From positions 8,982 through 72,981 of the forward strand of contig DUBF01000148.1 in the NCBI GenBank assembly GCA_012960465.1: DNA of 64,000 bases. Direction: 5' to 3'. How positions within the stretch are numbered: position 1 is the stretch's first letter; each line of letters begins with the position of its first letter. Of the stretch, positions 1-64,000 are shown one piece after another. Both the position numbers and the translations under genes were made by a program. The DNA comes from Rhodospirillales bacterium. Lineage in GTDB: Bacteria > Pseudomonadota > Alphaproteobacteria > Rhodospirillales > UBA2165. The notes beneath the pieces were generated by a model. The model searched no databases. It was not told the DNA's origin and was given only the letters and a program-made list of their open reading frames with translations.

Positions 1-1
1 G

Positions 2-151
2 CCGGAAGGACGGGTGAAGCGAGATGGACCAAAGCTACCTATGGGCCGGGTAGGTCAGCCTGAAGAAGTTGCACGGGCTATTGTGTGGTTATTATCTGAA
101 GACGCATCTTATGTTGCTGGATCTAATCTTGACGTCGCCGCTGGTCGTTAG
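2..151 (+). CDS. SDR-family oxidoreductase, 3' fragment (truncated by window start)
   Basis: Frame 2 reads PEGRVKRDGPKLPMGRVGQPEEVARAIVWLLSEDASYVAGSNLDVAAGR*, a typical SDR C-terminus (PxGRxGxPEEVA...SYVxG); TAG at 149-151 overlaps the convergent stop of the next gene. Confidence 0.85.
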   Translation, partial: PEGRVKRDGPKLPMGRVGQPEEVARAIVWLLSEDASYVAGSNLDVAAGR

Positions 152-1014
152 GTAGCTTTCTTCCCGTTATATAGCAGGGCTATCAGAACAATAAAGATGC
201 CAACATATTGTAGGATTGTCAGGTTCTGATTCAAAAATAAAAACCCTACTCCGACGGCCATGATAGGTTCAATATTGTTATAAAATGTTGTTTCTCCAGC
301 GCCTATTAAAGAAATAGCAATAAAAAACGCAATCGTCGCGTAAGCGAAAAATGCGTGCGAAGTTATAATACTTATCCATCCAGAATCTGTTTTGGGCAAT
401 GCAAACCCGCCGTTTAATAAACAAACTATAATTAAGATCAATGTTGCACTGATGCACATATGGAGTGTCACAAGCCGGGCGTCTTCATTAGCCATAAGAC
501 GGTTGCTGACGACCGATATAGTTGCTAAACCGGCGGCGGCCACAGCTGCGTAAACTACCCCCCAACCATTAAGATTGATAAATTCTGCGCCCAGAGCGAG
601 AGCAATTCCGAGGAACGCAATTACACTACTGATTGCCATAGTTAAACTGAGTTTCTGCCATCCCAACGCGGCAAGCATTAGTCCGGTAAATATAGGGAAG
701 AGATAAAATATCAAAATGGCGATTGCTAGAGGTAAAACTTCAATCGCACTTAATAAAGCTATTGTGTAAATAACCGTAATAAACCCGAGTATAAAAGAAA
801 TAATTGCGATACGTTTTGGTAAAGCCAGGGCTAGACCTCTTGTCTTTAGTATCCAAATTAATGTAATCGCTGGTAGTACAAAGCGTGTGGTGGATACGGT
901 CAGTGGGTTGGTGCCAAATTGGTATGAAACCCCAGCTAAAGAATTTGACGCCATAAAGCTAACCCCACTCGAAAGAGCCAAAAAAAGCCCGATGTATCTT
1001 TGTTTAGAGAACAA
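148..1014 (-). CDS. DMT/EamA-family inner-membrane transporter
   Basis: About 10 hydrophobic helices in two EamA-like halves (IFYLFPIFT, NIEPIMAV). The ORF is open to 1083, but a TTG at 1014 overlapping the allA end is the more plausible start. Confidence 0.8.
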   Translation of the reverse strand: MFSKQRYIGLFLALSSGVSFMASNSLAGVSYQFGTNPLTVSTTRFVLPAITLIWILKTRGLALALPKRIAIISFILGFITVIYTIALLSAIEVLPLAIAILIFYLFPIFTGLMLAALGWQKLSLTMAISSVIAFLGIALALGAEFINLNGWGVVYAAVAAAGLATISVVSNRLMANEDARLVTLHMCISATLILIIVCLLNGGFALPKTDSGWISIITSHAFFAYATIAFFIAISLIGAGETTFYNNIEPIMAVGVGFLFLNQNLTILQYVGIFIVLIALLYNGKKAT

Positions 1015-1507
1015 GCTGGGCAGCCCCTTGTTCCTCTGTGAACCACACCTCTTCGCAGTTTTCGCCTGGCCCGCCTCTATCAACGACTAAAAACCCATGA
1101 TTATTTTCAAGTGTGAGTAGCGGATGATGCCAAAGATTGCGTTTGTAATTTACGCCTTGATCACCCTCAGCCCAGAAAGCATGCAGATCTTTTGGACCAA
1201 CATTTTTGCTGATTGTCGCAACGACAATAATGTAAGGATTTTTTTTTAGTGGAATAAATGCCTGCGAACTGAGCGGATGACGTTCCATCATCTTGATTTG
1301 TATTGGTTGCGGTCTAGGTTGACCTCGGAAAATATTAATTAATATGTGACCGCCTTCACTTCCAACATCAATATTGGCTAGGTCATGAAAACGCTCCGTC
1401 GTGCCTTCATTAATTAAAATGCGTTCAGCTCCCGCTGTTTCAATGACATCACCAAACGGCGCAAAGTTATTTTTAGTTAAAGTTTGTAGTTTGATTTTAA
1501 GGGTCAT
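1004..1507 (-). CDS. allA: Ureidoglycolate lyase
   Basis: FAPFGDVI, MERHPLSSQAFIP, GVNY..WHHP and LVVDRGG motifs; ATG at 1507; purine catabolism context. Confidence 0.93.
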   Translation of the reverse strand: MTLKIKLQTLTKNNFAPFGDVIETAGAERILINEGTTERFHDLANIDVGSEGGHILINIFRGQPRPQPIQIKMMERHPLSSQAFIPLKKNPYIIVVATISKNVGPKDLHAFWAEGDQGVNYKRNLWHHPLLTLENNHGFLVVDRGGPGENCEEVWFTEEQGAAQLVL

Positions 1508-2513
1508 TTTTGCTGCGGTTTCCAAAAACCCGAAAACGGCTCACGCCGCCATCGGGATAAATGTTTAATCTGACATGGGAGACTGCGCCGATTTTATTAA
1601 TCATACTGCCGCCAAAGTTATGAATTTGATCCATCTCCAACTTTTGTTGGCCCATCAGTTCCTCCCAACTACATTTGTCGTTAAGCATGTTTTCAGTATC
1701 AGCGTTTTTGATCAAGGCGCCTTGCACCGAGCAGCGGTCCGGGTAGTTACCCTTAAAATGTGCCGTGTCCAATTCTATGTGCTCAACAATACCCGGAGCT
1801 CCTAAAGATATTACTATCCAGTCGTTGCCGGGTTCTCGCCGCCGCCGTGTTTCCCAGCCATCCCCCATATTTATGCCGCGACCGGGAGCCAATATAACCC
1901 AGGGGTCACCGTAATGGGCATCATTAAAGCCGACGATATTTCCACCATTAACAACAGCTGAGAGTTCCTGAAAACCGCTGGGATCCGAAGATTTCCATTC
2001 CCCAACGGGCTTCCCGTAAACCCGTAATCTTGCAACACCACCGTCCGGAAAAATATTGAATCGAAGATAATTAAATGGCAATTCAGATGGTATTGGGAAA
2101 AAATTATCGGTATCGGCGTTTAAATTACTGATAGGTAGAATTTCAGTCCACTGGGTTTTTTTATCAGGATCATTATTGGAAAACGTTGCTTCGAGCGATC
2201 CCTGAGGGGGGTGATTTCCCGTAAAGTACTTGGTGTTAATATTAATACCTGAGATAACCCCTTTGGCACCTAAACGGATAATACAATGATCATTTCCTGG
2301 AATTCGGCGCCGCTTAGACTCCCATCCATCCATCCATTTGCCATGCTGATCATATTTGTCGGGAATGAAAACAGGTTCTTCAACTTTCAGAAGGCGGCTT
2401 TTTTCAGCAAAAAAATCATCGGTGGCAAAAATAATCTCGGAGCCAAGCCGCGGAGATGCCAGATTAATAGCCGCAACAGCGAAGCGTGGTAATTGTATTT
2501 CCGTTGTATTCAT
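1497..2513 (-). CDS. alc: Allantoicase
   Basis: Two repeats with DGWE(S/T)xRRR, FxGNxP and I(F/Y)PDGGVxRxRVxG motifs. Confidence 0.95.
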   Translation of the reverse strand: MNTTEIQLPRFAVAAINLASPRLGSEIIFATDDFFAEKSRLLKVEEPVFIPDKYDQHGKWMDGWESKRRRIPGNDHCIIRLGAKGVISGININTKYFTGNHPPQGSLEATFSNNDPDKKTQWTEILPISNLNADTDNFFPIPSELPFNYLRFNIFPDGGVARLRVYGKPVGEWKSSDPSGFQELSAVVNGGNIVGFNDAHYGDPWVILAPGRGINMGDGWETRRRREPGNDWIVISLGAPGIVEHIELDTAHFKGNYPDRCSVQGALIKNADTENMLNDKCSWEELMGQQKLEMDQIHNFGGSMINKIGAVSHVRLNIYPDGGVSRFRVFGNRSKNDP

Positions 2514-2525
2514 TTAGATGATTTC

Positions 2526-3038
2526 CTACTCGATCTCTTTTAGGCGAAACAGAGCAATTTGATGGACCTGCATGAGTGCCTCGTTGAATTCACTTCTAAT
2601 ATCATTTTTAATGCGTTTTTTGAATATTCCCAAAATCGCGGCTCTTTGGTATCCGCGTACAGCAAGGATAAAGGGAAAGCCAAATTTTTTATTATACCTG
2701 CTATTTAGGTTTTGAAATAAGTCAAATTCTTCTGGTGAACAATTACCAAGGTCTGCGTTACTTTGTTCAAATTTTGAAGCCGTTGTTAAATTATCATTGA
2801 TAGCGAGTTTACCTGCCAGGTCAGGATGAGCGCAAAGTAATACCATTTTTTGATCTTTCTCAGCTGTCTCAACTATGTCTTTCATCGCACTATGTAGGCC
2901 TTCTGCATCATTATAGTCATCTTGAATGCCGTTGGTATAAACTTGTTCCGCGATCCATGGAGAGTGTTCATAAATGCCACCAAATATTTTTATGAATTCA
3001 TCCCGTTCTAATGCAGTTGGTATATTTTTTTTATACAT
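2526..3038 (-). CDS. uraD: OHCU decarboxylase
   Basis: YEHSPWIA, AHPDLAG, EQ and KFGFPFILAV motifs; ATG overlaps the puuE TGA. Confidence 0.93.
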   Translation of the reverse strand: MYKKNIPTALERDEFIKIFGGIYEHSPWIAEQVYTNGIQDDYNDAEGLHSAMKDIVETAEKDQKMVLLCAHPDLAGKLAINDNLTTASKFEQSNADLGNCSPEEFDLFQNLNSRYNKKFGFPFILAVRGYQRAAILGIFKKRIKNDIRSEFNEALMQVHQIALFRLKEIE

Positions 3039-3970
3039 CAAACCTTCCCCTCAAAGGGGTGCATTTCGCGCCAGTGGCGTGCTATATCAATCCTTTTGCA
3101 GAACCAAACTTTATCATGAGATCGGGCATATTCGACAAATTTCTTGAGCGCCTGGAAACGTCCCGGACGGCCAATTATCCTGCAATGCAATCCCACTGAC
3201 ATCATTTTTGGATTTGTTTCACCTTCATGATACAGAGTATCAAAGCTATCTTTTAGGTAGTTAAAGAATTGATCGCCAGCATTAAAACCCTGAGGAGCGG
3301 CAAAACGCATGTCGTTTGCATCGAGTGAGTATGGTACTATTAGATGCGGTGTATCGGTAATTTTTGACCAAAATGGCAGCTCGTCTGAATAGTCATCTGC
3401 ATCGTAGAGAAAACCTCCTTCTTCAGCGATCAGGCGTCTCGTGTTTGGGCTTGTGCGTCCCGTATACCAGCCAAGGGGCCTCTCGCCTGTTATTTTTGTA
3501 TGGATTTTTATTGCTTCATAAAGATGCTCTTTTTCAATTTCTTCCGGTATATACTGATAGTCAATCCAGCGAAGACCATGGCTGCATAATTCAAAGTTAT
3601 TTTTTAAGGCGGCTTCAGCGACATCTGGATTGCGTTGAAGTGCCATAGCAACCGCAAATATAGTGATTGGGATTTCATATTCTTTAAAAAGATTGAATAA
3701 TCGCCAAATGCCAACGCGGGACCCATATTCGTAAAAGCTTTCCATACTCATGTGTCGTACGCCTTCACGTGCGTCGGCACCTATCATCTCAGACAAGAAA
3801 GCTTCGGAGGCAATGTCGCCATGCAAAATACAATTTTCACTACCCTCTTCGTAGTTGATGACGAATTGTAGAGCAATGCGGCCGTCTTCCGGCCAATTTA
3901 CTTGTGGTTTTTTGGCACCATATCCATGGAGATCTCGGGGATATTCTTTAAAGGTGTTTAATTTTGACAT
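3038..3970 (-). CDS. puuE: Metal-independent allantoinase (polysaccharide deacetylase fold)
   Basis: YPRDL.GYG, FVINYEEG, YEYGSRVG, SHGLRW, GWYTGR and MMSVGLHCR motifs. Confidence 0.95.
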   Translation of the reverse strand: MSKLNTFKEYPRDLHGYGAKKPQVNWPEDGRIALQFVINYEEGSENCILHGDIASEAFLSEMIGADAREGVRHMSMESFYEYGSRVGIWRLFNLFKEYEIPITIFAVAMALQRNPDVAEAALKNNFELCSHGLRWIDYQYIPEEIEKEHLYEAIKIHTKITGERPLGWYTGRTSPNTRRLIAEEGGFLYDADDYSDELPFWSKITDTPHLIVPYSLDANDMRFAAPQGFNAGDQFFNYLKDSFDTLYHEGETNPKMMSVGLHCRIIGRPGRFQALKKFVEYARSHDKVWFCKRIDIARHWREMHPFEGKV

Positions 3971-4033
3971 TATATGGACATCTCCAGGATCGGGCTAATA
4001 AGTTTAAATGGCAGAGCGCGTTTCTGTGACACT

Positions 4034-4050
4034 TGCACCGTTTAGGTTTA
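4034..4050. promoter_or_regulatory. Possible NtrC-like binding site in the puuE/uraH divergent promoter region
   Basis: TGCACC-GTTTA-GGTTTA against the consensus TGCACC-N5-GGTGCA; fits nitrogen control of purine catabolism but is only a partial match. Confidence 0.25.
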
Positions 4051-4126
4051 CTGAAGTACGATAAGTATTTTATGACAACAGAATTAGTATAATATCGGAT
4101 ACAATATAAAGAAAGTTGAAAAAGTT

Positions 4127-4480
4127 ATGGGATTTTTAACAACACATGTTCTTGATACGGCTCACGGGTGTCCTGCTGAAAATGTGCGTATTGGAATGTA
4201 CAGAGTGTCCAATAATATAACCGAGCATTTACTGGATGCGGTAACAAATGAAGATGGCCGTTGCGAAAATCCAGTATTGAAGGACGATGAGTTTGCTGTC
4301 GGAACTTACGAATTACATTTTTATATTGGAGATTATTTCAAAGATAAGGGTATGGATTTGGTGGCCCCAAATTTTCTTGATATTATACCTGTCCGTTTCG
4401 GCATTAGTTTGCCGGAGGAACATTATCATATACCTCTGCTTGTTTCGCCGTTTTCATATTCGACCTATCGTGGCAGTTAG
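4127..4480 (+). CDS. uraH: 5-hydroxyisourate hydrolase (transthyretin-like)
   Basis: LTTHVLD, TNEDGR and HYHIPLL motifs and the C-terminal YSTYRGS signature. Confidence 0.96.
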   Translation: MGFLTTHVLDTAHGCPAENVRIGMYRVSNNITEHLLDAVTNEDGRCENPVLKDDEFAVGTYELHFYIGDYFKDKGMDLVAPNFLDIIPVRFGISLPEEHYHIPLLVSPFSYSTYRGS

Positions 4481-4503
4481 GTTTATCAGAGGTTTTTCTT
4501 TCA

Positions 4504-5697
4504 ATGATTGATATAGCATACGCAGAATGGCTCGAGCTTGGATTTAGGTGGCTGCATTTGATTGCTGGTATCGCATGGATAGGATCTTCTTTTTATTTTA
4601 TGTTTTTGGATTACAGCTTACAGCCTGATGAGAATCTACCAGCTGGTGTAAAGGGCGCATCGTGGAATGTCCACGGCGGTGGATTTTACTTTATGCAGAA
4701 ATACACCGTTGCACCTGAAAAAATGCCAGACGTGCTTCATTGGTTTAAGTGGGAGGCATATTTCACATGGATTTCAGGCTTTTCGCTGATTATTATTATA
4801 TACTATTGGGGTGCGGAGACTTTTTTGATCGATAAAGAAATCATGGATCTTACGCAATGGCAGGCAATTGGAATGAGTGTGGGCTCCTTTATCCTCAGTT
4901 GGATAGTTTATGACCGTTTCTGTAAGGCTCCTGTGGGAAAAAATGATATTGCCCTCTCTATTGTTGTTTTTTTGCTTATTTTATTGGCGGCCTATGGTTT
5001 TACCCATGTCTATAGTGGCCGCGGTGCTTTTGTTCATGTTGGAGCTGTGGTTGGAACCATCATGGTAGCAAATGTTTTTTTAGTGATCATTCCCAATCAG
5101 CGGATTGTGGTTAAGGCATTGATTGAGGGTGAGGAACCAGCTGCCCATCTCGGTGCAGAAGGAAAGCAACGGTCAACTCATAATAACTACCTTACATTAC
5201 CCGTGTTATTAATGATGATTAGCTCTCATTTTCCCATGATTTTTTCCAACAAACACTCATGGCTCGTCGTTGGTTTGGTTATTATTGTTGGCGGAATTAT
5301 CCGTGATTATTTTAATGCAAAGAATCAGGGCAAGGATGGTAAACGGCTCATGTGGCAGTGGCCAGCAGCGGCGATCTTTATGGCTATTCTTATAGTGTTT
5401 ATAAGCTATAACGAGGAGGTTAAAGTTGCCGAAGATGATCAGATGGGGTCAACAGACGTTTTAGCAATAATTCAAACCCATTGTGTTTCATGTCATGCGG
5501 CAAAACCATCTGATAACGATATTGGAAATGCTCCGGGTGGTGTTAGGCTTGAAACTCTAGCGGACATTAAGAAATACAGATCCAAGATAATGAAACAATC
5601 TGTATTAACTAAGGCCATGCCGCTTGGGAATAAAAGTGGGATGACGGAAAAAGAACGTAAAGGTGTTGGCGATTGGATTAAGCGCGGAATGCCGTGA
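4504..5697 (+). CDS. puuD: Membrane urate hydroxylase with C-terminal cytochrome c
   Basis: RWLH..AGIAWIGSSFYF, VHGGGFY, HWFKWEAY and RSTHNNYLTLPV motifs; C-terminal CVSCH heme motif and MPLGN. Confidence 0.94.
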   Translation: MIDIAYAEWLELGFRWLHLIAGIAWIGSSFYFMFLDYSLQPDENLPAGVKGASWNVHGGGFYFMQKYTVAPEKMPDVLHWFKWEAYFTWISGFSLIIIIYYWGAETFLIDKEIMDLTQWQAIGMSVGSFILSWIVYDRFCKAPVGKNDIALSIVVFLLILLAAYGFTHVYSGRGAFVHVGAVVGTIMVANVFLVIIPNQRIVVKALIEGEEPAAHLGAEGKQRSTHNNYLTLPVLLMMISSHFPMIFSNKHSWLVVGLVIIVGGIIRDYFNAKNQGKDGKRLMWQWPAAAIFMAILIVFISYNEEVKVAEDDQMGSTDVLAIIQTHCVSCHAAKPSDNDIGNAPGGVRLETLADIKKYRSKIMKQSVLTKAMPLGNKSGMTEKERKGVGDWIKRGMP

Positions 5698-5719
5698 CAG
5701 AAATAAGGGCGTAATCACA

Positions 5720-7261
5720 ATGACTGGTCAAATACCAAGATTGGAGTTGGAAGGGATAAGTAAGGCCTATCCCGGAGTAGTCGCTAACGAAAATGTTAGT
5801 CTTAAAATTATGCCAGGGGAAATTCATGCGTTACTTGGAGAAAATGGTGCGGGTAAATCAACTTTAGTCAAATTTATATACGGTGTTCAGACTGCAGATT
5901 CTGGCAGTTTTAAATGGGAAGGTCAGGAGTTCGCCGTCGCCAATCCAAGTATGGCACGCAAACTAGGTATTGGTATGGTATTTCAGCATTTTTCCTTATT
6001 TGATGCTTTGTCTGTAGAAGAAAATATAGCGATAGGTATTTCTCCCGAACTTGCAGGTGATAATCTTGGTCGACAAATTCGTGATGTCTCCCGGCAATAC
6101 GGTCTTCCTCTGGATCCTGATCGTTTTGTTCACACACTTTCGGTTGGTGAGCGACAGCGGATCGAGGTGGTTCGTTGTTTATTGCAAAATCCAAAATTAT
6201 TAATCATGGATGAGCCAACCTCAGTTTTAACACCCCAGGAGGTTGCTGAGCTTTTTAAAACGCTACGACGATTATCTGAAGAGGGTGTCTCCATACTTTA
6301 TATCAGCCATAAACTTCAGGAGATAAAGGATCTGTGCCACGTGGCTACAATTATGCGTATGGGCAGGGTCGTTGATAGTTGTATTCCATCAGAAGAAAGC
6401 CCGCTTAGTATGGCTGAGATGATGATGGGCGCCAATTTAGTTAGCCCTGAGAAACCAGAAAAATCCGTTCACGGGGGCCCTCATTTGGTCGTTAAAAATC
6501 TAAGTCTTCAGTCTGACCATCAGCATGGAGTTGATCTCAAAAATATTAATTTGGAAGTTTGTAAAGGGGAAGTTGTTGGTATAGCTGGAATTGCTGGTAA
6601 TGGTCAGATTGAAGTTATGGAAATATTAACCGGTGAAGTTCTGGTCGAAGATCCTAACTCAGTGTTGATTGGTGAGATATGTGTTGGTTGTGAAGGACCA
6701 AAATTTAGACGTAATGCTGGTCTGGGTTTCGTGCCGGAAGAACGACTTGGTCATGGTGCAGTGCCCGAAATGTCGCTATGGGAAAACGCCTTTTTGTCAG
6801 GTTTTCAGACGATGTGTCTAGTTTCGAGAGGCTTTATTGATGTTCAAGAATCTATAAAATATGCTCTAAGTATCGTTTCTAAATTTAATGTTAAAACGCC
6901 TGGTATTAAGCATGCAGCAAACTCGCTTTCCGGCGGTAACCTGCAAAAATTTATTTTTGGCAGGGAAATTCTACAAAACCCGGAAGTGATCGTGGCGTTA
7001 CAGCCTACCTGGGGTGTGGATGCAGGGTCTGCAGCTTTTATTCGTCAATCCCTTATGGATTTGGCCGCAAAAGGAGCAGCTGTTTTGGTCATAAGCCAAG
7101 ACTTGCAGGAGTTATTTGAAGTTTCTGACCGTATTGCAGTTATTTACGAGGGCACCGTATCTTCTCCACGGCCAGCAGAGGATATTACCGTTGAGGAAAT
7201 TGGTTTACTAATGGCGGGTATTAGCTCCGAAGTAGAGTTGGGACTGACCGCCGATGCTTAG
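5720..7261 (+). CDS. Purine/nucleoside ABC transporter ATP-binding protein (two ABC domains)
   Basis: GENGAGKST Walker A, LSVGERQR, DEPT, ISHKL and a second-domain LSGGNLQK; ATG at 5720. Confidence 0.92.
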   Translation: MTGQIPRLELEGISKAYPGVVANENVSLKIMPGEIHALLGENGAGKSTLVKFIYGVQTADSGSFKWEGQEFAVANPSMARKLGIGMVFQHFSLFDALSVEENIAIGISPELAGDNLGRQIRDVSRQYGLPLDPDRFVHTLSVGERQRIEVVRCLLQNPKLLIMDEPTSVLTPQEVAELFKTLRRLSEEGVSILYISHKLQEIKDLCHVATIMRMGRVVDSCIPSEESPLSMAEMMMGANLVSPEKPEKSVHGGPHLVVKNLSLQSDHQHGVDLKNINLEVCKGEVVGIAGIAGNGQIEVMEILTGEVLVEDPNSVLIGEICVGCEGPKFRRNAGLGFVPEERLGHGAVPEMSLWENAFLSGFQTMCLVSRGFIDVQESIKYALSIVSKFNVKTPGIKHAANSLSGGNLQKFIFGREILQNPEVIVALQPTWGVDAGSAAFIRQSLMDLAAKGAAVLVISQDLQELFEVSDRIAVIYEGTVSSPRPAEDITVEEIGLLMAGISSEVELGLTADA

Positions 7262-8339
7262 ATTAGAACTACGCGGTGAGATGTCCCAACCAATGGTTTA
7301 CTTGTCACCAATCTTTGCTGTTATACTGACTTTCATTGCGGGTATTATTATGTTTACTTTTTTGGGCGTCGATCCTGTCAAGGCAATCATAACGTTCTTT
7401 ATCACGCCCTTGAACTCGTTGGATGGATTAGCGGAGCTATTTGTCAAAGCGACACCTTTAGTTTTGATTGCGGTTGGTTTATCCTTCGGCTTTCAGGCAA
7501 ATATTTGGAATATAGGAGCCGAAGGTCAGTTGACTATCGGTGCGCTGGCCGGTGGTGGTGTTGCACTTTTGTTTTTCAATGTTGATACACCATTTTTAAT
7601 GCCGGCTATGCTTGTTTCGGGTGTATTAGGTGGGATGGCCTGGGCGGCAATCCCAGCTATACTTAAAACCAAATGTGGGACCAATGAAATTCTTACAAGT
7701 TTAATGCTGACTTATGTTGGTTTGCTTGTGCTGAGTTATCTCATTCATGGACCCTGGAAAGATCCTGATGGACAAAATTTTCCAGAATCCCGTTTGTTCC
7801 ATGATGCCGCACTTATCCCTATTATTCTGGATGAAACACGGCTTCATCTAGGGTGGATTATTGCTTTGTTTGGTGTGGCAGTTGCCTGGGTTATTATGAC
7901 ACGTCATATGATTGGATTTCAAATCCGTGTAATTGGTTTGGCGCCGATGGCAGCCCGATTTGCCGGTTTTAAAGAAAAACATATTATTTGGATGACACTT
8001 ATGATCAGTGGCGGTGCCGCAGGTCTTGCTGGAACAATCGAAGTGTCAGGCCCAGTGGGACAGATTATTCCGGTTATTTCACCTGGATATGGCTTTACCG
8101 CCATTATTGTTGCCTTCCTGGGTCGGCTTCACCCAGTTGGTTGCCTGTTTGCGGGTCTTCTGATGGCATTAACCTATTTAGGTGGTGATAATGCGCAGAT
8201 TGAGATGAATTTGCCAAATGCAGTGACAGGTGTCTTTCAAGGCATGCTGCTTTTCTTTCTTTTAGCGTGTGATGTATTGGTGCGTTATCGGTTTCGGATT
8301 GGCAGTTTAACAAAAGCGACAGGTGGGGCTAATTTATAA
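7254..8339 (+). CDS. Purine/nucleoside ABC transporter permease
   Basis: WNIGAEGQ, NEILTSLML and GYGFTAIIVAFLG motifs; hydrophobic. Confidence 0.9.
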   Translation: MLRLELRGEMSQPMVYLSPIFAVILTFIAGIIMFTFLGVDPVKAIITFFITPLNSLDGLAELFVKATPLVLIAVGLSFGFQANIWNIGAEGQLTIGALAGGGVALLFFNVDTPFLMPAMLVSGVLGGMAWAAIPAILKTKCGTNEILTSLMLTYVGLLVLSYLIHGPWKDPDGQNFPESRLFHDAALIPIILDETRLHLGWIIALFGVAVAWVIMTRHMIGFQIRVIGLAPMAARFAGFKEKHIIWMTLMISGGAAGLAGTIEVSGPVGQIIPVISPGYGFTAIIVAFLGRLHPVGCLFAGLLMALTYLGGDNAQIEMNLPNAVTGVFQGMLLFFLLACDVLVRYRFRIGSLTKATGGANL

Positions 8340-8340
8340 T

Positions 8341-9264
8341 ATGGGTGATTGGTTAGTTCCTGCATTATTGACGATCATTACCGCCTCAACACCCCTGGTA
8401 TTTGCGGCTGTTGGTGAGGTTGTCGTTGAAAAATCTGGTGTTTTGAATCTCGGGATTGAGGGCATGATGATTGTTGGCGCAATTTCAGCCTTTGCTGTTG
8501 GCGTCACAACTGGTAGTGCGACGCTTGCTATTTTTGCTGGTGCCATCGGTGGGGCTGCCGTGGCCTTTATATTTGGATTTTTAACACTCAATTTACTAGC
8601 GAACCAAGTGGCGGCTGGACTGGCACTTACCATCTTCGGTTTGGGGTTTTCCGCGCTTTTAGGCCATGGGTTTGTTGGTAAGACTTTCCCGGGGCTTCCG
8701 AAGCTTGAAATTCCCATCATCAGCGAGATACCTTTTATTGGACCATTATTATTTGGCCATGATATTTTGGTATATGGTTCGGTAATCATCGTAATATCTA
8801 CAACTTATATGCTTAATAAAACACGAGTTGGTTTATTGATACGTGCTGTTGGTGAGAACCATGATGCGGCGCATTCGATTGGTTATTCTGTAAACAAAAT
8901 TCGAATGGCCTGCGTTTTATTTGGTGGCGCGATGGCAGGTCTTGGGGGAGCGTATTTGTCGCTTGCATATACCCCACTTTGGGTGGAAGGTATGACTTCT
9001 GGTCGCGGTTGGATAGCTTTAGCCTTGGTGGTTTTTGCATCTTGGAAAGCGTGGCGAGCTTTTTTAGGAGCTTACCTATTTGGTGGAATTACAATTATAC
9101 AATTACATGCGCAAGGATTTGGCGTGGAAATTGCCCCTGAATTCCTGTCTATGCTGCCCTATCTTGCGACGATAGTGGTTCTTGTTCTTATATCACGGGA
9201 TAGTTCTCGGGCAAAACTTAACGCTCCTGCTTGTCTGGGTAGGAGTTTTCACGAGGCAGGCTGA
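8341..9264 (+). CDS. Purine/nucleoside ABC transporter permease
   Basis: EKSGVLNLGIEGMM, GRGWIALA and LPYLAT motifs; ATG at 8341. Confidence 0.9.
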   Translation: MGDWLVPALLTIITASTPLVFAAVGEVVVEKSGVLNLGIEGMMIVGAISAFAVGVTTGSATLAIFAGAIGGAAVAFIFGFLTLNLLANQVAAGLALTIFGLGFSALLGHGFVGKTFPGLPKLEIPIISEIPFIGPLLFGHDILVYGSVIIVISTTYMLNKTRVGLLIRAVGENHDAAHSIGYSVNKIRMACVLFGGAMAGLGGAYLSLAYTPLWVEGMTSGRGWIALALVVFASWKAWRAFLGAYLFGGITIIQLHAQGFGVEIAPEFLSMLPYLATIVVLVLISRDSSRAKLNAPACLGRSFHEAG

Positions 9265-9297
9265 TTTTATGGTTCAACATTTTATTGGAGGTAAAAC

Positions 9298-10380
9298 ATG
9301 ATTTCAAAAAAAATAATATTGGGGGCGCTTTTGTCAGCTGTCATGGCTGTTGGTGCTACCGTCGGACAAGCAGCAGATAAAAGGACCAAAGTTGGTTTTG
9401 TTTATGTTGGTCCTATTGGGGATCATGGCTGGTCCTATCAACATAATGTTGGACGGTTGGCGGTCAACAATGCTTTTGGCGATAAGGTAAAGACGACTTA
9501 TGTGGAGTCGGTGCCGGAGGGGGCCGACGCTGCGAGGGTCATTACTAAACTTGCTCGCTCAGGGCATAAGCTTATTTTTACGACGTCGTTTGGTTATATG
9601 AACCCGACGTTAAAGGTAGCTAAGCGTTTCCCAAAAGTGAAATTTGAACATGCAACTGGCTTTAAACGATCTAAAAATCTTGCGACTTATTCAGCGCGTT
9701 TTTATGAAGGACGGCACGTTGCAGGTTTGATCGCGGGAAAGATGACAAAGTCGAATGTTATCGGTTACGTTGCCTCTTTTCCAATCCCAGAAGTAATCAG
9801 GGGCATTAATGCAACGTTTCTGGCCGCTCGTTCGGTGAACCCAAAAGTAAAAATTAAAATAATTTGGGTGTCTACCTGGTTCGATCCAGGTAAAGAAGCT
9901 GATGCAGCTAAGGCCTTAATTGCTCAAGGTGCTGATGTAATTATGCAGCATACTGATTCTCCTGCACCGCTACAGCAAGCCCAGAAAAATAAAGTGTGGG
10001 CGGTCGGCCAGGCATCCAATATGGCTGCTTTTGGTCCTAAGGCCCAGTTGACAGCTATTATTGATGACTGGAATGCGTACTACATTCAGCGGACTAAAGC
10101 TATGTTGGATGGGACCTGGAAATCCCAAGATGTTTGGGGGGGGTTTAAATCAGGTATGGTTAAGATGGCTCCTTATAATAAAGCTATTCCAGCAAATGTA
10201 GTGGCAATGGCAGAAAAGGCTAAAGAAGGTATCTTTAACGGTACGGTTCATCCATTTACCGGGCCAATTAAGGATCAAAAAGGTAAAATTCGTGTCCCAG
10301 CAGGTAAAACTGCTGACGATGGTATGCTTGCAGGTATGAATTTTTATGTTGAAGGCATCGACGCCACTATGCCCAAATAG
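9298..10380 (+). CDS. BMP-family purine-binding substrate-binding protein
   Basis: Signal peptide; VGFVYVGPIGDHGW, TTSFGY, WFDPGKEA and QHTDS motifs; GGAGG RBS. Confidence 0.92.
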   Translation: MISKKIILGALLSAVMAVGATVGQAADKRTKVGFVYVGPIGDHGWSYQHNVGRLAVNNAFGDKVKTTYVESVPEGADAARVITKLARSGHKLIFTTSFGYMNPTLKVAKRFPKVKFEHATGFKRSKNLATYSARFYEGRHVAGLIAGKMTKSNVIGYVASFPIPEVIRGINATFLAARSVNPKVKIKIIWVSTWFDPGKEADAAKALIAQGADVIMQHTDSPAPLQQAQKNKVWAVGQASNMAAFGPKAQLTAIIDDWNAYYIQRTKAMLDGTWKSQDVWGGFKSGMVKMAPYNKAIPANVVAMAEKAKEGIFNGTVHPFTGPIKDQKGKIRVPAGKTADDGMLAGMNFYVEGIDATMPK

Positions 10381-10404
10381 GCGTCTGATTATTCAGATTT
10401 AAAT

Positions 10405-10440
10405 TGCAGGATCTGGTCGATATGCCGGGTCCTGCAGTTT
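10405..10440 (+). terminator. Stem-loop after the substrate-binding gene (partial terminator or mRNA-stabilising hairpin)
   Basis: TGCAGGATCTGGT pairs with GCCGGGTCCTGCA (with G-U pairs) and is followed by GTTT. Confidence 0.6.
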
Positions 10441-10454
10441 GATTAAAAGGTGAT

Positions 10455-11762
10455 ATGTCGATGAACACTGACGTAGGCTCCTCGCTTGCGCTTAAGGGGC
10501 GAATTTTAACTTTTAATGATTCGCCCCATAATTATGACTATTGGGAATCTGGTTGTGTCTTAATTGAAGGTGGTTTTATCACTTCAGTTGGTGATGCGAG
10601 CTTAGTCGAAGTTCCAAATGATGTCCGTATCATCGATCATGGTGAAGATCTTATTTTGCCAGGCTTTGTTGACGGTCATGTGCATTACCCACAAATGAAT
10701 GTTATTGCATCGTTTGGTGCAAAACTAATTGATTGGCTTAATACCTTCACATTTCCCGAGGAAGCTAAATTCTCGGATAAATCTTATGCGTCTGCTGCAG
10801 CAAAGTTTTTTTTAAGTGAAGCGCTCAGAAACGGGTATACCACCAGCGCAGTATTTTGCACTGTCCACCCTCAGTCGGTTGAAGCGTTTTTCACTGAAGC
10901 GGAAAGACTGGGTCTTCGTATGATTGCCGGTAAAGTCCTAATGGATCGCCATGCTCCGAAAAGTTTGCTGGATACTGCTCAAACATCTTATGATCAATCC
11001 AAGGAATTAATTGACAAATGGCATAACAAGAATAGGGCACTTTATGCGATTACGCCACGATTTGCACCGACGTCAACACCTGAGCAACTTGAAGTTTCTG
11101 GCGCACTTTACAGAGAAAGCGAAGGCGTCTATGTACAGTCACATGTTTCTGAAAATGTTGATGAAATCTCTTGGGTTGCAGAGCTTTTCCCGCAAGCTAC
11201 TTCCTATTTAGACGTTTATAATGGATTTGACTTATTGGGTCCGCGTACACTTTATGGGCATGGAGTACATTTTTCTGACGCCGATATTGAAATGGTGAAG
11301 GATACGGATACATCAATTATCCACTGTCCAACATCAAATCTTTTTTTGGGTAGTGGCTTGTTTGAATTTCAGAAATTTAAAGATGTTGGCGCTCGGGTCG
11401 CATTAGGTACGGATGTCGGCGGAGGCACTTCACTGTCGCCATTTGCGACAATGAAGGCGGCCTACGAAATAGCTCAATTTCGCAACTATTCCTTAACACC
11501 GTTTGAGGCATTTTATCTGCTGACACTTGGCGGTGCAGAAGCGTTACATCTTGGGGATAAAATTGGTCGTATTGCGCCAGGATACGAGGCTGATTTAACT
11601 GTTGTTAATTTGACGTCCACTGAAATTATAAGTAACCGTATGAAACAATCTAATGAATTAGCTGAAATATTATTTTCGCAAATTATCATGGCCGATGACC
11701 GGGCTATTCGGACTACCTACGCTAACGGCAAGCAAGTTTACAAGAGTGACGAGGAAGCATAA
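10455..11762 (+). CDS. guaD: Guanine deaminase
   Basis: PGFVDGHVHYPQ, LIDWLNTFTFPEE, TPRFAPTS, HVSEN, HCPTSN and GTDVGGG amidohydrolase motifs. Confidence 0.95.
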   Translation: MSMNTDVGSSLALKGRILTFNDSPHNYDYWESGCVLIEGGFITSVGDASLVEVPNDVRIIDHGEDLILPGFVDGHVHYPQMNVIASFGAKLIDWLNTFTFPEEAKFSDKSYASAAAKFFLSEALRNGYTTSAVFCTVHPQSVEAFFTEAERLGLRMIAGKVLMDRHAPKSLLDTAQTSYDQSKELIDKWHNKNRALYAITPRFAPTSTPEQLEVSGALYRESEGVYVQSHVSENVDEISWVAELFPQATSYLDVYNGFDLLGPRTLYGHGVHFSDADIEMVKDTDTSIIHCPTSNLFLGSGLFEFQKFKDVGARVALGTDVGGGTSLSPFATMKAAYEIAQFRNYSLTPFEAFYLLTLGGAEALHLGDKIGRIAPGYEADLTVVNLTSTEIISNRMKQSNELAEILFSQIIMADDRAIRTTYANGKQVYKSDEEA

Positions 11763-12014
11763 TGCTTGAACCAGTGGGCTACTTTTTATGGAGGGACAGT
11801 ATGCTTGTTTCAATTTATTTATATTAGATTTTCTGAATATAATGTTTAAGTGATTGACGAACAAATTGTTTATTTTATAAAATTTTATTACAATTTTGTA
11901 TATAGTATTTTGAGGCTTTTTGTCATAACATTATTTGGTTTGATAAATTGTTTAATTAATAAGACAGGCATCATTTTGTGTTATTTTTAATGATATTTTA
12001 ACAGGAGGTATAGA

Positions 12015-13391
12015 ATGGCGGACCAATCATCAAAGGCGGATTTACAAAATCCGGATTATACACCACCACTCAGTCAGGCCATCCCATTAGGCATCCAACA
12101 TGTACTGGCGATGTTTGCTGGTAACGTGACAGTGCCGCTTTTAATTGCGTTTGCTGCGGGTGGCCCTCAGCTCATTTCTCCATTGGTGCAAATAGCGCTT
12201 GTGGCTGCTGGTGTGGCAACCCTTATTCAGACTATAGGAATAGGCCCAATTGGAGCTCGTCTTCCTGTTGTTCAAGGAACTAGTTTTGCTTATGTCGGTA
12301 TTTTGATTGGTGCTTTAAAAAGTGGAGCAACATTGGCAGCTGTTTTTGGCGCTTCTTTGATAGGTGGTTTATTCCAGATGATTTTGGGATTTTTCATTCC
12401 CCAGATACGTAAATATATTCCACCTTTAGTTTCGGGAGTTGTGGTGTTGACCATTGGGTTTACCCTACTTCCTGTCGGTATAAAATACTCTGCTGGTTGC
12501 GGAGCATTTCCTAACCCAGCATCATGGTGTCAAGGCGGATTTGGGAGCCTTTCGAATTGGGGAATGGCTTTATTTGTCATCATAGTAACGCTCCTTATGC
12601 GTACTCAAATGAAAGGAATTTGGTCTGCTGCTTCCATATTTTTTGGTTTGGTAGTGGGCTACGTTGTAGCTATTCCATTTGGAATGGTTAATGCTGGGAA
12701 AATCGCCGCAATAGGAAAGGCCGATTGGTTTGGAATGCCGGGTCAATATTTATTTACCCTAGATTTTACAAGTCCGGCTGCCATTAGTTTGATTGGCCTG
12801 ATGATTATTATGGCATTTATCACTACAATTGAAACCGTTGGTGATATTTCAGGAATCACAATGGGTGGTGCAGACCGAGAGCCGACAGACGCTGAACTTA
12901 AAGGTGGTATAATGGCTGATGGTCTAGGGTCTGCTGTTGTCTCATTGTTTGGTGGCCTACCTAATACATCTTATAGTCAAAACGTCGGTTTGGTTTCATA
13001 TACCAAAGTGATGAGCCGCCATGTGGTTACTATTGGTGCTATATTCTTAATATTGGCCGGTCTGGTGCCAAAATTAGGCGCTTTAGTTGCTGCTATGCCA
13101 TCCCCAGTTCTTGGTGGTGCATCTGTTGTCATGTTTGGAATGATTGCGGCGGCGGGGATGAAGCTTGTAGGGCAGTCAGGTTTTAGTGCTAAAAACATGG
13201 TTATAGTGGCAATCTCTCTCGGCCTTGGACTGGGTATTTGGCAAGTCAATCAACTTGCTGGTTTGGCGAAGTATGGCCCTATTCCTTCTGCAAATTTTGC
13301 AGATTGGACGATACCATTATTAGTATCAGGTATCGTAGTTTCAGGATTAACAGCTGCTATACTAAATTTAGTCATGCCGGATGATGATTAA
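12015..13391 (+). CDS. NCS2 (xanthine/uracil/urate) permease
   Basis: GIQHVLAMF, VQGTSFAY, ETVGD and the NAT signature SYSQNVG; GGAGG RBS. Confidence 0.93.
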   Translation: MADQSSKADLQNPDYTPPLSQAIPLGIQHVLAMFAGNVTVPLLIAFAAGGPQLISPLVQIALVAAGVATLIQTIGIGPIGARLPVVQGTSFAYVGILIGALKSGATLAAVFGASLIGGLFQMILGFFIPQIRKYIPPLVSGVVVLTIGFTLLPVGIKYSAGCGAFPNPASWCQGGFGSLSNWGMALFVIIVTLLMRTQMKGIWSAASIFFGLVVGYVVAIPFGMVNAGKIAAIGKADWFGMPGQYLFTLDFTSPAAISLIGLMIIMAFITTIETVGDISGITMGGADREPTDAELKGGIMADGLGSAVVSLFGGLPNTSYSQNVGLVSYTKVMSRHVVTIGAIFLILAGLVPKLGALVAAMPSPVLGGASVVMFGMIAAAGMKLVGQSGFSAKNMVIVAISLGLGLGIWQVNQLAGLAKYGPIPSANFADWTIPLLVSGIVVSGLTAAILNLVMPDDD

Positions 13392-13423
13392 TATTCGTAA
13401 ATAAACTTAAATATTAGGTGATG

Positions 13424-13462
13424 AAAACCCCCAGTCACAATATTTGGCTGAGGGTTTTTTTT
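13424..13462. terminator. Bidirectional rho-independent terminator
   Basis: AAAACCC-C-CAGTCA loop TGGCTG-A-GGGTTTTTTTT between the convergent NCS2 and ubiX genes. Confidence 0.8.
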
Positions 13463-13482
13463 AAAGCAGTGATCGGCTCAAT

Positions 13483-14061
13483 TTATCTTTGTGGCTGCTT
13501 CATTTTACCATCCCACCGTGGTACGGTATCAACCGTAATATTGAACTGATCAAGTACACGCATAACGATGTGGTCTACCATGGCCTCTATCTTTTTAGGA
13601 TGATTATAAAAAGCCATCATCGGTGGCGCGATGCTAACGCCCATGCGCGCGAGTTTCAGCATGTTTTCCAGATGAATTTGATTGAGTGGTGTTTCACGAG
13701 CCACTAATACCAGCTTTCGCTGTTCTTTGATGATTACATCTGCGGCACGGTGGATCAGATGGGTGCCCTGTCCACTTGAGATAGAGGCAAGGCTTGCCAT
13801 TGAACACGGAATTACAACCATACCTTCTGTGCGGAATGAGCCTGAAGAAACGGCAGCTCCCATATCTCCAGGACCATAATAGACATCAGCCATTGCTGTA
13901 ACTTGGTCGTAGGTATAACTGGTCTCATGTTCGAGTGTCTGTTGCCCCCACTTGCTGATAATTAAATGTGTTTCAACGTTGGTTCCATTCAATATTTCCA
14001 GTAGTCGAACGCCTAGAATTGAACCTGTTGATCCGGTTATACCAATAATAATTTTTTTCAT
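13483..14061 (-). CDS. ubiX: Flavin prenyltransferase
   Basis: IIIGITGSTG, SSGSF, PCSM, RAADV..KE.RKL and RETP motifs; ATG at 14061. Confidence 0.92.
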   Translation of the reverse strand: MKKIIIGITGSTGSILGVRLLEILNGTNVETHLIISKWGQQTLEHETSYTYDQVTAMADVYYGPGDMGAAVSSGSFRTEGMVVIPCSMASLASISSGQGTHLIHRAADVIIKEQRKLVLVARETPLNQIHLENMLKLARMGVSIAPPMMAFYNHPKKIEAMVDHIVMRVLDQFNITVDTVPRWDGKMKQPQR

Positions 14062-14077
14062 AAAAATACCATAAATT

Positions 14078-15061
14078 TTAAACTCTTGCGCCTTTTCCTC
14101 CGGCACTCGGTTTGGTTGTGGTTTTGGATCCCTCAAAATTCATGCCGAATTTTTCCGGAGGGTTGGGACCCCACAAATAGAAACCAACATCCATAGGCCA
14201 ATCTCTCGGTGTCCAGGCTGCGTCATCGGCGATGTAATCCATATCTGCAAAATATTCACATAGACCTTCATGTGGGTCGCGTATATACCAAAAGAAGTTG
14301 GATCCCAAGGCATGACGGCCTAGTCCCCAGCCATTACGGTAGCCTTTCTCAAGCATTCCTTGACCACCAAGGCCTACATGGTCAATGTTATCAACCTCAA
14401 AGCTTGCATGATGAAAACCGGTTCTATCAGTTTGAAGGAAGCCAACGGTATGGTGGTCGCTTCCACCAGGTGGTCGTAAAAAGGCAATTAAACCTTCACT
14501 GGAGTCTGTTAATATTAGGCCCATTACATTTGTATAAAAGGCTATTTTTTTTTCAAGGCTTGTCGTAAATTCCACCATGTGACCAAGCCTATGTGGTTCA
14601 GGCTTTGTCTCATATGAAATACTGCCCTTTTTATTTACACGGTCATAATGACCTGGACCATTCGCCTGAAAGGCTTCGTGAGGGATTGAGGGTGTTAAAC
14701 CACCCTTGGAAGGAGCGGGATCGCTGATATTAACGTTATAAATATCCCCTTCAAAATCCTCAAACCAGATGCCGTCGTATGGCACATCTTTTGGGCAGTC
14801 TATTTCTTTGGCAAGATTACTTTTATCAATATTACTCTTAATAGTTATCAATCCTTCTTCATCAGCACCGTAAGAGAGGTGATGAAGTTTGCGCTCAGAA
14901 CCCTCGGTTAAAACAATTTGATCTTGTTCGCGACCAACACAACGCATGATTGCCCGGTTTTCAATTTCTTCACCGATCAGTCCAAAATCTTCATAGAATT
15001 TTTGCTGTACCGGAACATCTGGAATAATGAGGCCCATATGATGAAAATGTTTTACACTCAT
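14078..15061 (-). CDS. VOC-superfamily extradiol (catechol 2,3-type) dioxygenase-like protein
   Basis: Two-domain VOC with RLGHMV, DHH, GFHHASFEV and GLGRH..GSNFFWYIRDP....EY (His/His/Glu metal triad). Confidence 0.82.
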   Translation of the reverse strand: MSVKHFHHMGLIIPDVPVQQKFYEDFGLIGEEIENRAIMRCVGREQDQIVLTEGSERKLHHLSYGADEEGLITIKSNIDKSNLAKEIDCPKDVPYDGIWFEDFEGDIYNVNISDPAPSKGGLTPSIPHEAFQANGPGHYDRVNKKGSISYETKPEPHRLGHMVEFTTSLEKKIAFYTNVMGLILTDSSEGLIAFLRPPGGSDHHTVGFLQTDRTGFHHASFEVDNIDHVGLGGQGMLEKGYRNGWGLGRHALGSNFFWYIRDPHEGLCEYFADMDYIADDAAWTPRDWPMDVGFYLWGPNPPEKFGMNFEGSKTTTKPSAGGKGARV

Positions 15062-15326
15062 TCTAATTCTGTCCTCGCATTATAGTTCAATTTAAATCAA
15101 GACGATCAGCAACATTACGAATTTCTGAAAGTAGCGGATTTCTGTGTTTGCTGACAATCCCTTTATTTTTTATCACTTTTCCTAAGTTAACTAAATAATT
15201 TTTATAAAATATGGCTGAGTCGATTATTTTATATGACCTGAATAGATAATGTGCAAAATTTATCGTCTCTCAGAAATAAGTTAATTTAAGGGAGACCTAT
15301 TTTTGTATTAAGCGGCCTAATACAGA

Positions 15327-15356
15327 TTGACTTTCTTACGACATACGTTTAACGAT
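15327..15356 (+). promoter_or_regulatory. Putative sigma70 promoter for the riboswitch-cbtBA transcript
   Basis: TTGACT, 17-18 bp spacer, then TAACGA or AACGAT immediately upstream of the riboswitch. Confidence 0.35.
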
Positions 15357-15357
15357 A

Positions 15358-15500
15358 GGTGAGATGGTTTACTTCAATATCAAGTGAAAAAAGGGAATAA
15401 GGTTCACTAGTTTACGAGAAAGTAATTCCTTAGCTGCCCCCGCAACTGTGAGCATTTCGCGAGCCAGACACTGCCATCACAAATGAACACGGAGGGTGAT
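15358..15500 (+). ncRNA. Cobalamin riboswitch (compact form)
   Basis: GGT-P2-AAAAGGGAA, AAGG...CCTT (P4), GCTGCCCCCGCAACTGT and the B12 box GAGCCAGACACTGCC; P1 GATGGT/GCCATC; directly upstream of cbtBA. Confidence 0.93.
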
Positions 15501-15686
15501 ATGAGTGAAACGAAAACTTTACAGAAAACCGCTAAAATAAATACTTTATCCGATAGATTGGTAGTGGCTTTATTGGGCGGCTTAATGGGTACATTTATTT
15601 TGCTAGGTGTTGGCTTCGCCAGTGCGAACCTGATCCACAATGCTACACATGATGCCCGGCATGTTAATTCCTTTCCCTGTCATTAG
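15501..15686 (+). CDS. cbtB: Cobalt transporter subunit CbtB
   Basis: Single TM helix and C-terminal HNATHDARH..FPCH; GGAGG RBS before ATG 15501. Confidence 0.9.
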   Translation: MSETKTLQKTAKINTLSDRLVVALLGGLMGTFILLGVGFASANLIHNATHDARHVNSFPCH

Positions 15687-15695
15687 GTCAAACTA

Positions 15696-16577
15696 ATGTT
15701 GCAACGTTTACTCCTTACGGGGCTATTGTCCGGGGCTATTGCTGGTATCGTACTGACAATAGCACATTTGACTTTAGTGCAACCGCTTATTGTAAAAGCT
15801 GAAATTTTTGAAAAGAGTTTGAATGCGCCTGCGGTGAACGTTAGGCATGTTCACCAGGCGGGGTTCGCTCATATTCATGAGGGTGGAAACGTTCCGCATC
15901 TTCATAAAAAAAATTTCCATATCCATGCTGAAGGCACCGCACATGTTCATCCGAATACGAAAAAGGGACACACTCACGCGGAGCAAATAAAGACGGTTAA
16001 ACAGGACCATGGTGTGCATTCGCATATTGAAAATGTGTGGTCGCCTCAAGATGGCATTGAACGCTCGTTATACACGTTGGCTGCAAATATTTTAACGGCC
16101 ATTGCTTTTGGTCTGTTGTTAGTATCTGGTTATACCGTGTACGGTGGTTCGGTGACGCTCCTTCAAGGTTTTTTCTGGGGTGTTGCTGGTTTTTCTTGCT
16201 TCACATTTTTGCCAGGATTAGGGCTACCCCCTGAATTGCCAGCTTCAGTTTCTGGCGATTTATTAGCTCGTCAAATTTGGTGGCTCGGAACGGCTGCATT
16301 GAGTGTTGCTGGCCTGTCATTTCTCGTTTTTGGTTACTCAAATGCCTGGCGGGCAGTTGGCCTTCTTTTATTAATCATTCCACACGCCATAGGAGCGCCC
16401 CACCCAGTCGCAGGTGCAGTTGGGGCCTCCCCACCTGAATTAGCGGCGCATTTTGTTATGGTCTCCTTATTTGCATCAGCTATCATGTGGTCAGTTTTAG
16501 GTGTTGCGGCGGCTTTTTTGTTTGATAGATTTTTGGTTGAGGATCCAACAAGCTATTCAAGGACTTCTGCAAATTAA
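15696..16577 (+). CDS. cbtA: Cobalt transporter subunit CbtA with a long His-rich insertion
   Basis: PLI..AE.FE, W.P.DG.ER, PGLGLPPELP, RQIWW and PHAIGAP motifs. Confidence 0.9.
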   Translation: MLQRLLLTGLLSGAIAGIVLTIAHLTLVQPLIVKAEIFEKSLNAPAVNVRHVHQAGFAHIHEGGNVPHLHKKNFHIHAEGTAHVHPNTKKGHTHAEQIKTVKQDHGVHSHIENVWSPQDGIERSLYTLAANILTAIAFGLLLVSGYTVYGGSVTLLQGFFWGVAGFSCFTFLPGLGLPPELPASVSGDLLARQIWWLGTAALSVAGLSFLVFGYSNAWRAVGLLLLIIPHAIGAPHPVAGAVGASPPELAAHFVMVSLFASAIMWSVLGVAAAFLFDRFLVEDPTSYSRTSAN

Positions 16578-16859
16578 CAGTTAGAAATTAGATGAAATCA
16601 AAAAACTAGAGGATTTTATCAAGTTTGTGACAGACACTGAACCTATGTTAAGGCAGAGGCTTTTAAGATACATATCTGGCGTTTTGATACCCAAAAAAAC
16701 ATGTACACCGGCGCAGATGACTAAAGAATGTGCTTGTGCTTATACCAGGCTGCGATATAGGTCTGTTTTTAGCTCAATCAACAGGATCATTACTGACACA
16801 TCCCCTTTATGAGAGATTAATTTGATTGTGATTTTGTCACCTAAGAAACTCTAAAATAA

Positions 16860-17882
16860 TTAACTTTTTTTTGTTACAGTAGCTTCCTCGAAGGTCGCCA
16901 TACCATTATGGCAGGCAACTGCGCTACGCAAAATTCCGACAGCTAAAGCTGCTCCTGACCCCTCACCAAGCCGCATACCGAAATCAAACAATGGTATTTT
17001 ATTAATTTTTTCAAGGAGATGTCGATGGCCGGGCTCGGCTGAGACATGTGCTACCATACAATGATCTAATGCATAAGCATCTAATGAATGTAATGTGGCG
17101 GCCGCGGCACAAGTAACATACCCATCTAACAAAACAGGTATTCGCGAAAGGCGTGCAGCTATAATAGCACCGCATATTGCGGCCATTTCGCGGCCACCCA
17201 GGCAACGCAATATTTCAAGGCCATCTACTAGAACGGCCTTATGCAGTATAACGCTTTCTCTTACGATTCTTATTTTATTATCGAGCTCTTTACCTTCTAT
17301 GCCAGTACCAGGTCCGACCCAATCAGCAGCTTCGCCGCCATAAAGTGCATGGCAAATTGCTGCTGAGGCAGTTGTATTACCTATACCCATTTCTCCGATA
17401 CATAGAACATCTACTCCCACATCTGGACCGGACATTCCAAAAGCTACAGCTTCGGCGCAATCTCCATCATCCATCGCCGGTTCTCGAGAGAAGTCACGGG
17501 TTGGGATTTCAAGAGCTGCTTCCATCACCTTGAGCTCGATATCAAAAACTTTACAAATTTGATTTATGGCAGCTCCCCCATTTTGGAAATTTGATATCAT
17601 TTGTTGATTTACTTCTGGTGGAAAAGCAGAAACATTTTGTGACGTTATACCATGCGAGCCGGCAAAAATAATGGTTCTTGGTAAATTAATTTGTGCGGGA
17701 TGTTTACCTTGCCATCCAGCCAACCATTCAGCTATTTCTTCTAGTCGCCCCAGGGAGCCTTTTGGTTTGGTGAGTTGAGGTTCTCGTAATCGGGCTGCTG
17801 CCATGGCTTCCTCATCTGGTCCCGGGAAACTTTGAGTTAATTCTCTAATTGCATCTAACGTTGTGACAGGGTTTTTTTCCAT
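16860..17882 (-). CDS. cobT: Nicotinate-nucleotide--dimethylbenzimidazole phosphoribosyltransferase
   Basis: LTKPKGSLGRLE, GGAAIN, GEMGIGNTT, GPGTG and MRLGEGSGA motifs. Confidence 0.95.
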   Translation of the reverse strand: MEKNPVTTLDAIRELTQSFPGPDEEAMAAARLREPQLTKPKGSLGRLEEIAEWLAGWQGKHPAQINLPRTIIFAGSHGITSQNVSAFPPEVNQQMISNFQNGGAAINQICKVFDIELKVMEAALEIPTRDFSREPAMDDGDCAEAVAFGMSGPDVGVDVLCIGEMGIGNTTASAAICHALYGGEAADWVGPGTGIEGKELDNKIRIVRESVILHKAVLVDGLEILRCLGGREMAAICGAIIAARLSRIPVLLDGYVTCAAAATLHSLDAYALDHCMVAHVSAEPGHRHLLEKINKIPLFDFGMRLGEGSGAALAVGILRSAVACHNGMATFEEATVTKKS

Positions 17883-17993
17883 TACGTATTTCCGTCGTAT
17901 TTAGAAATTGTTTGAGTATATTAAACTAGAATCATAACGTGTCATATAACGCGGATAGGATGTGCGAAAGCAATTTTTTTTAAGGGGCTTACT

Positions 17994-18887
17994 TTGGCTA
18001 AAAAAAAAGAAAATACTGATAATCAAGATGATCGTGATGTAAGTGTATCGCAAGAAAAAATTCTTGACGAAGAATTAGCAGATAATTCTGATTTAATAGG
18101 GCGAATAAAATATAACGTAAACAAACAGGGCTGGTTTTCGGATCTAAAAATCTGTTTTTGCGTATTAACACGACTGCCTGTGTACATAGGTATCTCGCCC
18201 GAAGATTTCTCTATTTCTAACGCATCTAGGTTTTTCCCTATTGTTGGGGCTTTTATCGGTTTATTAGCATCTGTAGTTTTATGGATTGGCAGTTGGTTTG
18301 GGTTTTCACCGAATCTGCTGGCATTATTTGCTTTACTTACAATCACGCTTGTAACTGGAGCACTGCATGAGGATGGATTGGCGGATACGTTTGATGGTCT
18401 TGGTGGTGGGATAACGCGAGATCAGAAACTAAAAATTATGCGCGATAGTCAAATAGGAAGCTATGGTGTAATGGCCTTGCTTTTTAGTTTTGGTTTACGC
18501 TGGGCTGCATATGCCGAAATAACTGAACTAGGGTTTAGTATTATATTGTCTGCGTTAATTGCTACTGCAGCTGGTTCGCGTGCGGCTTTACCAGTCATTA
18601 TGCATTTAATTCCGGTTGCTCGTGAGGATGGTTTGAGTGCTAGTGCTGGCAAGCCGAGCCTTGATCGTGCCATTACAGCTTTATTAATTGGTATAGGTTG
18701 TCTGCTGTTTTTATTAGGCTTTAGAGTTAGTATCGTCGCTTTGGGTATGTCCATCTTGGTTGCTAGCCTTTTCGTCTATTTTGTAGCAACCCGCATAGGA
18801 GGTCAAACTGGCGATGTTTTAGGTGCAGCTCAACAGATAACCGAGATAACAATATTATTGGCAATTATTATGGTAGGTATGGAATGA
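17994..18887 (+). CDS. cobS: Adenosylcobinamide-GDP ribazoletransferase (cobalamin synthase)
   Basis: LTRLP, TGALHEDGLADTFDG, IMRDSQIGSYG and GGQTGDVLGA motifs; start uncertain. Confidence 0.93.
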   Translation: MAKKKENTDNQDDRDVSVSQEKILDEELADNSDLIGRIKYNVNKQGWFSDLKICFCVLTRLPVYIGISPEDFSISNASRFFPIVGAFIGLLASVVLWIGSWFGFSPNLLALFALLTITLVTGALHEDGLADTFDGLGGGITRDQKLKIMRDSQIGSYGVMALLFSFGLRWAAYAEITELGFSIILSALIATAAGSRAALPVIMHLIPVAREDGLSASAGKPSLDRAITALLIGIGCLLFLLGFRVSIVALGMSILVASLFVYFVATRIGGQTGDVLGAAQQITEITILLAIIMVGME

Positions 18888-19465
18888 CTTCAACGCGTTG
18901 GTGGTGGGTGCGTCACGCCCCCTCTGCGGGGCTACCTGGGATCATTCATGGTCAAGATGATGTTGATGCTGACCTTACTGACCACACGGCAATTGAGGAC
19001 CGTATAGCTATGTTGCCAAAAGACGCAGTTTGGTTGACGAGTGGATTGCCTAGAACTGTGCAAACAGCAGTAGCGCTAGGGGCAGCCAACTGTCGAATAG
19101 TAACGGAGTTAATGGAGCAAGATTTTGGCGATTGGAATGGCAAAAGTTGGAGCGATCTTAGAGATAATCAAACTCGAAATTTCTGGATGAATTTTGCAAC
19201 CGAGGCACCGCCTGGCGGCGAGAGTTTTGTGCATATGATGGACAGAGTTTCGCATACCATAGCAGAACTATCTTTGGAATACGAAGGTCGAGATATCATA
19301 GCAGTCGCACATGCTGGTACAATTCGTGCAGCCTTAACAATGGCATTGAATTTATTCGCAAAATCAGCTTTAACCTTTCAATTGGATAATTTATCAATTA
19401 CCGAGATTGAGAATATTCCCGGTGGCGACTTGAGAGCTTGGTGTGTTCACGGAATTAATCGCTAA
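18884..19465 (+). CDS. cobC: Histidine phosphatase, probable alpha-ribazole-5'-phosphate / adenosylcobalamin phosphatase
   Basis: VRHA, EQDFGDWNG, PPGGES and AHAGTI motifs; translationally coupled to cobS. Confidence 0.78.
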   Translation: MTSTRWWWVRHAPSAGLPGIIHGQDDVDADLTDHTAIEDRIAMLPKDAVWLTSGLPRTVQTAVALGAANCRIVTELMEQDFGDWNGKSWSDLRDNQTRNFWMNFATEAPPGGESFVHMMDRVSHTIAELSLEYEGRDIIAVAHAGTIRAALTMALNLFAKSALTFQLDNLSITEIENIPGGDLRAWCVHGINR

Positions 19466-19668
19466 TCGATTATTAGTATTCCAACATCTAAATGCTAGCC
19501 TTATCGGAGCTCCGACAGCATAATACGGATCGTAGATTTGGGTGCTTCAGGCTCTGTTAATTTTGATGTTAGGGATCTTGGGGAAAAATCCCAAGTAAGT
19601 TAGTTATGGTAGTGTGTCATCATTTAGAGCTCTTATGAAAAATATATCGAGAAGATATTCTCGTTTAA

Positions 19669-20214
19669 ATGGCTGCGTTTGTCATGGGTGAACCTTTAAA
19701 CTTAAAACAGTCCGGTTTTACCCTAGTACTTGGGGGCCAGCGTTCGGGCAAAAGTTTTTTTGCTGAGCAACTTATCGAAAAGGTTGGTGGAGGAATTTAT
19801 GTAGCCACCTCTGAATCCCATGATGGTGAAATGGCATCGCGGATATTAATCCATCAGGAACGCCGGGGTGATTTGTGGCAAACCATTGAGGAACCAATAT
19901 TATTAGTCCAGACGCTCTTATCTTTAAAAGGCCGCCGGAAGCCTGTTTTAGTAGATTGTTTGACGTTGTGGTTAACAAATATAATGTTACTTAATAAGAA
20001 TATTGAGACAGAAATAGACGATTTGTGTGCATTGGCTGAGAATATAGATTTTCCCGTTGTTTTTGTTTCTAATGAGGTTGGTCAAGGAATTATACCAGAT
20101 AACGCTTTAGCGCGACAATTTGCCGATTGGGCTGGTAAAATGAACCAGAAGATTGCTACTGTTTCTGATAATGTTATTTTTATGACCGCGGGAATTTCTC
20201 AAATACTAAAATAA
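19669..20214 (+). CDS. cobU: Bifunctional adenosylcobinamide kinase/guanylyltransferase (CobU/CobP)
   Basis: LGGQRSGKS, RI..HQ.RR, VDCLTLW and VSNEVG.G motifs. Confidence 0.93.
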   Translation: MAAFVMGEPLNLKQSGFTLVLGGQRSGKSFFAEQLIEKVGGGIYVATSESHDGEMASRILIHQERRGDLWQTIEEPILLVQTLLSLKGRRKPVLVDCLTLWLTNIMLLNKNIETEIDDLCALAENIDFPVVFVSNEVGQGIIPDNALARQFADWAGKMNQKIATVSDNVIFMTAGISQILK

Positions 20215-20223
20215 GGAATAATA

Positions 20224-21258
20224 ATGGCTTTAGAGACTAAAGTACCTGTTACTGTGATAACTGGCTTTTTAGGGGCGGGGAAAACTAGTTTGATCCGCCA
20301 TATGTTGGAGAATGCTGGTAGCAAGAAACTAGCTTTAATCATTAATGAATTTGGTGATCTTGGTATTGATGGTGATATTCTAAAAGGTTGTGGTGACGAG
20401 ACTTGTTCTGAAGAGGATGTTTTGGAGCTGACGAATGGCTGTATCTGTTGTACCGTTGCCGATGATTTTATACCAACCCTTGAAAAGTTGTTAAATCGGG
20501 AGGAACGTCCAGATCAAATCGTGATTGAAACCTCTGGTTTAGCGTTGCCCAAGCCTCTTATAAAGGCGTTCCAATGGCCAGAGATCCGATCTCGGACAAC
20601 CGTCGATGGAGTGATTACTGTTGTTGATGGGCCAGCTGTAAACTCTGGATTGTTTGCTAATGACCCTGATTTAATTAAAAAGCAACGAGAAGCTGACCCA
20701 TCGCTAGACCATGAGAACCCTTTAGAAGAAGTTTTCAACGACCAGTTAGCTTGTGCGGACATGGTGATTGTAAGCAAGTCTGACATGCTTGATGAAAAAA
20801 ATTTAACAGATGTTTTAACACTTATAAATAAAAATTCTAGAACTTCGGTAGAAGCCATTCCTGTGGTTCATGGCCGACTTGATCCAAAAGTAATATTGGG
20901 TGTTGGGGCCGCTGTCGAAGATGAGGTGGATACTCGACCGTCCTGCCACGATGACGAAGAAGATCATGAGCATGATGACTTTGATACTATTACGGTCAAC
21001 ATTTCTGCAGCATGCGTACCCATCGATACTGTTAATCGAGTTAAACTTGCTCTTGATCAAGAGGGGGTTCTTCGGATTAAAGGTGTTACAGAAATCCGGG
21101 GTAAGGAAGCCCGGTTGGTAATCCAGGGTGTTGGTGGTCGTGTTGATTATTATTATGATCGACCATGGAACTTGAGCGAAAGCCGTAATAGTCAATTAGT
21201 TGTTATTGGATTAAAAGGTTTTGACTGTGATGCCGTCGAAACAATTCTGAAGAACTAA
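20224..21258 (+). CDS. cobW: Cobalamin biosynthesis GTPase/metallochaperone CobW
   Basis: TGFLGAGKT, NEFG, GCICC, IETSGLALP and an acidic/His linker; directly upstream of cobN. Confidence 0.93.
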   Translation: MALETKVPVTVITGFLGAGKTSLIRHMLENAGSKKLALIINEFGDLGIDGDILKGCGDETCSEEDVLELTNGCICCTVADDFIPTLEKLLNREERPDQIVIETSGLALPKPLIKAFQWPEIRSRTTVDGVITVVDGPAVNSGLFANDPDLIKKQREADPSLDHENPLEEVFNDQLACADMVIVSKSDMLDEKNLTDVLTLINKNSRTSVEAIPVVHGRLDPKVILGVGAAVEDEVDTRPSCHDDEEDHEHDDFDTITVNISAACVPIDTVNRVKLALDQEGVLRIKGVTEIRGKEARLVIQGVGGRVDYYYDRPWNLSESRNSQLVVIGLKGFDCDAVETILKN

Positions 21259-21266
21259 GAGGTAGT

Positions 21267-24200
21267 ATGCATCTACTTGTCACCCAACCTGGAGAAATTA
21301 ATGACGGTGGCCAGGCAGTGGACCTTGGACAATCGTCTGGCGACATTATATTTTTGTCGTCAGCAGCCAGCGATTTAGCAATATTAGCTGAACAGCATAA
21401 AACGTATAACTATCCGACTCTTAGGCTCGCTAATTTAATGCAGCTTAGCCATAACATGTCGGTGGACTTGTATATAGAGAATACAATTATTGGGGCTAAG
21501 ATAGTAATTATTCGGTTACTTGGGGGGCTGGGTTATTGGTCTTACGGGATTGAACAAATCAGGATTACATGTCTGAAGTATCATATAAAATTTGCCGTTG
21601 TACCGGGTGATGCCGCTCCAGATCCAGAATTAATAGAACAATCTACTTTGGAGCCTGAGGCCTGCCATCGAATATGGCAGTATTGTGTGCAAAGTGGGCC
21701 AGATAATATTCGCAGTCTATTGGATTATTCAAGTTCATTAATTGGCAAAGAAGTTATGTGGCGTGAACCTGTGTCGTTATTACATTCTGGTGTGTATTGG
21801 CCTTTAATCTCTAATCCGGACTTAGCACAAATCAGTGATAAATGGGTTAAAGAGTATCCCGTGGTTGCAATTGTATTTTATCGTTCTCTCCTGCAAACTT
21901 CCGATCTTGATCCTATAGATGTATTGATCGAACGGCTACAGTCTCAGAATATTAATCCCCTGCCCATTTTTGTTGGAAGTTTGAAAGATCTTATTTCCGC
22001 AGAGATCGTTAGAAAGCTGATCAAAGAAACGCGCCCTGCTGTTATTTTAAATTGTACTGGTTTTGCAGTGTCTTCACCGGGTAGTGCTATCTTCGATACG
22101 CCCTTCCTCCTGGCTAATTGTCCTGTTTTTCAAGTTATACTATCGGGAGGGACATTTACAGAGTGGCAGGAAGGCACGCGCGGCTTGTCGCCAAAAGATC
22201 TCGCGATGAATGTAGCTCTCCCTGAGGTCGATGGACGCCTCATAACACGAGCAATCTCGTTTAAAAAATCGCAGAAATTTGATAAATCAACGGAAGTTAC
22301 GGTTATTAAACATGAGGCAGTTCAGTCACGTATAGATTTTGTGGTAGCGCTTGCTGCATCTTGGGCACGTTTGCGTTCTGTTAAAGTTGCTGAGAAGCGG
22401 ATAGCTTTAGTCGTAGCAAATTACCCAAATAAAGATGGTCGCCTTGGCAATGGAGTGGGACTTGATACGCCAACCAGTATTGGCGTTGCTCTCGAACGTA
22501 TGATTAAGGAAGGTTATACGCTTGGTCCAAATGTGCCTACCACAAGTAAAGAAATAATGGGTCGATTGATGGCGGGGCCAACAAATGCCGCGGGTAAGCG
22601 GATCGGAGGCGAGTTATTCTCTTTGGTTGATTACCAAAATTTCTATAAAACGCTGCCCACGCCTGTTCAAGGTGATATATTGAAGCGCTGGGGTAAGCCA
22701 AACGATGATCCTTTTTTCTCAAACGGGAACTTTATTTTGCCTGCACATATTTTCGGCAATGTTATATTAGCTGTGCAGCCGGCACGTGGCTACAATATTG
22801 ATCCTACATCATCCTATCATGATCCTGATCTAGTACCACCTCATGGTTATCTCGCATTTTATGCTTGGTTGCGTAACAAAATGAATATCCATGCAATAGT
22901 TCATTTTGGTAAACATGGAAACCTTGAATGGTTGCCCGGAAAGGCATTAATGCTGGATAATACCTGCTATCCGGAAATTGTTTTAGGACCGGTACCTCAT
23001 CTGTATCCTTTTATCGTCAATGACCCTGGTGAAGGTACTCAGGCAAAGCGGAGATCGGGAGCCATTATAATTGATCACTTAACTCCTCCTTTAACGCGAG
23101 CCGAAAGTTACGGACCCTTGAGAGATTTAGAGCAACTGATTGATGAGTATTACCAAGCTACCGGTATGGATCCGCGGAGGCTCCAAATATTAGGTGAAGA
23201 AATTCTCGTTCTTAGTCGTAGCATTGGCCTTGATAAAGATATTGGGATTAAGAATTCAGATGGTGAGAATGTCGCTTTATCAAAGATAGATAATTATCTC
23301 TGCGAGTTGAAGGAAATGCAGATTAGAGATGGTCTTCATATTTTTGGAAACTCACCAACTGGTATTCAAAAGACCGACCTTATGATAGCACTTACTAGGT
23401 TGCAGCGCGGGAGTGGTAAGGGTGCGGAGGCCTCGATTATTCGTGCCTTGGCTAAAGATTTGGAGATTAAAGACTTTGACCCGCTTGATTGTGAAATGGG
23501 TAACGTTTGGCTGGCTGTTAGACCCAAGGAACTAAAGCGTTATGGGGGAGTGTGGCGTAGCAATGGGGATACTGTAGAACGCCTTGAAATGTTGGCACAG
23601 AGTATTCTTATAGGAGAGGTTAATCCAAAACGACACTGGAAAAGGACAAATGCAGTAATCGAATTTATTCAACAAACCCTCGATCCAATTATTTCTGATT
23701 GTGGCGAGCAAGAATTGTCTGGTTTGATGAAAGGGCTGGCAGGCTGTTTTGTAGAACCGGGAAGCAGCGGAGCACCAACTCGAGGGCGTTTGGACGTTTT
23801 GCCAACAGGTAAAAATTTTTTTTCCATTGACGTTCGAGCTGTTCCGACACCATCAGCTTGGAAGCTTGGTTGGAAATCTGCTACGTTATTGATCGAGCGC
23901 CACTTCCAAGAAAACGGCGAATATCCTAGGCGTTTGGCTATAAGTGCATGGGGGACAGCTAATATGCGCACCGGGGGTGATGATATTGCTCAGGCATTAG
24001 CCCTAATGGGTGTTCAGCCTGTTTGGGATAAGCAGGCCAATCGAATTACCGGCTTTGAGGTAATGCCGCTGACGGTTCTCGGGCGGCCTCGCGTCGATGT
24101 TATATTCAGGATTTCTGGGTTTTTCCGAGATGCGTTTCCTGCACAAGTCGATTTATTAGACTCGGCTGTACGCGCAGTCGCTGCGCAAGATGAGTCAGAA

Positions 24201-25007
24201 TATGATAATCCTCTAGCCGCACAGACAAAAAAAGATTCAGCACTGTTAGTTGCAGGCGGTTCAGACGCTGATGATGCGTTACGCCGTGCAAGTTTTCGTA
24301 TATTTGGTTCTAAACCAGGGGCGTATGGCGCAGGCCTGCAAACCCTAATTGACGAGCGCTGTTGGGAGAGTGATGAAGATCTTATGCGAGCTTATGTGGC
24401 ATGGGGTAGCTACGCCTATGGTGATGGTGCAGAGGGAAAGGCTGAGAAAAGCTTGTTCGAGGCGCGGCTCAAGGGTGTGGAAGTAGTTGTTCATAATCAA
24501 GATAATCGTGAACACGATCTTTTGGATAGTGATGACTACTATCAATTTGAAGGAGGTATAACAGCAGCAGTTCGAGAACTTTCTGGTCAACAGCCGACCA
24601 TTTATCACAATGATCATTCAAGACCAGAGTTTCCAAAAATCCGCACGCTTGAGGAAGAAATTGGCCGCGTAGTTCGGGCGAGAGCTGCTAACCCAAAGTG
24701 GATAGAAGGCGTGATGCGGCACGGTTATAAAGGAGCCTTTGAGATGGCGGCAACGGTTGACTATCTATTTTCTTTTGCGGTGACGGCTCAAGTTGTAGAT
24801 CATCATCACTTTGATCAATTATTTGATGCTTATATATTGAATGAGCGTGTGTGCAGTTTTATCGAAGAATATAACACCCCGGCGTTGCGTGAAATTGTCG
24901 AACGTTTTGCTGAAGCCATTGAAAGAGGTGTTTGGCACCCGCGATCTAACAGGGTGGGAGACATTTTAGCTCAATTAAAAAGTAAAAATTCAGGGGAACT
25001 TGTATGA
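21267..25007 (+). CDS. cobN: Cobaltochelatase large subunit
   Basis: 1246 aa; MHLL start; PEVDGR, HFGKHGNLEWLPGK, DPGEGTQAKRR, LPTGKNF and RAANPKWI motifs. Confidence 0.96.
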   Translation: MHLLVTQPGEINDGGQAVDLGQSSGDIIFLSSAASDLAILAEQHKTYNYPTLRLANLMQLSHNMSVDLYIENTIIGAKIVIIRLLGGLGYWSYGIEQIRITCLKYHIKFAVVPGDAAPDPELIEQSTLEPEACHRIWQYCVQSGPDNIRSLLDYSSSLIGKEVMWREPVSLLHSGVYWPLISNPDLAQISDKWVKEYPVVAIVFYRSLLQTSDLDPIDVLIERLQSQNINPLPIFVGSLKDLISAEIVRKLIKETRPAVILNCTGFAVSSPGSAIFDTPFLLANCPVFQVILSGGTFTEWQEGTRGLSPKDLAMNVALPEVDGRLITRAISFKKSQKFDKSTEVTVIKHEAVQSRIDFVVALAASWARLRSVKVAEKRIALVVANYPNKDGRLGNGVGLDTPTSIGVALERMIKEGYTLGPNVPTTSKEIMGRLMAGPTNAAGKRIGGELFSLVDYQNFYKTLPTPVQGDILKRWGKPNDDPFFSNGNFILPAHIFGNVILAVQPARGYNIDPTSSYHDPDLVPPHGYLAFYAWLRNKMNIHAIVHFGKHGNLEWLPGKALMLDNTCYPEIVLGPVPHLYPFIVNDPGEGTQAKRRSGAIIIDHLTPPLTRAESYGPLRDLEQLIDEYYQATGMDPRRLQILGEEILVLSRSIGLDKDIGIKNSDGENVALSKIDNYLCELKEMQIRDGLHIFGNSPTGIQKTDLMIALTRLQRGSGKGAEASIIRALAKDLEIKDFDPLDCEMGNVWLAVRPKELKRYGGVWRSNGDTVERLEMLAQSILIGEVNPKRHWKRTNAVIEFIQQTLDPIISDCGEQELSGLMKGLAGCFVEPGSSGAPTRGRLDVLPTGKNFFSIDVRAVPTPSAWKLGWKSATLLIERHFQENGEYPRRLAISAWGTANMRTGGDDIAQALALMGVQPVWDKQANRITGFEVMPLTVLGRPRVDVIFRISGFFRDAFPAQVDLLDSAVRAVAAQDESEYDNPLAAQTKKDSALLVAGGSDADDALRRASFRIFGSKPGAYGAGLQTLIDERCWESDEDLMRAYVAWGSYAYGDGAEGKAEKSLFEARLKGVEVVVHNQDNREHDLLDSDDYYQFEGGITAAVRELSGQQPTIYHNDHSRPEFPKIRTLEEEIGRVVRARAANPKWIEGVMRHGYKGAFEMAATVDYLFSFAVTAQVVDHHHFDQLFDAYILNERVCSFIEEYNTPALREIVERFAEAIERGVWHPRSNRVGDILAQLKSKNSGELV

Positions 25008-25624
25008 GTATTGAATTATCTGAAGAAGAAATAAATCAACGAGCTAATGAAAAACGCCGTAAGCACAAGGCGGCAAAAGATAAACTACTAGCAACTAAAA
25101 CTAAAGAGGGTGGTCTACTGGTCGTCCACACGGGCAAAGGTAAAGGTAAAACGACCGCCGCTATGGGGATCGTGGCCCGTTGTATTGGCCATGGGGAAAA
25201 AGTTGGTATTGTACAGTTTGTTAAAGGCAAGTGGGAAACAGGAGAGCGAGTTGTTCTCGAGGCTTTTCCAGAACTCGTAAATATTACGGCAATGGGAGAA
25301 GGTTTTACATGGGAGACACAAGATCGGGCTCGAGATATTAAAGCGGCAAATGCAGCCTGGGCTCGCTCAAAGGAAATGATTGAAGACCCCGAATTTTTCT
25401 TGGTGCTTTTGGATGAGATTAACATCGTGTTGCGCAATAATTATATCGACATTGAAGAAGTAGTTGAATATTTAAAAAATAAACCAAATGACAAACATGT
25501 GATTTGTACAGGTCGCAATGCTAAGTTGGAATTAATTGAAGTGGCTGATTTGGTGACTGAGATGACCGAAATAAAACATCATTTTCGTGATGGATACAAA
25601 GCGCAGGCTGGAATAGAGTTTTAA
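25004..25624 (+). CDS. cobO: Cob(I)yrinic acid a,c-diamide adenosyltransferase
   Basis: HTGKGKGKTTAAMG, QFVKG, GEGFTW, LDEIN, TGRNA and AGIEF motifs. Confidence 0.95.
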   Translation: MSIELSEEEINQRANEKRRKHKAAKDKLLATKTKEGGLLVVHTGKGKGKTTAAMGIVARCIGHGEKVGIVQFVKGKWETGERVVLEAFPELVNITAMGEGFTWETQDRARDIKAANAAWARSKEMIEDPEFFLVLLDEINIVLRNNYIDIEEVVEYLKNKPNDKHVICTGRNAKLELIEVADLVTEMTEIKHHFRDGYKAQAGIEF

Positions 25625-25627
25625 TTT

Positions 25628-27085
25628 ATGTCTGCTCTTATGTTTCAGGGTACTGGTTCCGATGTCGGTAAATCACTCATTGTAGCGGGTCTGTGTCGTG
25701 CCCTGGTGAACCGAGGGTTGTTGGTGAAACCATTCAAGCCTCAAAACATGTCTAATAATGCGGCAGTTGTTTCAGGCGGTGGCGAGATTGGACGGGCACA
25801 AGCTTTGCAGGCAAAAGCTTGCAGGCTATCACCTCATATTGATATGAACCCTGTCCTACTCAAACCGCAATCAGATGTGGGTGCGCAGTTGGTTGTGATG
25901 GGTAAAGTTGAAGGGAATTATCCGGCGAAAGAATATCAAGCAAAAAAGATTGAGTTATTAGATGTTGTGATGGATGCTGCTCAGCGCCTTAAAAAAGAAG
26001 CAGATATTCTTTTGATTGAAGGTGCAGGAAGTGCTGCAGAAGTTAATCTGCGAGAAAACGATATTGCCAATATGGGCTTTGCAGTTGCTACGCAAACGCC
26101 GGTAGTCCTCGTAGCTGATATTGATAGAGGTGGCGTAATTGCAAGTATTGTTGGAACGTGGGAGTTGCTGCCAGAAGAGGAGCGCAAGTTAATTTCGGGT
26201 TATATAATTAATAAATTTCGCGGCGACGTCAATTTGTTCAAAAGTGGTATCGAGATAATTGAAAAAAAGACTGGATTATCGTGTTTTGGTGTTATTCCAT
26301 TTGTGCCGGAGGCTACGAGGTTGCCCCAAGAGGATGCCCACTCTTTAGAAAATACTACGCGCAACCAAAGTGGCGGAGAGATTAAAATTGTTGTGCCACA
26401 ATTAGCTCATATCTCTAACTATGATGATTTTGACCCACTTATTGCGGAGCCCGATGTTGATTTACAATTTATTAAACGTGGAGAGGTTTTACCAGGTGAT
26501 GCGGATCTGGTCATCTTGCCCGGTTCTAAAACGACTACTGCTGATTTAGTAGATCTAAGAATACAAGGCTGGGATATAGATATTAAGGCTCATCTCCGGC
26601 GAGGAGGCCATGTTTACGGTATTTGTGCTGGTTATCAAATGCTGGGCAATCAGATAAATGATCCTGAAAATTTGGAGGGCGAAGTTGCTTCAATTGAGGG
26701 ACTTGGACTTTTGGACATTCAAACTAGGATGGGTGGCGATAAGACTTTAACTGAAGTTTCAGTAGACTCCTGTCTGGGTTTTGGAGAGTTTCAGGGCTAC
26801 GAAATGCATATAGGTCAAACTGTGGGCCCCGATTGTAGCAGGCCTTTTGGTAAAGTAGACGGTAGAAATACAGGGGCCGTTTCTCCAGATGGAAATGTTG
26901 GGGGCTGTTATGTGCACGGCCTATTTTCTAATGACGCATTTCGTCACTCAATTCTTTCAAGTCTAAAAGATAGAAAAGCAACTGGTGTTGCCTATGATCT
27001 TCAAGTTGAAGAAGCTTTAGATAGTGTTTCCATAGCTTTTGAGAAAGCATTGAATATTGATAGATTGTTGGCTTCTGCACGTTAA
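25628..27085 (+). CDS. cobQ: Cobyric acid synthase
   Basis: QGTGSDVGKS, PFKPQNMSNNA, EGAGS.AEVNL, GICAGYQMLG and YVHG motifs. Confidence 0.96.
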   Translation: MSALMFQGTGSDVGKSLIVAGLCRALVNRGLLVKPFKPQNMSNNAAVVSGGGEIGRAQALQAKACRLSPHIDMNPVLLKPQSDVGAQLVVMGKVEGNYPAKEYQAKKIELLDVVMDAAQRLKKEADILLIEGAGSAAEVNLRENDIANMGFAVATQTPVVLVADIDRGGVIASIVGTWELLPEEERKLISGYIINKFRGDVNLFKSGIEIIEKKTGLSCFGVIPFVPEATRLPQEDAHSLENTTRNQSGGEIKIVVPQLAHISNYDDFDPLIAEPDVDLQFIKRGEVLPGDADLVILPGSKTTTADLVDLRIQGWDIDIKAHLRRGGHVYGICAGYQMLGNQINDPENLEGEVASIEGLGLLDIQTRMGGDKTLTEVSVDSCLGFGEFQGYEMHIGQTVGPDCSRPFGKVDGRNTGAVSPDGNVGGCYVHGLFSNDAFRHSILSSLKDRKATGVAYDLQVEEALDSVSIAFEKALNIDRLLASAR

Positions 27086-27114
27086 TTTTGATAAAAATAG
27101 CGCCGTGATGTGTT

Positions 27115-28104
27115 TTAGTTATGGATGTTCAATCCTGTCAAAAATACAAGTAAAGCCGCTAATAAAAGACATGCGTTTACGTAGAGTAATAAACCTTTAC
27201 TAATATCCTCATCAGTCGCATCAGGAGTACTACCCTCGACGGCAATTCCAACCCAATCGCCATCGATCGTTTGATCGCTGTAGTCGCGGGGTCCGGCCAA
27301 TCTTAAGTTAAGGGCCCCAGCCATTGCAGATTCGGGAAATCCGGCATTAATCGATAGTTGTTTTCTTGCATCGTGTGTAATGGCTATCCATGATCTTTTA
27401 GCTTCACTTTGACCCCAGGTGAATGCTGCAATACACAGCATAAGTGCTGACAGTCGCGCGGGAATAAAATTCGCAAGGTCGTCCATGCGGGCAGCAGCCC
27501 ACCCAAAATAAAGGTAACGATCATTCTTGTATCCGATCATACTATCGGCAGTATTAAGCATTTTATATGCTAGCACGCCGGGTAGGCCAAAAAGTGTTGC
27601 CCAAAATATTGGAGCCACTACACCATCGGAGAAATTTTCTGATAAAGATTCAATAGCCGCGCGAGCAATGCCATGGTCATCAAGATTTTTTGTGTCTCGG
27701 CCGACAATTTTCCCTGCGGCAGATCGTGCATTTTCGATATCATCACTTTTCAGAGCAGAGGCGACGGCAAATACATGTTGATAGAGGCTCTTGCTAGCGA
27801 TCATCGTAGAGAGCAGCAATGCCTCCAATATCCAGCCATAAGGAATGAACGATAATAGGAATACTAGTCCCAAACCAATGCTGGCGGCTAATACTAAAAT
27901 TATAATTACTGCATAAATACCTTTTATTCGTTGAGATCTGGTCTCGTCTAATTCGTCATTTAGTCGGGTATCTAGGTGTTTAATGACCCAGCCCATCATC
28001 TGGGTGGGATGGGGAATGGAGCGGTAGAATAACTTTGGATCGCCAATAATAGCGTCAATCGTCAGTGCGAATAGTAAGGTTGGGAACATTGTAAGTTCAA
28101 ACAT
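27115..28104 (-). CDS. cbiB: Adenosylcobinamide-phosphate synthase (CbiB/CobD)
   Basis: GDP..PHP, IVGRDT, RAAIESLSENFSDG, NTADSMIGY and NAGFPESAMAG motifs. Confidence 0.94.
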   Translation of the reverse strand: MFELTMFPTLLFALTIDAIIGDPKLFYRSIPHPTQMMGWVIKHLDTRLNDELDETRSQRIKGIYAVIIILVLAASIGLGLVFLLSFIPYGWILEALLLSTMIASKSLYQHVFAVASALKSDDIENARSAAGKIVGRDTKNLDDHGIARAAIESLSENFSDGVVAPIFWATLFGLPGVLAYKMLNTADSMIGYKNDRYLYFGWAAARMDDLANFIPARLSALMLCIAAFTWGQSEAKRSWIAITHDARKQLSINAGFPESAMAGALNLRLAGPRDYSDQTIDGDWVGIAVEGSTPDATDEDISKGLLLYVNACLLLAALLVFLTGLNIHN

Positions 28105-28343
28105 TTCTGATTTCTATCAGGGAGGATTTAAACCGTCAATTAGGTAACTATTTTTCTAACTTTGATTTATAAAAAATCTTTAGCTGCAGTGACTGATCCT
28201 TTATGATGCGATACCTTGGTAAACTATTGTATAAAGTTCAGTAAATGTCTTTGTTGAGTGACTAAGCAAAAATACCCATTAATAATGGACTAACTTAGGT
28301 AAGTTTAAATAAGTCCGAGAAGTTTTTTTTTACGAGGCTTTAC

Positions 28344-29453
28344 ATGTTAAAAACTGGTATCATCATCTGCGGACACGGTAGCCGTTCGAAGAGTGCAGAG
28401 AGCGAGTTTGGCTCTTTGGCCATAGCTGTAAGAAAACGGTTTCCCAATACTCCTGTCGAGTATGGTTTTTTGGAATATTCTTCACCTAATATTCATATGG
28501 GCTTGGACGCTCTTAGGGAAGCAGGTGTCGAGCAAATTATAGCTGTACCTGGAATGTTATTTGCCGCCACTCATGCAAAGAATGATATTCCATCCGTTTT
28601 GGTTTCATATCAAAAGAAGTACCCTGGTATAGAAATTAAATATGGCCGAGAACTGGCGCTAGACTCTAAAATGATTGCTGCGTTTGAAGCGAGGATCATG
28701 GAGAGTTTGGGTGTTGATCATGTTCATGATGGAGATTTATATAATACGATGTTGGTTGTTGTTGGTAGAGGTACTTCAGACACATACGCTAACGCGGAGG
28801 CAGCTAAATTAACACGAATAGTTACTGAAAATTTAGGTTTTGGTTGGTCAGAGACGGTATATTCGGGTGTTACTTTTCCATCCGTTGGCCAAGGATTGGA
28901 AATGGCTATTAAATTAAATTATAAAAAAATAGTCGTGGCACCGTACTTCCTCTTTTCTGGTCGCTTAATTGATAGAATACAAAATTATGTTGACCGAGTT
29001 GCGGACGGCGCCCCTGATGTTAAATTTTTTAAGGCGAATTATCTCTCTGACCAAAGAAATGTGATAGACACGTTTGTAGATCGGATTGAAGAGGCAAAAC
29101 AAGGACTTGTGAAAGATAGCCATAATTTAATGGCTTCATTTGAAGCTCGTCTGTCTCGAGGTGAAGTCGAAATTCACCATCATCATGCAGAGTATCACCC
29201 GATTATGGATCCAGAAGATGAAGAGGCTTCTGGGATACATACTCACACGCACGATCATGAAAGTTCCCATGAGCATTCTCACGGGCATACACATGCTAAA
29301 TATAAACATATTGCTCATCCAAATGGGCCCAGAACAATGATAGATCAGGGAGTCTGTTGTTGTTTTATGAGCCAGTTTCCCCAAGACGTTATAGATGACG
29401 AGCGCATGCTTCGAAATAAATTAATAACTCAGAATAAAAAAATCAAAACATGA
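28344..29453 (+). CDS. cbiX: Sirohydrochlorin cobaltochelatase, long CbiX type with His-rich and Cys-Cys-Cys tail
   Basis: CGHGSR, GFLE, ATHAKNDIP and second-domain VGRGTSD / PYFLFSG motifs; poly-His C-terminus. Confidence 0.85.
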   Translation: MLKTGIIICGHGSRSKSAESEFGSLAIAVRKRFPNTPVEYGFLEYSSPNIHMGLDALREAGVEQIIAVPGMLFAATHAKNDIPSVLVSYQKKYPGIEIKYGRELALDSKMIAAFEARIMESLGVDHVHDGDLYNTMLVVVGRGTSDTYANAEAAKLTRIVTENLGFGWSETVYSGVTFPSVGQGLEMAIKLNYKKIVVAPYFLFSGRLIDRIQNYVDRVADGAPDVKFFKANYLSDQRNVIDTFVDRIEEAKQGLVKDSHNLMASFEARLSRGEVEIHHHHAEYHPIMDPEDEEASGIHTHTHDHESSHEHSHGHTHAKYKHIAHPNGPRTMIDQGVCCCFMSQFPQDVIDDERMLRNKLITQNKKIKT

Positions 29454-29568
29454 AGCCATGCTGTGGGCGTATTTTAATGACTGTGGATGTTAGTTTAGAT
29501 TATTTGCATAAGTCGGGTAAGAAAATGATCCAGCCGACTCAAGTTAATATATGTTTAGGCGGAAATAC

Positions 29569-30198
29569 ATGAACTACTTGCGTGATCCTGATAAAATTTA
29601 CCGTGCTTCCTTTGAAGCAATTACCAGCGAAGTTGATTTATCTAAATTTCCTGAAGGTCTTCATAATATTGTTCTGCGTCTTGTTCATGCGATAGCAATA
29701 CCAGAAATTATTGATGATATTGTGTGGGATGGTGATGTAGTGGAAAATGCAAGTGTTAGTTTGGCAAATGCTAAGCCGATCATCGTTGACGCTAATATGG
29801 TATCAGCGGGTATTATAAAAGGTCGGTTACCCGAAGGTTCACAAGTTAAATGTTTTCTCAATGATGGCAGCGTACCTGACATCGCAAAGTCAATGGCTAC
29901 AACGCGCTCGGCTGCGGCGGTTGAGTTGTGGCGTCCATTCTTGGACGGTGCAATCGTGTCTATTGGTAACGCGCCGACAGCTCTATTTCATTTAATTGAT
30001 ATGCTTGATGATTCTACATGTCCAAGACCGGCAGTGATATTTGGGTTTCCGGTTGGTTTTGTTGGAGCTGCCGAATCTAAATCTTATTTAATAGAAAAAA
30101 ATTTAGGTATTCCCTACATTACACTTACAGGTAGAATTGGTGGTTCAGCGTTAGCTGCGGCAGCGGTCAATGCGATTCTACTTGGAGGTACTATATGA
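29569..30198 (+). CDS. cobH: Precorrin-8X methylmutase
   Basis: IY..SF..I, TTRSAAA, IGNAPTAL, PVGFVGAAESK and GGSALAAA motifs. Confidence 0.94.
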   Translation: MNYLRDPDKIYRASFEAITSEVDLSKFPEGLHNIVLRLVHAIAIPEIIDDIVWDGDVVENASVSLANAKPIIVDANMVSAGIIKGRLPEGSQVKCFLNDGSVPDIAKSMATTRSAAAVELWRPFLDGAIVSIGNAPTALFHLIDMLDDSTCPRPAVIFGFPVGFVGAAESKSYLIEKNLGIPYITLTGRIGGSALAAAAVNAILLGGTI

Positions 30199-31391
30199 CG
30201 GCTTGGCTTACTATTATTGGGATTGGTGAAGACGGACTTCCAGGGCTTGGAACCCTAGCAAGAGAGGTTATTGACGATGCAGAGTTCTTATTCGGTGGAG
30301 AACGTCATTTTGCACTCGTTGGTAAAAAGGGGTTGATTTGGAAATCGCCGCTAGAAGATAGTTTTGCCGAGCTCGATCAACTTCGGGGTAAAAAGGTAGT
30401 TGTAATTGCGACTGGTGATCCTATGTGGTTTGGCATTGGTGCCACTCTCGGCCGTCGTTACGGGCCAGATGCGATAAAAATTATCCCCTCTTCTTCGGCT
30501 TTTTCGCTCGTCGCCGCTCGATTGACTTGGTCACTGAACGAAATCGACTGCATAACGGTACATGGCCGGGACCTTGATCGAGTGAAGGCTTTTTTGATGC
30601 CGGGGAATAAACTTATTGTTTTGACTAATGACGGCAACACCCCTGGTCAGATTGCAGGGCTTTTAAAAGATACTGGTTTTGGTGGAAGCTTGCTTATAGT
30701 TTTTTCTCAAATGGGAGGAACTGAAGAACGACGTTTTGAAGGTACGGCAATCGATTGGGATCACGATGCAATACCTGATCTGAATACTGTTGCAATCGAG
30801 TGTTTAGCGGATGAGGGACTAATACTTAAAGCCCGTATTCCAGGTCTGCCCGACGATGTTTTTGAGCATGATGGTCAATTGACTAAGCGTGAAGTTCGGG
30901 CAATCACGGTCTCATCTTTAGCTCCCATGCCAGGGCAGATGCTGTGGGATATTGGTGCAGGTTGCGGATCTATTGGTATTGAATGGTTGCGTGGAACTCT
31001 AAATGCAAGAGCGATTGCAATTGAGCATAATATGGACCGGCTTGGGATGATTAACAGAAATGCTTTGGCTTTGGGCGTTCCCGAATTAAAAGTAATATTT
31101 GGGGAAGCCTTGACTGAAATTATTGGCTTACCTTCTCCGGATGCCGTTTTTATAGGTGGGGGCCTCACAACGGATGGTTTGCTAGAATACTGCTGGCAAA
31201 ATCTAAGGCCTGGTGGGCGCTTAGTTGCAAATGCAGTAACGTTTGAAAGTGAGAGACGTTTGTTTGAAGCCCGTGAGAAGTTAGGTGGTGATTTAAATAA
31301 AATAGAAATCTCGCGAGCTCAAGCTATGGGAGATTATACTAGTTGGCATGGTCTCATGCCTGTAACACAATTAAAAATAATCAAAACATGA
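30195..31391 (+). CDS. cobL: Precorrin-6Y C5,15-methyltransferase (CbiE-CbiT fusion)
   Basis: IIGIGEDG, GDPMWFGIG, GLPDDVFEHDGQLTKREVR and WDIGAGCGS motifs. Confidence 0.94.
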   Translation: MTAWLTIIGIGEDGLPGLGTLAREVIDDAEFLFGGERHFALVGKKGLIWKSPLEDSFAELDQLRGKKVVVIATGDPMWFGIGATLGRRYGPDAIKIIPSSSAFSLVAARLTWSLNEIDCITVHGRDLDRVKAFLMPGNKLIVLTNDGNTPGQIAGLLKDTGFGGSLLIVFSQMGGTEERRFEGTAIDWDHDAIPDLNTVAIECLADEGLILKARIPGLPDDVFEHDGQLTKREVRAITVSSLAPMPGQMLWDIGAGCGSIGIEWLRGTLNARAIAIEHNMDRLGMINRNALALGVPELKVIFGEALTEIIGLPSPDAVFIGGGLTTDGLLEYCWQNLRPGGRLVANAVTFESERRLFEAREKLGGDLNKIEISRAQAMGDYTSWHGLMPVTQLKIIKT

Positions 31392-32101
31392 ATAATAAAG
31401 TAAAAATTTGGGGACTTGGTATCGGACCTGGGGATCCAGATTTAATTACCGTGAAAGCCCTGAAAATTCTCCAAGAAGTGGATGTGATTGCCTATCCAAC
31501 CTTGGATGGAGGTGAGAGTTTAGCACGTTCGATTGCCAAGCCGCATCTGACCTCAAATCAGGAAGAAATTATAATTTCAATCCCAATGCTTAGTGATCGA
31601 TATCCAGCCCAAGGTGTTTATGATTCTGCCGCTATAAAAATTAGTGCGGCGGTTCACGCTGGTAAATCGGTCGCAATTTTATGTGAAGGAGATCCGTTTT
31701 TCTATGGATCGTTTATGTATCTGTTTGTCCGACTTTCAGAAAACCATTTAGTTAGAGTGGTGCCGGGCGTGACATCATTGGCAGCCTGCTCATCTGCATT
31801 AGCTTTGCCGCTTGCCGCACGTAATGACGTTATTTCTGTAATACCGGGACCTTTGGATGAAAAGGATTTAGAAGAGCGATTGCTGACAACTAATGTCGCA
31901 GCCATTATTAAGGTTGGTCGTCATTTGGGGAAAATAAAACGTATATTGAGGAAAATTGGTGTCATTGATAATGCCCATTATATTGAACGTGCGACTATGG
32001 ACAATCAGCATATTAGACTTTTGAGCGAGATGGATGGTGACACTGCTCCTTATTTTTCAATGATCATTGTACGGTTGAGTGGAGATATATTAGAATTATG
32101 A
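31388..32101 (+). CDS. cobI: Precorrin-2 C20-methyltransferase
   Basis: GIGPGDPDLITVKA, CEGDPFFYGS, VPGVTS and PYFS motifs; ATG 31388. Confidence 0.94.
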   Translation: MNNKVKIWGLGIGPGDPDLITVKALKILQEVDVIAYPTLDGGESLARSIAKPHLTSNQEEIIISIPMLSDRYPAQGVYDSAAIKISAAVHAGKSVAILCEGDPFFYGSFMYLFVRLSENHLVRVVPGVTSLAACSSALALPLAARNDVISVIPGPLDEKDLEERLLTTNVAAIIKVGRHLGKIKRILRKIGVIDNAHYIERATMDNQHIRLLSEMDGDTAPYFSMIIVRLSGDILEL

Positions 32102-33936
32102 AGGTGAAGTCCCCCGCTTTCGTCGTCTTAAACAAAACGGGTGCCAAATTAGCCCGTAAATTAGTTCCTCATGTGTATGGCGCAGAGGTCCACGGGCTTA
32201 AAGCGCGGGTCCCCGAAGTTGATTTCCCATTTGAGAAGACTGTTGATCATCTGCGTATGCTATTTATCGAAGATCGGGCCATCATTGCCTTATTATCGGC
32301 AGGTATCGTCATTCGAGCATTGGGACCGTTACTGGCGGATAAAACTCATGAACCACCGGTGTTGGTAATATCTGAGGATGGAAAATCTGTTGTACCATTG
32401 TTGGGTGGGCATTTTGGCGCAAATGATCTTACTAGTATAATTTCTAAAGTTTTAAAAGTTAAGCCGAGCATTACAACCGCTGGTGATACGCGGTATGGAA
32501 TAGCGCTTGATAATCCTCCGATAGGTTGGCGAGTCGCTAACCGCGATGCTGCTAAACCGATCATGGCGGCTTTATTAAATAATGAACCTGTATTTATTAA
32601 AAACGAAACATTGAATGGCGTTGACGTGGCTTGGCTTTCAGAATTTGATTTCTCGGTATCTGAGAGCCCCCCGCAAAAAGTTCGAGTTACCTATTTCGAT
32701 TTTCCTGAAAAAACTAAGGATTTGATACTTTCGCCAGGCGTGCTTACGCTGGGAATTGGCTGCGAGAGGGGTGTTGATTCAAATGAACTTTTAACTTTTC
32801 TGTCTTTAGTTTTTAAAAAACACAATCTTGGTAAACATGCGATTGCATGTATTGCTACCATCGATATCAAAGAAGATGAAGGAGCTATTCGTAATGTCGC
32901 AAATTTGTGGGAGGTGCCGCTACGTTTGTTTGAAGCAGCAGTTCTGGAAAAAGAAACACCTCGTCTGACGGATCCATCTGATTATGTTTTTTCTACCGTT
33001 GGCAGCCATAGCGTAAGTGAGGCTTCAGCTCTGGCTGCCGCAGGACCCGATGCGGAGCTGATCGTTCCCAAACAAAAACACGGAGGTATAACCTGCGCTG
33101 TAGCCTTGTCATCACGTATTATTAAGCCTGAAAAAGTCGGAAGAGGGTGTGGACGTTTGGCTGTGATTGGAATTGGCCCTGGCTCTAATGATTGGCGGGC
33201 CCCAGAAGCAACGAACGAAATTTCCAGGGCAACTGAGATTATTGGCTATAAGCTTTATTTGGATTTATTAGGCCCTCTCATCGAAGGTAAAAATCGCTAT
33301 GATTATCCTCTAGGTGAAGAGCGCGATCGAGTTGCAGAAGCACTTAGAATGGCGGCTGAGGGTAAGGAAGTCGCGCTTGTTTCCAGCGGTGATGCGGGGA
33401 TTTATGCTATGGCGTGTTTGGTGTTTGAATTGATAGAACACGGTATTATGGGAAATGTTAAACCGGAATGGCAACGAATTGATGTCCATGTTGTTCCAGG
33501 TATCTCGGCTTTGCAGGCGGCCGCGGCTAAGATTGGTGCCCCATTAGGTCATGATTTTTGTACTATTTCTCTTTCTGATCTGTTGACCCCTTGGGAAGTA
33601 ATTGAAAAGCGTTTGGAGGCTGCTGCTAAAGGTGACTTTATCATAGCGCTTTACAACCCAGTTTCAATCAAACGGCGAAAGCAATTAGGTTTTGCCCGCG
33701 ATATTTTATTAAACTACCGTTCAGCAGGGACACCAGTTGTTTTAGCAAAGAATCTTGGTCGTGAAGAGGAACAGGTTGATGTAATTACCTTAAATGAACT
33801 AAATGCTGAAAAGGTCGACATGCTGACGGTTTTACTGGTTGGCAGTTCCCAAACGCGACTGCTGACGCTCAATAATGATAAATCGTATGTATATACGCCA
33901 CGTGGTTATGGTGATAAAAAGGAAAATTTTAAATGA
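32098..33936 (+). CDS. cobJ: CbiG (N-terminal) fused to precorrin-3B C17-methyltransferase CobJ/CbiH
   Basis: CbiG motifs DK..EPPV, PLLGGH.GAN, ITTA, GIGCERG and VSEASAL, followed by GIGPG, SSGDAGIY, ISLSDLLTPW and TPRGY. Confidence 0.92.
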   Translation: MKVKSPAFVVLNKTGAKLARKLVPHVYGAEVHGLKARVPEVDFPFEKTVDHLRMLFIEDRAIIALLSAGIVIRALGPLLADKTHEPPVLVISEDGKSVVPLLGGHFGANDLTSIISKVLKVKPSITTAGDTRYGIALDNPPIGWRVANRDAAKPIMAALLNNEPVFIKNETLNGVDVAWLSEFDFSVSESPPQKVRVTYFDFPEKTKDLILSPGVLTLGIGCERGVDSNELLTFLSLVFKKHNLGKHAIACIATIDIKEDEGAIRNVANLWEVPLRLFEAAVLEKETPRLTDPSDYVFSTVGSHSVSEASALAAAGPDAELIVPKQKHGGITCAVALSSRIIKPEKVGRGCGRLAVIGIGPGSNDWRAPEATNEISRATEIIGYKLYLDLLGPLIEGKNRYDYPLGEERDRVAEALRMAAEGKEVALVSSGDAGIYAMACLVFELIEHGIMGNVKPEWQRIDVHVVPGISALQAAAAKIGAPLGHDFCTISLSDLLTPWEVIEKRLEAAAKGDFIIALYNPVSIKRRKQLGFARDILLNYRSAGTPVVLAKNLGREEEQVDVITLNELNAEKVDMLTVLLVGSSQTRLLTLNNDKSYVYTPRGYGDKKENFK

Positions 33937-34688
33937 CGGTTCACTTCATTGGCGCTGGCCCAGGTGCCCCTGACCTCATTACGGTACGTGGTCTTAATTA
34001 CATAAAGGCCAGCCAGGTGTGCCTTTATGCCGGCTCCCTTGTACCTGAAGAAGTAGTGGCAGAGGCCCCGAATGATGCAGAAGTAATTGATACGGCGCCA
34101 TTGCACCTTGATCAGATCATTGAGAAAATCAACGAAGCAGACCAGGATGGATTGGATGTGGCGCGAGTGCATTCAGGTGATCCATCTATATATGGTGCAA
34201 TAGCTGAACAAATGCGCCGGCTTGATGCCCTTGACATTAATTATGATGTTACGCCTGGTGTTCCTGCCTTTGCTGCAGCGGCAGCCGTGTTGAATCAAGA
34301 ACTTACGCTTCCCGAAGTCTCCCAAACAGTCATAGTTACCAGGACTGCAGGCAAGGCATCTAACATGCCAAAGGGTGAAGAGTTGGCTTCTTTGGCGACT
34401 TCAAAGGCAACCCTCGCAATACATCTTTCTATACGAAATTTAAAGAAAATTATTGAAGACCTCGTCCCTTATTATGGAGAAAACTGCCCTGTCTATATTG
34501 TATATAGGGTCACATGGCCGGACCAAAAAATAATCTCTGGTACACTCTCCGATATACGGGCAAAAGTCCGTGCGGCGAAAATTACAAGGACAGCACTGAT
34601 TATGGTAGGTAGGGTCTTTAGCACTACTGATTTCATCGATAGTCGTTTATATTCAAAAGATCACAAACATGTGTTGCGCCCTCGTTAA
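33933..34688 (+). CDS. cobM: Precorrin-4 C11-methyltransferase
   Basis: VHFIGAGPGAPDLITVRG, YAGSLV, RVHSGDPSIY and S.LY...H motifs. Confidence 0.95.
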   Translation: MTVHFIGAGPGAPDLITVRGLNYIKASQVCLYAGSLVPEEVVAEAPNDAEVIDTAPLHLDQIIEKINEADQDGLDVARVHSGDPSIYGAIAEQMRRLDALDINYDVTPGVPAFAAAAAVLNQELTLPEVSQTVIVTRTAGKASNMPKGEELASLATSKATLAIHLSIRNLKKIIEDLVPYYGENCPVYIVYRVTWPDQKIISGTLSDIRAKVRAAKITRTALIMVGRVFSTTDFIDSRLYSKDHKHVLRPR

Positions 34689-34742
34689 CCATCGTTTCAA
34701 TTGATATTTTCTACTAGGTGAAATTTGGGTAAATATGAAGAG

Positions 34743-35477
34743 TTAAGTTTGGTTACTCAGCCAGTCTAGAGATTTTTCAATCGTAAAAACTAATTTCCCT
34801 GCTGGCGGCATTGGTTTTTCGATTACCACAATTGGTATACCAAGTTTATGAGCAGCATTGAGTTTGGCTGCAGGTGGGCCTCCACTATTTTTACTTACAA
34901 GAACATCAATACGGAAATTAGTTAGTAAGGTACGTTCTTGGATCTCGTCGAATGGACCACGTTCGAAGACAATATTGTGGTTTTTAAGTGGAATTGGGTG
35001 AATTGGTTTCTCGATGGCTCGAATTAGAAACCACTTATTTGATAGAATAGAAAAGGCCTCTAAATTATTTGCTCCGATTGAAAGAAAAATGCGCTCACCC
35101 ATTGTGCGAATCTTTCTTACAGTCTCTGAATAAGTAAGGGCAGAAATCCATGTTATTTCATTTGGTTCCCACGGTGGCCGACAAAATTTAATTCGGGGGA
35201 TGTTAATTCTGTTACATGCTTCCGCAGCATTTGCAGCTATCTTATCAGCAAAAGGATGAGTTGCATCTATTACAAAATTGATTCTTGCGGCCCGGAGATA
35301 ATTAACCAAACCATCTACTCCCCCAAAACCACCGGTTCGGATTTCGCATAGAGGGATATTGGGACTATGGGTTCGGCCTGCTAACGAATAAATAGTCGCA
35401 AGATTCAGCATCTCATTAGTCATTGCTGCGAGTTTATTGGCATCACTTGTGCCTCCTAATATTAAAAGGCGTTTCAT
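34743..35477 (-). CDS. cobK: (Cobalt-)precorrin-6A reductase
   Basis: LILGGT, GGFGG, IDATHPFA, RGPF and KNSGG motifs. Confidence 0.93.
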   Translation of the reverse strand: MKRLLILGGTSDANKLAAMTNEMLNLATIYSLAGRTHSPNIPLCEIRTGGFGGVDGLVNYLRAARINFVIDATHPFADKIAANAAEACNRINIPRIKFCRPPWEPNEITWISALTYSETVRKIRTMGERIFLSIGANNLEAFSILSNKWFLIRAIEKPIHPIPLKNHNIVFERGPFDEIQERTLLTNFRIDVLVSKNSGGPPAAKLNAAHKLGIPIVVIEKPMPPAGKLVFTIEKSLDWLSNQT

Positions 35478-35480
35478 CTA

Positions 35481-36587
35481 TTAACCTTTTTTAAAAGGAG
35501 CGTGGCCAATCTGGTTGCCCTTTCTATCATAGACTAGAACCTCAATATCAACATCTTTTTTGACCTCTTGATTCACAATGGCTTGAGCGGTTTTAGCCAC
35601 GTAATCACCAAGCTTAAGACTATTCTTTTCTATTATCTCTATTATGTTTCCTGCGCTTTCCACTTTGGCAATTTGCGTGCAAATATTTTTGTTAATCCCA
35701 CCTCTAGCGGCGAGTGAGGCTATAAAATTTGGATCTACTTGAGAACGTTTTGAATGTAAGTCCATATGACCGGCCGCGAGTTTGGAAATTTTGCCAAACC
35801 CACTTGCGATTGTAACTTTTGGAATCGGATAGGTTCGAAGATATTTAATTGTGCCGCCAACAAAATCTCCCATATCTAAGATTGATGACGGTTCAAAACC
35901 GTATAAAGCAGTTACGGCTTCCTCGGAAGTTTTTCCTGTGCAAGCTGCCACATGTGTGATCCCTGTTGCGCGCGCCACATCAATACCTTGATGAATTGAG
36001 GCTATCCATGCAGCGCAAGAATATGGGATAACTATGCCGGTTGTCCCGAGTATCGATAAACCACCAACAATACCGAGACGCGGGTTCCAGGTTTTCTTTG
36101 CTAGTGCCGCACCATTATCAATTGAGATCTCTATCTCTATATTCAGATCAACACCGTGTTCATTTGCAATCGCTTGTAAATTTTGTTCTATCATTTTACG
36201 AGGTCCAGGATTAATTGCTGGTTCCCCAACCTCAATTGGCAAACCAGGTTTTGTAACTTTCCCAACACCGTGTCCAGCTTTAAAGGTTAATTTCTCTGAC
36301 CTGCGAATTGTCACCCGAACGATTGAGCCATGAGTAACGTCAGGATCATCTCCTGCATCTTTTTCAATGGCAGCCATAATATCTACTTTGGAAATACACG
36401 TGTCTTTGACGAAAAAACTAGGCGTTTGCCCTCCTGGAAGCGTTATCTGAACCTCGCTTGGTATCTGGCCAGTTAATAGACCAATGTAACTGGCTTTTGC
36501 TGCGGCAGTTGCGCAAGCGCCCGTTGTCCAACCTCGACGCAGTTCCCGCGTATCCTTCTCGGTTTCTGTAGAATTATTATTTTTCAT
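35481..36587 (-). CDS. cbiD: Cobalt-precorrin-5B C1-methyltransferase
   Basis: LRRGWTTGACATAA, KDAGDDPDVTHG, NPRLGIVGGLSILGTTGIV and GKISKLA motifs. Confidence 0.95.
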   Translation of the reverse strand: MKNNNSTETEKDTRELRRGWTTGACATAAAKASYIGLLTGQIPSEVQITLPGGQTPSFFVKDTCISKVDIMAAIEKDAGDDPDVTHGSIVRVTIRRSEKLTFKAGHGVGKVTKPGLPIEVGEPAINPGPRKMIEQNLQAIANEHGVDLNIEIEISIDNGAALAKKTWNPRLGIVGGLSILGTTGIVIPYSCAAWIASIHQGIDVARATGITHVAACTGKTSEEAVTALYGFEPSSILDMGDFVGGTIKYLRTYPIPKVTIASGFGKISKLAAGHMDLHSKRSQVDPNFIASLAARGGINKNICTQIAKVESAGNIIEIIEKNSLKLGDYVAKTAQAIVNQEVKKDVDIEVLVYDRKGNQIGHAPFKKG

Positions 36588-36641
36588 TAAATTAACTTAT
36601 AGCCTTTTTCAATCGGGCTCCAGTCTGCTAAATTCAAAGTT

Positions 36642-37424
36642 ATGGAAAATATACCAATAAAAATGCCTAACTTCGAACCGGGAACCGTTTGGGTCGTTGG
36701 TGCGGGGCCAGGAGATCCTGGATTACTCTCACTTTTGGCATTACACGGGATCCAGAATGCGGATGTTATTGTTTACGATGCGCTTGTTGGGGAAGATATT
36801 ATACGATTTGCACGGGAAAATGCTGTGCTCGAATATGCTGGAAAGCGCGGTGGGAAGCCGTCTCCTAATCAGAAAGATATAACTGATCGTCTGGTCGTGC
36901 TCGCCCGTGATAAAAAACGTGTATTAAGGCTAAAAGGTGGTGATCCATTTGTCTTTGGTCGAGGCGCTGAAGAGTGTTTGCGTTTAGCAAAAGAAAACAT
37001 CTCCTTTCGAATAGTGCCGGGTATCACTGCGGGTATCGGCGGGCTTGCCTATGCCGGTATTCCAATGACAACGCGAGGGACCAATTCAGCGGTGACCTTT
37101 ATTACCGGGCATAATGCCAGCGGGGAGGTGCCGGATGATATTAATTGGAAAGCTTTGGCTGATGGTGCGCCTGCCCTGATTTTTTTTATGGGAATGGCCC
37201 ATATTGGTCGAATTGCTGATCAATTAAAAGAAGCAGGGCGTTCGGCGACAGAACCTGTGGCAATCATTTGCAAAGCGACAATGCCTAAACAACAAGTTCT
37301 AATTTCTACTTTGCAAAATTGCGCTGCTGATGTAGCAGCCTCTGATTTAATTCCGCCGGCTCTAATTGTCGTTGGAGATATAGTTAATTTTCGTGAACAA
37401 TTAGACTGGCTTACCAGTGGGTAA
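36642..37424 (+). CDS. cobA: Uroporphyrinogen-III C-methyltransferase
   Basis: VGAGPGDPGLL, YDALV, RLKGGDPFVFGRGAEE and VPGITA motifs. Confidence 0.95.
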   Translation: MENIPIKMPNFEPGTVWVVGAGPGDPGLLSLLALHGIQNADVIVYDALVGEDIIRFARENAVLEYAGKRGGKPSPNQKDITDRLVVLARDKKRVLRLKGGDPFVFGRGAEECLRLAKENISFRIVPGITAGIGGLAYAGIPMTTRGTNSAVTFITGHNASGEVPDDINWKALADGAPALIFFMGMAHIGRIADQLKEAGRSATEPVAIICKATMPKQQVLISTLQNCAADVAASDLIPPALIVVGDIVNFREQLDWLTSG

Positions 37425-38748
37425 ACAAATGGCTTCTGGACTTGTCATAGCAGCCCCAGCTTCGGGTAGTGGAAAAACTGTTATTACCCTGAGCTTGCTG
37501 CGTGCGATGAGAAATGCAGGTATTACAGTAAGCTCGATTAAAATCGGTCCGGATTATATTGACCCTGCCTATCATTCTGCCGCTTCTGGCGAATTGTGTC
37601 AAAACCTTGATTTATGGGGAATGCGTAACGAAACCCTTATACACCAACGTGCCTCCGCAGTGGGAGAAAGTGATGTGGTTATTGTGGAGGGTGTTATGGG
37701 GTTGTTTGATGGTGCGGTGACGGGGAAATCGATAAATTCAGGAAGTACCGCAGATGCCGCTAAATGGCTCGATTGGCCCATTATCTTGGTTGTTGATGCC
37801 AAGGGGCAAGGCGCATCGGTTACTGCTTTAGTTGAAGGTTTTGTCAATCACCGAGATGATATTAAAATTGCTGGTGTTATTTTTAACCGGATCGGTAGCG
37901 AAAACCATGAACGTATATTAAGAGAAGCACTATCAAATACTAACGTACCTTGTTTAGGCTGTATTCCGAGGCATGACAGGCTAAATCTTCCGCATCGGCA
38001 TTTAGGTCTAATCCAGGCACGTGAAATGCGACACCTCAACATGTGGCTTGATGGGGCCGCAAATTTGATCACCAGTAGCGTTGATCTTGATTTGTTATGT
38101 AAACTTTCTACGCGGTCAAAAATTATGCCAACGCCTAAACATTCTATGACAATCCCAATGCTCGGGAAGCACACTTCTGTTGCCCGTGACAATGCATTTT
38201 CTTTTTGTTACGACTATGTGGTGGGTGCTTGGCAGGCCGGCGGAGTTAAGGTAACTTTTTTTTCCCCGCTGGCTGGGGAGGCGCCACATCCGCACGCGGA
38301 CAGTATTTATTTGCCTGGCGGATATCCGGAACTTTATGCTGCTGAAATTTCTGAAAATCAAAAATTTAAAGAAACGATGAAGATCGCCGCAATCAATGGC
38401 TCGGTGATTTACGGCGAATGTGGAGGTTTTATGGTATTGGGCGGGTCGTTAATAGACCGAGATGGTATATCGCACGAAATGCTAGACCTTCTGCCTATTA
38501 AAACATCATTCGCCAAACCCAAATTGCATTTGGGCTATCGTCAATTATCACTTATCGATAAGGGCATCCTGGGCGACGCTGGTGCTACGTTTAAAGGTCA
38601 TGAATTTCATTATTGTAATATAGTTGAGGATAGCAAAGCCGAAAGTTTATTTTATGGCTACGATGCACGAGGCGAGAAATTGCCGGCGATGGGCTCAAAG
38701 CGTGGTTCGGTAATGGGTTCATTTTCTCACATTATTGATAGTGTTTAG
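37417..38748 (+). CDS. cobB: (Hydrogeno)cobyrinic acid a,c-diamide synthase
   Basis: SGSGKT, KIGPDYID, EGVMGLFDG, RHLGL, LPGGYPE, ECGG and HEFH motifs; start at GTG 37417 or ATG 37429. Confidence 0.95.
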   Translation: MGKQMASGLVIAAPASGSGKTVITLSLLRAMRNAGITVSSIKIGPDYIDPAYHSAASGELCQNLDLWGMRNETLIHQRASAVGESDVVIVEGVMGLFDGAVTGKSINSGSTADAAKWLDWPIILVVDAKGQGASVTALVEGFVNHRDDIKIAGVIFNRIGSENHERILREALSNTNVPCLGCIPRHDRLNLPHRHLGLIQAREMRHLNMWLDGAANLITSSVDLDLLCKLSTRSKIMPTPKHSMTIPMLGKHTSVARDNAFSFCYDYVVGAWQAGGVKVTFFSPLAGEAPHPHADSIYLPGGYPELYAAEISENQKFKETMKIAAINGSVIYGECGGFMVLGGSLIDRDGISHEMLDLLPIKTSFAKPKLHLGYRQLSLIDKGILGDAGATFKGHEFHYCNIVEDSKAESLFYGYDARGEKLPAMGSKRGSVMGSFSHIIDSV

Positions 38749-39747
38749 TGTTGAATTTAAAACAAATTCGAATTTCTGCCACTCAATTTCTACTCCGGGC
38801 AAGCCCATTCTTAACCACTTTGGGTGATCTTCAAATCGCCTAACCAAGATACCTGCGTTAGCAAGGGCATTATAGAGTTCAAAGGCGTGATCGGTTGTAA
38901 TTAGTGTAAACAAATCAGTTCCACCGATAATAGAAAGTTTTTCTTTGTCCAATATGCGATTTAGACGAGAGCTTTTAGAGTTTAATGTCTCTTGCATTTC
39001 TGAAAACCACGAACTGTCCAATAAAGCTCGGGTACCAATTTCAATTGCAGGTCTTGATACGGCCCATGGACCAAGCCGTGCTGCGAGTTGCCGGGTAATT
39101 ACCGGCATGCCAAGTGCAAATCCCAGGCGTAATCCAGCTAGCCCAAAGAATTTCCCGAGTGAGCGCAGGACAAGAATCTTGTGTTCAGCTAAATGAGGAA
39201 TAATACTTAAATCTGGTGAGTTATCACAAAATGCTTCGTCAACAACTAATAACTCCAAGTTTTCTGAAAGTTTTAAAAGATCTTCTACTTGATGCTTTCG
39301 ACCATCAGGATTATTTGGGTTTACTACGACCGCAATAACGTCGTGGGGAATAGCGCTTAGTGTGTTAACGGGCACAACTTTATTTCCAGCTTGCTCCCAC
39401 GTATACTGGTGTTCACTGTATGTGGGTGTTAAAATGACGATTTTTCGACTTGGAAAGAGAAGGGGGAGGTTTTGCAGTATTGATTGAGTACCAGGTCCAG
39501 CAATTATCTCGCTATCCTTGTTAACCCGATAAAATCTTCTGGCTCCGTTTAAGAGGCGCTCCATGTCACTCATTTTTGGCAGAGTTCGGAATATCTGCGC
39601 ATTTAAATGGGTATTTGGATAGCTTGCACTATTAATCCCTGTTGAAAGGTCAATCCACTGATCCTCCGGCAAACCAAACTCTTTCGTTGCCGCAGTAAGG
39701 TCACCCCCATGTATGGGTTTAGTTAAATTGTTTACCGGCTCTGACAT
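38719..39747 (-). CDS. cobD: L-threonine-O-3-phosphate decarboxylase (PLP-dependent; CobD, called CobC in P. denitrificans)
   Basis: HGGDL, DLSTGIN, NPNNPDG, DEAF and RSLGKFFGLAGLRLG motifs. Confidence 0.92.
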   Translation of the reverse strand: MSEPVNNLTKPIHGGDLTAATKEFGLPEDQWIDLSTGINSASYPNTHLNAQIFRTLPKMSDMERLLNGARRFYRVNKDSEIIAGPGTQSILQNLPLLFPSRKIVILTPTYSEHQYTWEQAGNKVVPVNTLSAIPHDVIAVVVNPNNPDGRKHQVEDLLKLSENLELLVVDEAFCDNSPDLSIIPHLAEHKILVLRSLGKFFGLAGLRLGFALGMPVITRQLAARLGPWAVSRPAIEIGTRALLDSSWFSEMQETLNSKSSRLNRILDKEKLSIIGGTDLFTLITTDHAFELYNALANAGILVRRFEDHPKWLRMGLPGVEIEWQKFEFVLNSTLNTINNVRK

Positions 39748-39830
39748 ACTCGGTTTATAACAAGTCTGGTCCCGAACGGATAGCAGACTTTTTTTTTGAT
39801 TTGTGTTATTCTTTAGCTCAAGGAAATAAA

Positions 39831-40664
39831 ATGCCTTATCCGAATTTTAATAACCTAGACGTTATTTGGGATTTGCCAGAGAACTGCGCAGAATGGGATC
39901 ATATTGAGACTACTTTGGCGCGACTTGAAAACCACCTTGTTTCTCTGCGATTTTCAGATCGATTTGTTTTCTTCATTACCTCTCAGGATGAAAAACTCGA
40001 GATTGCTATTGATACACCTATTGTTGTTTATCAGATACAAGATAAGGCTCATAAAATTCCAGATTATGTTAATGATGCTTTTGCAATTTTTAAGAATTAT
40101 GTGCCATTTAGTCCTTCTCCAGATAGCGTTTATAGTGTGCCATTAGGTTGCAACAAAAAAATACCAAATCTGGATGTTCAGCTGATGGCAGATCGAACTA
40201 TTAATCTTTTTTTTATGGGTCGGGCAGGTAACAGGGAAGATTTTTTTACTTTTGTGGGAAAAGAATTTTTATCGAATACTGAAGCCCGGAATATAGTGAT
40301 AGAGCGATCAGTCGAGATCCAATACAATGTATATGCCCACAATATGGCGCAGGCTAAAATAGCCCTTTGTCCAGGTGGAATTAGCTGTGATACATTTCGC
40401 ATTTATGAGGCGATGCGTGCCGGATGTGTGGTAATTGTACCGCGACAAGTACCGGCTTGGTTTAGCCATGGATGGCCATTGATTGAGCTTGATGATTGGT
40501 GTGAACTTAAACCAATTGCGGAGAGCCTTTTAAACGACCATAAGAAACTACAAAAAATTTCAAATCAAACCCGATTATGGTGGGAAGAGAAATGCAGTGA
40601 GGAGGCGGTTGCCCGTTATATGGCGCGTGAGTTATCTCTTAATCTTATGAAGCTCGATCTATAG
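39831..40664 (+). CDS. Exostosin (GT47)-like glycosyltransferase domain protein
   Basis: C-terminal LFFMG...Y...MAQAKIALCPGG...TFRIYEAMRAGCVVI motif typical of exostosin-family GT-B proteins; AGGA RBS before ATG 39831. Confidence 0.7.
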   Translation: MPYPNFNNLDVIWDLPENCAEWDHIETTLARLENHLVSLRFSDRFVFFITSQDEKLEIAIDTPIVVYQIQDKAHKIPDYVNDAFAIFKNYVPFSPSPDSVYSVPLGCNKKIPNLDVQLMADRTINLFFMGRAGNREDFFTFVGKEFLSNTEARNIVIERSVEIQYNVYAHNMAQAKIALCPGGISCDTFRIYEAMRAGCVVIVPRQVPAWFSHGWPLIELDDWCELKPIAESLLNDHKKLQKISNQTRLWWEEKCSEEAVARYMARELSLNLMKLDL

Positions 40665-40679
40665 TTTGGGAAACATATT

Positions 40680-41693
40680 TTGACCAACGAAAAAATCCCA
40701 ACCACATTGATCACCGGCTTTTTTGGGGTCGGTAAAACAACCGCCATTCGGTCTTTGCTGGCGCGAAAGCCAAAAAACGAGAGTTGGGCAATTTTGGTAA
40801 ATGAATTTGGTGAGGTAGCCATTGACCAGACGGCCTTGAACGTAGTTAACGGAAATAATGTTACCATCCGAGAAATTCCAGGCGGATGTATGTGCTGCGC
40901 AAAAGATATACCAATGAGAGTTGCGATTACGGAAATATTAAGGTGGGCCAAACCCGATCGCTTATTGATTGAGCCTACAGGGATTGGACATCCTGCCGGT
41001 ATTTTGGATGAACTTAGAAATGCCAACCTTAAAGATATAGTCGATGTAGGCGCGGTAATTTGTTTTGTTGATCCACGATTTGTCGGTGATCCGCGTATTG
41101 AAGATGTTGAAGTGTTTCGCGACCAGGTTCATTTGGCTGATGTATTAATCGCGAGTAAAACGGACCTCGCAAGTAAAGATGATCTTGAGCGTTATCAAGC
41201 TTGGGCAGAGGCTTTGTTTCCGCCGAAGCTTGTTATTACCAAAACAGCAATGGGTAATATTGATATAGCATTATTAGACGTTAAGTCGTACGATAACCGA
41301 TTACCACTTTTTCCGAATCTGCATTCCCATGAAAAGCAAGCTATCCCATCTGACATTGGTGAACCTAGACCTGGAATTCCTATTCGGGTAGAAAATAATG
41401 GGGCTGGTTATCAAGGTTGTGGCTGGGTTTTTTCTCACGAAGATAATTTTCGTGACAAGGCATTGATTGATTACTTGGGTCCCCCGGGACCTAAAGGGCT
41501 TAATAATGTCGAACGACTTAAAGGTGTTTTCAGAATGGATGACGAATGGGTGTTGGTTGATCGTGTAAGGAACGAGTTGTCTTTTTCGCCTATTGCATAT
41601 CGCCGGGACTCACGTTTGGAAATTATTTTGTCTGAGAATGAAACAGTTGACTGGCCATATATAGAGTCTGCGCTTTTAAGATTTATAAAATAA
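40680..41693 (+). CDS. Second COG0523/CobW-family G3E GTPase
   Basis: TGFFGVGKTT, VNEFGE, GGCMCC, IEPTGIGHP, ERLKGVF and RRDSRLEII motifs. Confidence 0.9.
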   Translation: MTNEKIPTTLITGFFGVGKTTAIRSLLARKPKNESWAILVNEFGEVAIDQTALNVVNGNNVTIREIPGGCMCCAKDIPMRVAITEILRWAKPDRLLIEPTGIGHPAGILDELRNANLKDIVDVGAVICFVDPRFVGDPRIEDVEVFRDQVHLADVLIASKTDLASKDDLERYQAWAEALFPPKLVITKTAMGNIDIALLDVKSYDNRLPLFPNLHSHEKQAIPSDIGEPRPGIPIRVENNGAGYQGCGWVFSHEDNFRDKALIDYLGPPGPKGLNNVERLKGVFRMDDEWVLVDRVRNELSFSPIAYRRDSRLEIILSENETVDWPYIESALLRFIK

Positions 41694-41733
41694 ATACGTA
41701 AGTTTCTTCAGTGTTAGGTCTTATGCGAAGAAA

Positions 41734-42480
41734 TTAGAATATAAATAAAGTAAGTGCCGTAAAAATTAGAATGCCGTAGGTTGCCTTTTTAAACCATTCA
41801 GCTGGAGAGATTTTATAGAAGTAATCTCCTAATTTTGTGCCGATCATAAAAATGGGAGCAATTATCAGCGCCCGAAGAAGCATTGTTTCGGTGTACACCC
41901 CCTGCACTATCAAACCAAATATAGCCACCAGCGCAGCGCATGCCATAGCGGCAAGAACATTAGCTCTTTTTATTTCCACTTTTTCGGGTGATGTCTGGAA
42001 ATACATGACCTGAAGAGGGAAGCCAGGAACTCCAAAACACCCTGTTATTCCGCCTGAAATTGCGCCAGTAAAAATACCACTGAATATCGAGCGTTTTCCA
42101 GAATAATTCCAACCAGACATCATAAAGCCTGTAATAAATAAAATGAATATAGCCATTCCTTTACGTATGATCTCTGGATCAGCAGAAACTAGAAATAAAA
42201 TGCCAAGGCTTAAGGTGATCGTAGAGGTTGCTGAAACTGGTCCAACTTCTTTCCAATCAGCTTTTTTTGATGCATCAAAAAAAAGCGCGCCTTGGCCAAA
42301 TAAAACTATAAACAAAACGATAGCGAAGCCTTCCACAGGACCATACAAAATTGCAAAAAATGGAATGGCGACGAGTGCTCCTCCAAAGCCTGCATATCCC
42401 TGAATCATACCGCTTGGGAGTGCAACAATAGCAGCTAGTAGCAAGTTATATGTTAAAGTATTATTTAATAGCTGTAACAT
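41734..42480 (-). CDS. TSUP (TauE/SafE) family exporter
   Basis: G..GFGG repeated with G..G..GVPG; about 8 TM helices. Confidence 0.82.
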   Translation of the reverse strand: MLQLLNNTLTYNLLLAAIVALPSGMIQGYAGFGGALVAIPFFAILYGPVEGFAIVLFIVLFGQGALFFDASKKADWKEVGPVSATSTITLSLGILFLVSADPEIIRKGMAIFILFITGFMMSGWNYSGKRSIFSGIFTGAISGGITGCFGVPGFPLQVMYFQTSPEKVEIKRANVLAAMACAALVAIFGLIVQGVYTETMLLRALIIAPIFMIGTKLGDYFYKISPAEWFKKATYGILIFTALTLFIF

Positions 42481-42557
42481 TTCATTCGTCTATAGTTGGT
42501 CTTTACTTCTTACAATTGATCGCAGGCAATACTTATTTATTAACAAATAGAAATCCG

Positions 42558-43658
42558 CTATATAATATCTATTTTAGCCCAAATTTTATCAGCTATATCA
42601 AGATAGGTGGTCGAATGTATGCTGGATGGATCCGAAACAACAATGGGTTGTCCATTATCAGAAGTTTCACGGATGATAATATCTAGTGGGATTTCGCCTA
42701 AGAAGTCCATCCCAAGTTTTTCAGATTCTCGGCGTGCGCCGCCATGACTAAAAATTTCCGTGCGTTCGCCGCAATGCGGGCAATTGAAATAGCTCATATT
42801 CTCAATTAAACCAAAGACTGGTATATCAACCTTTTCAAACATATTCATACCTTTGCGGGCATCAGCAAGCGCAATATCTTGCGGTGTTGATACAATTACA
42901 GCACCTGATAATGGTATTCGTTGGGCCATCGTTAGATGAATATCACCGGTACCTGGAGGCAGATCAATTACTAGACAATCCAACTCGCCCCAAGCAACAT
43001 CTTTAATCAGTTGTTCTAAGGCGCCTGTAGCCATTGGCCCCCGCCATATCATTGCAGTGGCTTCATCAATTAGAAAGCCAATTGACATGCATTTGAGCCC
43101 ATAATTTTCGAGTGGGGCAATCAAGCCACTTGCTGTCTGTGACGGTTTGTCAGTAATCCCCAACATTAGTGGGATGGATGGACCATAAATATCCGCATCA
43201 AGCAAGCCAACGCGTTTTCCTTTTGCAGCCATCGCGAGTGCTAAATTGACTGCTGTCGTTGATTTTCCGACACCGCCTTTACCTGAGGCGATCGCAATAA
43301 CTGAATCAATACCTAGGAGGTCCATCTTTTGAAATGCGGCGGGTTGAGCACCGGAAGGAGTATTTGGTGATTGATTTGTTGGAGTTTTCTCTGGTGCAGC
43401 CTCCGCCTCGCGTTCTGCGGTTAAAACAGCGGTTACTGTCAGCACACCGGAAAGGTCGTGAACTACTTGCTCTGCAGCTTTTCTGACAGGTTCGAGCTCA
43501 GCACCTCTTTTAGCGTCAACCTCAATCCCAAATGCAACGTGGCCATCTTTTAATTGAAGACCAGAAATCATGCCTAAATCTACAATACTTTGGCCCTGAT
43601 CAGGATCTTTTATCGTTTTTAGGGCTTCTAGGACTTGCTCAGCAGTGATCTCCGACAT
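42558..43658 (-). CDS. apbC: Mrp/ApbC iron-sulfur cluster carrier ATPase
   Basis: N-terminal DUF59-like domain; ASGKGGVGKST, DADIYGPS, WRGPM, DLPPGTGD and CPHC motifs; real start is ATG 43658 (MSEITAEQ). Confidence 0.93.
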   Translation of the reverse strand: MSEITAEQVLEALKTIKDPDQGQSIVDLGMISGLQLKDGHVAFGIEVDAKRGAELEPVRKAAEQVVHDLSGVLTVTAVLTAEREAEAAPEKTPTNQSPNTPSGAQPAAFQKMDLLGIDSVIAIASGKGGVGKSTTAVNLALAMAAKGKRVGLLDADIYGPSIPLMLGITDKPSQTASGLIAPLENYGLKCMSIGFLIDEATAMIWRGPMATGALEQLIKDVAWGELDCLVIDLPPGTGDIHLTMAQRIPLSGAVIVSTPQDIALADARKGMNMFEKVDIPVFGLIENMSYFNCPHCGERTEIFSHGGARRESEKLGMDFLGEIPLDIIIRETSDNGQPIVVSDPSSIHSTTYLDIADKIWAKIDII

Positions 43659-43839
43659 ATCTATGGCTCCAAGCTCTGATTTACCTATTGAATAAAATAA
43701 ACGTCTAAAAGGTAATACAAGATTGAGACACCGTTGCAACGGTGTTAAACCTGTCATATAAGTCAGAATAATACTTTGTAAACAACGAAACTTAATTTTA
43801 TGCGGTAATCTGCTGCATTTATTGGATGAGGAAAAAATA

Positions 43840-44967
43840 ATGGTGTGGGATATCCAACGTGGAGGCCCTTGGGGCGGATCAGGTGAGGGCGGATCAGATG
43901 GAGGTGGACAAGGCCCTTGGGGTGGCAATGGAGGTCAATCTGGGCAGAAACCACCCGACATCGAAGAAATGCTGAGACGTGGCCAGGATAAATTTAAAAA
44001 GTTTATACCTAGTGGTGGGGGAGGACCAAAGCGGATTATTCTTCTAGTATTAGCAGCCATAGTTATCTGGCTGGGCACTGGGTTTTATAGAGTACAACCA
44101 AGTGAACAAGGTGTAGAACTCTTATTTGGCAAATTTGTTCAAATGACGACCCCGGGTTTGAACTACTGGTTCCCTGGACCGATCGGACAGGTTTATACAC
44201 CGGATGTAACGAATACTAACATTACCAGTGTTGGATTCCGTCAAGTTGGTTCCGGTGGGGCTCGCGCAACGAATGTGCGCGATGTTCCAGAAGAGAGCCT
44301 GATGCTAACTGGGGATCAGAATATTATCGATATTGATTACCAGGTACAATGGAGGATCAAGAACGCAGCAGAATTTTTGTTTAATATTCGCAATCCACAA
44401 GAGACGGTCAAGTTGGCATCTGAAAGTGCTATCCGTGAAATTGTAGGTCAAACTACGCTTGAAGATGCGTTGGCTAAGCAACGCCAACAGGTTGAAAGTC
44501 AAACCCACGAAGTTTTGCAAAAAATACTCGATAGCTATGGTGCCGGTGTTTTTATCGATTCGGTAAAGATGCAGAAGGTTGAACCCCCAAAACAGGTAAT
44601 AGATGCGTTTAATGATGTACAACGTGCTAAGCAGGACCGTGAGCGTCAACAAAACGAGGCACAAGCTTATGCCAACGATATTATACCAAAAGCAAAAGGT
44701 GAAGCTGCGAAAATGATTCAGGAAGCAACGGCGTATAAAGAGAAATTGATGCATGAGGCTGATGGTGAAGCTAAACGATTTTTATCTGTTTATGAGGCTT
44801 ATAAGGGTGGCAAGCAAGTTACTAGGACTAGGTTGTATTTAGAACGCATGCAACAAGTCCTGAAAGATTCAGAAAAAGTGATTATTGATAAGGGACAGGG
44901 GGGGGCCGGTGTGATCCCATATCTTCCGCTCCCAGAAATAAAAAAGCGTAGTAGAGGAAAAAACTAA
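43840..44967 (+). CDS. hflK: FtsH protease modulator HflK
   Basis: Gly-rich GPWG N-terminus, PPDIEE, TM helix, SPFH domain (MLTGDQNII, AFNDVQRA). Confidence 0.95.
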   Translation: MVWDIQRGGPWGGSGEGGSDGGGQGPWGGNGGQSGQKPPDIEEMLRRGQDKFKKFIPSGGGGPKRIILLVLAAIVIWLGTGFYRVQPSEQGVELLFGKFVQMTTPGLNYWFPGPIGQVYTPDVTNTNITSVGFRQVGSGGARATNVRDVPEESLMLTGDQNIIDIDYQVQWRIKNAAEFLFNIRNPQETVKLASESAIREIVGQTTLEDALAKQRQQVESQTHEVLQKILDSYGAGVFIDSVKMQKVEPPKQVIDAFNDVQRAKQDRERQQNEAQAYANDIIPKAKGEAAKMIQEATAYKEKLMHEADGEAKRFLSVYEAYKGGKQVTRTRLYLERMQQVLKDSEKVIIDKGQGGAGVIPYLPLPEIKKRSRGKN

Positions 44968-45845
44968 TGAATAAATTGGTTCTCGCCATAATTGGTTTTG
45001 TCGTGATCGTTGGAGGTATTGTCGGATCAGCGTCAATATTTACTGTTCACCAAACGCAACAGGCTTTGATCTTACAATTTGGTAATCCAGTTCGTGTTGA
45101 AACAGAACCAGGGTTGAAGTTTAAGGTGCCCTTTGTTCAGAATGTAACATTTTACGATCGGCGTATTCTTGATCTTGATCCTCCTGCTCAAGAAATTATT
45201 TTGAATGATCAAAAGCGTATCAATGTTGACTCCTTTGTCAGATATAAAATAATCAACCCATTGGAGTTTTTGAAAACAGCGCAAACAGATGCAAATTTTA
45301 GGCAAATATTTGGCGGCAGGTTAAATGCTGCAGTTAGATCTGAAGTGGGTAAAGTTTTGCTTGGTGATATGCTATCTAACAAACGCGATGATGTAATGGG
45401 ATTGATTACTAATCAATTAAAAAAACAAGCTCCACAGTTTGGTATTGAAGTAATTGATGTGCGTATCGGGAGAACGGATTTGCCTGAGACAACTTCTCAG
45501 TCTGTATATAATAGGATGCGTTCGCAGCGGATTGCTGAGGCGGCAAAGCTTCGTGCCCAGGGTGCTGAATTGAAAGCTAAAATACAAGCAGATGCAGATC
45601 GCAAGCGAACTGTAATATTAGCCAAAGCAAAAAGGGATTCTCAGATCCAGCGTGGTGTTGGAGAAGGTGCGCAGACATCAATTTTGAATAAAGCCTATGG
45701 CCAAGATAGCGATTTTTTTGAATTTTATCGATCGATGGATGCTTACAGCGAGGCTTTTGGCGAGGGTACGACAATGGTTTTATCACCGGACTCAGATTTT
45801 TTTAAGTTTTTTGGAAACGTGAATGGACGTAAATCAAAGAAATAG
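44967..45845 (+). CDS. hflC: FtsH protease modulator HflC
   Basis: TM helix plus SPFH domain; FYRSMDAY and LSPDSDFF motifs; coupled to hflK. Confidence 0.95.
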   Translation: MNKLVLAIIGFVVIVGGIVGSASIFTVHQTQQALILQFGNPVRVETEPGLKFKVPFVQNVTFYDRRILDLDPPAQEIILNDQKRINVDSFVRYKIINPLEFLKTAQTDANFRQIFGGRLNAAVRSEVGKVLLGDMLSNKRDDVMGLITNQLKKQAPQFGIEVIDVRIGRTDLPETTSQSVYNRMRSQRIAEAAKLRAQGAELKAKIQADADRKRTVILAKAKRDSQIQRGVGEGAQTSILNKAYGQDSDFFEFYRSMDAYSEAFGEGTTMVLSPDSDFFKFFGNVNGRKSKK

Positions 45846-45863
45846 AAAGAAGTTGAAGGTCGA

Positions 45864-46049
45864 ATGACGGATCTTTTAACCGCAATCGCACTTGCGGTTG
45901 CTTTGGAAGGAGCATTATACGCAATCTTTCCGGAAGCTATGAAAAAATTTATGGTTCAGGTTCTAGATCAGCCAGATAATGCTTTACGTCGTGCTGGTAT
46001 GACCGCAGTGATTGCTGGGGTGGCATGTGTCTGGCTTATTCGGAGGTAA
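45864..46049 (+). CDS. DUF2065 (YjeT-like) small membrane protein
   Basis: LEG..YA.FP and LRR.G motifs; usual position after hflC. Confidence 0.85.
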   Translation: MTDLLTAIALAVALEGALYAIFPEAMKKFMVQVLDQPDNALRRAGMTAVIAGVACVWLIRR

Positions 46050-46168
46050 AATACATCCTGTGATCGATAACTGCTGAGTTTATATTTTTTAAATAGATTT
46101 TGATCTATTACGTACGAGGTAACGTAGAGCTATAGAATCGAAAATTAGCCTACGCATTATTTGGCCCA

Positions 46169-47650
46169 GTGTTTGGAGAATTAAGAGTGACTAGATTAAG
46201 CTTGAAATTATTTTACGTCATACCAGTCTATTTTTTTCTGGTCTCTATTGTTGTTTCAACTACAGTTGGTGCTCGCTCAGCGCCTGAGAGTTTCGCTAAT
46301 TTAGCAGAAAAATTACTTCCGGCGGTTGTTAATATATCAACAACCTCTGTTGTAAAACAAAGTGCCGGCAAGAGGCCAGAGCTTCCCCAATTTCCTCCGG
46401 GCTCTCCATTTGAGGATTTCTTTCGTGAATTTTTCGATCGGAATAACCCTAATCAGCAGCGAAAATCCACCTCTTTGGGGTCTGGGTTTATAATAGATGG
46501 AAAAGGCATTGTAATTACGAACAATCACGTGATACAGGGTGCAGATGAAATATCAGTTGTGTTACAAAACAATGAGACGTTAAAAGCTGAGGTGGTTGGT
46601 CGCGATATCAAAACCGATATAGCGGTGCTAAGAGTTAAACCCAAAAAAGATTTGCCATTTGTCAAATTAGGCAATTCAGACAAAATCCGGGTTGGTGATT
46701 GGGTTGTAGCCATTGGTAATCCGTTCGGTCTTGGGGGCACGGTAACGGCGGGTATCGTCTCTGCACGTGGACGAAACATTAATTCTGGTCCCTATGACGA
46801 TTTTATTCAAACTGATGCTTCTATTAATAGGGGTAATTCAGGCGGTCCATTGTTTAATATGGCAGGTGAAGTGATTGGTATTAATACTGCAATCTTTTCT
46901 CCTTCTGGCGGTAGTATTGGCATTGGGTTTTCAATCCCTTCGGGTATTGCCAATGGTGTTATAGTCCAACTCATCAAATATGGTAAAACTAAACGCGGCT
47001 GGTTGGGTGTGCGCATTCAAAGTGTGACAGATGAAATTGCTGAAAGTTTGGGACTTGAGAAAGCAACTGGTGCTTTGATTGCAAGTGTGACTGAAAATAG
47101 CCCAGCTGCGAAGGGCGGCATAAAAGCAGGCGACGTTGTTTTGAGATTTAATAACAAAATAGTTAAATCAATGCGTAGTTTACCAAAAATTGTTGCAGAG
47201 ACTGAGATAAATAAAAGGGTAGACGTCGAAGTTTGGCGTGGTCGCAAGAAAATTGTTACACAAGTGAGTGTAGGCGAATTGGATGAAGAGCAGGTCACTA
47301 AAAGAGTAGTAAAACCTACACCAAAAAATAGCGACGTAGAAAAGGTTGTTATTGAGGATTTTGACCTCACTCTGAGTACCGTATCAAATCAACTACGTAA
47401 ACGTTTTAATCTCAAAAAAGCGTCCAACGGTGTAGTGATTGTAGCAATTGACAAAGAAGGCGTTGCAGCTGAAAAAGGACTAAAAATAGGAGATCTTATT
47501 ATAGAAGTTGGCCAGGTTCAGGTAGGAACACCCAGCGATGTTAAACGCCAAATTAAAAAGTCGCGGGCATCCAGTCTGAAGTCGATACTTTTGTTGGTTG
47601 AGGGGCAGTCTGGCTCGCGTTATGTTGCCCTACGTCTCTCTAAGAAATAA
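46169..47650 (+). CDS. degP: DegP/DegQ (HtrA) periplasmic serine protease with two PDZ domains
   Basis: Signal peptide; TNNHV, DIAVL and GNSGG catalytic triad; two PDZ domains. Confidence 0.93.
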   Translation: MFGELRVTRLSLKLFYVIPVYFFLVSIVVSTTVGARSAPESFANLAEKLLPAVVNISTTSVVKQSAGKRPELPQFPPGSPFEDFFREFFDRNNPNQQRKSTSLGSGFIIDGKGIVITNNHVIQGADEISVVLQNNETLKAEVVGRDIKTDIAVLRVKPKKDLPFVKLGNSDKIRVGDWVVAIGNPFGLGGTVTAGIVSARGRNINSGPYDDFIQTDASINRGNSGGPLFNMAGEVIGINTAIFSPSGGSIGIGFSIPSGIANGVIVQLIKYGKTKRGWLGVRIQSVTDEIAESLGLEKATGALIASVTENSPAAKGGIKAGDVVLRFNNKIVKSMRSLPKIVAETEINKRVDVEVWRGRKKIVTQVSVGELDEEQVTKRVVKPTPKNSDVEKVVIEDFDLTLSTVSNQLRKRFNLKKASNGVVIVAIDKEGVAAEKGLKIGDLIIEVGQVQVGTPSDVKRQIKKSRASSLKSILLLVEGQSGSRYVALRLSKK

Positions 47651-47846
47651 CTTTTCTATTTAAAGATTGAAACCAGCATTATTTGTTTAGTATTGCTTAT
47701 TGGGTCAGCTATTTAGCGGATTTATGACAAACTGTAGATTATTGATTAACAGACAGCCAATTAAAAATAGCTCCCCAAGTATTTAGGGTTTAACTTAGTG
47801 TGTAAGCTTGTTAAATAGTGTTGGTGAGTAGTCTGGTATTAAAGTA

Positions 47847-49118
47847 TTGGATTGTGCTGTGAGTGATTTTCAAAAAAAGAATTTGGTCCGTCCTTTTGCT
47901 GCGCTTCGTCCGGTCCCCGATTTGGCTGCGGAAGTAGTAGCACCTCCCTACGATGTAGTAAGTACTAATGAAGCGATTGCATTGGCAGAAGATAAGCCGT
48001 GGAGTTTTTTACATATTTCCAAACCAGAGATCGATCTGCCGGTAGGAATAGATATCTATTCTGATGCAGTATATGAGAAGGCCCGTGAAAATTTCAATCG
48101 AATGATTGACGATGGAATTTTAAAGCGTGATGAACAAGACTATTATTATATATACCGCCTTAAAATGGCAGATCATATTCAAACAGGAATTGTTGGTGCA
48201 GGTTCTATTGCAGCCTATGAAGCTAACCTTATTCGCCGTCATGAGCTTACCCGGCCTGATAAAGAAAACGACCGAGTGCGTCAAATAGACGCCATTAATG
48301 CTCAAACGGGACCTGTTTTTACAATACACAAATCAAATGATCTTCTTGAGGAGGTAATCAATAGAAACGTCGCTTATGCTGCAGATTATCATGTAATTGG
48401 CGATGGGAAGGTGGAGCATACGCTATGGGTGGTTACGGATTTAAATGACATCGAAAAAGTTACCGAGGGTTTTGATGCTTTAGGTGTTTTGTATATAGCC
48501 GATGGTCATCATCGTTCAGCCGCAGCTTCACGTGTTTTTGCTGATCGAAATAAAACTGGGGGTAATTCGGCTGTAAATGAACCAAACGATTCATTCTTGT
48601 TAGTTAGTTTTCCTGAAGCCGAGGTTAAGGTTTTTGCATATAATCGTATAGTTAAAGATCTCAACGAACTTTCAGAATCAGATTTTATTAACAAAATTAG
48701 TGAAATATTTGATTTGGTAAAGCAAGCCGAAGCTATAAAACCTAGCGTACGTAATAGTTTTAGTATGTACATCTCCGGTACCTGGTATTCACTGTCGTTA
48801 AAATCTCCCATGTCTGATGATATAGCACCAGTAGAGCAACTTGATATTAGTATTTTGACTAATCTTTTGTTAGAGCCAATTTTAGGGATTGCCGATCCGC
48901 GAATTGACCCGCGAATCGATTTTATCGGTGGTATTAGGGGTTTGGTAGAGCTAGAAAAACGCGTCGATAGTGGTGAATGGTCTGTTGCCTTCGCGCTTTA
49001 CCCGACAAGTGTTCAAGACCTTATTTCCGTTGCAGACGCAGAAGAAGTAATGCCGCCAAAAAGTACTTGGTTTGAGCCAAAGCTGGCTGATGGAATGATA
49101 TCTTTAGTTTTAGATTAA
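47847..49118 (+). CDS. DUF1015 family protein (ParB/Srx-like DGHHR motif)
   Basis: PPYDVV, SFLHI..PE, RHELT, YIADGHHRSAAA and MPPKSTWFEPKL motifs; start may be GTG 47859. Confidence 0.88.
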   Translation: MDCAVSDFQKKNLVRPFAALRPVPDLAAEVVAPPYDVVSTNEAIALAEDKPWSFLHISKPEIDLPVGIDIYSDAVYEKARENFNRMIDDGILKRDEQDYYYIYRLKMADHIQTGIVGAGSIAAYEANLIRRHELTRPDKENDRVRQIDAINAQTGPVFTIHKSNDLLEEVINRNVAYAADYHVIGDGKVEHTLWVVTDLNDIEKVTEGFDALGVLYIADGHHRSAAASRVFADRNKTGGNSAVNEPNDSFLLVSFPEAEVKVFAYNRIVKDLNELSESDFINKISEIFDLVKQAEAIKPSVRNSFSMYISGTWYSLSLKSPMSDDIAPVEQLDISILTNLLLEPILGIADPRIDPRIDFIGGIRGLVELEKRVDSGEWSVAFALYPTSVQDLISVADAEEVMPPKSTWFEPKLADGMISLVLD

Positions 49119-49261
49119 CCGGTTTTTTATATATTCCCTTATTTGTTAGGTATTTAATGCAAAGAATTTTTATTTTATCTACTAAAAAATTCAAAAGTTA
49201 AGCACCTTACATTACTTCTTTATTCTCAAATGCATAGACTGTACGGTACACCTTTATATGA

Positions 49262-50338
49262 ATGAAAGTGGAGCCAGTTGTGCGTTTTGGCATTCAATTT
49301 TTTCCAGATCAACGGGAAGATGAAAAATCTCCAGTGCAATATTACGATGAAGCCATGCATCTCGTCGGTCTTTGCGACGAATATGGGTATTCTCATGTTA
49401 GAACTGTTGAGCATTACTTTCACCATTGGGGGGGGTATAGCTCAAATCCAATTATCTTTCTGACAGCGGCGTGTCAGCACACTAAGACAGCAAGAATGGT
49501 AACGGGCGCTGTTTTGCCGGCATTCAACTCACCTCTGAAACTTGCGAGTGATTTATGTATGCTTGATGCGTTTTCGAACGGCCGGTTGGATGTGGGATTT
49601 GCTCGGGCTTTTTTACCGCAAGAGTTTCGGCATTTTGAGGTCGATATGGACGAAAGTGTTGAACGTTTTGAAGAAGGTATTAAACAAGTTCAGTTGCTTA
49701 TGGAGGGAGAGAACGTTACCTCTAAAGGTAAATTCCATAGCTTTGAAAATGTTACTACGATGCCTCGGCCGACGCAGTTACCACGTCCAAATTTCTACGT
49801 AGCAGCAGTTGGTACGCTAGCATCATTTGAACGTGCGGGTAAGATGGGGCATTGGATCATGGCAATTCCCGGAGTTGGTTCTGATCCCATTGCGCTTTTG
49901 GAAACGTATAGAGATGCATGGACGAAAGCCAAGCATCCTGGCAAGCCAAAGATGATGATGGCCGTTTTTATGTTTTGTCATGAAGATGGAGACGAAGCAC
50001 GGCGGATTGCAAAACCGCATATAGAGGGTCATTTTGCGCAGATTGTGGATGCGATGATGGAATACACTGATGGCTCACCTTCAAACGCTTACAAGAACTA
50101 TGATGTATTAAGGAAAAAAATAGCTACTCAAACATTGGAAAGCCAAATTGAAAGTGGGGCAGCTTTTGTTGGTAACCCATCGGAGATAATCAAGCAGTTG
50201 AAAGTTTTTAATAAGGCTTGTGGAGGTTGTGATGAATTATCGCTTCAAGTAAACCCCTTTGGATTGAAACTTAATGCGGCTGAGGCGTCCATGAGACTTT
50301 TTGGTACAGAAGTGATGCCTTATTTTAAAAATAATTAA
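49262..50338 (+). CDS. Luciferase-like (LLM) flavin-dependent monooxygenase
   Basis: VEHYF, LDAFSNGRLDVGFAR, PRPTQ.P.P and FVGNPSE motifs. Confidence 0.88.
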   Translation: MKVEPVVRFGIQFFPDQREDEKSPVQYYDEAMHLVGLCDEYGYSHVRTVEHYFHHWGGYSSNPIIFLTAACQHTKTARMVTGAVLPAFNSPLKLASDLCMLDAFSNGRLDVGFARAFLPQEFRHFEVDMDESVERFEEGIKQVQLLMEGENVTSKGKFHSFENVTTMPRPTQLPRPNFYVAAVGTLASFERAGKMGHWIMAIPGVGSDPIALLETYRDAWTKAKHPGKPKMMMAVFMFCHEDGDEARRIAKPHIEGHFAQIVDAMMEYTDGSPSNAYKNYDVLRKKIATQTLESQIESGAAFVGNPSEIIKQLKVFNKACGGCDELSLQVNPFGLKLNAAEASMRLFGTEVMPYFKNN

Positions 50339-50351
50339 AAGGAATGATACT

Positions 50352-51362
50352 GTGGATACATTTCTAAAAGAAATTCAGGCACACGATTTGGCTCCTTTGT
50401 GGGAGGTTTATGAGAATATTGTTTTGAATGAACCGTCGCGATCTGAACCATCAATAATATGGAAGTGGACAGAAATGCTGCCTCTAATCGAAAAATCAGC
50501 TGAGCTTGTTCAAGGAAGTCACGCAGACCATCGTGTGCTTATCCTTAAAAACCCTAAACTCGATGGCAAAATGGCAACAACCACTAATATTCTAGCAGCC
50601 TTTCAATGCGTGAACCCGGGCGAGGAAACTTCTCCTCACCGTCACACTCCAGCCGCTACTCGAGTAATTATAGAAGGATCTGGTGGCAGTACGTTTGTTG
50701 ATGGTAAACGGTGTGAGATGTTTGAGGGAGATCTCATCATTACGCCTAATTGGACGTGGCATTGCCATAAAAACGACAGCAGTAAGAGAATTATCTGGTT
50801 AGATGTACTAGACATTCCATTGGTTGGTTCGTTAGACGCAGTTTTTAGCGATATGAAAATGCAACCAGAAAATCATTTCCCGGATAATAGGGCTATGATA
50901 TCTGATGATGCGTATGCAGGAGGAGGACTTGTACCTGTTAGTAATCTTATGCATGTCAATCATTCACCTCGTTTACGCTACGCCTTTGAAGATGTTCTCG
51001 TTGCGATAAAAAATACGCCTAAATCAGATGATGGCATCCAGTCGATCAATTATACTAATCCAGTTGACGGTAGTGGCATTTTGCCAACTCATGATGCAAA
51101 AATTTGCTCTTTAGGTAGAAACATTAAAACAGCAACATTACGTTCTACCGCAAATGCGGTGTGTATCGTTATAAAAGGCAATGGCTATAGTCAAATTGGT
51201 GATGTCGCTCATCAATGGGGGCCTAAAGATATCTTTACGATACCCCATTGGTCATGGGCAACTCACACAGCTTCTAGTGAAGAAACGCTTCTTATTGTGA
51301 TCTCTGACCGCCAAGTTATGGAAAAACTGGGTTTATACCGTGAGGAAGCATTAGAATCTTAG
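50352..51362 (+). CDS. Gentisate 1,2-dioxygenase-like bicupin
   Basis: PLWE, RVLILKNP, HRHT, TPNWTWHCH and WLDVLDIP motifs; the second cupin lacks metal ligands. Confidence 0.85.
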   Translation: MDTFLKEIQAHDLAPLWEVYENIVLNEPSRSEPSIIWKWTEMLPLIEKSAELVQGSHADHRVLILKNPKLDGKMATTTNILAAFQCVNPGEETSPHRHTPAATRVIIEGSGGSTFVDGKRCEMFEGDLIITPNWTWHCHKNDSSKRIIWLDVLDIPLVGSLDAVFSDMKMQPENHFPDNRAMISDDAYAGGGLVPVSNLMHVNHSPRLRYAFEDVLVAIKNTPKSDDGIQSINYTNPVDGSGILPTHDAKICSLGRNIKTATLRSTANAVCIVIKGNGYSQIGDVAHQWGPKDIFTIPHWSWATHTASSEETLLIVISDRQVMEKLGLYREEALES

Positions 51363-51438
51363 TTGTAAATTTTTTTGGGTGTTGGTTGCGGAATGTATAA
51401 CTTCATAGTTCACTTATCATCGTCAAATTAGAGCTATC

Positions 51439-52383
51439 GTGAGGAAAATTAATCTTAGTTTGCCTCGGTCAATTTTAATTATCGCGGGACCAACGGCCAG
51501 TGGAAAGTCGGGTTTTTCTCTCGAAGTTGCTGACAAGTATGATGGCGTAATTATTAATTGTGACTCGATGCAGGTCTATAGCGAACTACAAATCATCACG
51601 GCACGTCCGTCGATTGTAGATGAACGCGATATACCCCATAAACTTTATGGTATGATTTCTGTGGCCGATTTCTTTTCCGTTGGTATCTGGCGCGATTTAG
51701 CCATAAATGAAATTAAGGCTTGTTGGCAGTCTGGCAAGCTTCCTATTATTACTGGTGGCACCGGGCTCTATATAAAGGCATTGATGGAAGGTTTAACTCA
51801 AATACCTGCCGTTTCTAGAGAAATTAGAGAGGAGGTAATTGCGCGTCGCAAAAAAATTGGAGTTGAAGCCTTTCATCTCGAATTAAGAGGGTTTGATCCA
51901 GTGTCAGCAGAACGCCTTAATAAATCAGATAGTCAGCGAGTAATACGGGCGTATGAGGTGTATGTTGCAACGGAACGTTCGTTGAGTGATTGGCATAAAC
52001 AGGAGCGGATAGCGGAGCCACTTTCTGCGCACTATCAATCAATAATATTCGAGCCGCCAAGAGATTTACTTTATGCCAAATGTGAGGATCGCCTCGATTT
52101 GATGGTAGAGAACGGTGCGTTGGATGAGGTGCGTGCCTTAGTGGATATTAACCTTGATCCAATGCGCCCAGCTATGAAAGCTCTTGGTGTCTCCGAGTTT
52201 TTGGCGTACTTGAATAATGATATAACGTTAGAGGAAGCTCTAAATGCAGCAAAGCAATCCACTAGACGTTATGCAAAACGTCAAATGACCTGGTTCCGCA
52301 ATCAAATAGTTCAAGATTATAGGTTAAATGCGCAATATTCGAAAAGTTTAATACCAGAAATCTTTTCAAATATTATAAAATAG
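51439..52383 (+). CDS. miaA: tRNA dimethylallyltransferase
   Basis: GPTASGKS, DSMQVY, GGTGLY and TRRYAKRQMTW motifs. Confidence 0.96.
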   Translation: MRKINLSLPRSILIIAGPTASGKSGFSLEVADKYDGVIINCDSMQVYSELQIITARPSIVDERDIPHKLYGMISVADFFSVGIWRDLAINEIKACWQSGKLPIITGGTGLYIKALMEGLTQIPAVSREIREEVIARRKKIGVEAFHLELRGFDPVSAERLNKSDSQRVIRAYEVYVATERSLSDWHKQERIAEPLSAHYQSIIFEPPRDLLYAKCEDRLDLMVENGALDEVRALVDINLDPMRPAMKALGVSEFLAYLNNDITLEEALNAAKQSTRRYAKRQMTWFRNQIVQDYRLNAQYSKSLIPEIFSNIIK

Positions 52384-52386
52384 GTA

Positions 52387-52415
52387 TTGACCCCAGATAG
52401 GATTAGGTATAGTTT
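52387..52415 (+). promoter_or_regulatory. Putative sigma70 promoter for the ilv operon
   Basis: TTGACC followed 15-17 bp later by TATAGT or TAGTTT. Confidence 0.35.
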
Positions 52416-52539
52416 CCGGCGGAATTGCGCCAGAATAGCTCTTCTGCTTTTGATTTTTTGGGGAGTTAGTTGGCGTTGGTTTTTTTATTTTGTAACTAAC
52501 CAGGAAGAAGTCGCTTAAATTGGCGTTGGAGAAAAGAAA

Positions 52540-54294
52540 ATGTCGAGTAACCAATATACTGGCGGTGAGATTATTCTCAAAGCATTAGCTGACCAAGATG
52601 TTGAAGTCGTATTTGGTTATCCGGGTGGTGTTACACTGCCGCTTTATAACGATATGTATAAGCAAAATAGTCTGCGGCATGTCCTTGTTGGTCATGAACA
52701 AGGAGCAGTACATGCTGCCGAGGGTTACGCGCGTTCAACAGGTAAAACCGGTGTTGCAATGGCAACTTCTGGTCCGGGCGCAACCAATACAGTTACAGGT
52801 TTGGTAGATGCCTTGATGGATAGTATTCCGCTAGTTTGTCTAACGGGTCAAGTTGTTAGCCATCTAATTGGAAACGATGCGTTTCAGGAAGCCGATACCA
52901 CGGGTATCACGCGGCCAGCTACGAAACACAATTATTTGGTAAAATCGACAGATGAACTTGCTCGAGTTATCCATGAAGCATTTTATATTGCAGCAAATGG
53001 TCGTCCAGGACCCGTTTTAATTGATATTCCAAAGGATATAATAATGAATATGGGTACTTATGTTGGTCCCGAAGGTATTGAGCCTCGCAACTATAAACCT
53101 CAAATTAGTGGAGACCGAAAAAAAATTGAAGCCGCAGTTGATATGATAGCAAATGCAGAGCGTCCCCTTATTTATGCCGGCGGTGGAGTGATCAATTCCG
53201 GTCCTGAGGCATCTCATTTATTACAGAAGTTTGTCAAAATGACTGGCTATCCTTGTACTACAACATTAATGGCATTAGGTGCCTATCCAACAACAGATGA
53301 TCAGTTTATTGGTATGCCGGGTATGCATGGTACCTACGAAGCTAACCTCGCAATGCACGGATGTGATATTATGTTTAATATTGGAGCGCGCTTCGATGAT
53401 CGGGTGACCGGTAATACGGCGCTTTTCTCTCCTAATAGTAAGAAAATTCATGTCGATATTGATCCTTCTTCTATTAACAAAAATATTGTAGTTGATATCG
53501 CGATTATAGGAGACGTGACGAATGTGTTATCCGATTTGATAACCATCTGGAATCAAAAACAACCGAAGCTTAATCAAAATGCTATCGAGAACTGGTGGAA
53601 TGTAATTGGAGAATGGCGTTCTGCTGACTCGCTTGGATTTGAGCAAGATTTTAAAGAGTCGATTAAGCCACAATACGCCTTAAGTCAATTAAGTGAATCT
53701 TTGAATGGAACCGATTATTTCGTTACGACAGATGTTGGACAGCACCAAATGTGGGCTGCTCAGTATATTCAATTTTCTGAACCAAATCGCTGGATGACGT
53801 CTGGTGGTCTCGGTACTATGGGATATGGCATTCCAGCAGCTATGGGTGTACAAGTTGCACACCCTGATGCAGCTGTAGTTTGTGTGACCTCGGAAGGTTC
53901 AATGATGATGAACGTTCAAGAAATGGCAACTATTGCAAAAGAAGGCCTTCCAGTTAAAATACTCTGTTTGTATAATCAAGTGCTTGGTATGATCCGGCAA
54001 TGGCAGGAATTATTTCATGAAAATAACGAATCTGAATGTGATTTAAGTAACGGACCTGATTATATTAAACTGGCGGAAGCCATGGGTTTTAGTGCGTTAG
54101 AGTGTCAAAAAGCCGATGACGTTAATGGTTCGATTAATAAAATGCTTGAAATTAAAGGACCAGTATTTTTATTGATGCACACAGATCGAGCAGAAAATGT
54201 TTTTCCCATGATCCCATCTGGAGCTGCCCATAATGAAATTGTTCTGGCTCCCAATAATAAAACGAAATTTGTTAAAGATAAAGAAATGGCTTAA
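52540..54294 (+). CDS. ilvB: Acetolactate synthase large subunit
   Basis: [39 protein letters not shown] and SGGLGTMG motifs. Confidence 0.95.
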
Positions 54295-54319
54295 GAATTT
54301 TGTGCTAGGGTAAATAAAA

Positions 54320-54838
54320 TTGACTGATAATTTGAATAGTGGTGAGCAAAATCATACGTTCTCAGTTCTTGTTGAAAATGAGGCTGGGGTTTTGGCGCGT
54401 GTGATTGGCCTATTATCTGGCCGAGGGTACAACATTGAAAGTTTAACAGTTGCTGAGGTTGATAAAGACGAGCATTTTTCTAAAATAACTCTTGTAAGTT
54501 CGGGTACCGAAATGGTGCTTGAGCAAATTCGTACTCAGCTTGAGCGTTTAGTGCCAGTGCGAGCGGTCGCAAATTTGACTATTGATGGGCCTTCTGTCGA
54601 GCGAGAACTCGCTTTGATAAAAGTAGCTGGAGGTGATAAAATGCGGGCTCAATGTTTGGAAGTAGCAGATACTTTTCAGGCAAATGTTATAGACAGTACA
54701 CCAGAATCTTGTGTTTTTGAAGTTGTAGAAAGTACAGAAAAGATGGATGCTTTTATTAATTTAATGAAGCCGCTTGGTTTGGTGGATGTATCACGTTCAG
54801 GTGTGGTAGCCATTTCGCGCGGTTCAGAACCAATTTAA
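54320..54838 (+). CDS. ilvN: Acetolactate synthase small subunit
   Basis: ACT domain VENEAGVLARV..L.SGRGYNIESL; ERELALIKV. Confidence 0.95.
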   Translation: MTDNLNSGEQNHTFSVLVENEAGVLARVIGLLSGRGYNIESLTVAEVDKDEHFSKITLVSSGTEMVLEQIRTQLERLVPVRAVANLTIDGPSVERELALIKVAGGDKMRAQCLEVADTFQANVIDSTPESCVFEVVESTEKMDAFINLMKPLGLVDVSRSGVVAISRGSEPI

Positions 54839-54867
54839 ACGGCCTCCCAGGGCTATAGGCTAATTGA

Positions 54868-55914
<1,047 letters not shown>

Positions 55915-55940
55915 GTTCCTAATAATATAGAAAATTAGAT

Positions 55941-55975
55941 AAATAAAAGGGTGCTTTATGAGCACCCTTTTATTT
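55941..55975 (+). terminator. Rho-independent terminator after ilvC
   Basis: Perfect inverted repeat AAATAAAAGGGTGCT-TTATG-AGCACCCTTTTATTT. Confidence 0.88.
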
Positions 55976-56105
55976 AACCTGGCTGCTATATTAACTAAAT
56001 AATGCTAATTAAAAGCGATTAGAGAGATGTGAGAATTTTGGAAAACTTTAAGATCTTTATTCGTAAATTGTTTAACAATTAATTATCTTATATTAAGCTC
56101 AGATA

Positions 56106-56528
56106 ATGATTGAAGTTACGCCTTATATTTCACTTTCAGATAACGAGATTGAAGAGAAATTCATTCGATCACCAGGGGCTGGAGGTCAAAAAGTTAATAA
56201 GACGGCTACGTCAGTTCAGTTGCGGTTTAATGCCAAGAAAAGTTCCGCCTTAACTAGTGATTTGTTTTTAAGATTAAAACGACTAGCGGGTCAGCGCATG
56301 ACAAATTCTGGCGTTATTGTGATTACTGCGCATAAGTATTCTACACAGAAACAAAATCGTCAGGATGCGCTTCAGCGTCTAGTTAACTTGATCCGGAAAG
56401 TGGCTATTGTGCCGAAAGTGCGACGAAAGACTGCACCGACCCGGGGTTCCAATAAGCGTCGTTTGGATAGTAAACGGCAGAAAAGTAATATTAAAAAAGG
56501 AAGAGGCAGGCTCCGAAAGTTCGATTAA
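56106..56528 (+). CDS. arfB: Alternative ribosome rescue factor (peptidyl-tRNA hydrolase)
   Basis: GAGGQKVNK GGQ motif, Q..NR..A..RL and a basic C-terminal tail. Confidence 0.93.
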   Translation: MIEVTPYISLSDNEIEEKFIRSPGAGGQKVNKTATSVQLRFNAKKSSALTSDLFLRLKRLAGQRMTNSGVIVITAHKYSTQKQNRQDALQRLVNLIRKVAIVPKVRRKTAPTRGSNKRRLDSKRQKSNIKKGRGRLRKFD

Positions 56529-56569
56529 TATACTTAAATAACGCTATAATCTGTGCGGCGCACATTTCT

Positions 56570-57553
56570 TTATTTTTTTCTACGATTAAGCATTTTTTGC
56601 GAGAGTTTTGAGGCTCGGCCAGGGGTAGACCACGGGCATCTTGCAATACAAATAGCACACCCTAAAGCTTCACCAAATGTTGGTATGCATTTATCGAAAT
56701 CGACAAACCATTTATTGACACCGCGGACCATCTGTTTTTCTGAAAAAATTGCCCCGGGAGGGCATGCCTTTACACAGATTTGACAATTATTACAAAAATC
56801 TTCGGAGCCTATATCTCTCATTTGATCAGCGATCAGTGGCATATCTGTAGTTACTGCTGAAAGTCTAAAAGATGAGCCAAATTCACCATGTATCAAAGAG
56901 CCATGCTTGCCGAGTGTACCCATTCCTGCGTCAATAGCGGCCGGCACCATGCTTAGTGCCGATGCAAACGGCCCCGCCCATGGTTTAGCAAAGTACCCCT
57001 GACTGAGTATAAAATTGGTTAGTTCTCGGCAAACCCTAGCGGCACGATTATATTGACGCGCGACTTCAACCGGCGATTCTGGTTTCTCGAGACTTGCCGG
57101 TACTTTGTCGAGCTCCGCATGATCCATGGTAACACCAACAATAATAACCCAAGGTTCATCTATCCGATATCCTTCGTAGATATAATGTGGATCCATTTTA
57201 GTGATACGGACATCATCACCTTCATGGCAGAGGGTAAATTCTTTAATTGCCATTACCCATTCTTCGGCAGATTTTTCAATAATAGTTTGTGCTTTTTCAA
57301 TTGTTTTGGGGCCACGTGCTGCATTACTACTGTAGTGCTCAACAATTGCGGGAGATCGTCTCTGGATATCAACAACTTCAGTTTGTAATTCGCCAAAGGC
57401 GTGTTTGTCGTGAGGATGCCAAAAAAAGGGGGATGGGCTTCTAATCTCCGTTTCGTTTAGGCCATTTACCGTATTACCAGAAACATCTGGAAAAAGTGCT
57501 TTAAAATCATCAGCAGTTTCAGGTAGTTTTTTTGGTTTTTGTAGATCTGTCAT
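56570..57553 (-). CDS. Reductive dehalogenase-like cobalamin/2x[4Fe-4S] protein
   Basis: AIDAGMGTLGKHG.LI..EFG..FRL..VTTDMPL cobalamin-binding segment; FCNNCQICVKACP and C-x9-CAICIARCP clusters; no TAT signal; ORF open to 57580. Confidence 0.75.
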   Translation of the reverse strand: MTDLQKPKKLPETADDFKALFPDVSGNTVNGLNETEIRSPSPFFWHPHDKHAFGELQTEVVDIQRRSPAIVEHYSSNAARGPKTIEKAQTIIEKSAEEWVMAIKEFTLCHEGDDVRITKMDPHYIYEGYRIDEPWVIIVGVTMDHAELDKVPASLEKPESPVEVARQYNRAARVCRELTNFILSQGYFAKPWAGPFASALSMVPAAIDAGMGTLGKHGSLIHGEFGSSFRLSAVTTDMPLIADQMRDIGSEDFCNNCQICVKACPPGAIFSEKQMVRGVNKWFVDFDKCIPTFGEALGCAICIARCPWSTPGRASKLSQKMLNRRKK

Positions 57554-57722
57554 GGCGCTATAGTGAAGATGTAGGACCAACCCATCAATACCTAATTATA
57601 TTTTTTAATATTCATAGTTTTTATTATTGTGGTTGTGATAATCAGTTTTCTAGGTTAAAAAACAGAATATTGGTTACTAAAATCGAATTATTCGACGAGC
57701 TAATTAAATAAAGGTTCTTTAT

Positions 57723-58493
57723 TTAACAGCTATGAATTTTCATTCTATCCTGCCATTCTATGCCTTTGCTCCAGGCTAACATGTTTTTAGCATCAGGTTC
57801 TTTTTTATCAATATATAAGACTGTTCGCCATGCTAGGCTCAGCATGCAAGACGTTACTGGCGGCCCCTCCCAATTTTTGCAATCTAGAATAGGCTGTAGT
57901 GTTGGCATTCCCGTGCCAAGCATCACGATTGCATCTATTTCTTTATTTTGGAGAGAGTATAAGGCTTCACTGCTACTATCTGCGCGAATACTATAGATCG
58001 GATGAAAATCGCTTTCATCATTATAAGTACTGGCAACTTCGGAAACTTCGAAACCAGCATTTTGCCAATAGCTTACACTGATCTTTGTTAAAGAAGCTGG
58101 GTATGGTGAAACTAATCCAATTTTTTTTGCGCCCAACGCATTAAATGAATCGGTTACTGCGCGCGCTGCTGTAACAAATTCGAAGCCCTTACTTTTCTTG
58201 ATTCGTTCACATATCTCGGTCTCTTTTTCTTGACCAATAAGATAGGAGGCGCCTGTGCAGCCAAAAGCAACAGCTTGTATAGGAGCATTTGCAAATTGAT
58301 CAAGTGTCACTTCAATCTGGTTCGTATAGTCAACCAGTCGATCTTCCATCTCTTTTTTACTGCTTGTTAGACGGGCATTCAGCATTGTTACGCCAGCAGG
58401 CCATAATATTCTAAACTCAGGCTCTACAGTGGTATTGGCTTGAGGTGTTAATACACCAACGAGACCACGTTTTGCATATTCTAGTTCGGTCAT
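57723..58493 (-). CDS. Asp/Glu racemase-fold protein (maleate isomerase / arylmalonate decarboxylase family), single catalytic Cys
   Basis: GVLTPQANTTVEPE, FGCTG, LVSPY and MLGTGMP motifs; ATG 58493. Confidence 0.8.
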   Translation of the reverse strand: MTELEYAKRGLVGVLTPQANTTVEPEFRILWPAGVTMLNARLTSSKKEMEDRLVDYTNQIEVTLDQFANAPIQAVAFGCTGASYLIGQEKETEICERIKKSKGFEFVTAARAVTDSFNALGAKKIGLVSPYPASLTKISVSYWQNAGFEVSEVASTYNDESDFHPIYSIRADSSSEALYSLQNKEIDAIVMLGTGMPTLQPILDCKNWEGPPVTSCMLSLAWRTVLYIDKKEPDAKNMLAWSKGIEWQDRMKIHSC

Positions 58494-58587
58494 TTTTATT
58501 AAGTCCACTGAGTTTTAATTATCTTTAGTTTATGACATTGTTACAGGTGAAAAACCATAATTTCAATTTATGGGCAAGGTCTTTAAT

Positions 58588-59805
58588 ATGTTAAAGCAAG
58601 CTAACGAGAAACGTATTTTAATAGTTGGGGGTGGTCCTGTAGGATTATTTGCAGCGACACGTTTGGTTGACTTTGGAATTCCGGTTATACTCATTGATAA
58701 AGCCTCACAGGTTAGTACTGATATCCGCGCCTCTACAATTCACCCACCTTCCCTGGAAATGATGGCGCCTTACGGTATTACAGACGAGATACTTGAGACA
58801 GGAATTAAAGTACCGCAATGGCAAATACGTAATCACGCTACGGGTGAAAGGGTTGTTTTTGATCTTAAGCATATCGCAGATAAAACTAAGTACCCGTACC
58901 GTGTGCAGTTTGAGCAAAGTAAAATTTGTGCAATCATGGATAGGAGGCTCCAGGATAATCAGTTAGCCGATATTCGGTATGGAACAGAATTTGTGTCGTT
59001 TGACCAGAATAGCGCTGGTGTTTCAATCAATGTTAATACGGCAGCAGGACCAGATAAAATCCATGGCCAATTTTTAATTGCAGCTGACGGGGGTGCTAGC
59101 CCAATTAGGGAACAGTTAGGACTAACTTTTGAAGGATCTACGTATTCTGAGAGAACTGTGTTGGTTACAACACCCTTTCCCTTCCATGAGCATATTGATG
59201 GATTGTCGAGTGTTAGCTATTGTTGGGAAAAAAAGGGTAATTTTAGTCTCCTGCAATTACCCGACCAATGGCGAGCTAGCCTCTGTTTTCCAGAAAATAT
59301 GTCACCTGATGCTGCTTTGGCGGATGAACACATCCAAAAACAACTTCATGTTATATGTCCAATTGGCGAGCCATTCGAAATCTATGATAAGCGTGTCTAT
59401 CGTGTTCATCAACGCATAGTATCTAAATATGATCATGGTCGAATTGCTTTGGCGGGTGATGCCGCGCATATTAATTCGCCATCTGGTGGTATGGGCATGA
59501 ATGGTGGCTTACATGATGCCCATGACTTGGCAGAAAAATTAAATCAGATTTGGCTAAGTGAAGATGAGTATATTTATTTTGATCTTCTTGGTCTTTATTC
59601 GCGCCAGCGAAAACCGATTGCCGAAGAGCAAATTATTAAGCAAGCTGATGAAAATTGTAAGCGCATGACGGAGAAGAACCATGAAAAGCGGCGAAAATCT
59701 CTAGATGAATTGCTAGATATCTCGAGCGACCCTGTAAAGTGTCGGGCTTTTCTATTGAAATCGTCGATGTTTGAAGGTTTGCGCCAGGCTTCACTTATTG
59801 AGTGA
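58588..59805 (+). CDS. Class A FAD-dependent monooxygenase (aromatic hydroxylase family)
   Basis: VGGGPVG, AADG and AGDAAHINSPSGGMGMNGG fingerprints; alternative start 58570. Confidence 0.88.
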   Translation: MLKQANEKRILIVGGGPVGLFAATRLVDFGIPVILIDKASQVSTDIRASTIHPPSLEMMAPYGITDEILETGIKVPQWQIRNHATGERVVFDLKHIADKTKYPYRVQFEQSKICAIMDRRLQDNQLADIRYGTEFVSFDQNSAGVSINVNTAAGPDKIHGQFLIAADGGASPIREQLGLTFEGSTYSERTVLVTTPFPFHEHIDGLSSVSYCWEKKGNFSLLQLPDQWRASLCFPENMSPDAALADEHIQKQLHVICPIGEPFEIYDKRVYRVHQRIVSKYDHGRIALAGDAAHINSPSGGMGMNGGLHDAHDLAEKLNQIWLSEDEYIYFDLLGLYSRQRKPIAEEQIIKQADENCKRMTEKNHEKRRKSLDELLDISSDPVKCRAFLLKSSMFEGLRQASLIE

Positions 59806-59885
59806 CATTAAATATTTGGCATTTCTGCAATACGTGAAAAATAAAGGTTAGAAAATTCAACTAGTAGAAAAATAGAGTGAATTTG

Positions 59886-61151
59886 ATGGGACAAACAATA
59901 GCTGAAAAAATTATCGCAAAAGCGGCTGGTCAGCAGACTGTTAAGCCGGGTGATATCGTTACCTGTAATGTCGATCTAGCTATGATCCACGATAGTGGTG
60001 GTCCGCGCCGGGTTAAACCTTTAATGGAAAAACTTGGGGTTAGCGTCTGGGATCCAAACAAGGTTGTTTTGATTTCCGACCATTTTACTCCCTGTACGGA
60101 TGCTGAGAGCGCAAACATTCTTAAATTGACAAGAGAATGGGCAGCGGAACAGGGTATTATTAATTTTTATGATCAACAGGGGATTTGTCATGTGGTAACT
60201 CCTGAGCGTGGGCACATTCACCCTGGAATGTTTGCTGTCGGTGGTGACAGCCATTCACCGACGGGCGGAGCTTTTGGTAGTTATATGTTTGGAATTGGTG
60301 CAACTGATATGCTTGGTGTCCTTGTCACGGGTCAGACTTGGATAAAAGTGCCCGAGACTATTAACATTAAATGGTCTGGAGATTTTGGTGTTGGAATAGC
60401 AGCTAAAGATATGGCCCTTAAAATGTGTGCTACGCTCGGCATGGATGGTGGAGATTATCAGTCAATTCTGTACTCAGGTGATACAATAGAAAATTTGGAT
60501 ATGATGGAACGCATGACGTTGAGTAATATGGCAGCGGAACTCGGTGCGCAATCTGGTCTGATCGAGCCAGATGAAAAAACTGTTGATTATATTAAGTCAG
60601 TGGGAGGTGTTCCCGGCGATTGGCAGAATTTTAAGAGTGATCCAGATGCGAACTATAGCGTTTCACATGAATTTAGTGCTATAGATTTAGAACCGCAGGT
60701 AGCCGTACCACATAGCCCAGCGAATGCAGTAGCTGTTGGAGACGTTGGAAAGGATCAGATTGATCAATTTTATATTGGTGCATGTACTGGGGCTAAATTA
60801 AATGACTTGGAAATGGCGGCCTCTGTTCTCAAGGGTAAGAAAATTGCTGCTGGCAAACGTCTTACAGTTGCACCGGCCTCTTCGCGCATCCTGGCCCAAG
60901 CGATCAAGCAGGGGATAATCGAAGTTTTACTAGAAGCTGGAGCAGGTTTGTTGCCTCCTGGCTGTGGGGCTTGCGCAGGTTACGGAGTAGGTGTTTTAGC
61001 AGAGGATGAAGTTTGCCTGGCTTCAACTGCCCGGAATTTTCAAGGTAGAATGGGGGCGAGTACTTCTAAAGTGTATTTAGCATCGCCTTACACGGTTGCC
61101 GCCAGTGCGATACGGGGACATATCTCAGACCCAAGAGAGGAGCTATTATAA
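59886..61151 (+). CDS. Aconitase-family hydro-lyase large subunit (short LeuC/DmdA/HacA type)
   Basis: EKI, DH, GICH, GDSH, IGACT and GCGAC (three Fe-S Cys) and RNFQGRMG motifs; about 420 aa. Confidence 0.88.
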   Translation: MGQTIAEKIIAKAAGQQTVKPGDIVTCNVDLAMIHDSGGPRRVKPLMEKLGVSVWDPNKVVLISDHFTPCTDAESANILKLTREWAAEQGIINFYDQQGICHVVTPERGHIHPGMFAVGGDSHSPTGGAFGSYMFGIGATDMLGVLVTGQTWIKVPETINIKWSGDFGVGIAAKDMALKMCATLGMDGGDYQSILYSGDTIENLDMMERMTLSNMAAELGAQSGLIEPDEKTVDYIKSVGGVPGDWQNFKSDPDANYSVSHEFSAIDLEPQVAVPHSPANAVAVGDVGKDQIDQFYIGACTGAKLNDLEMAASVLKGKKIAAGKRLTVAPASSRILAQAIKQGIIEVLLEAGAGLLPPGCGACAGYGVGVLAEDEVCLASTARNFQGRMGASTSKVYLASPYTVAASAIRGHISDPREELL

Positions 61152-61636
61152 TGTCCAGTCGTGTTTGGAAGTTTGGAGATGATATTAATACAGATATTTT
61201 AGCACCGGGTATATACATTAAATTACCCCTAAACGAACTTGCACAGCATTGTCTTGAGTCCATTGATCCTAGTTTTGCTTCTAGGGTATGTGAAGGAGAT
61301 ATCATTGTGGCGGGCAATAATTTTGGGATGGGTTCAAGTAGAGAGCAGGCGCCTCAAGTTTTGAAGGAACTTGGTATTACTGCGGTTATAGCGGCTTCTT
61401 TTGGCGGTATATTTTATCGTAATGCTTTTAATCTCGGCTTGCCCGCGATAATTTCTAAAGATTTCACAAAAATCGCTGCAGACCATCAAATTGAACTTGA
61501 TATTAAAACTGGAAGAATTTGTAATATTACTACAGGTCAAGATTTAGTTGGAGAAAAAATACCGGAAAATTTATTGACACTTATTGAAGCTGGCGGGCTT
61601 GTGCCTTACCTGGAAAGTAACTTGAATAATAATTAA
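61151..61636 (+). CDS. Aconitase-family hydro-lyase small subunit (LeuD/DmdB type)
   Basis: FGDDINTD.LAP, NFGMGSSREQA, IFYRNA.N.GLP and AGGL motifs. Confidence 0.88.
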   Translation: MSSRVWKFGDDINTDILAPGIYIKLPLNELAQHCLESIDPSFASRVCEGDIIVAGNNFGMGSSREQAPQVLKELGITAVIAASFGGIFYRNAFNLGLPAIISKDFTKIAADHQIELDIKTGRICNITTGQDLVGEKIPENLLTLIEAGGLVPYLESNLNNN

Positions 61637-61649
61637 TTAAGGAGTGGCC

Positions 61650-62528
61650 ATGTCGCCGCAGAAAATCTTAAGAGATCGTCTCGACCAGGATAAAATTATA
61701 CTTACACCAGGTATATATGATGCTTTTGGAGCAATGATGGCTGAGCGGGCTGGTTTTGAGGCGCTTTACCTGTCCGGGGCTTCGATAGCTTATACAAAAT
61801 TAGGCCGCCCAGATATAGGACTCGTAACCTTGGACGAGTTGGCGTCTGTTGTAGGAACAATTCGTGAGCGGACAGACTTACCTACAATCGTTGATGCGGA
61901 TACGGGGTTTGGTAATGCGCTCAATGTTCAGCGCACTGTAAAACTCTTGGAGCGCAATGGTGCCTCTGGTATTCAACTGGAGGATCAGTCTCTGCCAAAA
62001 CGCTGCGGACACCTTGATGGTAAAATGCTGATAACTGCAGATGAAATGAATGGTAAAGTCAAAGCAGCTCTCGATGCGCGTATGGATGAAAATACTGTTA
62101 TCATAGCAAGGACAGATGCTATTGGGGTTGAAGGCTATGAGAGTGCCATGGATCGCGCAGTTGGTTATGTCGAGGCAGGAGCTGATGTCTTGTTTATTGA
62201 AGCTATGCAAAATACTGAACAAATTGCAGGGGCTATAAAACAATTCGGAGGCAAAGTTCCGTTATTAGTAAATATGGTTGAAGGTGGTAAAACTCCAATG
62301 GCGCCAGCTTCTGAATTGGAAGAAAAGGGTTTTTCGATTGTAATATTTCCCGGTGCTTTGGTTCGTGTGCTTGCTCATGCTGCGGAGAATTATTTTAATT
62401 CGCTACTCAAGCATGGCTCAACTTTGCATCACAAATCTCAAATGTTTGATTTTAATGAGCTAAATGAACTTCTAGGCACGGAAGAAATGCTTGAAATAGG
62501 TAATCGTTACACAGATGGTGGAGATTAA
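61650..62528 (+). CDS. Isocitrate lyase/PEP mutase-family C-C lyase (PrpB / 2,3-dimethylmalate lyase-like)
   Basis: YLSGA, DADTGFG, EDQ..PKRCGH, ARTDA and NMVEGGKTP motifs; AAGGAG RBS. Confidence 0.88.
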   Translation: MSPQKILRDRLDQDKIILTPGIYDAFGAMMAERAGFEALYLSGASIAYTKLGRPDIGLVTLDELASVVGTIRERTDLPTIVDADTGFGNALNVQRTVKLLERNGASGIQLEDQSLPKRCGHLDGKMLITADEMNGKVKAALDARMDENTVIIARTDAIGVEGYESAMDRAVGYVEAGADVLFIEAMQNTEQIAGAIKQFGGKVPLLVNMVEGGKTPMAPASELEEKGFSIVIFPGALVRVLAHAAENYFNSLLKHGSTLHHKSQMFDFNELNELLGTEEMLEIGNRYTDGGD

Positions 62529-62529
62529 G

Positions 62530-64000
62530 ATGCAAAAACTCGACCCTGTGATGCTGGCTGTCCTTAAAGGACGGTTGGAGCAAATTGCGGATGAAATGGA
62601 TGCGACGCTTTTTCGTAGTGCGTTTAATCCAATAATAGCTGAAGCTCATGATGCCAGTCATGGGCTCTACCATGCCAAAACTGGTGAGACCTTAATTCAA
62701 GGCAAGTCTGGCCTACCCGTTTTCGTTGGAGCTATGTCATTTGCGGTAAAAATGGTGATCGATAAAGTTGAAGTCGAAAATATTGTTCTCAAACAGGGTG
62801 ATGTTTTCGTATTTAACGATCCTTATGAAGGTGGAACTCACCTTTCAGATTTTAAACTCGTAAAGCCTTTCTTTCATGAGGGCGAGATTTTTTGCTTCTT
62901 AGCTTCCGTTGGCCACTGGCACGACGTAGGTGGAAATGTGCCAGGTAATTATAATCCCGTTGCAACGGAGTGTTACCAAGAAGGCATGCTAATCCCTCCA
63001 GTGTTTCTTTATAAGGAAGGTGTTCTCAATGAAGATATTATTGCAATTTTACAATCTAATTCGCGCCTACCAGGCAGTCTTTATGGTGATCTGAATGGAC
63101 AAGTTAGCGCTCTTGATCTCGGTGATCGAAGATTAAAGGATTTGCTTCAAGAATATGGTAAAGAGAAAATTACATCTGCTTTAGTTGAACTGAATCAAAG
63201 TGCTGCCAGGCTCATGGCGAGTTATATTAGTGATCTTCCAAACGGTACTTACTCGGCTGAAGATTGGCTCGACAATGATGGTATTATCGATGAGCCGCTA
63301 AAAATTGGCCTTGATATTATTATTGCTGATAACCGAATGACTTTGGATTTTTCTAGAACATCGGCTGCATGTGATGGACCAGTAAATATCTCGCGTTCTA
63401 CGTGTATTGCGTCTTGCTATGTTGCGCTTAAGCATATTTTTCGTGAGGTTCCGGCCAATGCTGGAGTGCTGGAGCCGATTGATTTTATAATTCCAGAAGA
63501 TAGCTTACTAAGTGTTGGTCGCCCAAAACCCGTTTGTGGTTATACTGAGACAATTCTTCGTGTTATCGATGTTATGTTTCAGGTGATTTCTCAAGTTGCT
63601 CCAGAAATGAGTAATGGCTGTGCATACGGAACCATCAATGCATTATCAATGGCAGGTTATCGTAAGAATGGCGTTCGCTGGGTTATGTTTTCTTTCTTTG
63701 GCGGCGGCCACGGCGGCCATCCTAATGGTGACGGCCTTAATCATGGAAATGCGCCAATTTCAACAGCCACCATTCCCCCACTGGAAATCTTGGAGGCTGC
63801 CTATCCAATCCGTTTTACCCGATGGGCCCTCAGGCCAGATAGTGGTGGGCCAGGTAAAAACCGTGGTGGTTGCGGTGCAATTTATGAGATTGAATTACTT
63901 GAAGAAAAAGCTGATGCTTTTTTGTTTGGCGAACGAGGCAAATTTGGCCCGCCCGGTGTTATAGGGGGTGAGAGCGGAGCTCTAAATAAATTTAGTTATC
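62530..64000 (+). CDS. Hydantoinase B/5-oxoprolinase-family protein (truncated by window end)
   Basis: My translation: MQKLDPVMLAVLKGRLEQIADEMDATLFRSAFNPIIAEAHDASHG...NDPYEGGTHLSD...GHWHDVGG...EG...GGGHGG...DSGGPGKNRGG; absent from the ORF track because there is no stop in the window. Confidence 0.9.
   Translation, partial: MQKLDPVMLAVLKGRLEQIADEMDATLFRSAFNPIIAEAHDASHGLYHAKTGETLIQGKSGLPVFVGAMSFAVKMVIDKVEVENIVLKQGDVFVFNDPYEGGTHLSDFKLVKPFFHEGEIFCFLASVGHWHDVGGNVPGNYNPVATECYQEGMLIPPVFLYKEGVLNEDIIAILQSNSRLPGSLYGDLNGQVSALDLGDRRLKDLLQEYGKEKITSALVELNQSAARLMASYISDLPNGTYSAEDWLDNDGIIDEPLKIGLDIIIADNRMTLDFSRTSAACDGPVNISRSTCIASCYVALKHIFREVPANAGVLEPIDFIIPEDSLLSVGRPKPVCGYTETILRVIDVMFQVISQVAPEMSNGCAYGTINALSMAGYRKNGVRWVMFSFFGGGHGGHPNGDGLNHGNAPISTATIPPLEILEAAYPIRFTRWALRPDSGGPGKNRGGCGAIYEIELLEEKADAFLFGERGKFGPPGVIGGESGALNKFSY

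Follow-up and report, generated by a model that had tools for sequence, protein, structure and literature searches.

Gene content and organization of the locus

At one end of the window (the whole 64,000-nucleotide stretch of Rhodospirillales DNA that was analyzed), six open reading frames comprise a gene of the maleate isomerase fold and, divergent from it, genes for a FAD monooxygenase, the two subunits of an aconitase-family hydratase, a lyase with a KRCGH motif, and hydantoinase B (HyuB), the last of which is cut by the window end (Table 1). The open reading frame list of the window places all six genes, with the spacing described, where the original prediction had put them, and together with the family assignments it confirms the arrangement, including orientations and tight packing. 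The LeuC- and LeuD-type genes overlap by one base, the lyase gene follows after 7 bp (GTG 61644) or 13 bp (ATG 61650, the likely start, which fits homologues of 292 amino acids), and the lyase gene and hyuB overlap by 14 bp, or are separated by 1 bp if translation of HyuB begins at the sixth codon. The gap of 71 bp between the monooxygenase and LeuC-type genes contains no terminator-like site. The divergent gap measures 61 bp between the longest open reading frames and 94 bp with ATG 58493, the likely start of the isomerase-fold gene because its orthologues begin there, and an alternative monooxygenase start at ATG 58588, which agrees with the predicted gap of about 95 bp.

Table 1. Features at the end of the window, with their family assignments.
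Feature	Position	Strand	Assignment
Amdase/maleate-isomerase-fold gene	57723-58508	-	PF17645, 46.9 bits
Divergent intergenic region, isomerase-fold gene/monooxygenase	58494-58587	.	No Rfam match
FAD monooxygenase	58570-59805	+	PF01494, 187.5 bits
Aconitase/LeuC-family large subunit	59877-61151	+	NF001614, 544.8 bits (cut-off 385)
LeuD/DmdB-family small subunit	61151-61636	+	TIGR02087, 175.3 bits (cut-off 108.95)
PEP_mutase/ICL-family lyase	61644-62528	+	PF13714, 156.5 bits; also PF00463
Hydantoinase B (HyuB)	62515-63999, open at window end	+	PF02538, 506.4 bits

A sigma-70-like site lies in the divergent region (58532-58561, + strand, 10/12 matches), although such sites are not commoner over the scanned region than in shuffled sequence (21 against 18.0 ± 3.3), and no Rfam family matches the intergenic region. 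The GC content of the window is 0.39-0.46 without a step, no tRNA genes occur within its 64 kb, and domain searches of it found no integrase or transposase domains; the even GC content and the missing hallmarks rule out the genomic island that the cluster had been called. The genes ilvIH and ilvC lie 2-5 kb upstream of the cluster, inside the window.

The isomerase-fold (racemase-fold) protein has the maleate cis-trans isomerase/arylmalonate decarboxylase fold. Its best solved relatives by sequence are maleate isomerases (E 8e-12), which are also the top matches of its structural model (pLDDT 85.8; TM 0.72-0.82, 21-23% identity). Orthologues with 50-60% identity adjoin the cluster in three related loci, and more distant homologues (32-35%) lie by it in two. 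The monooxygenase is predicted to be a single-component group A FAD enzyme; it reaches no NCBIfam equivalog cut-off, and its best solved relatives, both matched over the full length, are PnpA (p-nitrophenol 4-monooxygenase, E 2e-44) and HspB (6-hydroxy-3-succinoylpyridine 3-monooxygenase, E 2.4e-43). Both genes had been taken as cluster members, but they occur near the core in only 5/80 related loci and are accessory.

The predicted Fe-S hydratase and C-C lyase

The LeuC-like protein is the putative large subunit of an Fe-S hydro-lyase of the short (archaeal-type) LeuC/HacA kind, with three candidate cluster cysteines in IGACTG and GCGAC, and the LeuD-like protein is its putative small subunit, of the LeuD/DmdB family. 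The large subunit scores below the equivalog cut-offs for LEU2 (423 against 610) and HacA (440 against 550); that the pair falls below the leucine-pathway cut-off is a point in favor of the original interpretation. The specificity loop of the small subunit reads Y-I-K, where the solved isopropylmalate/citramalate isomerase subunit has Y-L-V-Y and the homoaconitase subunit Y-L-R-T, and of 47 aligned rows, 39 have K at its third position, while the others have R (2 rows), Q (4), A (1), or S (1). This conserved lysine, compared with the arginine of homoaconitase, suggests a charged side chain. A LeuC-family gene is present in 58/80 loci, and two LeuCD subfamilies, 50-80% or ∼32% identical to the window protein, fill the hydratase slot.

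The lyase carries its motif at K119-R120-C121-G122-H123 and is, as proposed, a predicted C-C lyase of the isocitrate lyase/PEP mutase superfamily. Besides the catalytic KRCGH loop, it retains the PrpB (methylisocitrate lyase) methyl-pocket positions F184, I234, and P236, and T212 and R270 of PrpB are replaced by V and F, respectively; this signature recurs in 80/80 loci, as does the replacement of the conserved QTR of PrpB by [FL]-D-F. Because its score against the PrpB model falls short of the cut-off (306.7 against 354.4 bits) and the two positions, which we take to bind the distal carboxylate, are changed, the enzyme is probably not a true methylisocitrate lyase.

Conservation of the cluster in related genomes

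A survey anchored on the lyase subfamily covered 80 related loci, 47 of them with full 10-kb flanks. Of the 80 loci, 60 had LeuC/LeuD-family genes, 40 had a fumarate-reductase-like flavoprotein, and 56 had a ring-opening system; for the 47 full-flank loci the counts were 41, 26, and 39, respectively. Since the lyase subfamily adjoins LeuC/LeuD genes in 60/80 loci and a ring-opening hydrolase in 56/80, the arrangement is far beyond chance, and the conserved core consists of the KRCGH lyase, the LeuCD-type Fe-S hydratase, the flavoprotein, and a cyclic-amide-opening enzyme. The hydratase, lyase, and HyuB of the original gene set are thus conserved together, but the set was incomplete, as relatives add a flavoprotein dehydrogenase and an isochorismatase-like protein that would lie outside the window. 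The carriers include many marine, freshwater, and soil proteobacteria of the alpha and beta classes. For example, a single co-directional operon in Azospirillum oryzae contains gntR, five ABC transporter genes, the lyase gene, hyuB, hyuA, and genes for the isochorismatase-like protein, a FAD oxidoreductase, leuC, and leuD. A hydantoinase A gene, which had been expected downstream of hyuB, lies just beyond the equivalent of the window end in the closest relative and is found in 32-33/80 loci; the HyuB orthologue of locus L001 (86% identical) is followed by HyuA, the isochorismatase-like gene, and the flavoprotein. The window is best explained as carrying the opening section of a conserved catabolic operon, with the remaining genes immediately beyond it. 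No description of this cluster was found in the literature searched, which accords with the original prediction, whose author knew of no pathway with such a gene set.

In relatives, the cluster goes with TRAP, Liv-type ABC, or TctC-type uptake transporters (TctC-type "tricarboxylate" receptors in 17/80 loci) and with a HutC-like GntR regulator, which fits catabolism. The flavoprotein has the FAD_binding_2 fold and matches flavocytochrome c3 fumarate reductase (E 2.9e-53), urocanate reductase (E 2.9e-47), and the tricarballylate dehydrogenase TcuA (161 bits, cut-off 369), while remaining under every cut-off. In some relatives, including Tistrella and Roseomonas, MmgE/PrpD-family dehydratases stand beside the lyase, which hints at a hydroxy-tricarboxylate intermediate.

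Interchangeable ring-opening systems

HyuB is predicted to be the HyuB/oxoprolinase-family subunit of an ATP-dependent cyclic-amide hydrolase. Its match to PF02538 spans profile positions 1-477 of 519, the gene being cut by the window end, and among named models it matches caprolactamase beta best, with 242 bits where the cut-off is 1000. The metal-site residues described for CapB, H-x-x-D and H (PMC8453981), are present in THLSD and GHWHD and are invariant in 28 orthologues.

Three systems fill the ring-opening slot: HyuB/HyuA with a cysteine-less isochorismatase-like protein (34/80 loci), an allantoinase/dihydroorotase/hydantoinase-type metal amidohydrolase (16/80; best model allantoinase AllB, 216 bits), and PuuE/imidase-type hydrolases with a cysteine amidase (6/80; best model allantoinase PuuE, 128 and 104 bits). 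They are mutually exclusive (0/80 loci with two), and no ring-opening gene was found in 24/80 loci, of which 16 are contigs too short for full flanks and 8 have full flanks. Well-supported branches of the lyase tree require the ring-opening labels to have changed at least 9, 6, and 5 times, so the systems have been swapped repeatedly. On comparative grounds, the interchange of three unrelated cyclic-amide hydrolases argues strongly for the opening of a cyclic amide or imide, which would then be passed to a maleate-type hydratase and a C-C lyase, and it backs this idea of the original prediction. The PuuE-like family includes the cyclic-imide hydrolases HxnM, the P. putida imidase, and BpIH (PMC9304392, PMC11424739), and D-hydantoinases are described as acting on a glutarimide (PMC13098106); both the metal-amidohydrolase and the PuuE-like families thus contain characterized cyclic-imide hydrolases.

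The cysteine-bearing isochorismatase-family amidase of the PuuE-type variant fits two successive C-N hydrolyses of an imide, and no amidase occurs in the operons of the metal-amidohydrolase loci. The isochorismatase-like proteins most resemble the ureide amidases TrtA, RutB, and BiuH. In the HyuBA-linked protein, a glycine replaces the catalytic cysteine, which is missing in 32/32 cluster copies, and this protein is therefore predicted not to be the half-amidase that an imide route needs.

Proposed catabolic pathway

The original interpretation is partly supported. Most likely, judging from families and motifs, the cluster opens a small nitrogen-containing ring compound and converts its carbon skeleton to pyruvate. 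From gene content, active-site motifs, and co-occurrence, we infer the order and chemistry of the steps and the kind of substrate as follows, with a probability of about 0.5 for the whole sequence of uptake, ring opening, nitrogen loss, hydration, and cleavage to pyruvate and a short acid. A small amide or imide ring, probably carrying or yielding carboxylates, would enter the cell through a TRAP, Liv-type ABC, or TctC-type transporter and be opened in this lineage by the ATP-dependent HyuB/HyuA, aided by the cysteine-less isochorismatase-like protein, and the nitrogen would be released as ammonia. The flavoprotein may then set the saturation of a four-carbon diacid backbone, the LeuCD-like Fe-S enzyme would hydrate a cis-substituted butenedioate (a substituted maleate), and the KRCGH lyase would split the resulting substituted malate into pyruvate and a short carboxylic acid. 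As lineage-specific additions, the FAD monooxygenase and the maleate-isomerase-fold protein probably make the ring compound from a related precursor or interconvert isomers.

A tetrapyrrole-derived alkyl-maleimide substrate, as had been suggested, is compatible with the cluster as a speculation, but the TRAP and TctC transporters point to a substrate with carboxylates rather than a neutral alkyl-maleimide. The specificity signals conflict, as the small-subunit lysine would point to a charged side chain whereas the lyase lacks the two PrpB positions presumed to bind a distal carboxylate. Loss of the second nitrogen bond from an imide is unexplained, unless it happens spontaneously or an enamide forms the ring, because the amidase or its nucleophilic cysteine is missing. 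The absence of the flavoprotein from half of the loci also counts against the proposed pathway, as do the MmgE/PrpD-family dehydratases of some relatives and the 24 loci in which no ring-opening gene was found.

Alternative substrates and related pathways

It is conceivable, though unlikely, that a ureide forms the ring, either a 5-substituted hydantoin or a carboxylate like dihydropyrimidine/dihydroorotate, and is opened to an N-carbamoyl amino acid and decarbamoylated, with the flavoprotein, hydratase, and lyase processing the amino-dicarboxylate skeleton. A racemase-fold gene commonly accompanies hydantoinases. All three ring-opening families have hydantoin-type archetypes, with AllB and PuuE as best models and N-methylhydantoinase and 5-substituted hydantoinase among HyuAB relatives (PMC8453981), and the isochorismatase-like proteins have ureide amidases as their nearest relatives. 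Nevertheless, every family score lies far under the equivalog cut-off, no carbamoylase occurs in the metal-amidohydrolase loci, the HyuBA-linked isochorismatase-like protein has glycine for the catalytic cysteine, and once an N-carbamoyl amino acid is formed it is not evident what the hydratase and lyase would do. The two-subunit HyuA/HyuB enzyme and its conserved metal site are shared with caprolactamase CapAB, with N-methylhydantoinase and its partner N-carbamoylsarcosine amidase, and with 5-oxoprolinase, but the cluster subunits score 530 and 242 against CapAB cut-offs of 1000, and downstream comes a hydratase-lyase pair in place of an aminotransferase or sarcosine oxidase. In the creatinine route, too, the hydantoinase is followed by an enzyme of the isochorismatase family.

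Similarly doubtful is a tricarboxylate skeleton, related to tricarballylate, aconitate, or methylcitrate as a methyl- or homo-analogue, with its lactam or imide as the ring. Tricarballylate dehydrogenase, aconitase or homoaconitase, and methylisocitrate lyase would then be the models for the action of the flavoprotein, the hydratase, and the lyase, respectively, and the products would be pyruvate and a dicarboxylate. The TcuA and soluble fumarate reductase matches, the lysine at the position of the homoaconitase arginine, the TctC-type receptors, the MmgE/PrpD-family neighbors, and PrpB as the top-scoring named model of the lyase all favor this reading. TctC-family receptors, however, have many ligands, the TcuA score is below its cut-off, the lyase is both under the PrpB cut-off and altered at QTR and T212 in 80/80 loci, and for tricarballylate itself an ordinary aconitase and isocitrate lyase would suffice. 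The tail of the methylcitrate cycle (PrpD or AcnD, aconitase, and PrpB) shares with the cluster the MmgE/PrpD dehydratase of some relatives, an aconitase-family hydratase, and a PrpB-like lyase that keeps the methyl-pocket positions, but the cluster lyase differs at positions 212 and 270 in 80/80 loci, and the cluster has no methylcitrate synthase and is coupled to ring-opening hydrolases and uptake systems. The FAD_binding_2 fold is likewise shared with TcuA, soluble fumarate reductases, and urocanate reductase, but in the loci read the cluster flavoprotein has neither a cytochrome or FMN domain nor a TcuB partner.

An aerobic nicotinate or hydroxylated-pyridine route, in which a ring hydroxylase would be coupled to dimethylmaleate hydratase/dimethylmalate lyase chemistry and a reduced pyridone would be opened by hydrolysis, is improbable. 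Dimethylmaleate hydratase (DmdAB) and 2,3-dimethylmalate lyase (Dml) belong to the nicotinate fermentation of Eubacterium barkeri, in which a short LeuC/LeuD-type Fe-S hydratase likewise acts on a cis-dialkyl-butenedioate and a lyase of the isocitrate lyase superfamily yields pyruvate and a short acid. The likeness to DmdAB, compared here from its general description, extends to the NCBIfam name of the small-subunit family, "LeuD/DmdB", and the solved 2,3-dimethylmalate lyase matches the window lyase (E 1.1e-49), although PrpB is nearer by score (E 2e-57). HspB, of nicotine/pyridine catabolism, is among the best solved relatives of the monooxygenase, and on a plasmid of Sulfitobacter sp. S190 the genes 3 kb away from the cluster carry the annotations xanthine-dehydrogenase-family hydroxylase, 6-hydroxynicotinate reductase, and amidohydrolase. 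The fungal nicotinate route, where a cyclic imidase and then an amidase act on a saturated ring (PMC9304392), also speaks for this reading. Such nicotinate-type neighbors, however, occur in one of the five plasmid contexts read, no such family is among the 45 most widespread ORF clusters of the 80 loci (the 45th occurring in 7 loci), the monooxygenase is present in just 5/80, and there is no B12 mutase, isomerase, or dehydratase to lead from 2-formylglutarate to dimethylmaleate. The window cluster joins its hydratase-lyase pair to ATP- or metal-dependent cyclic-amide hydrolases and a flavoprotein in aerobic proteobacteria, unlike the fermentation of E. barkeri with its molybdenum hydroxylase, enamidase, B12 mutase, and isomerase.

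A chance assembly of housekeeping genes (leucine-pathway LeuCD, methylcitrate-cycle PrpB, and 5-oxoprolinase) is very improbable and is contradicted by the co-occurrence data: public records do label relatives leuC/leuD "leucine biosynthetic process" and "isocitrate lyase/PEP mutase family protein", and ilvIH and ilvC lie upstream, but all three enzymes fall below equivalog cut-offs, translational coupling ties the genes together, alpha- and betaproteobacteria have the same set again along with transporters and a regulator, and neither prpC nor prpD was found in the window. The signature of PEP mutases is E-D-K-x5-N-S. Pantaphos-type phosphonate biosynthesis, for which a superficially identical set of PEP mutase, LeuCD-like dehydratase, and flavin monooxygenase has been proposed in the hvr cluster (PMC7858074), is scarcely credible, being contradicted by the lyase motif (E-D-Q-S-L-P-K-R-C-G), a PEP mutase score of 134.9 against a cut-off of 319.55, the absence of a phosphonomethylmalate/homocitrate synthase from the window and the closest relative's locus, and the uptake transporters, which like HyuAB would have no place in it, and the hvr cluster is described as having, for its monooxygenase, an NtaA homologue served by a separate flavin reductase of its own (PMC7858074), whereas the window enzyme belongs to PF01494.

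Comparison with imide catabolism

The preferred cyclic amide/imide pathway shares hydrolytic ring opening followed by an amidase with the fungal nicotinate route, in which a saturated ring is opened by a cyclic imidase (HxnM) and then processed by an amidase (HxnN) (PMC9304392), and with bacterial imidases and their half-amidases; the PuuE-like and hydantoinase-like alternatives found here belong to families with characterized imidases (PMC13098106, PMC9304392, PMC11424739). For the ATP-dependent ring-opening variant, no precedent in imide metabolism was found in the literature searched. In the Aspergillus pathway as described, a PF01494 monooxygenase and a ring-saturating enzyme act before the imidase (PMC9304392). 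The products of imide catabolism, hydroxyglutarate or succinate, enter central metabolism directly, whereas the cluster goes on to an Fe-S hydratase and a C-C lyase dedicated to the route, and this implies that the skeleton is branched (alkylated).

Cluster layout and genomic surroundings

The six-gene layout that had been read from the sequence at the end of the window was borne out, with the last four genes joined by overlaps or gaps of 13 bp or less, and the divergent gap, originally put at about 95 bp, measures 61 to 94 bp depending on which start codon is chosen. The label of an island did not hold up: GC content in the window runs from 0.39 to 0.46 without a break, no mobile-element domain was found, and a tRNA search of the window returned none. 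No Rfam family was detected within 56000-64000, and promoter-like and terminator-like sites were no more frequent than in shuffled sequence. Judging from profile scores, none of the named enzymes is its textbook namesake.

Genes of the proposed catabolic cluster in the window
Gene product	Position	Strand	Basis
Amdase/maleate-isomerase-fold protein	57723-58508	-	ORF listing, Pfam/NCBIfam
FAD monooxygenase (PF01494)	58570-59805	+	ORF listing, Pfam/NCBIfam
Short LeuC/HacA-type aconitase-family large subunit	59877-61151	+	ORF listing, Pfam/NCBIfam
LeuD/DmdB-family small subunit	61151-61636	+	ORF listing, Pfam/NCBIfam
PEP-mutase/ICL-family protein with KRCGH loop (lyase)	61644-62528	+	ORF listing, Pfam/NCBIfam
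Hydantoinase B subunit (HyuB), continuing past the window end	62515-63999	+	ORF listing, Pfam/NCBIfam

Elsewhere the window encodes urate breakdown, the synthesis of cobalamin and housekeeping functions. A complete-looking urate-to-ureidoglycolate set (148-13391) comprises allantoicase, OHCU decarboxylase, a PuuE-type polysaccharide-deacetylase-family gene, HIU hydrolase and a Urate_ox_N protein of the membrane urate-oxidase type, and is accompanied by a Bmp/PnrA-type nucleoside ABC transporter, an amidohydrolase and a xanthine/uracil permease. An overlapping pair on the minus strand at 13483-15061 consists of a UbiX/Pad1-like flavoprotein gene (PF02441) and a gene of the glyoxalase/dioxygenase superfamily. 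The large cobalamin cluster (15696-41693) encodes CbtA, a CobT-type phosphoribosyltransferase, CobS, CobU, CobW, CobN, CobO, CobQ, CobD, CbiX, precorrin methylases, a CbiG fusion, CobK and CbiD; it is unrelated to the catabolic cluster, and a B12-dependent step was weighed in the nicotinate-type alternative for the substrate. A luciferase-like monooxygenase followed by a gentisate 1,2-dioxygenase-like bicupin (49262-51362; 270 bits against a cut-off of 442) is set apart from the cluster by miaA, ilvIH, ilvC and arfB. A 336-aa Fe-S protein resembling reductive dehalogenase and epoxyqueuosine reductase (QueG) (56570-57580; TIGR02486 98.7 bits against 160) is encoded 142 bp downstream of the isomerase-fold gene in the same orientation, and was left out of the cluster because it has no counterpart among the 80 related loci described below.

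Distribution of the cluster

Close homologues of the lyase run into the thousands in marine metagenomes, and the few named ones are from Rhodospirillaceae. With a query built from an alignment of 15 lyase homologues, one genome per species was scanned, giving 600 matching stretches, 590 of which encode a relative; the best 80 of them were retained with flanks of up to 10 kb per side. All 80 loci carry the signature of the window lyase (KRCGH, N-[MI]-[VI]-E-G-G-x-T-P and x-M-x-[DN]-F) and form a single subfamily. The ORFs of these loci were clustered into families for gene counts. High-GC loci yielded many shadow ORFs, and clusters of these were disregarded where they lay on the opposite strand and overlapped a conserved gene, the scanned representatives being without a Pfam match; a 472-aa "conserved protein" without family, for example, proved to be the antisense shadow of an ABC substrate-binding gene.

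Co-occurrence of the genes elsewhere, as anticipated in the original prediction, held for the LeuC and LeuD families (58 and 57 of the 80 loci) and for HyuB (34/80), and failed for the monooxygenase and isomerase-fold genes, which stand beside the cluster in only 5/80. Also recurrent are an FAD_binding_2 flavoprotein (40 loci), an isochorismatase-family protein and a GntR/UTRA regulator (33 each), HyuA (32), a Liv-type ABC binding protein (27), a TctC receptor (17) and an amidohydrolase of about 490 aa (16). In the closest relative, L001, with a lyase 81% and a HyuB 86% identical to those of the window, HyuB is followed by HyuA, as had been expected of a hydantoinase A gene downstream, and then by the isochorismatase-like gene, the flavoprotein, a TRAP transporter and a YghX hydrolase; the same gene order almost certainly continues past the window end. 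In Azospirillum oryzae, the whole set forms one co-directional twelve-gene operon.

Carriers include marine Rhodospirillaceae, which are abundant, and roseobacters, freshwater Comamonadaceae, and soil Azospirillum, Variovorax and Burkholderiaceae, and because several of the carriers are cultured, among them Azospirillum oryzae and A. brasilense, Variovorax paradoxus NBRC 15149, Roseibium limicola CAU 1637 and Sulfitobacter spp., the pathway is directly testable. A variant cluster without LeuCD and without a ring-opening enzyme was seen on Tistrella mobilis pTM1 (L084, 10575-17599), in the order gntR, ABC genes, MmgE/PrpD, lyase, tautomerase, FAD oxidoreductase, two Asp/Glu-racemase-family genes and a second MmgE/PrpD, and in Roseomonas a PrpD-family gene lies immediately upstream of the lyase (L086, 10601-11998).

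Three interchangeable predicted ring-opening systems

The window HyuB (PF02538, 506.4 bits), whose C-terminus lies beyond the window, contains metal-binding His/Asp residues in THLSD and GHWHD, and E51/D54, H117, D120 and H142 are invariant among 28 orthologues. The reference residues are those described for CapB and acetone carboxylase, and the spacing is that given for the carboxylase site (PMC8453981). The caprolactamase cut-off was not reached either by HyuB, the beta subunit (242.3 against 1000), or by the alpha subunit of L001 (529.6 against 1000). In a second group of loci the place of HyuBA is taken by the 490-aa metal amidohydrolase, which is of the allantoinase/dihydroorotase/hydantoinase type (216, 194 and 172 bits, respectively, all under cut-off); the two never occur together and fill the same slot in otherwise collinear operons. 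A third system, present in six loci, consists of two PuuE-like polysaccharide-deacetylase-family paralogues and a cysteine-bearing isochorismatase-family protein. HyuBA is found in 34, the metal amidohydrolase in 16, the PuuE-like system in 6 and none of these in 24 of the 80 loci, the corresponding numbers for the 47 loci with full flanks being 25, 9, 5 and 8.

In a maximum-likelihood tree of the lyase, close relatives carry different ring-opening systems. The minimum numbers of changes required by the well-supported branches for the three labels are 9, 6 and 5, counts that are approximate because some "none" labels stem from short contigs. By analogy with their families, all three systems would hydrolyse cyclic amides: the HyuAB family includes caprolactamase, a P. 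putida lactamase, oxoprolinases and 5-substituted hydantoinase and shows a match to N-methylhydantoin hydrolase (PMC8453981), and the metal amidohydrolase and PuuE-like families include characterised cyclic-imide hydrolases (PMC9304392; PMC11424739; PMC13098106). The repeated replacement of one enzyme by an unrelated one is the strongest evidence that cyclic-amide opening would be an integral step of the lyase-centred pathway. Such a threefold, repeatedly swapped ring opening provides a clean natural experiment that fixes one reaction type without biochemistry. It also supplies three scaffolds for one and the same hydrolysis of cyclic amides, which is of interest for lactam and imide biocatalysis. 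In two loci the PuuE-type variant is followed downstream by a run of paralogues, each about 300-350 aa long, six in L017 (13553-19952) and four in L048 (15583-20048). Pfam gave no match at 1e-10 for three of the L017 copies, and for one of these NCBIfam gave none at 1e-3 either.

The isochorismatase-like companion of HyuBA

The isochorismatase-like protein that accompanies HyuBA is labelled "cysteine hydrolase" in public records. When it was aligned with triuret hydrolase (TrtA) and RutB, including their Cys-to-Ser crystal variants, D12 and K110 of the Asp-Lys-Cys triad were found to be retained and the Cys position to be occupied by glycine (GIVTNGGV), as it is in 32/32 in-cluster copies and 4/4 plasmid copies, the latter also named "cysteine hydrolase" (L081, 13725-14339; L082, 8396-8998; L085, 13396-13998; L086, 16561-17175). 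Three unrelated paralogues elsewhere in the same loci retain the cysteine. A structure model (pLDDT 90.9) is nearest to the biuret, triuret and ureidoacrylate amidohydrolases BiuH, TrtA and RutB. The uniform Cys-to-Gly change on an amidohydrolase fold marks the companion as an amidase scaffold whose nucleophile has been lost.

By ORF clustering, the companion is present in 31 of the 34 HyuBA loci, and the three exceptions are a contig that stops just past HyuA (L009), a locus in which tblastn found the copy (L075) and a contig of 3.2 kb (L046); it occurs in 0/16 metal-amidohydrolase loci. It could be a catalytic helper acting on an enamine or activated intermediate, or a structural partner. 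Complex prediction for HyuB and the companion gave a score of 0.00, a "no answer" that counts neither for nor against contact. A cysteine-less companion of an ATP-dependent enzyme raises a new functional question for the isochorismatase-like family.

Hydratase and lyase

The large hydratase subunit belongs to the aconitase/LeuC-HacA family (NF001614, 544.8 bits against 385) and retains three candidate 4Fe-4S cysteines in IGACTG and GCGAC, which we take from the family motifs to be the cluster ligands. The cut-offs of the leucine pathway (LEU2, 423.1 against 610.65; leud, 144.3 against 245.85) and of homoaconitase (HacA_Meth, 439.7 against 550; HacB2, 162.5 against 230) were not reached, and the link of the small subunit to DmdB consists in the subfamily TIGR02087 "LeuD/DmdB", a model common to LeuD and DmdB. 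The small-subunit specificity loop reads Y-I-K-L, compared with a hydrophobic Y-L-V-Y in the solved isopropylmalate/citramalate isomerase and Y-L-R-T in homoaconitase, where the arginine serves the distal carboxylate; at the position of this arginine, 39 of 47 aligned rows have K and 2 have R. By analogy, a reading that rests on work on methanogen enzymes, the basic loop residue points to a polar or acidic substrate side chain. Two LeuCD subfamilies alternate in the hydratase slot: the window has the short type, and the other is a long bacterial type that shares about 32% identity with it. PrpD-type dehydratases may be a further alternative at this step.

The lyase falls in the lyase branch of the ICL/PEP mutase superfamily, with the catalytic loop K119-R120-C121-G122-H123 kept in 80/80 loci and KRCGH or KKCGH in the lyases of four plasmid relatives; the K-[KR]-C-G-H loop carries the general-acid cysteine. 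The cut-offs for PrpB were not reached (TIGR02317, 306.7 against 354.4; NF008455, 261.2 against 353 bits). In the alignment to E. coli PrpB, the methyl-pocket positions F184, I234 and P236 are retained, and T212 and R270 are replaced by V and F (V in 79 loci and I in 1 at position 212; F in 80/80 at position 270). T212 and R270 are presumably the binders of the distal carboxylate of methylisocitrate, that is, of its succinate moiety, and if so the acid released by the window lyase would not be succinate. This signal and that of the basic loop residue point in different ways. Matches to the solved 2,3-dimethylmalate lyase (E 1.1e-49) and to petal death protein (3.3e-53), a group that cleaves (2R)-alkyl- or 2,3-dialkyl-malates, are both weaker than those to PrpB. 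Assignment as a PEP mutase was rejected, since E-D-Q-S-L-P-K-R-C-G lacks the E-D-K-x5-N-S motif of that enzyme and TIGR02320 gave 134.9 against 319.55 bits.

Accessory genes

The monooxygenase and isomerase-fold orthologues that stand beside the cluster are close in L003, L007 and L058 and distant in L005 and L015. The monooxygenase is a group A flavoprotein (PF01494 over residues 15-353), nearest among solved structures to PnpA (E 2e-44) and HspB (2.4e-43) over residues 13-387; both of these introduce a hydroxyl para to one already present, with expulsion of a substituent. The isomerase-fold model aligns with maleate cis-trans isomerases at TM 0.72-0.82 and 21-23% identity. Relative to C76 and C194 of the Nocardia maleate isomerase, inferred as reference cysteines from the titles of solved mutants, a cysteine in GCTG near residue 84 is present in four of six aligned isomerase-fold proteins, matched by position only, and near residue 199 the invariant sequence is G-T-G, without cysteine. 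Together the two proteins look like a peripheral module which, in some lineages, supplies the core pathway or tidies up around it. In L058, a Rhodoplanes piscinae MAG, the monooxygenase orthologue (2067-3279) is broken up over two ORFs that overlap (2347-3279 and 2067-2420), the mark of either a pseudogene with a frameshift or a fault in the assembly. The Tistrella Asp/Glu-racemase-family genes showed no detectable relation to the window isomerase-fold protein at E 1e-3.

Proposed pathway and candidate substrates

In the proposed pathway, a cyclic imide or lactam that is carboxylated or carboxylate-yielding would be taken up and its ring opened, in the window lineage at the expense of ATP; after loss of ammonia, the flavoprotein would shift the backbone between the succinate and maleate types, the Fe-S enzyme would hydrate the diacid, and a retro-aldol-type cleavage would give pyruvate and a short acid. 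The chief weak point of this mechanism is that a second hydrolase is missing from two of the three ring-opening variants.

A ureide is an unlikely substrate, and an imide is preferred over a hydantoin because a five-membered imide yields a cis (maleate-type) diacid, the substrate of LeuCD-type enzymes. A tricarboxylate lactam is improbable to the same degree. With a rough probability of 0.12, the cluster may be a dedicated and widespread bacterial route that mineralises the monopyrrole debris of tetrapyrroles through ring opening, ammonia loss, hydration and cleavage. This builds on the tetrapyrrole-maleimide idea of the original prediction and is the boldest of the readings compatible with the data. 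The substrates would then be alkyl- or carboxyalkyl-maleimides or pyrrolinones, for instance methyl-ethyl-maleimide and hematinic acid, derived from the photo-oxidation of chlorophyll, haem and phycobilins, and any of the three hydrolase systems would open the ring. The resulting dialkylmaleamate would shed ammonia with little or no enzymatic help, dialkylmaleamic acids being readily hydrolysed unaided, and both the missing amidase and the cysteine-less companion would follow from this. The dialkylmaleate would be hydrated and then split into pyruvate and a short acid, with the monooxygenase converting pyrrolinones to the imide and the isomerase-fold protein taking stereo- or geometric isomers.

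A reduced pyridone, as in nicotinate catabolism, is very unlikely: the plasmid cluster of Sulfitobacter sp. S190 adjoins nicotinate-type genes, but such neighbours were present in only one of five plasmid contexts read. That cluster (L082/L083, record 54869-92816) lies between a nicotinate-type module of xanthine-dehydrogenase-family hydroxylase, 6-hydroxynicotinate reductase and amidohydrolase and the bacteriochlorophyll/photosynthesis genes bchB, bchN, bchF and ppsR. A pantaphos-like phosphonate cluster is at odds with both the PEP mutase signature and the genes present, and a housekeeping reading (leucine LeuCD, PrpB, oxoprolinase) fails on lyase and hydratase scores below the PrpB and leucine cut-offs and on the recurrence of the gene set in other loci.

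Relation to described pathways and public annotation

No description of this gene combination was found in the open literature, an absence that is weak evidence since most subscription journals were outside the scope, and the accessible part of a paper on riboflavin catabolism contains none of the enzymes of the cluster (PMC12746152). We rate the pathway architecture as new and the enzyme families as known, with the nearest precedents matching in parts only. Identification of the substrate would add a defined sink for one class of nitrogenous ring compounds within dissolved organic matter.

If the proposed reading is true, an entire catabolic pathway is concealed by misleading public names, which include "leuC/leuD, leucine biosynthetic process", "cysteine hydrolase", "oxaloacetate decarboxylase" and "carboxyvinyl-carboxyphosphonate phosphorylmutase". 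The leuC/leuD and "cysteine hydrolase" labels are probably systematic mis-annotations. In two sources, "dimethylmalate lyase" serves as a name for a methylcitrate-cycle gene (PMC9804861; PMC8471276), and the hydratase genes of the plasmid relatives are recorded as leuC/leuD with a leucine-biosynthesis GO term.
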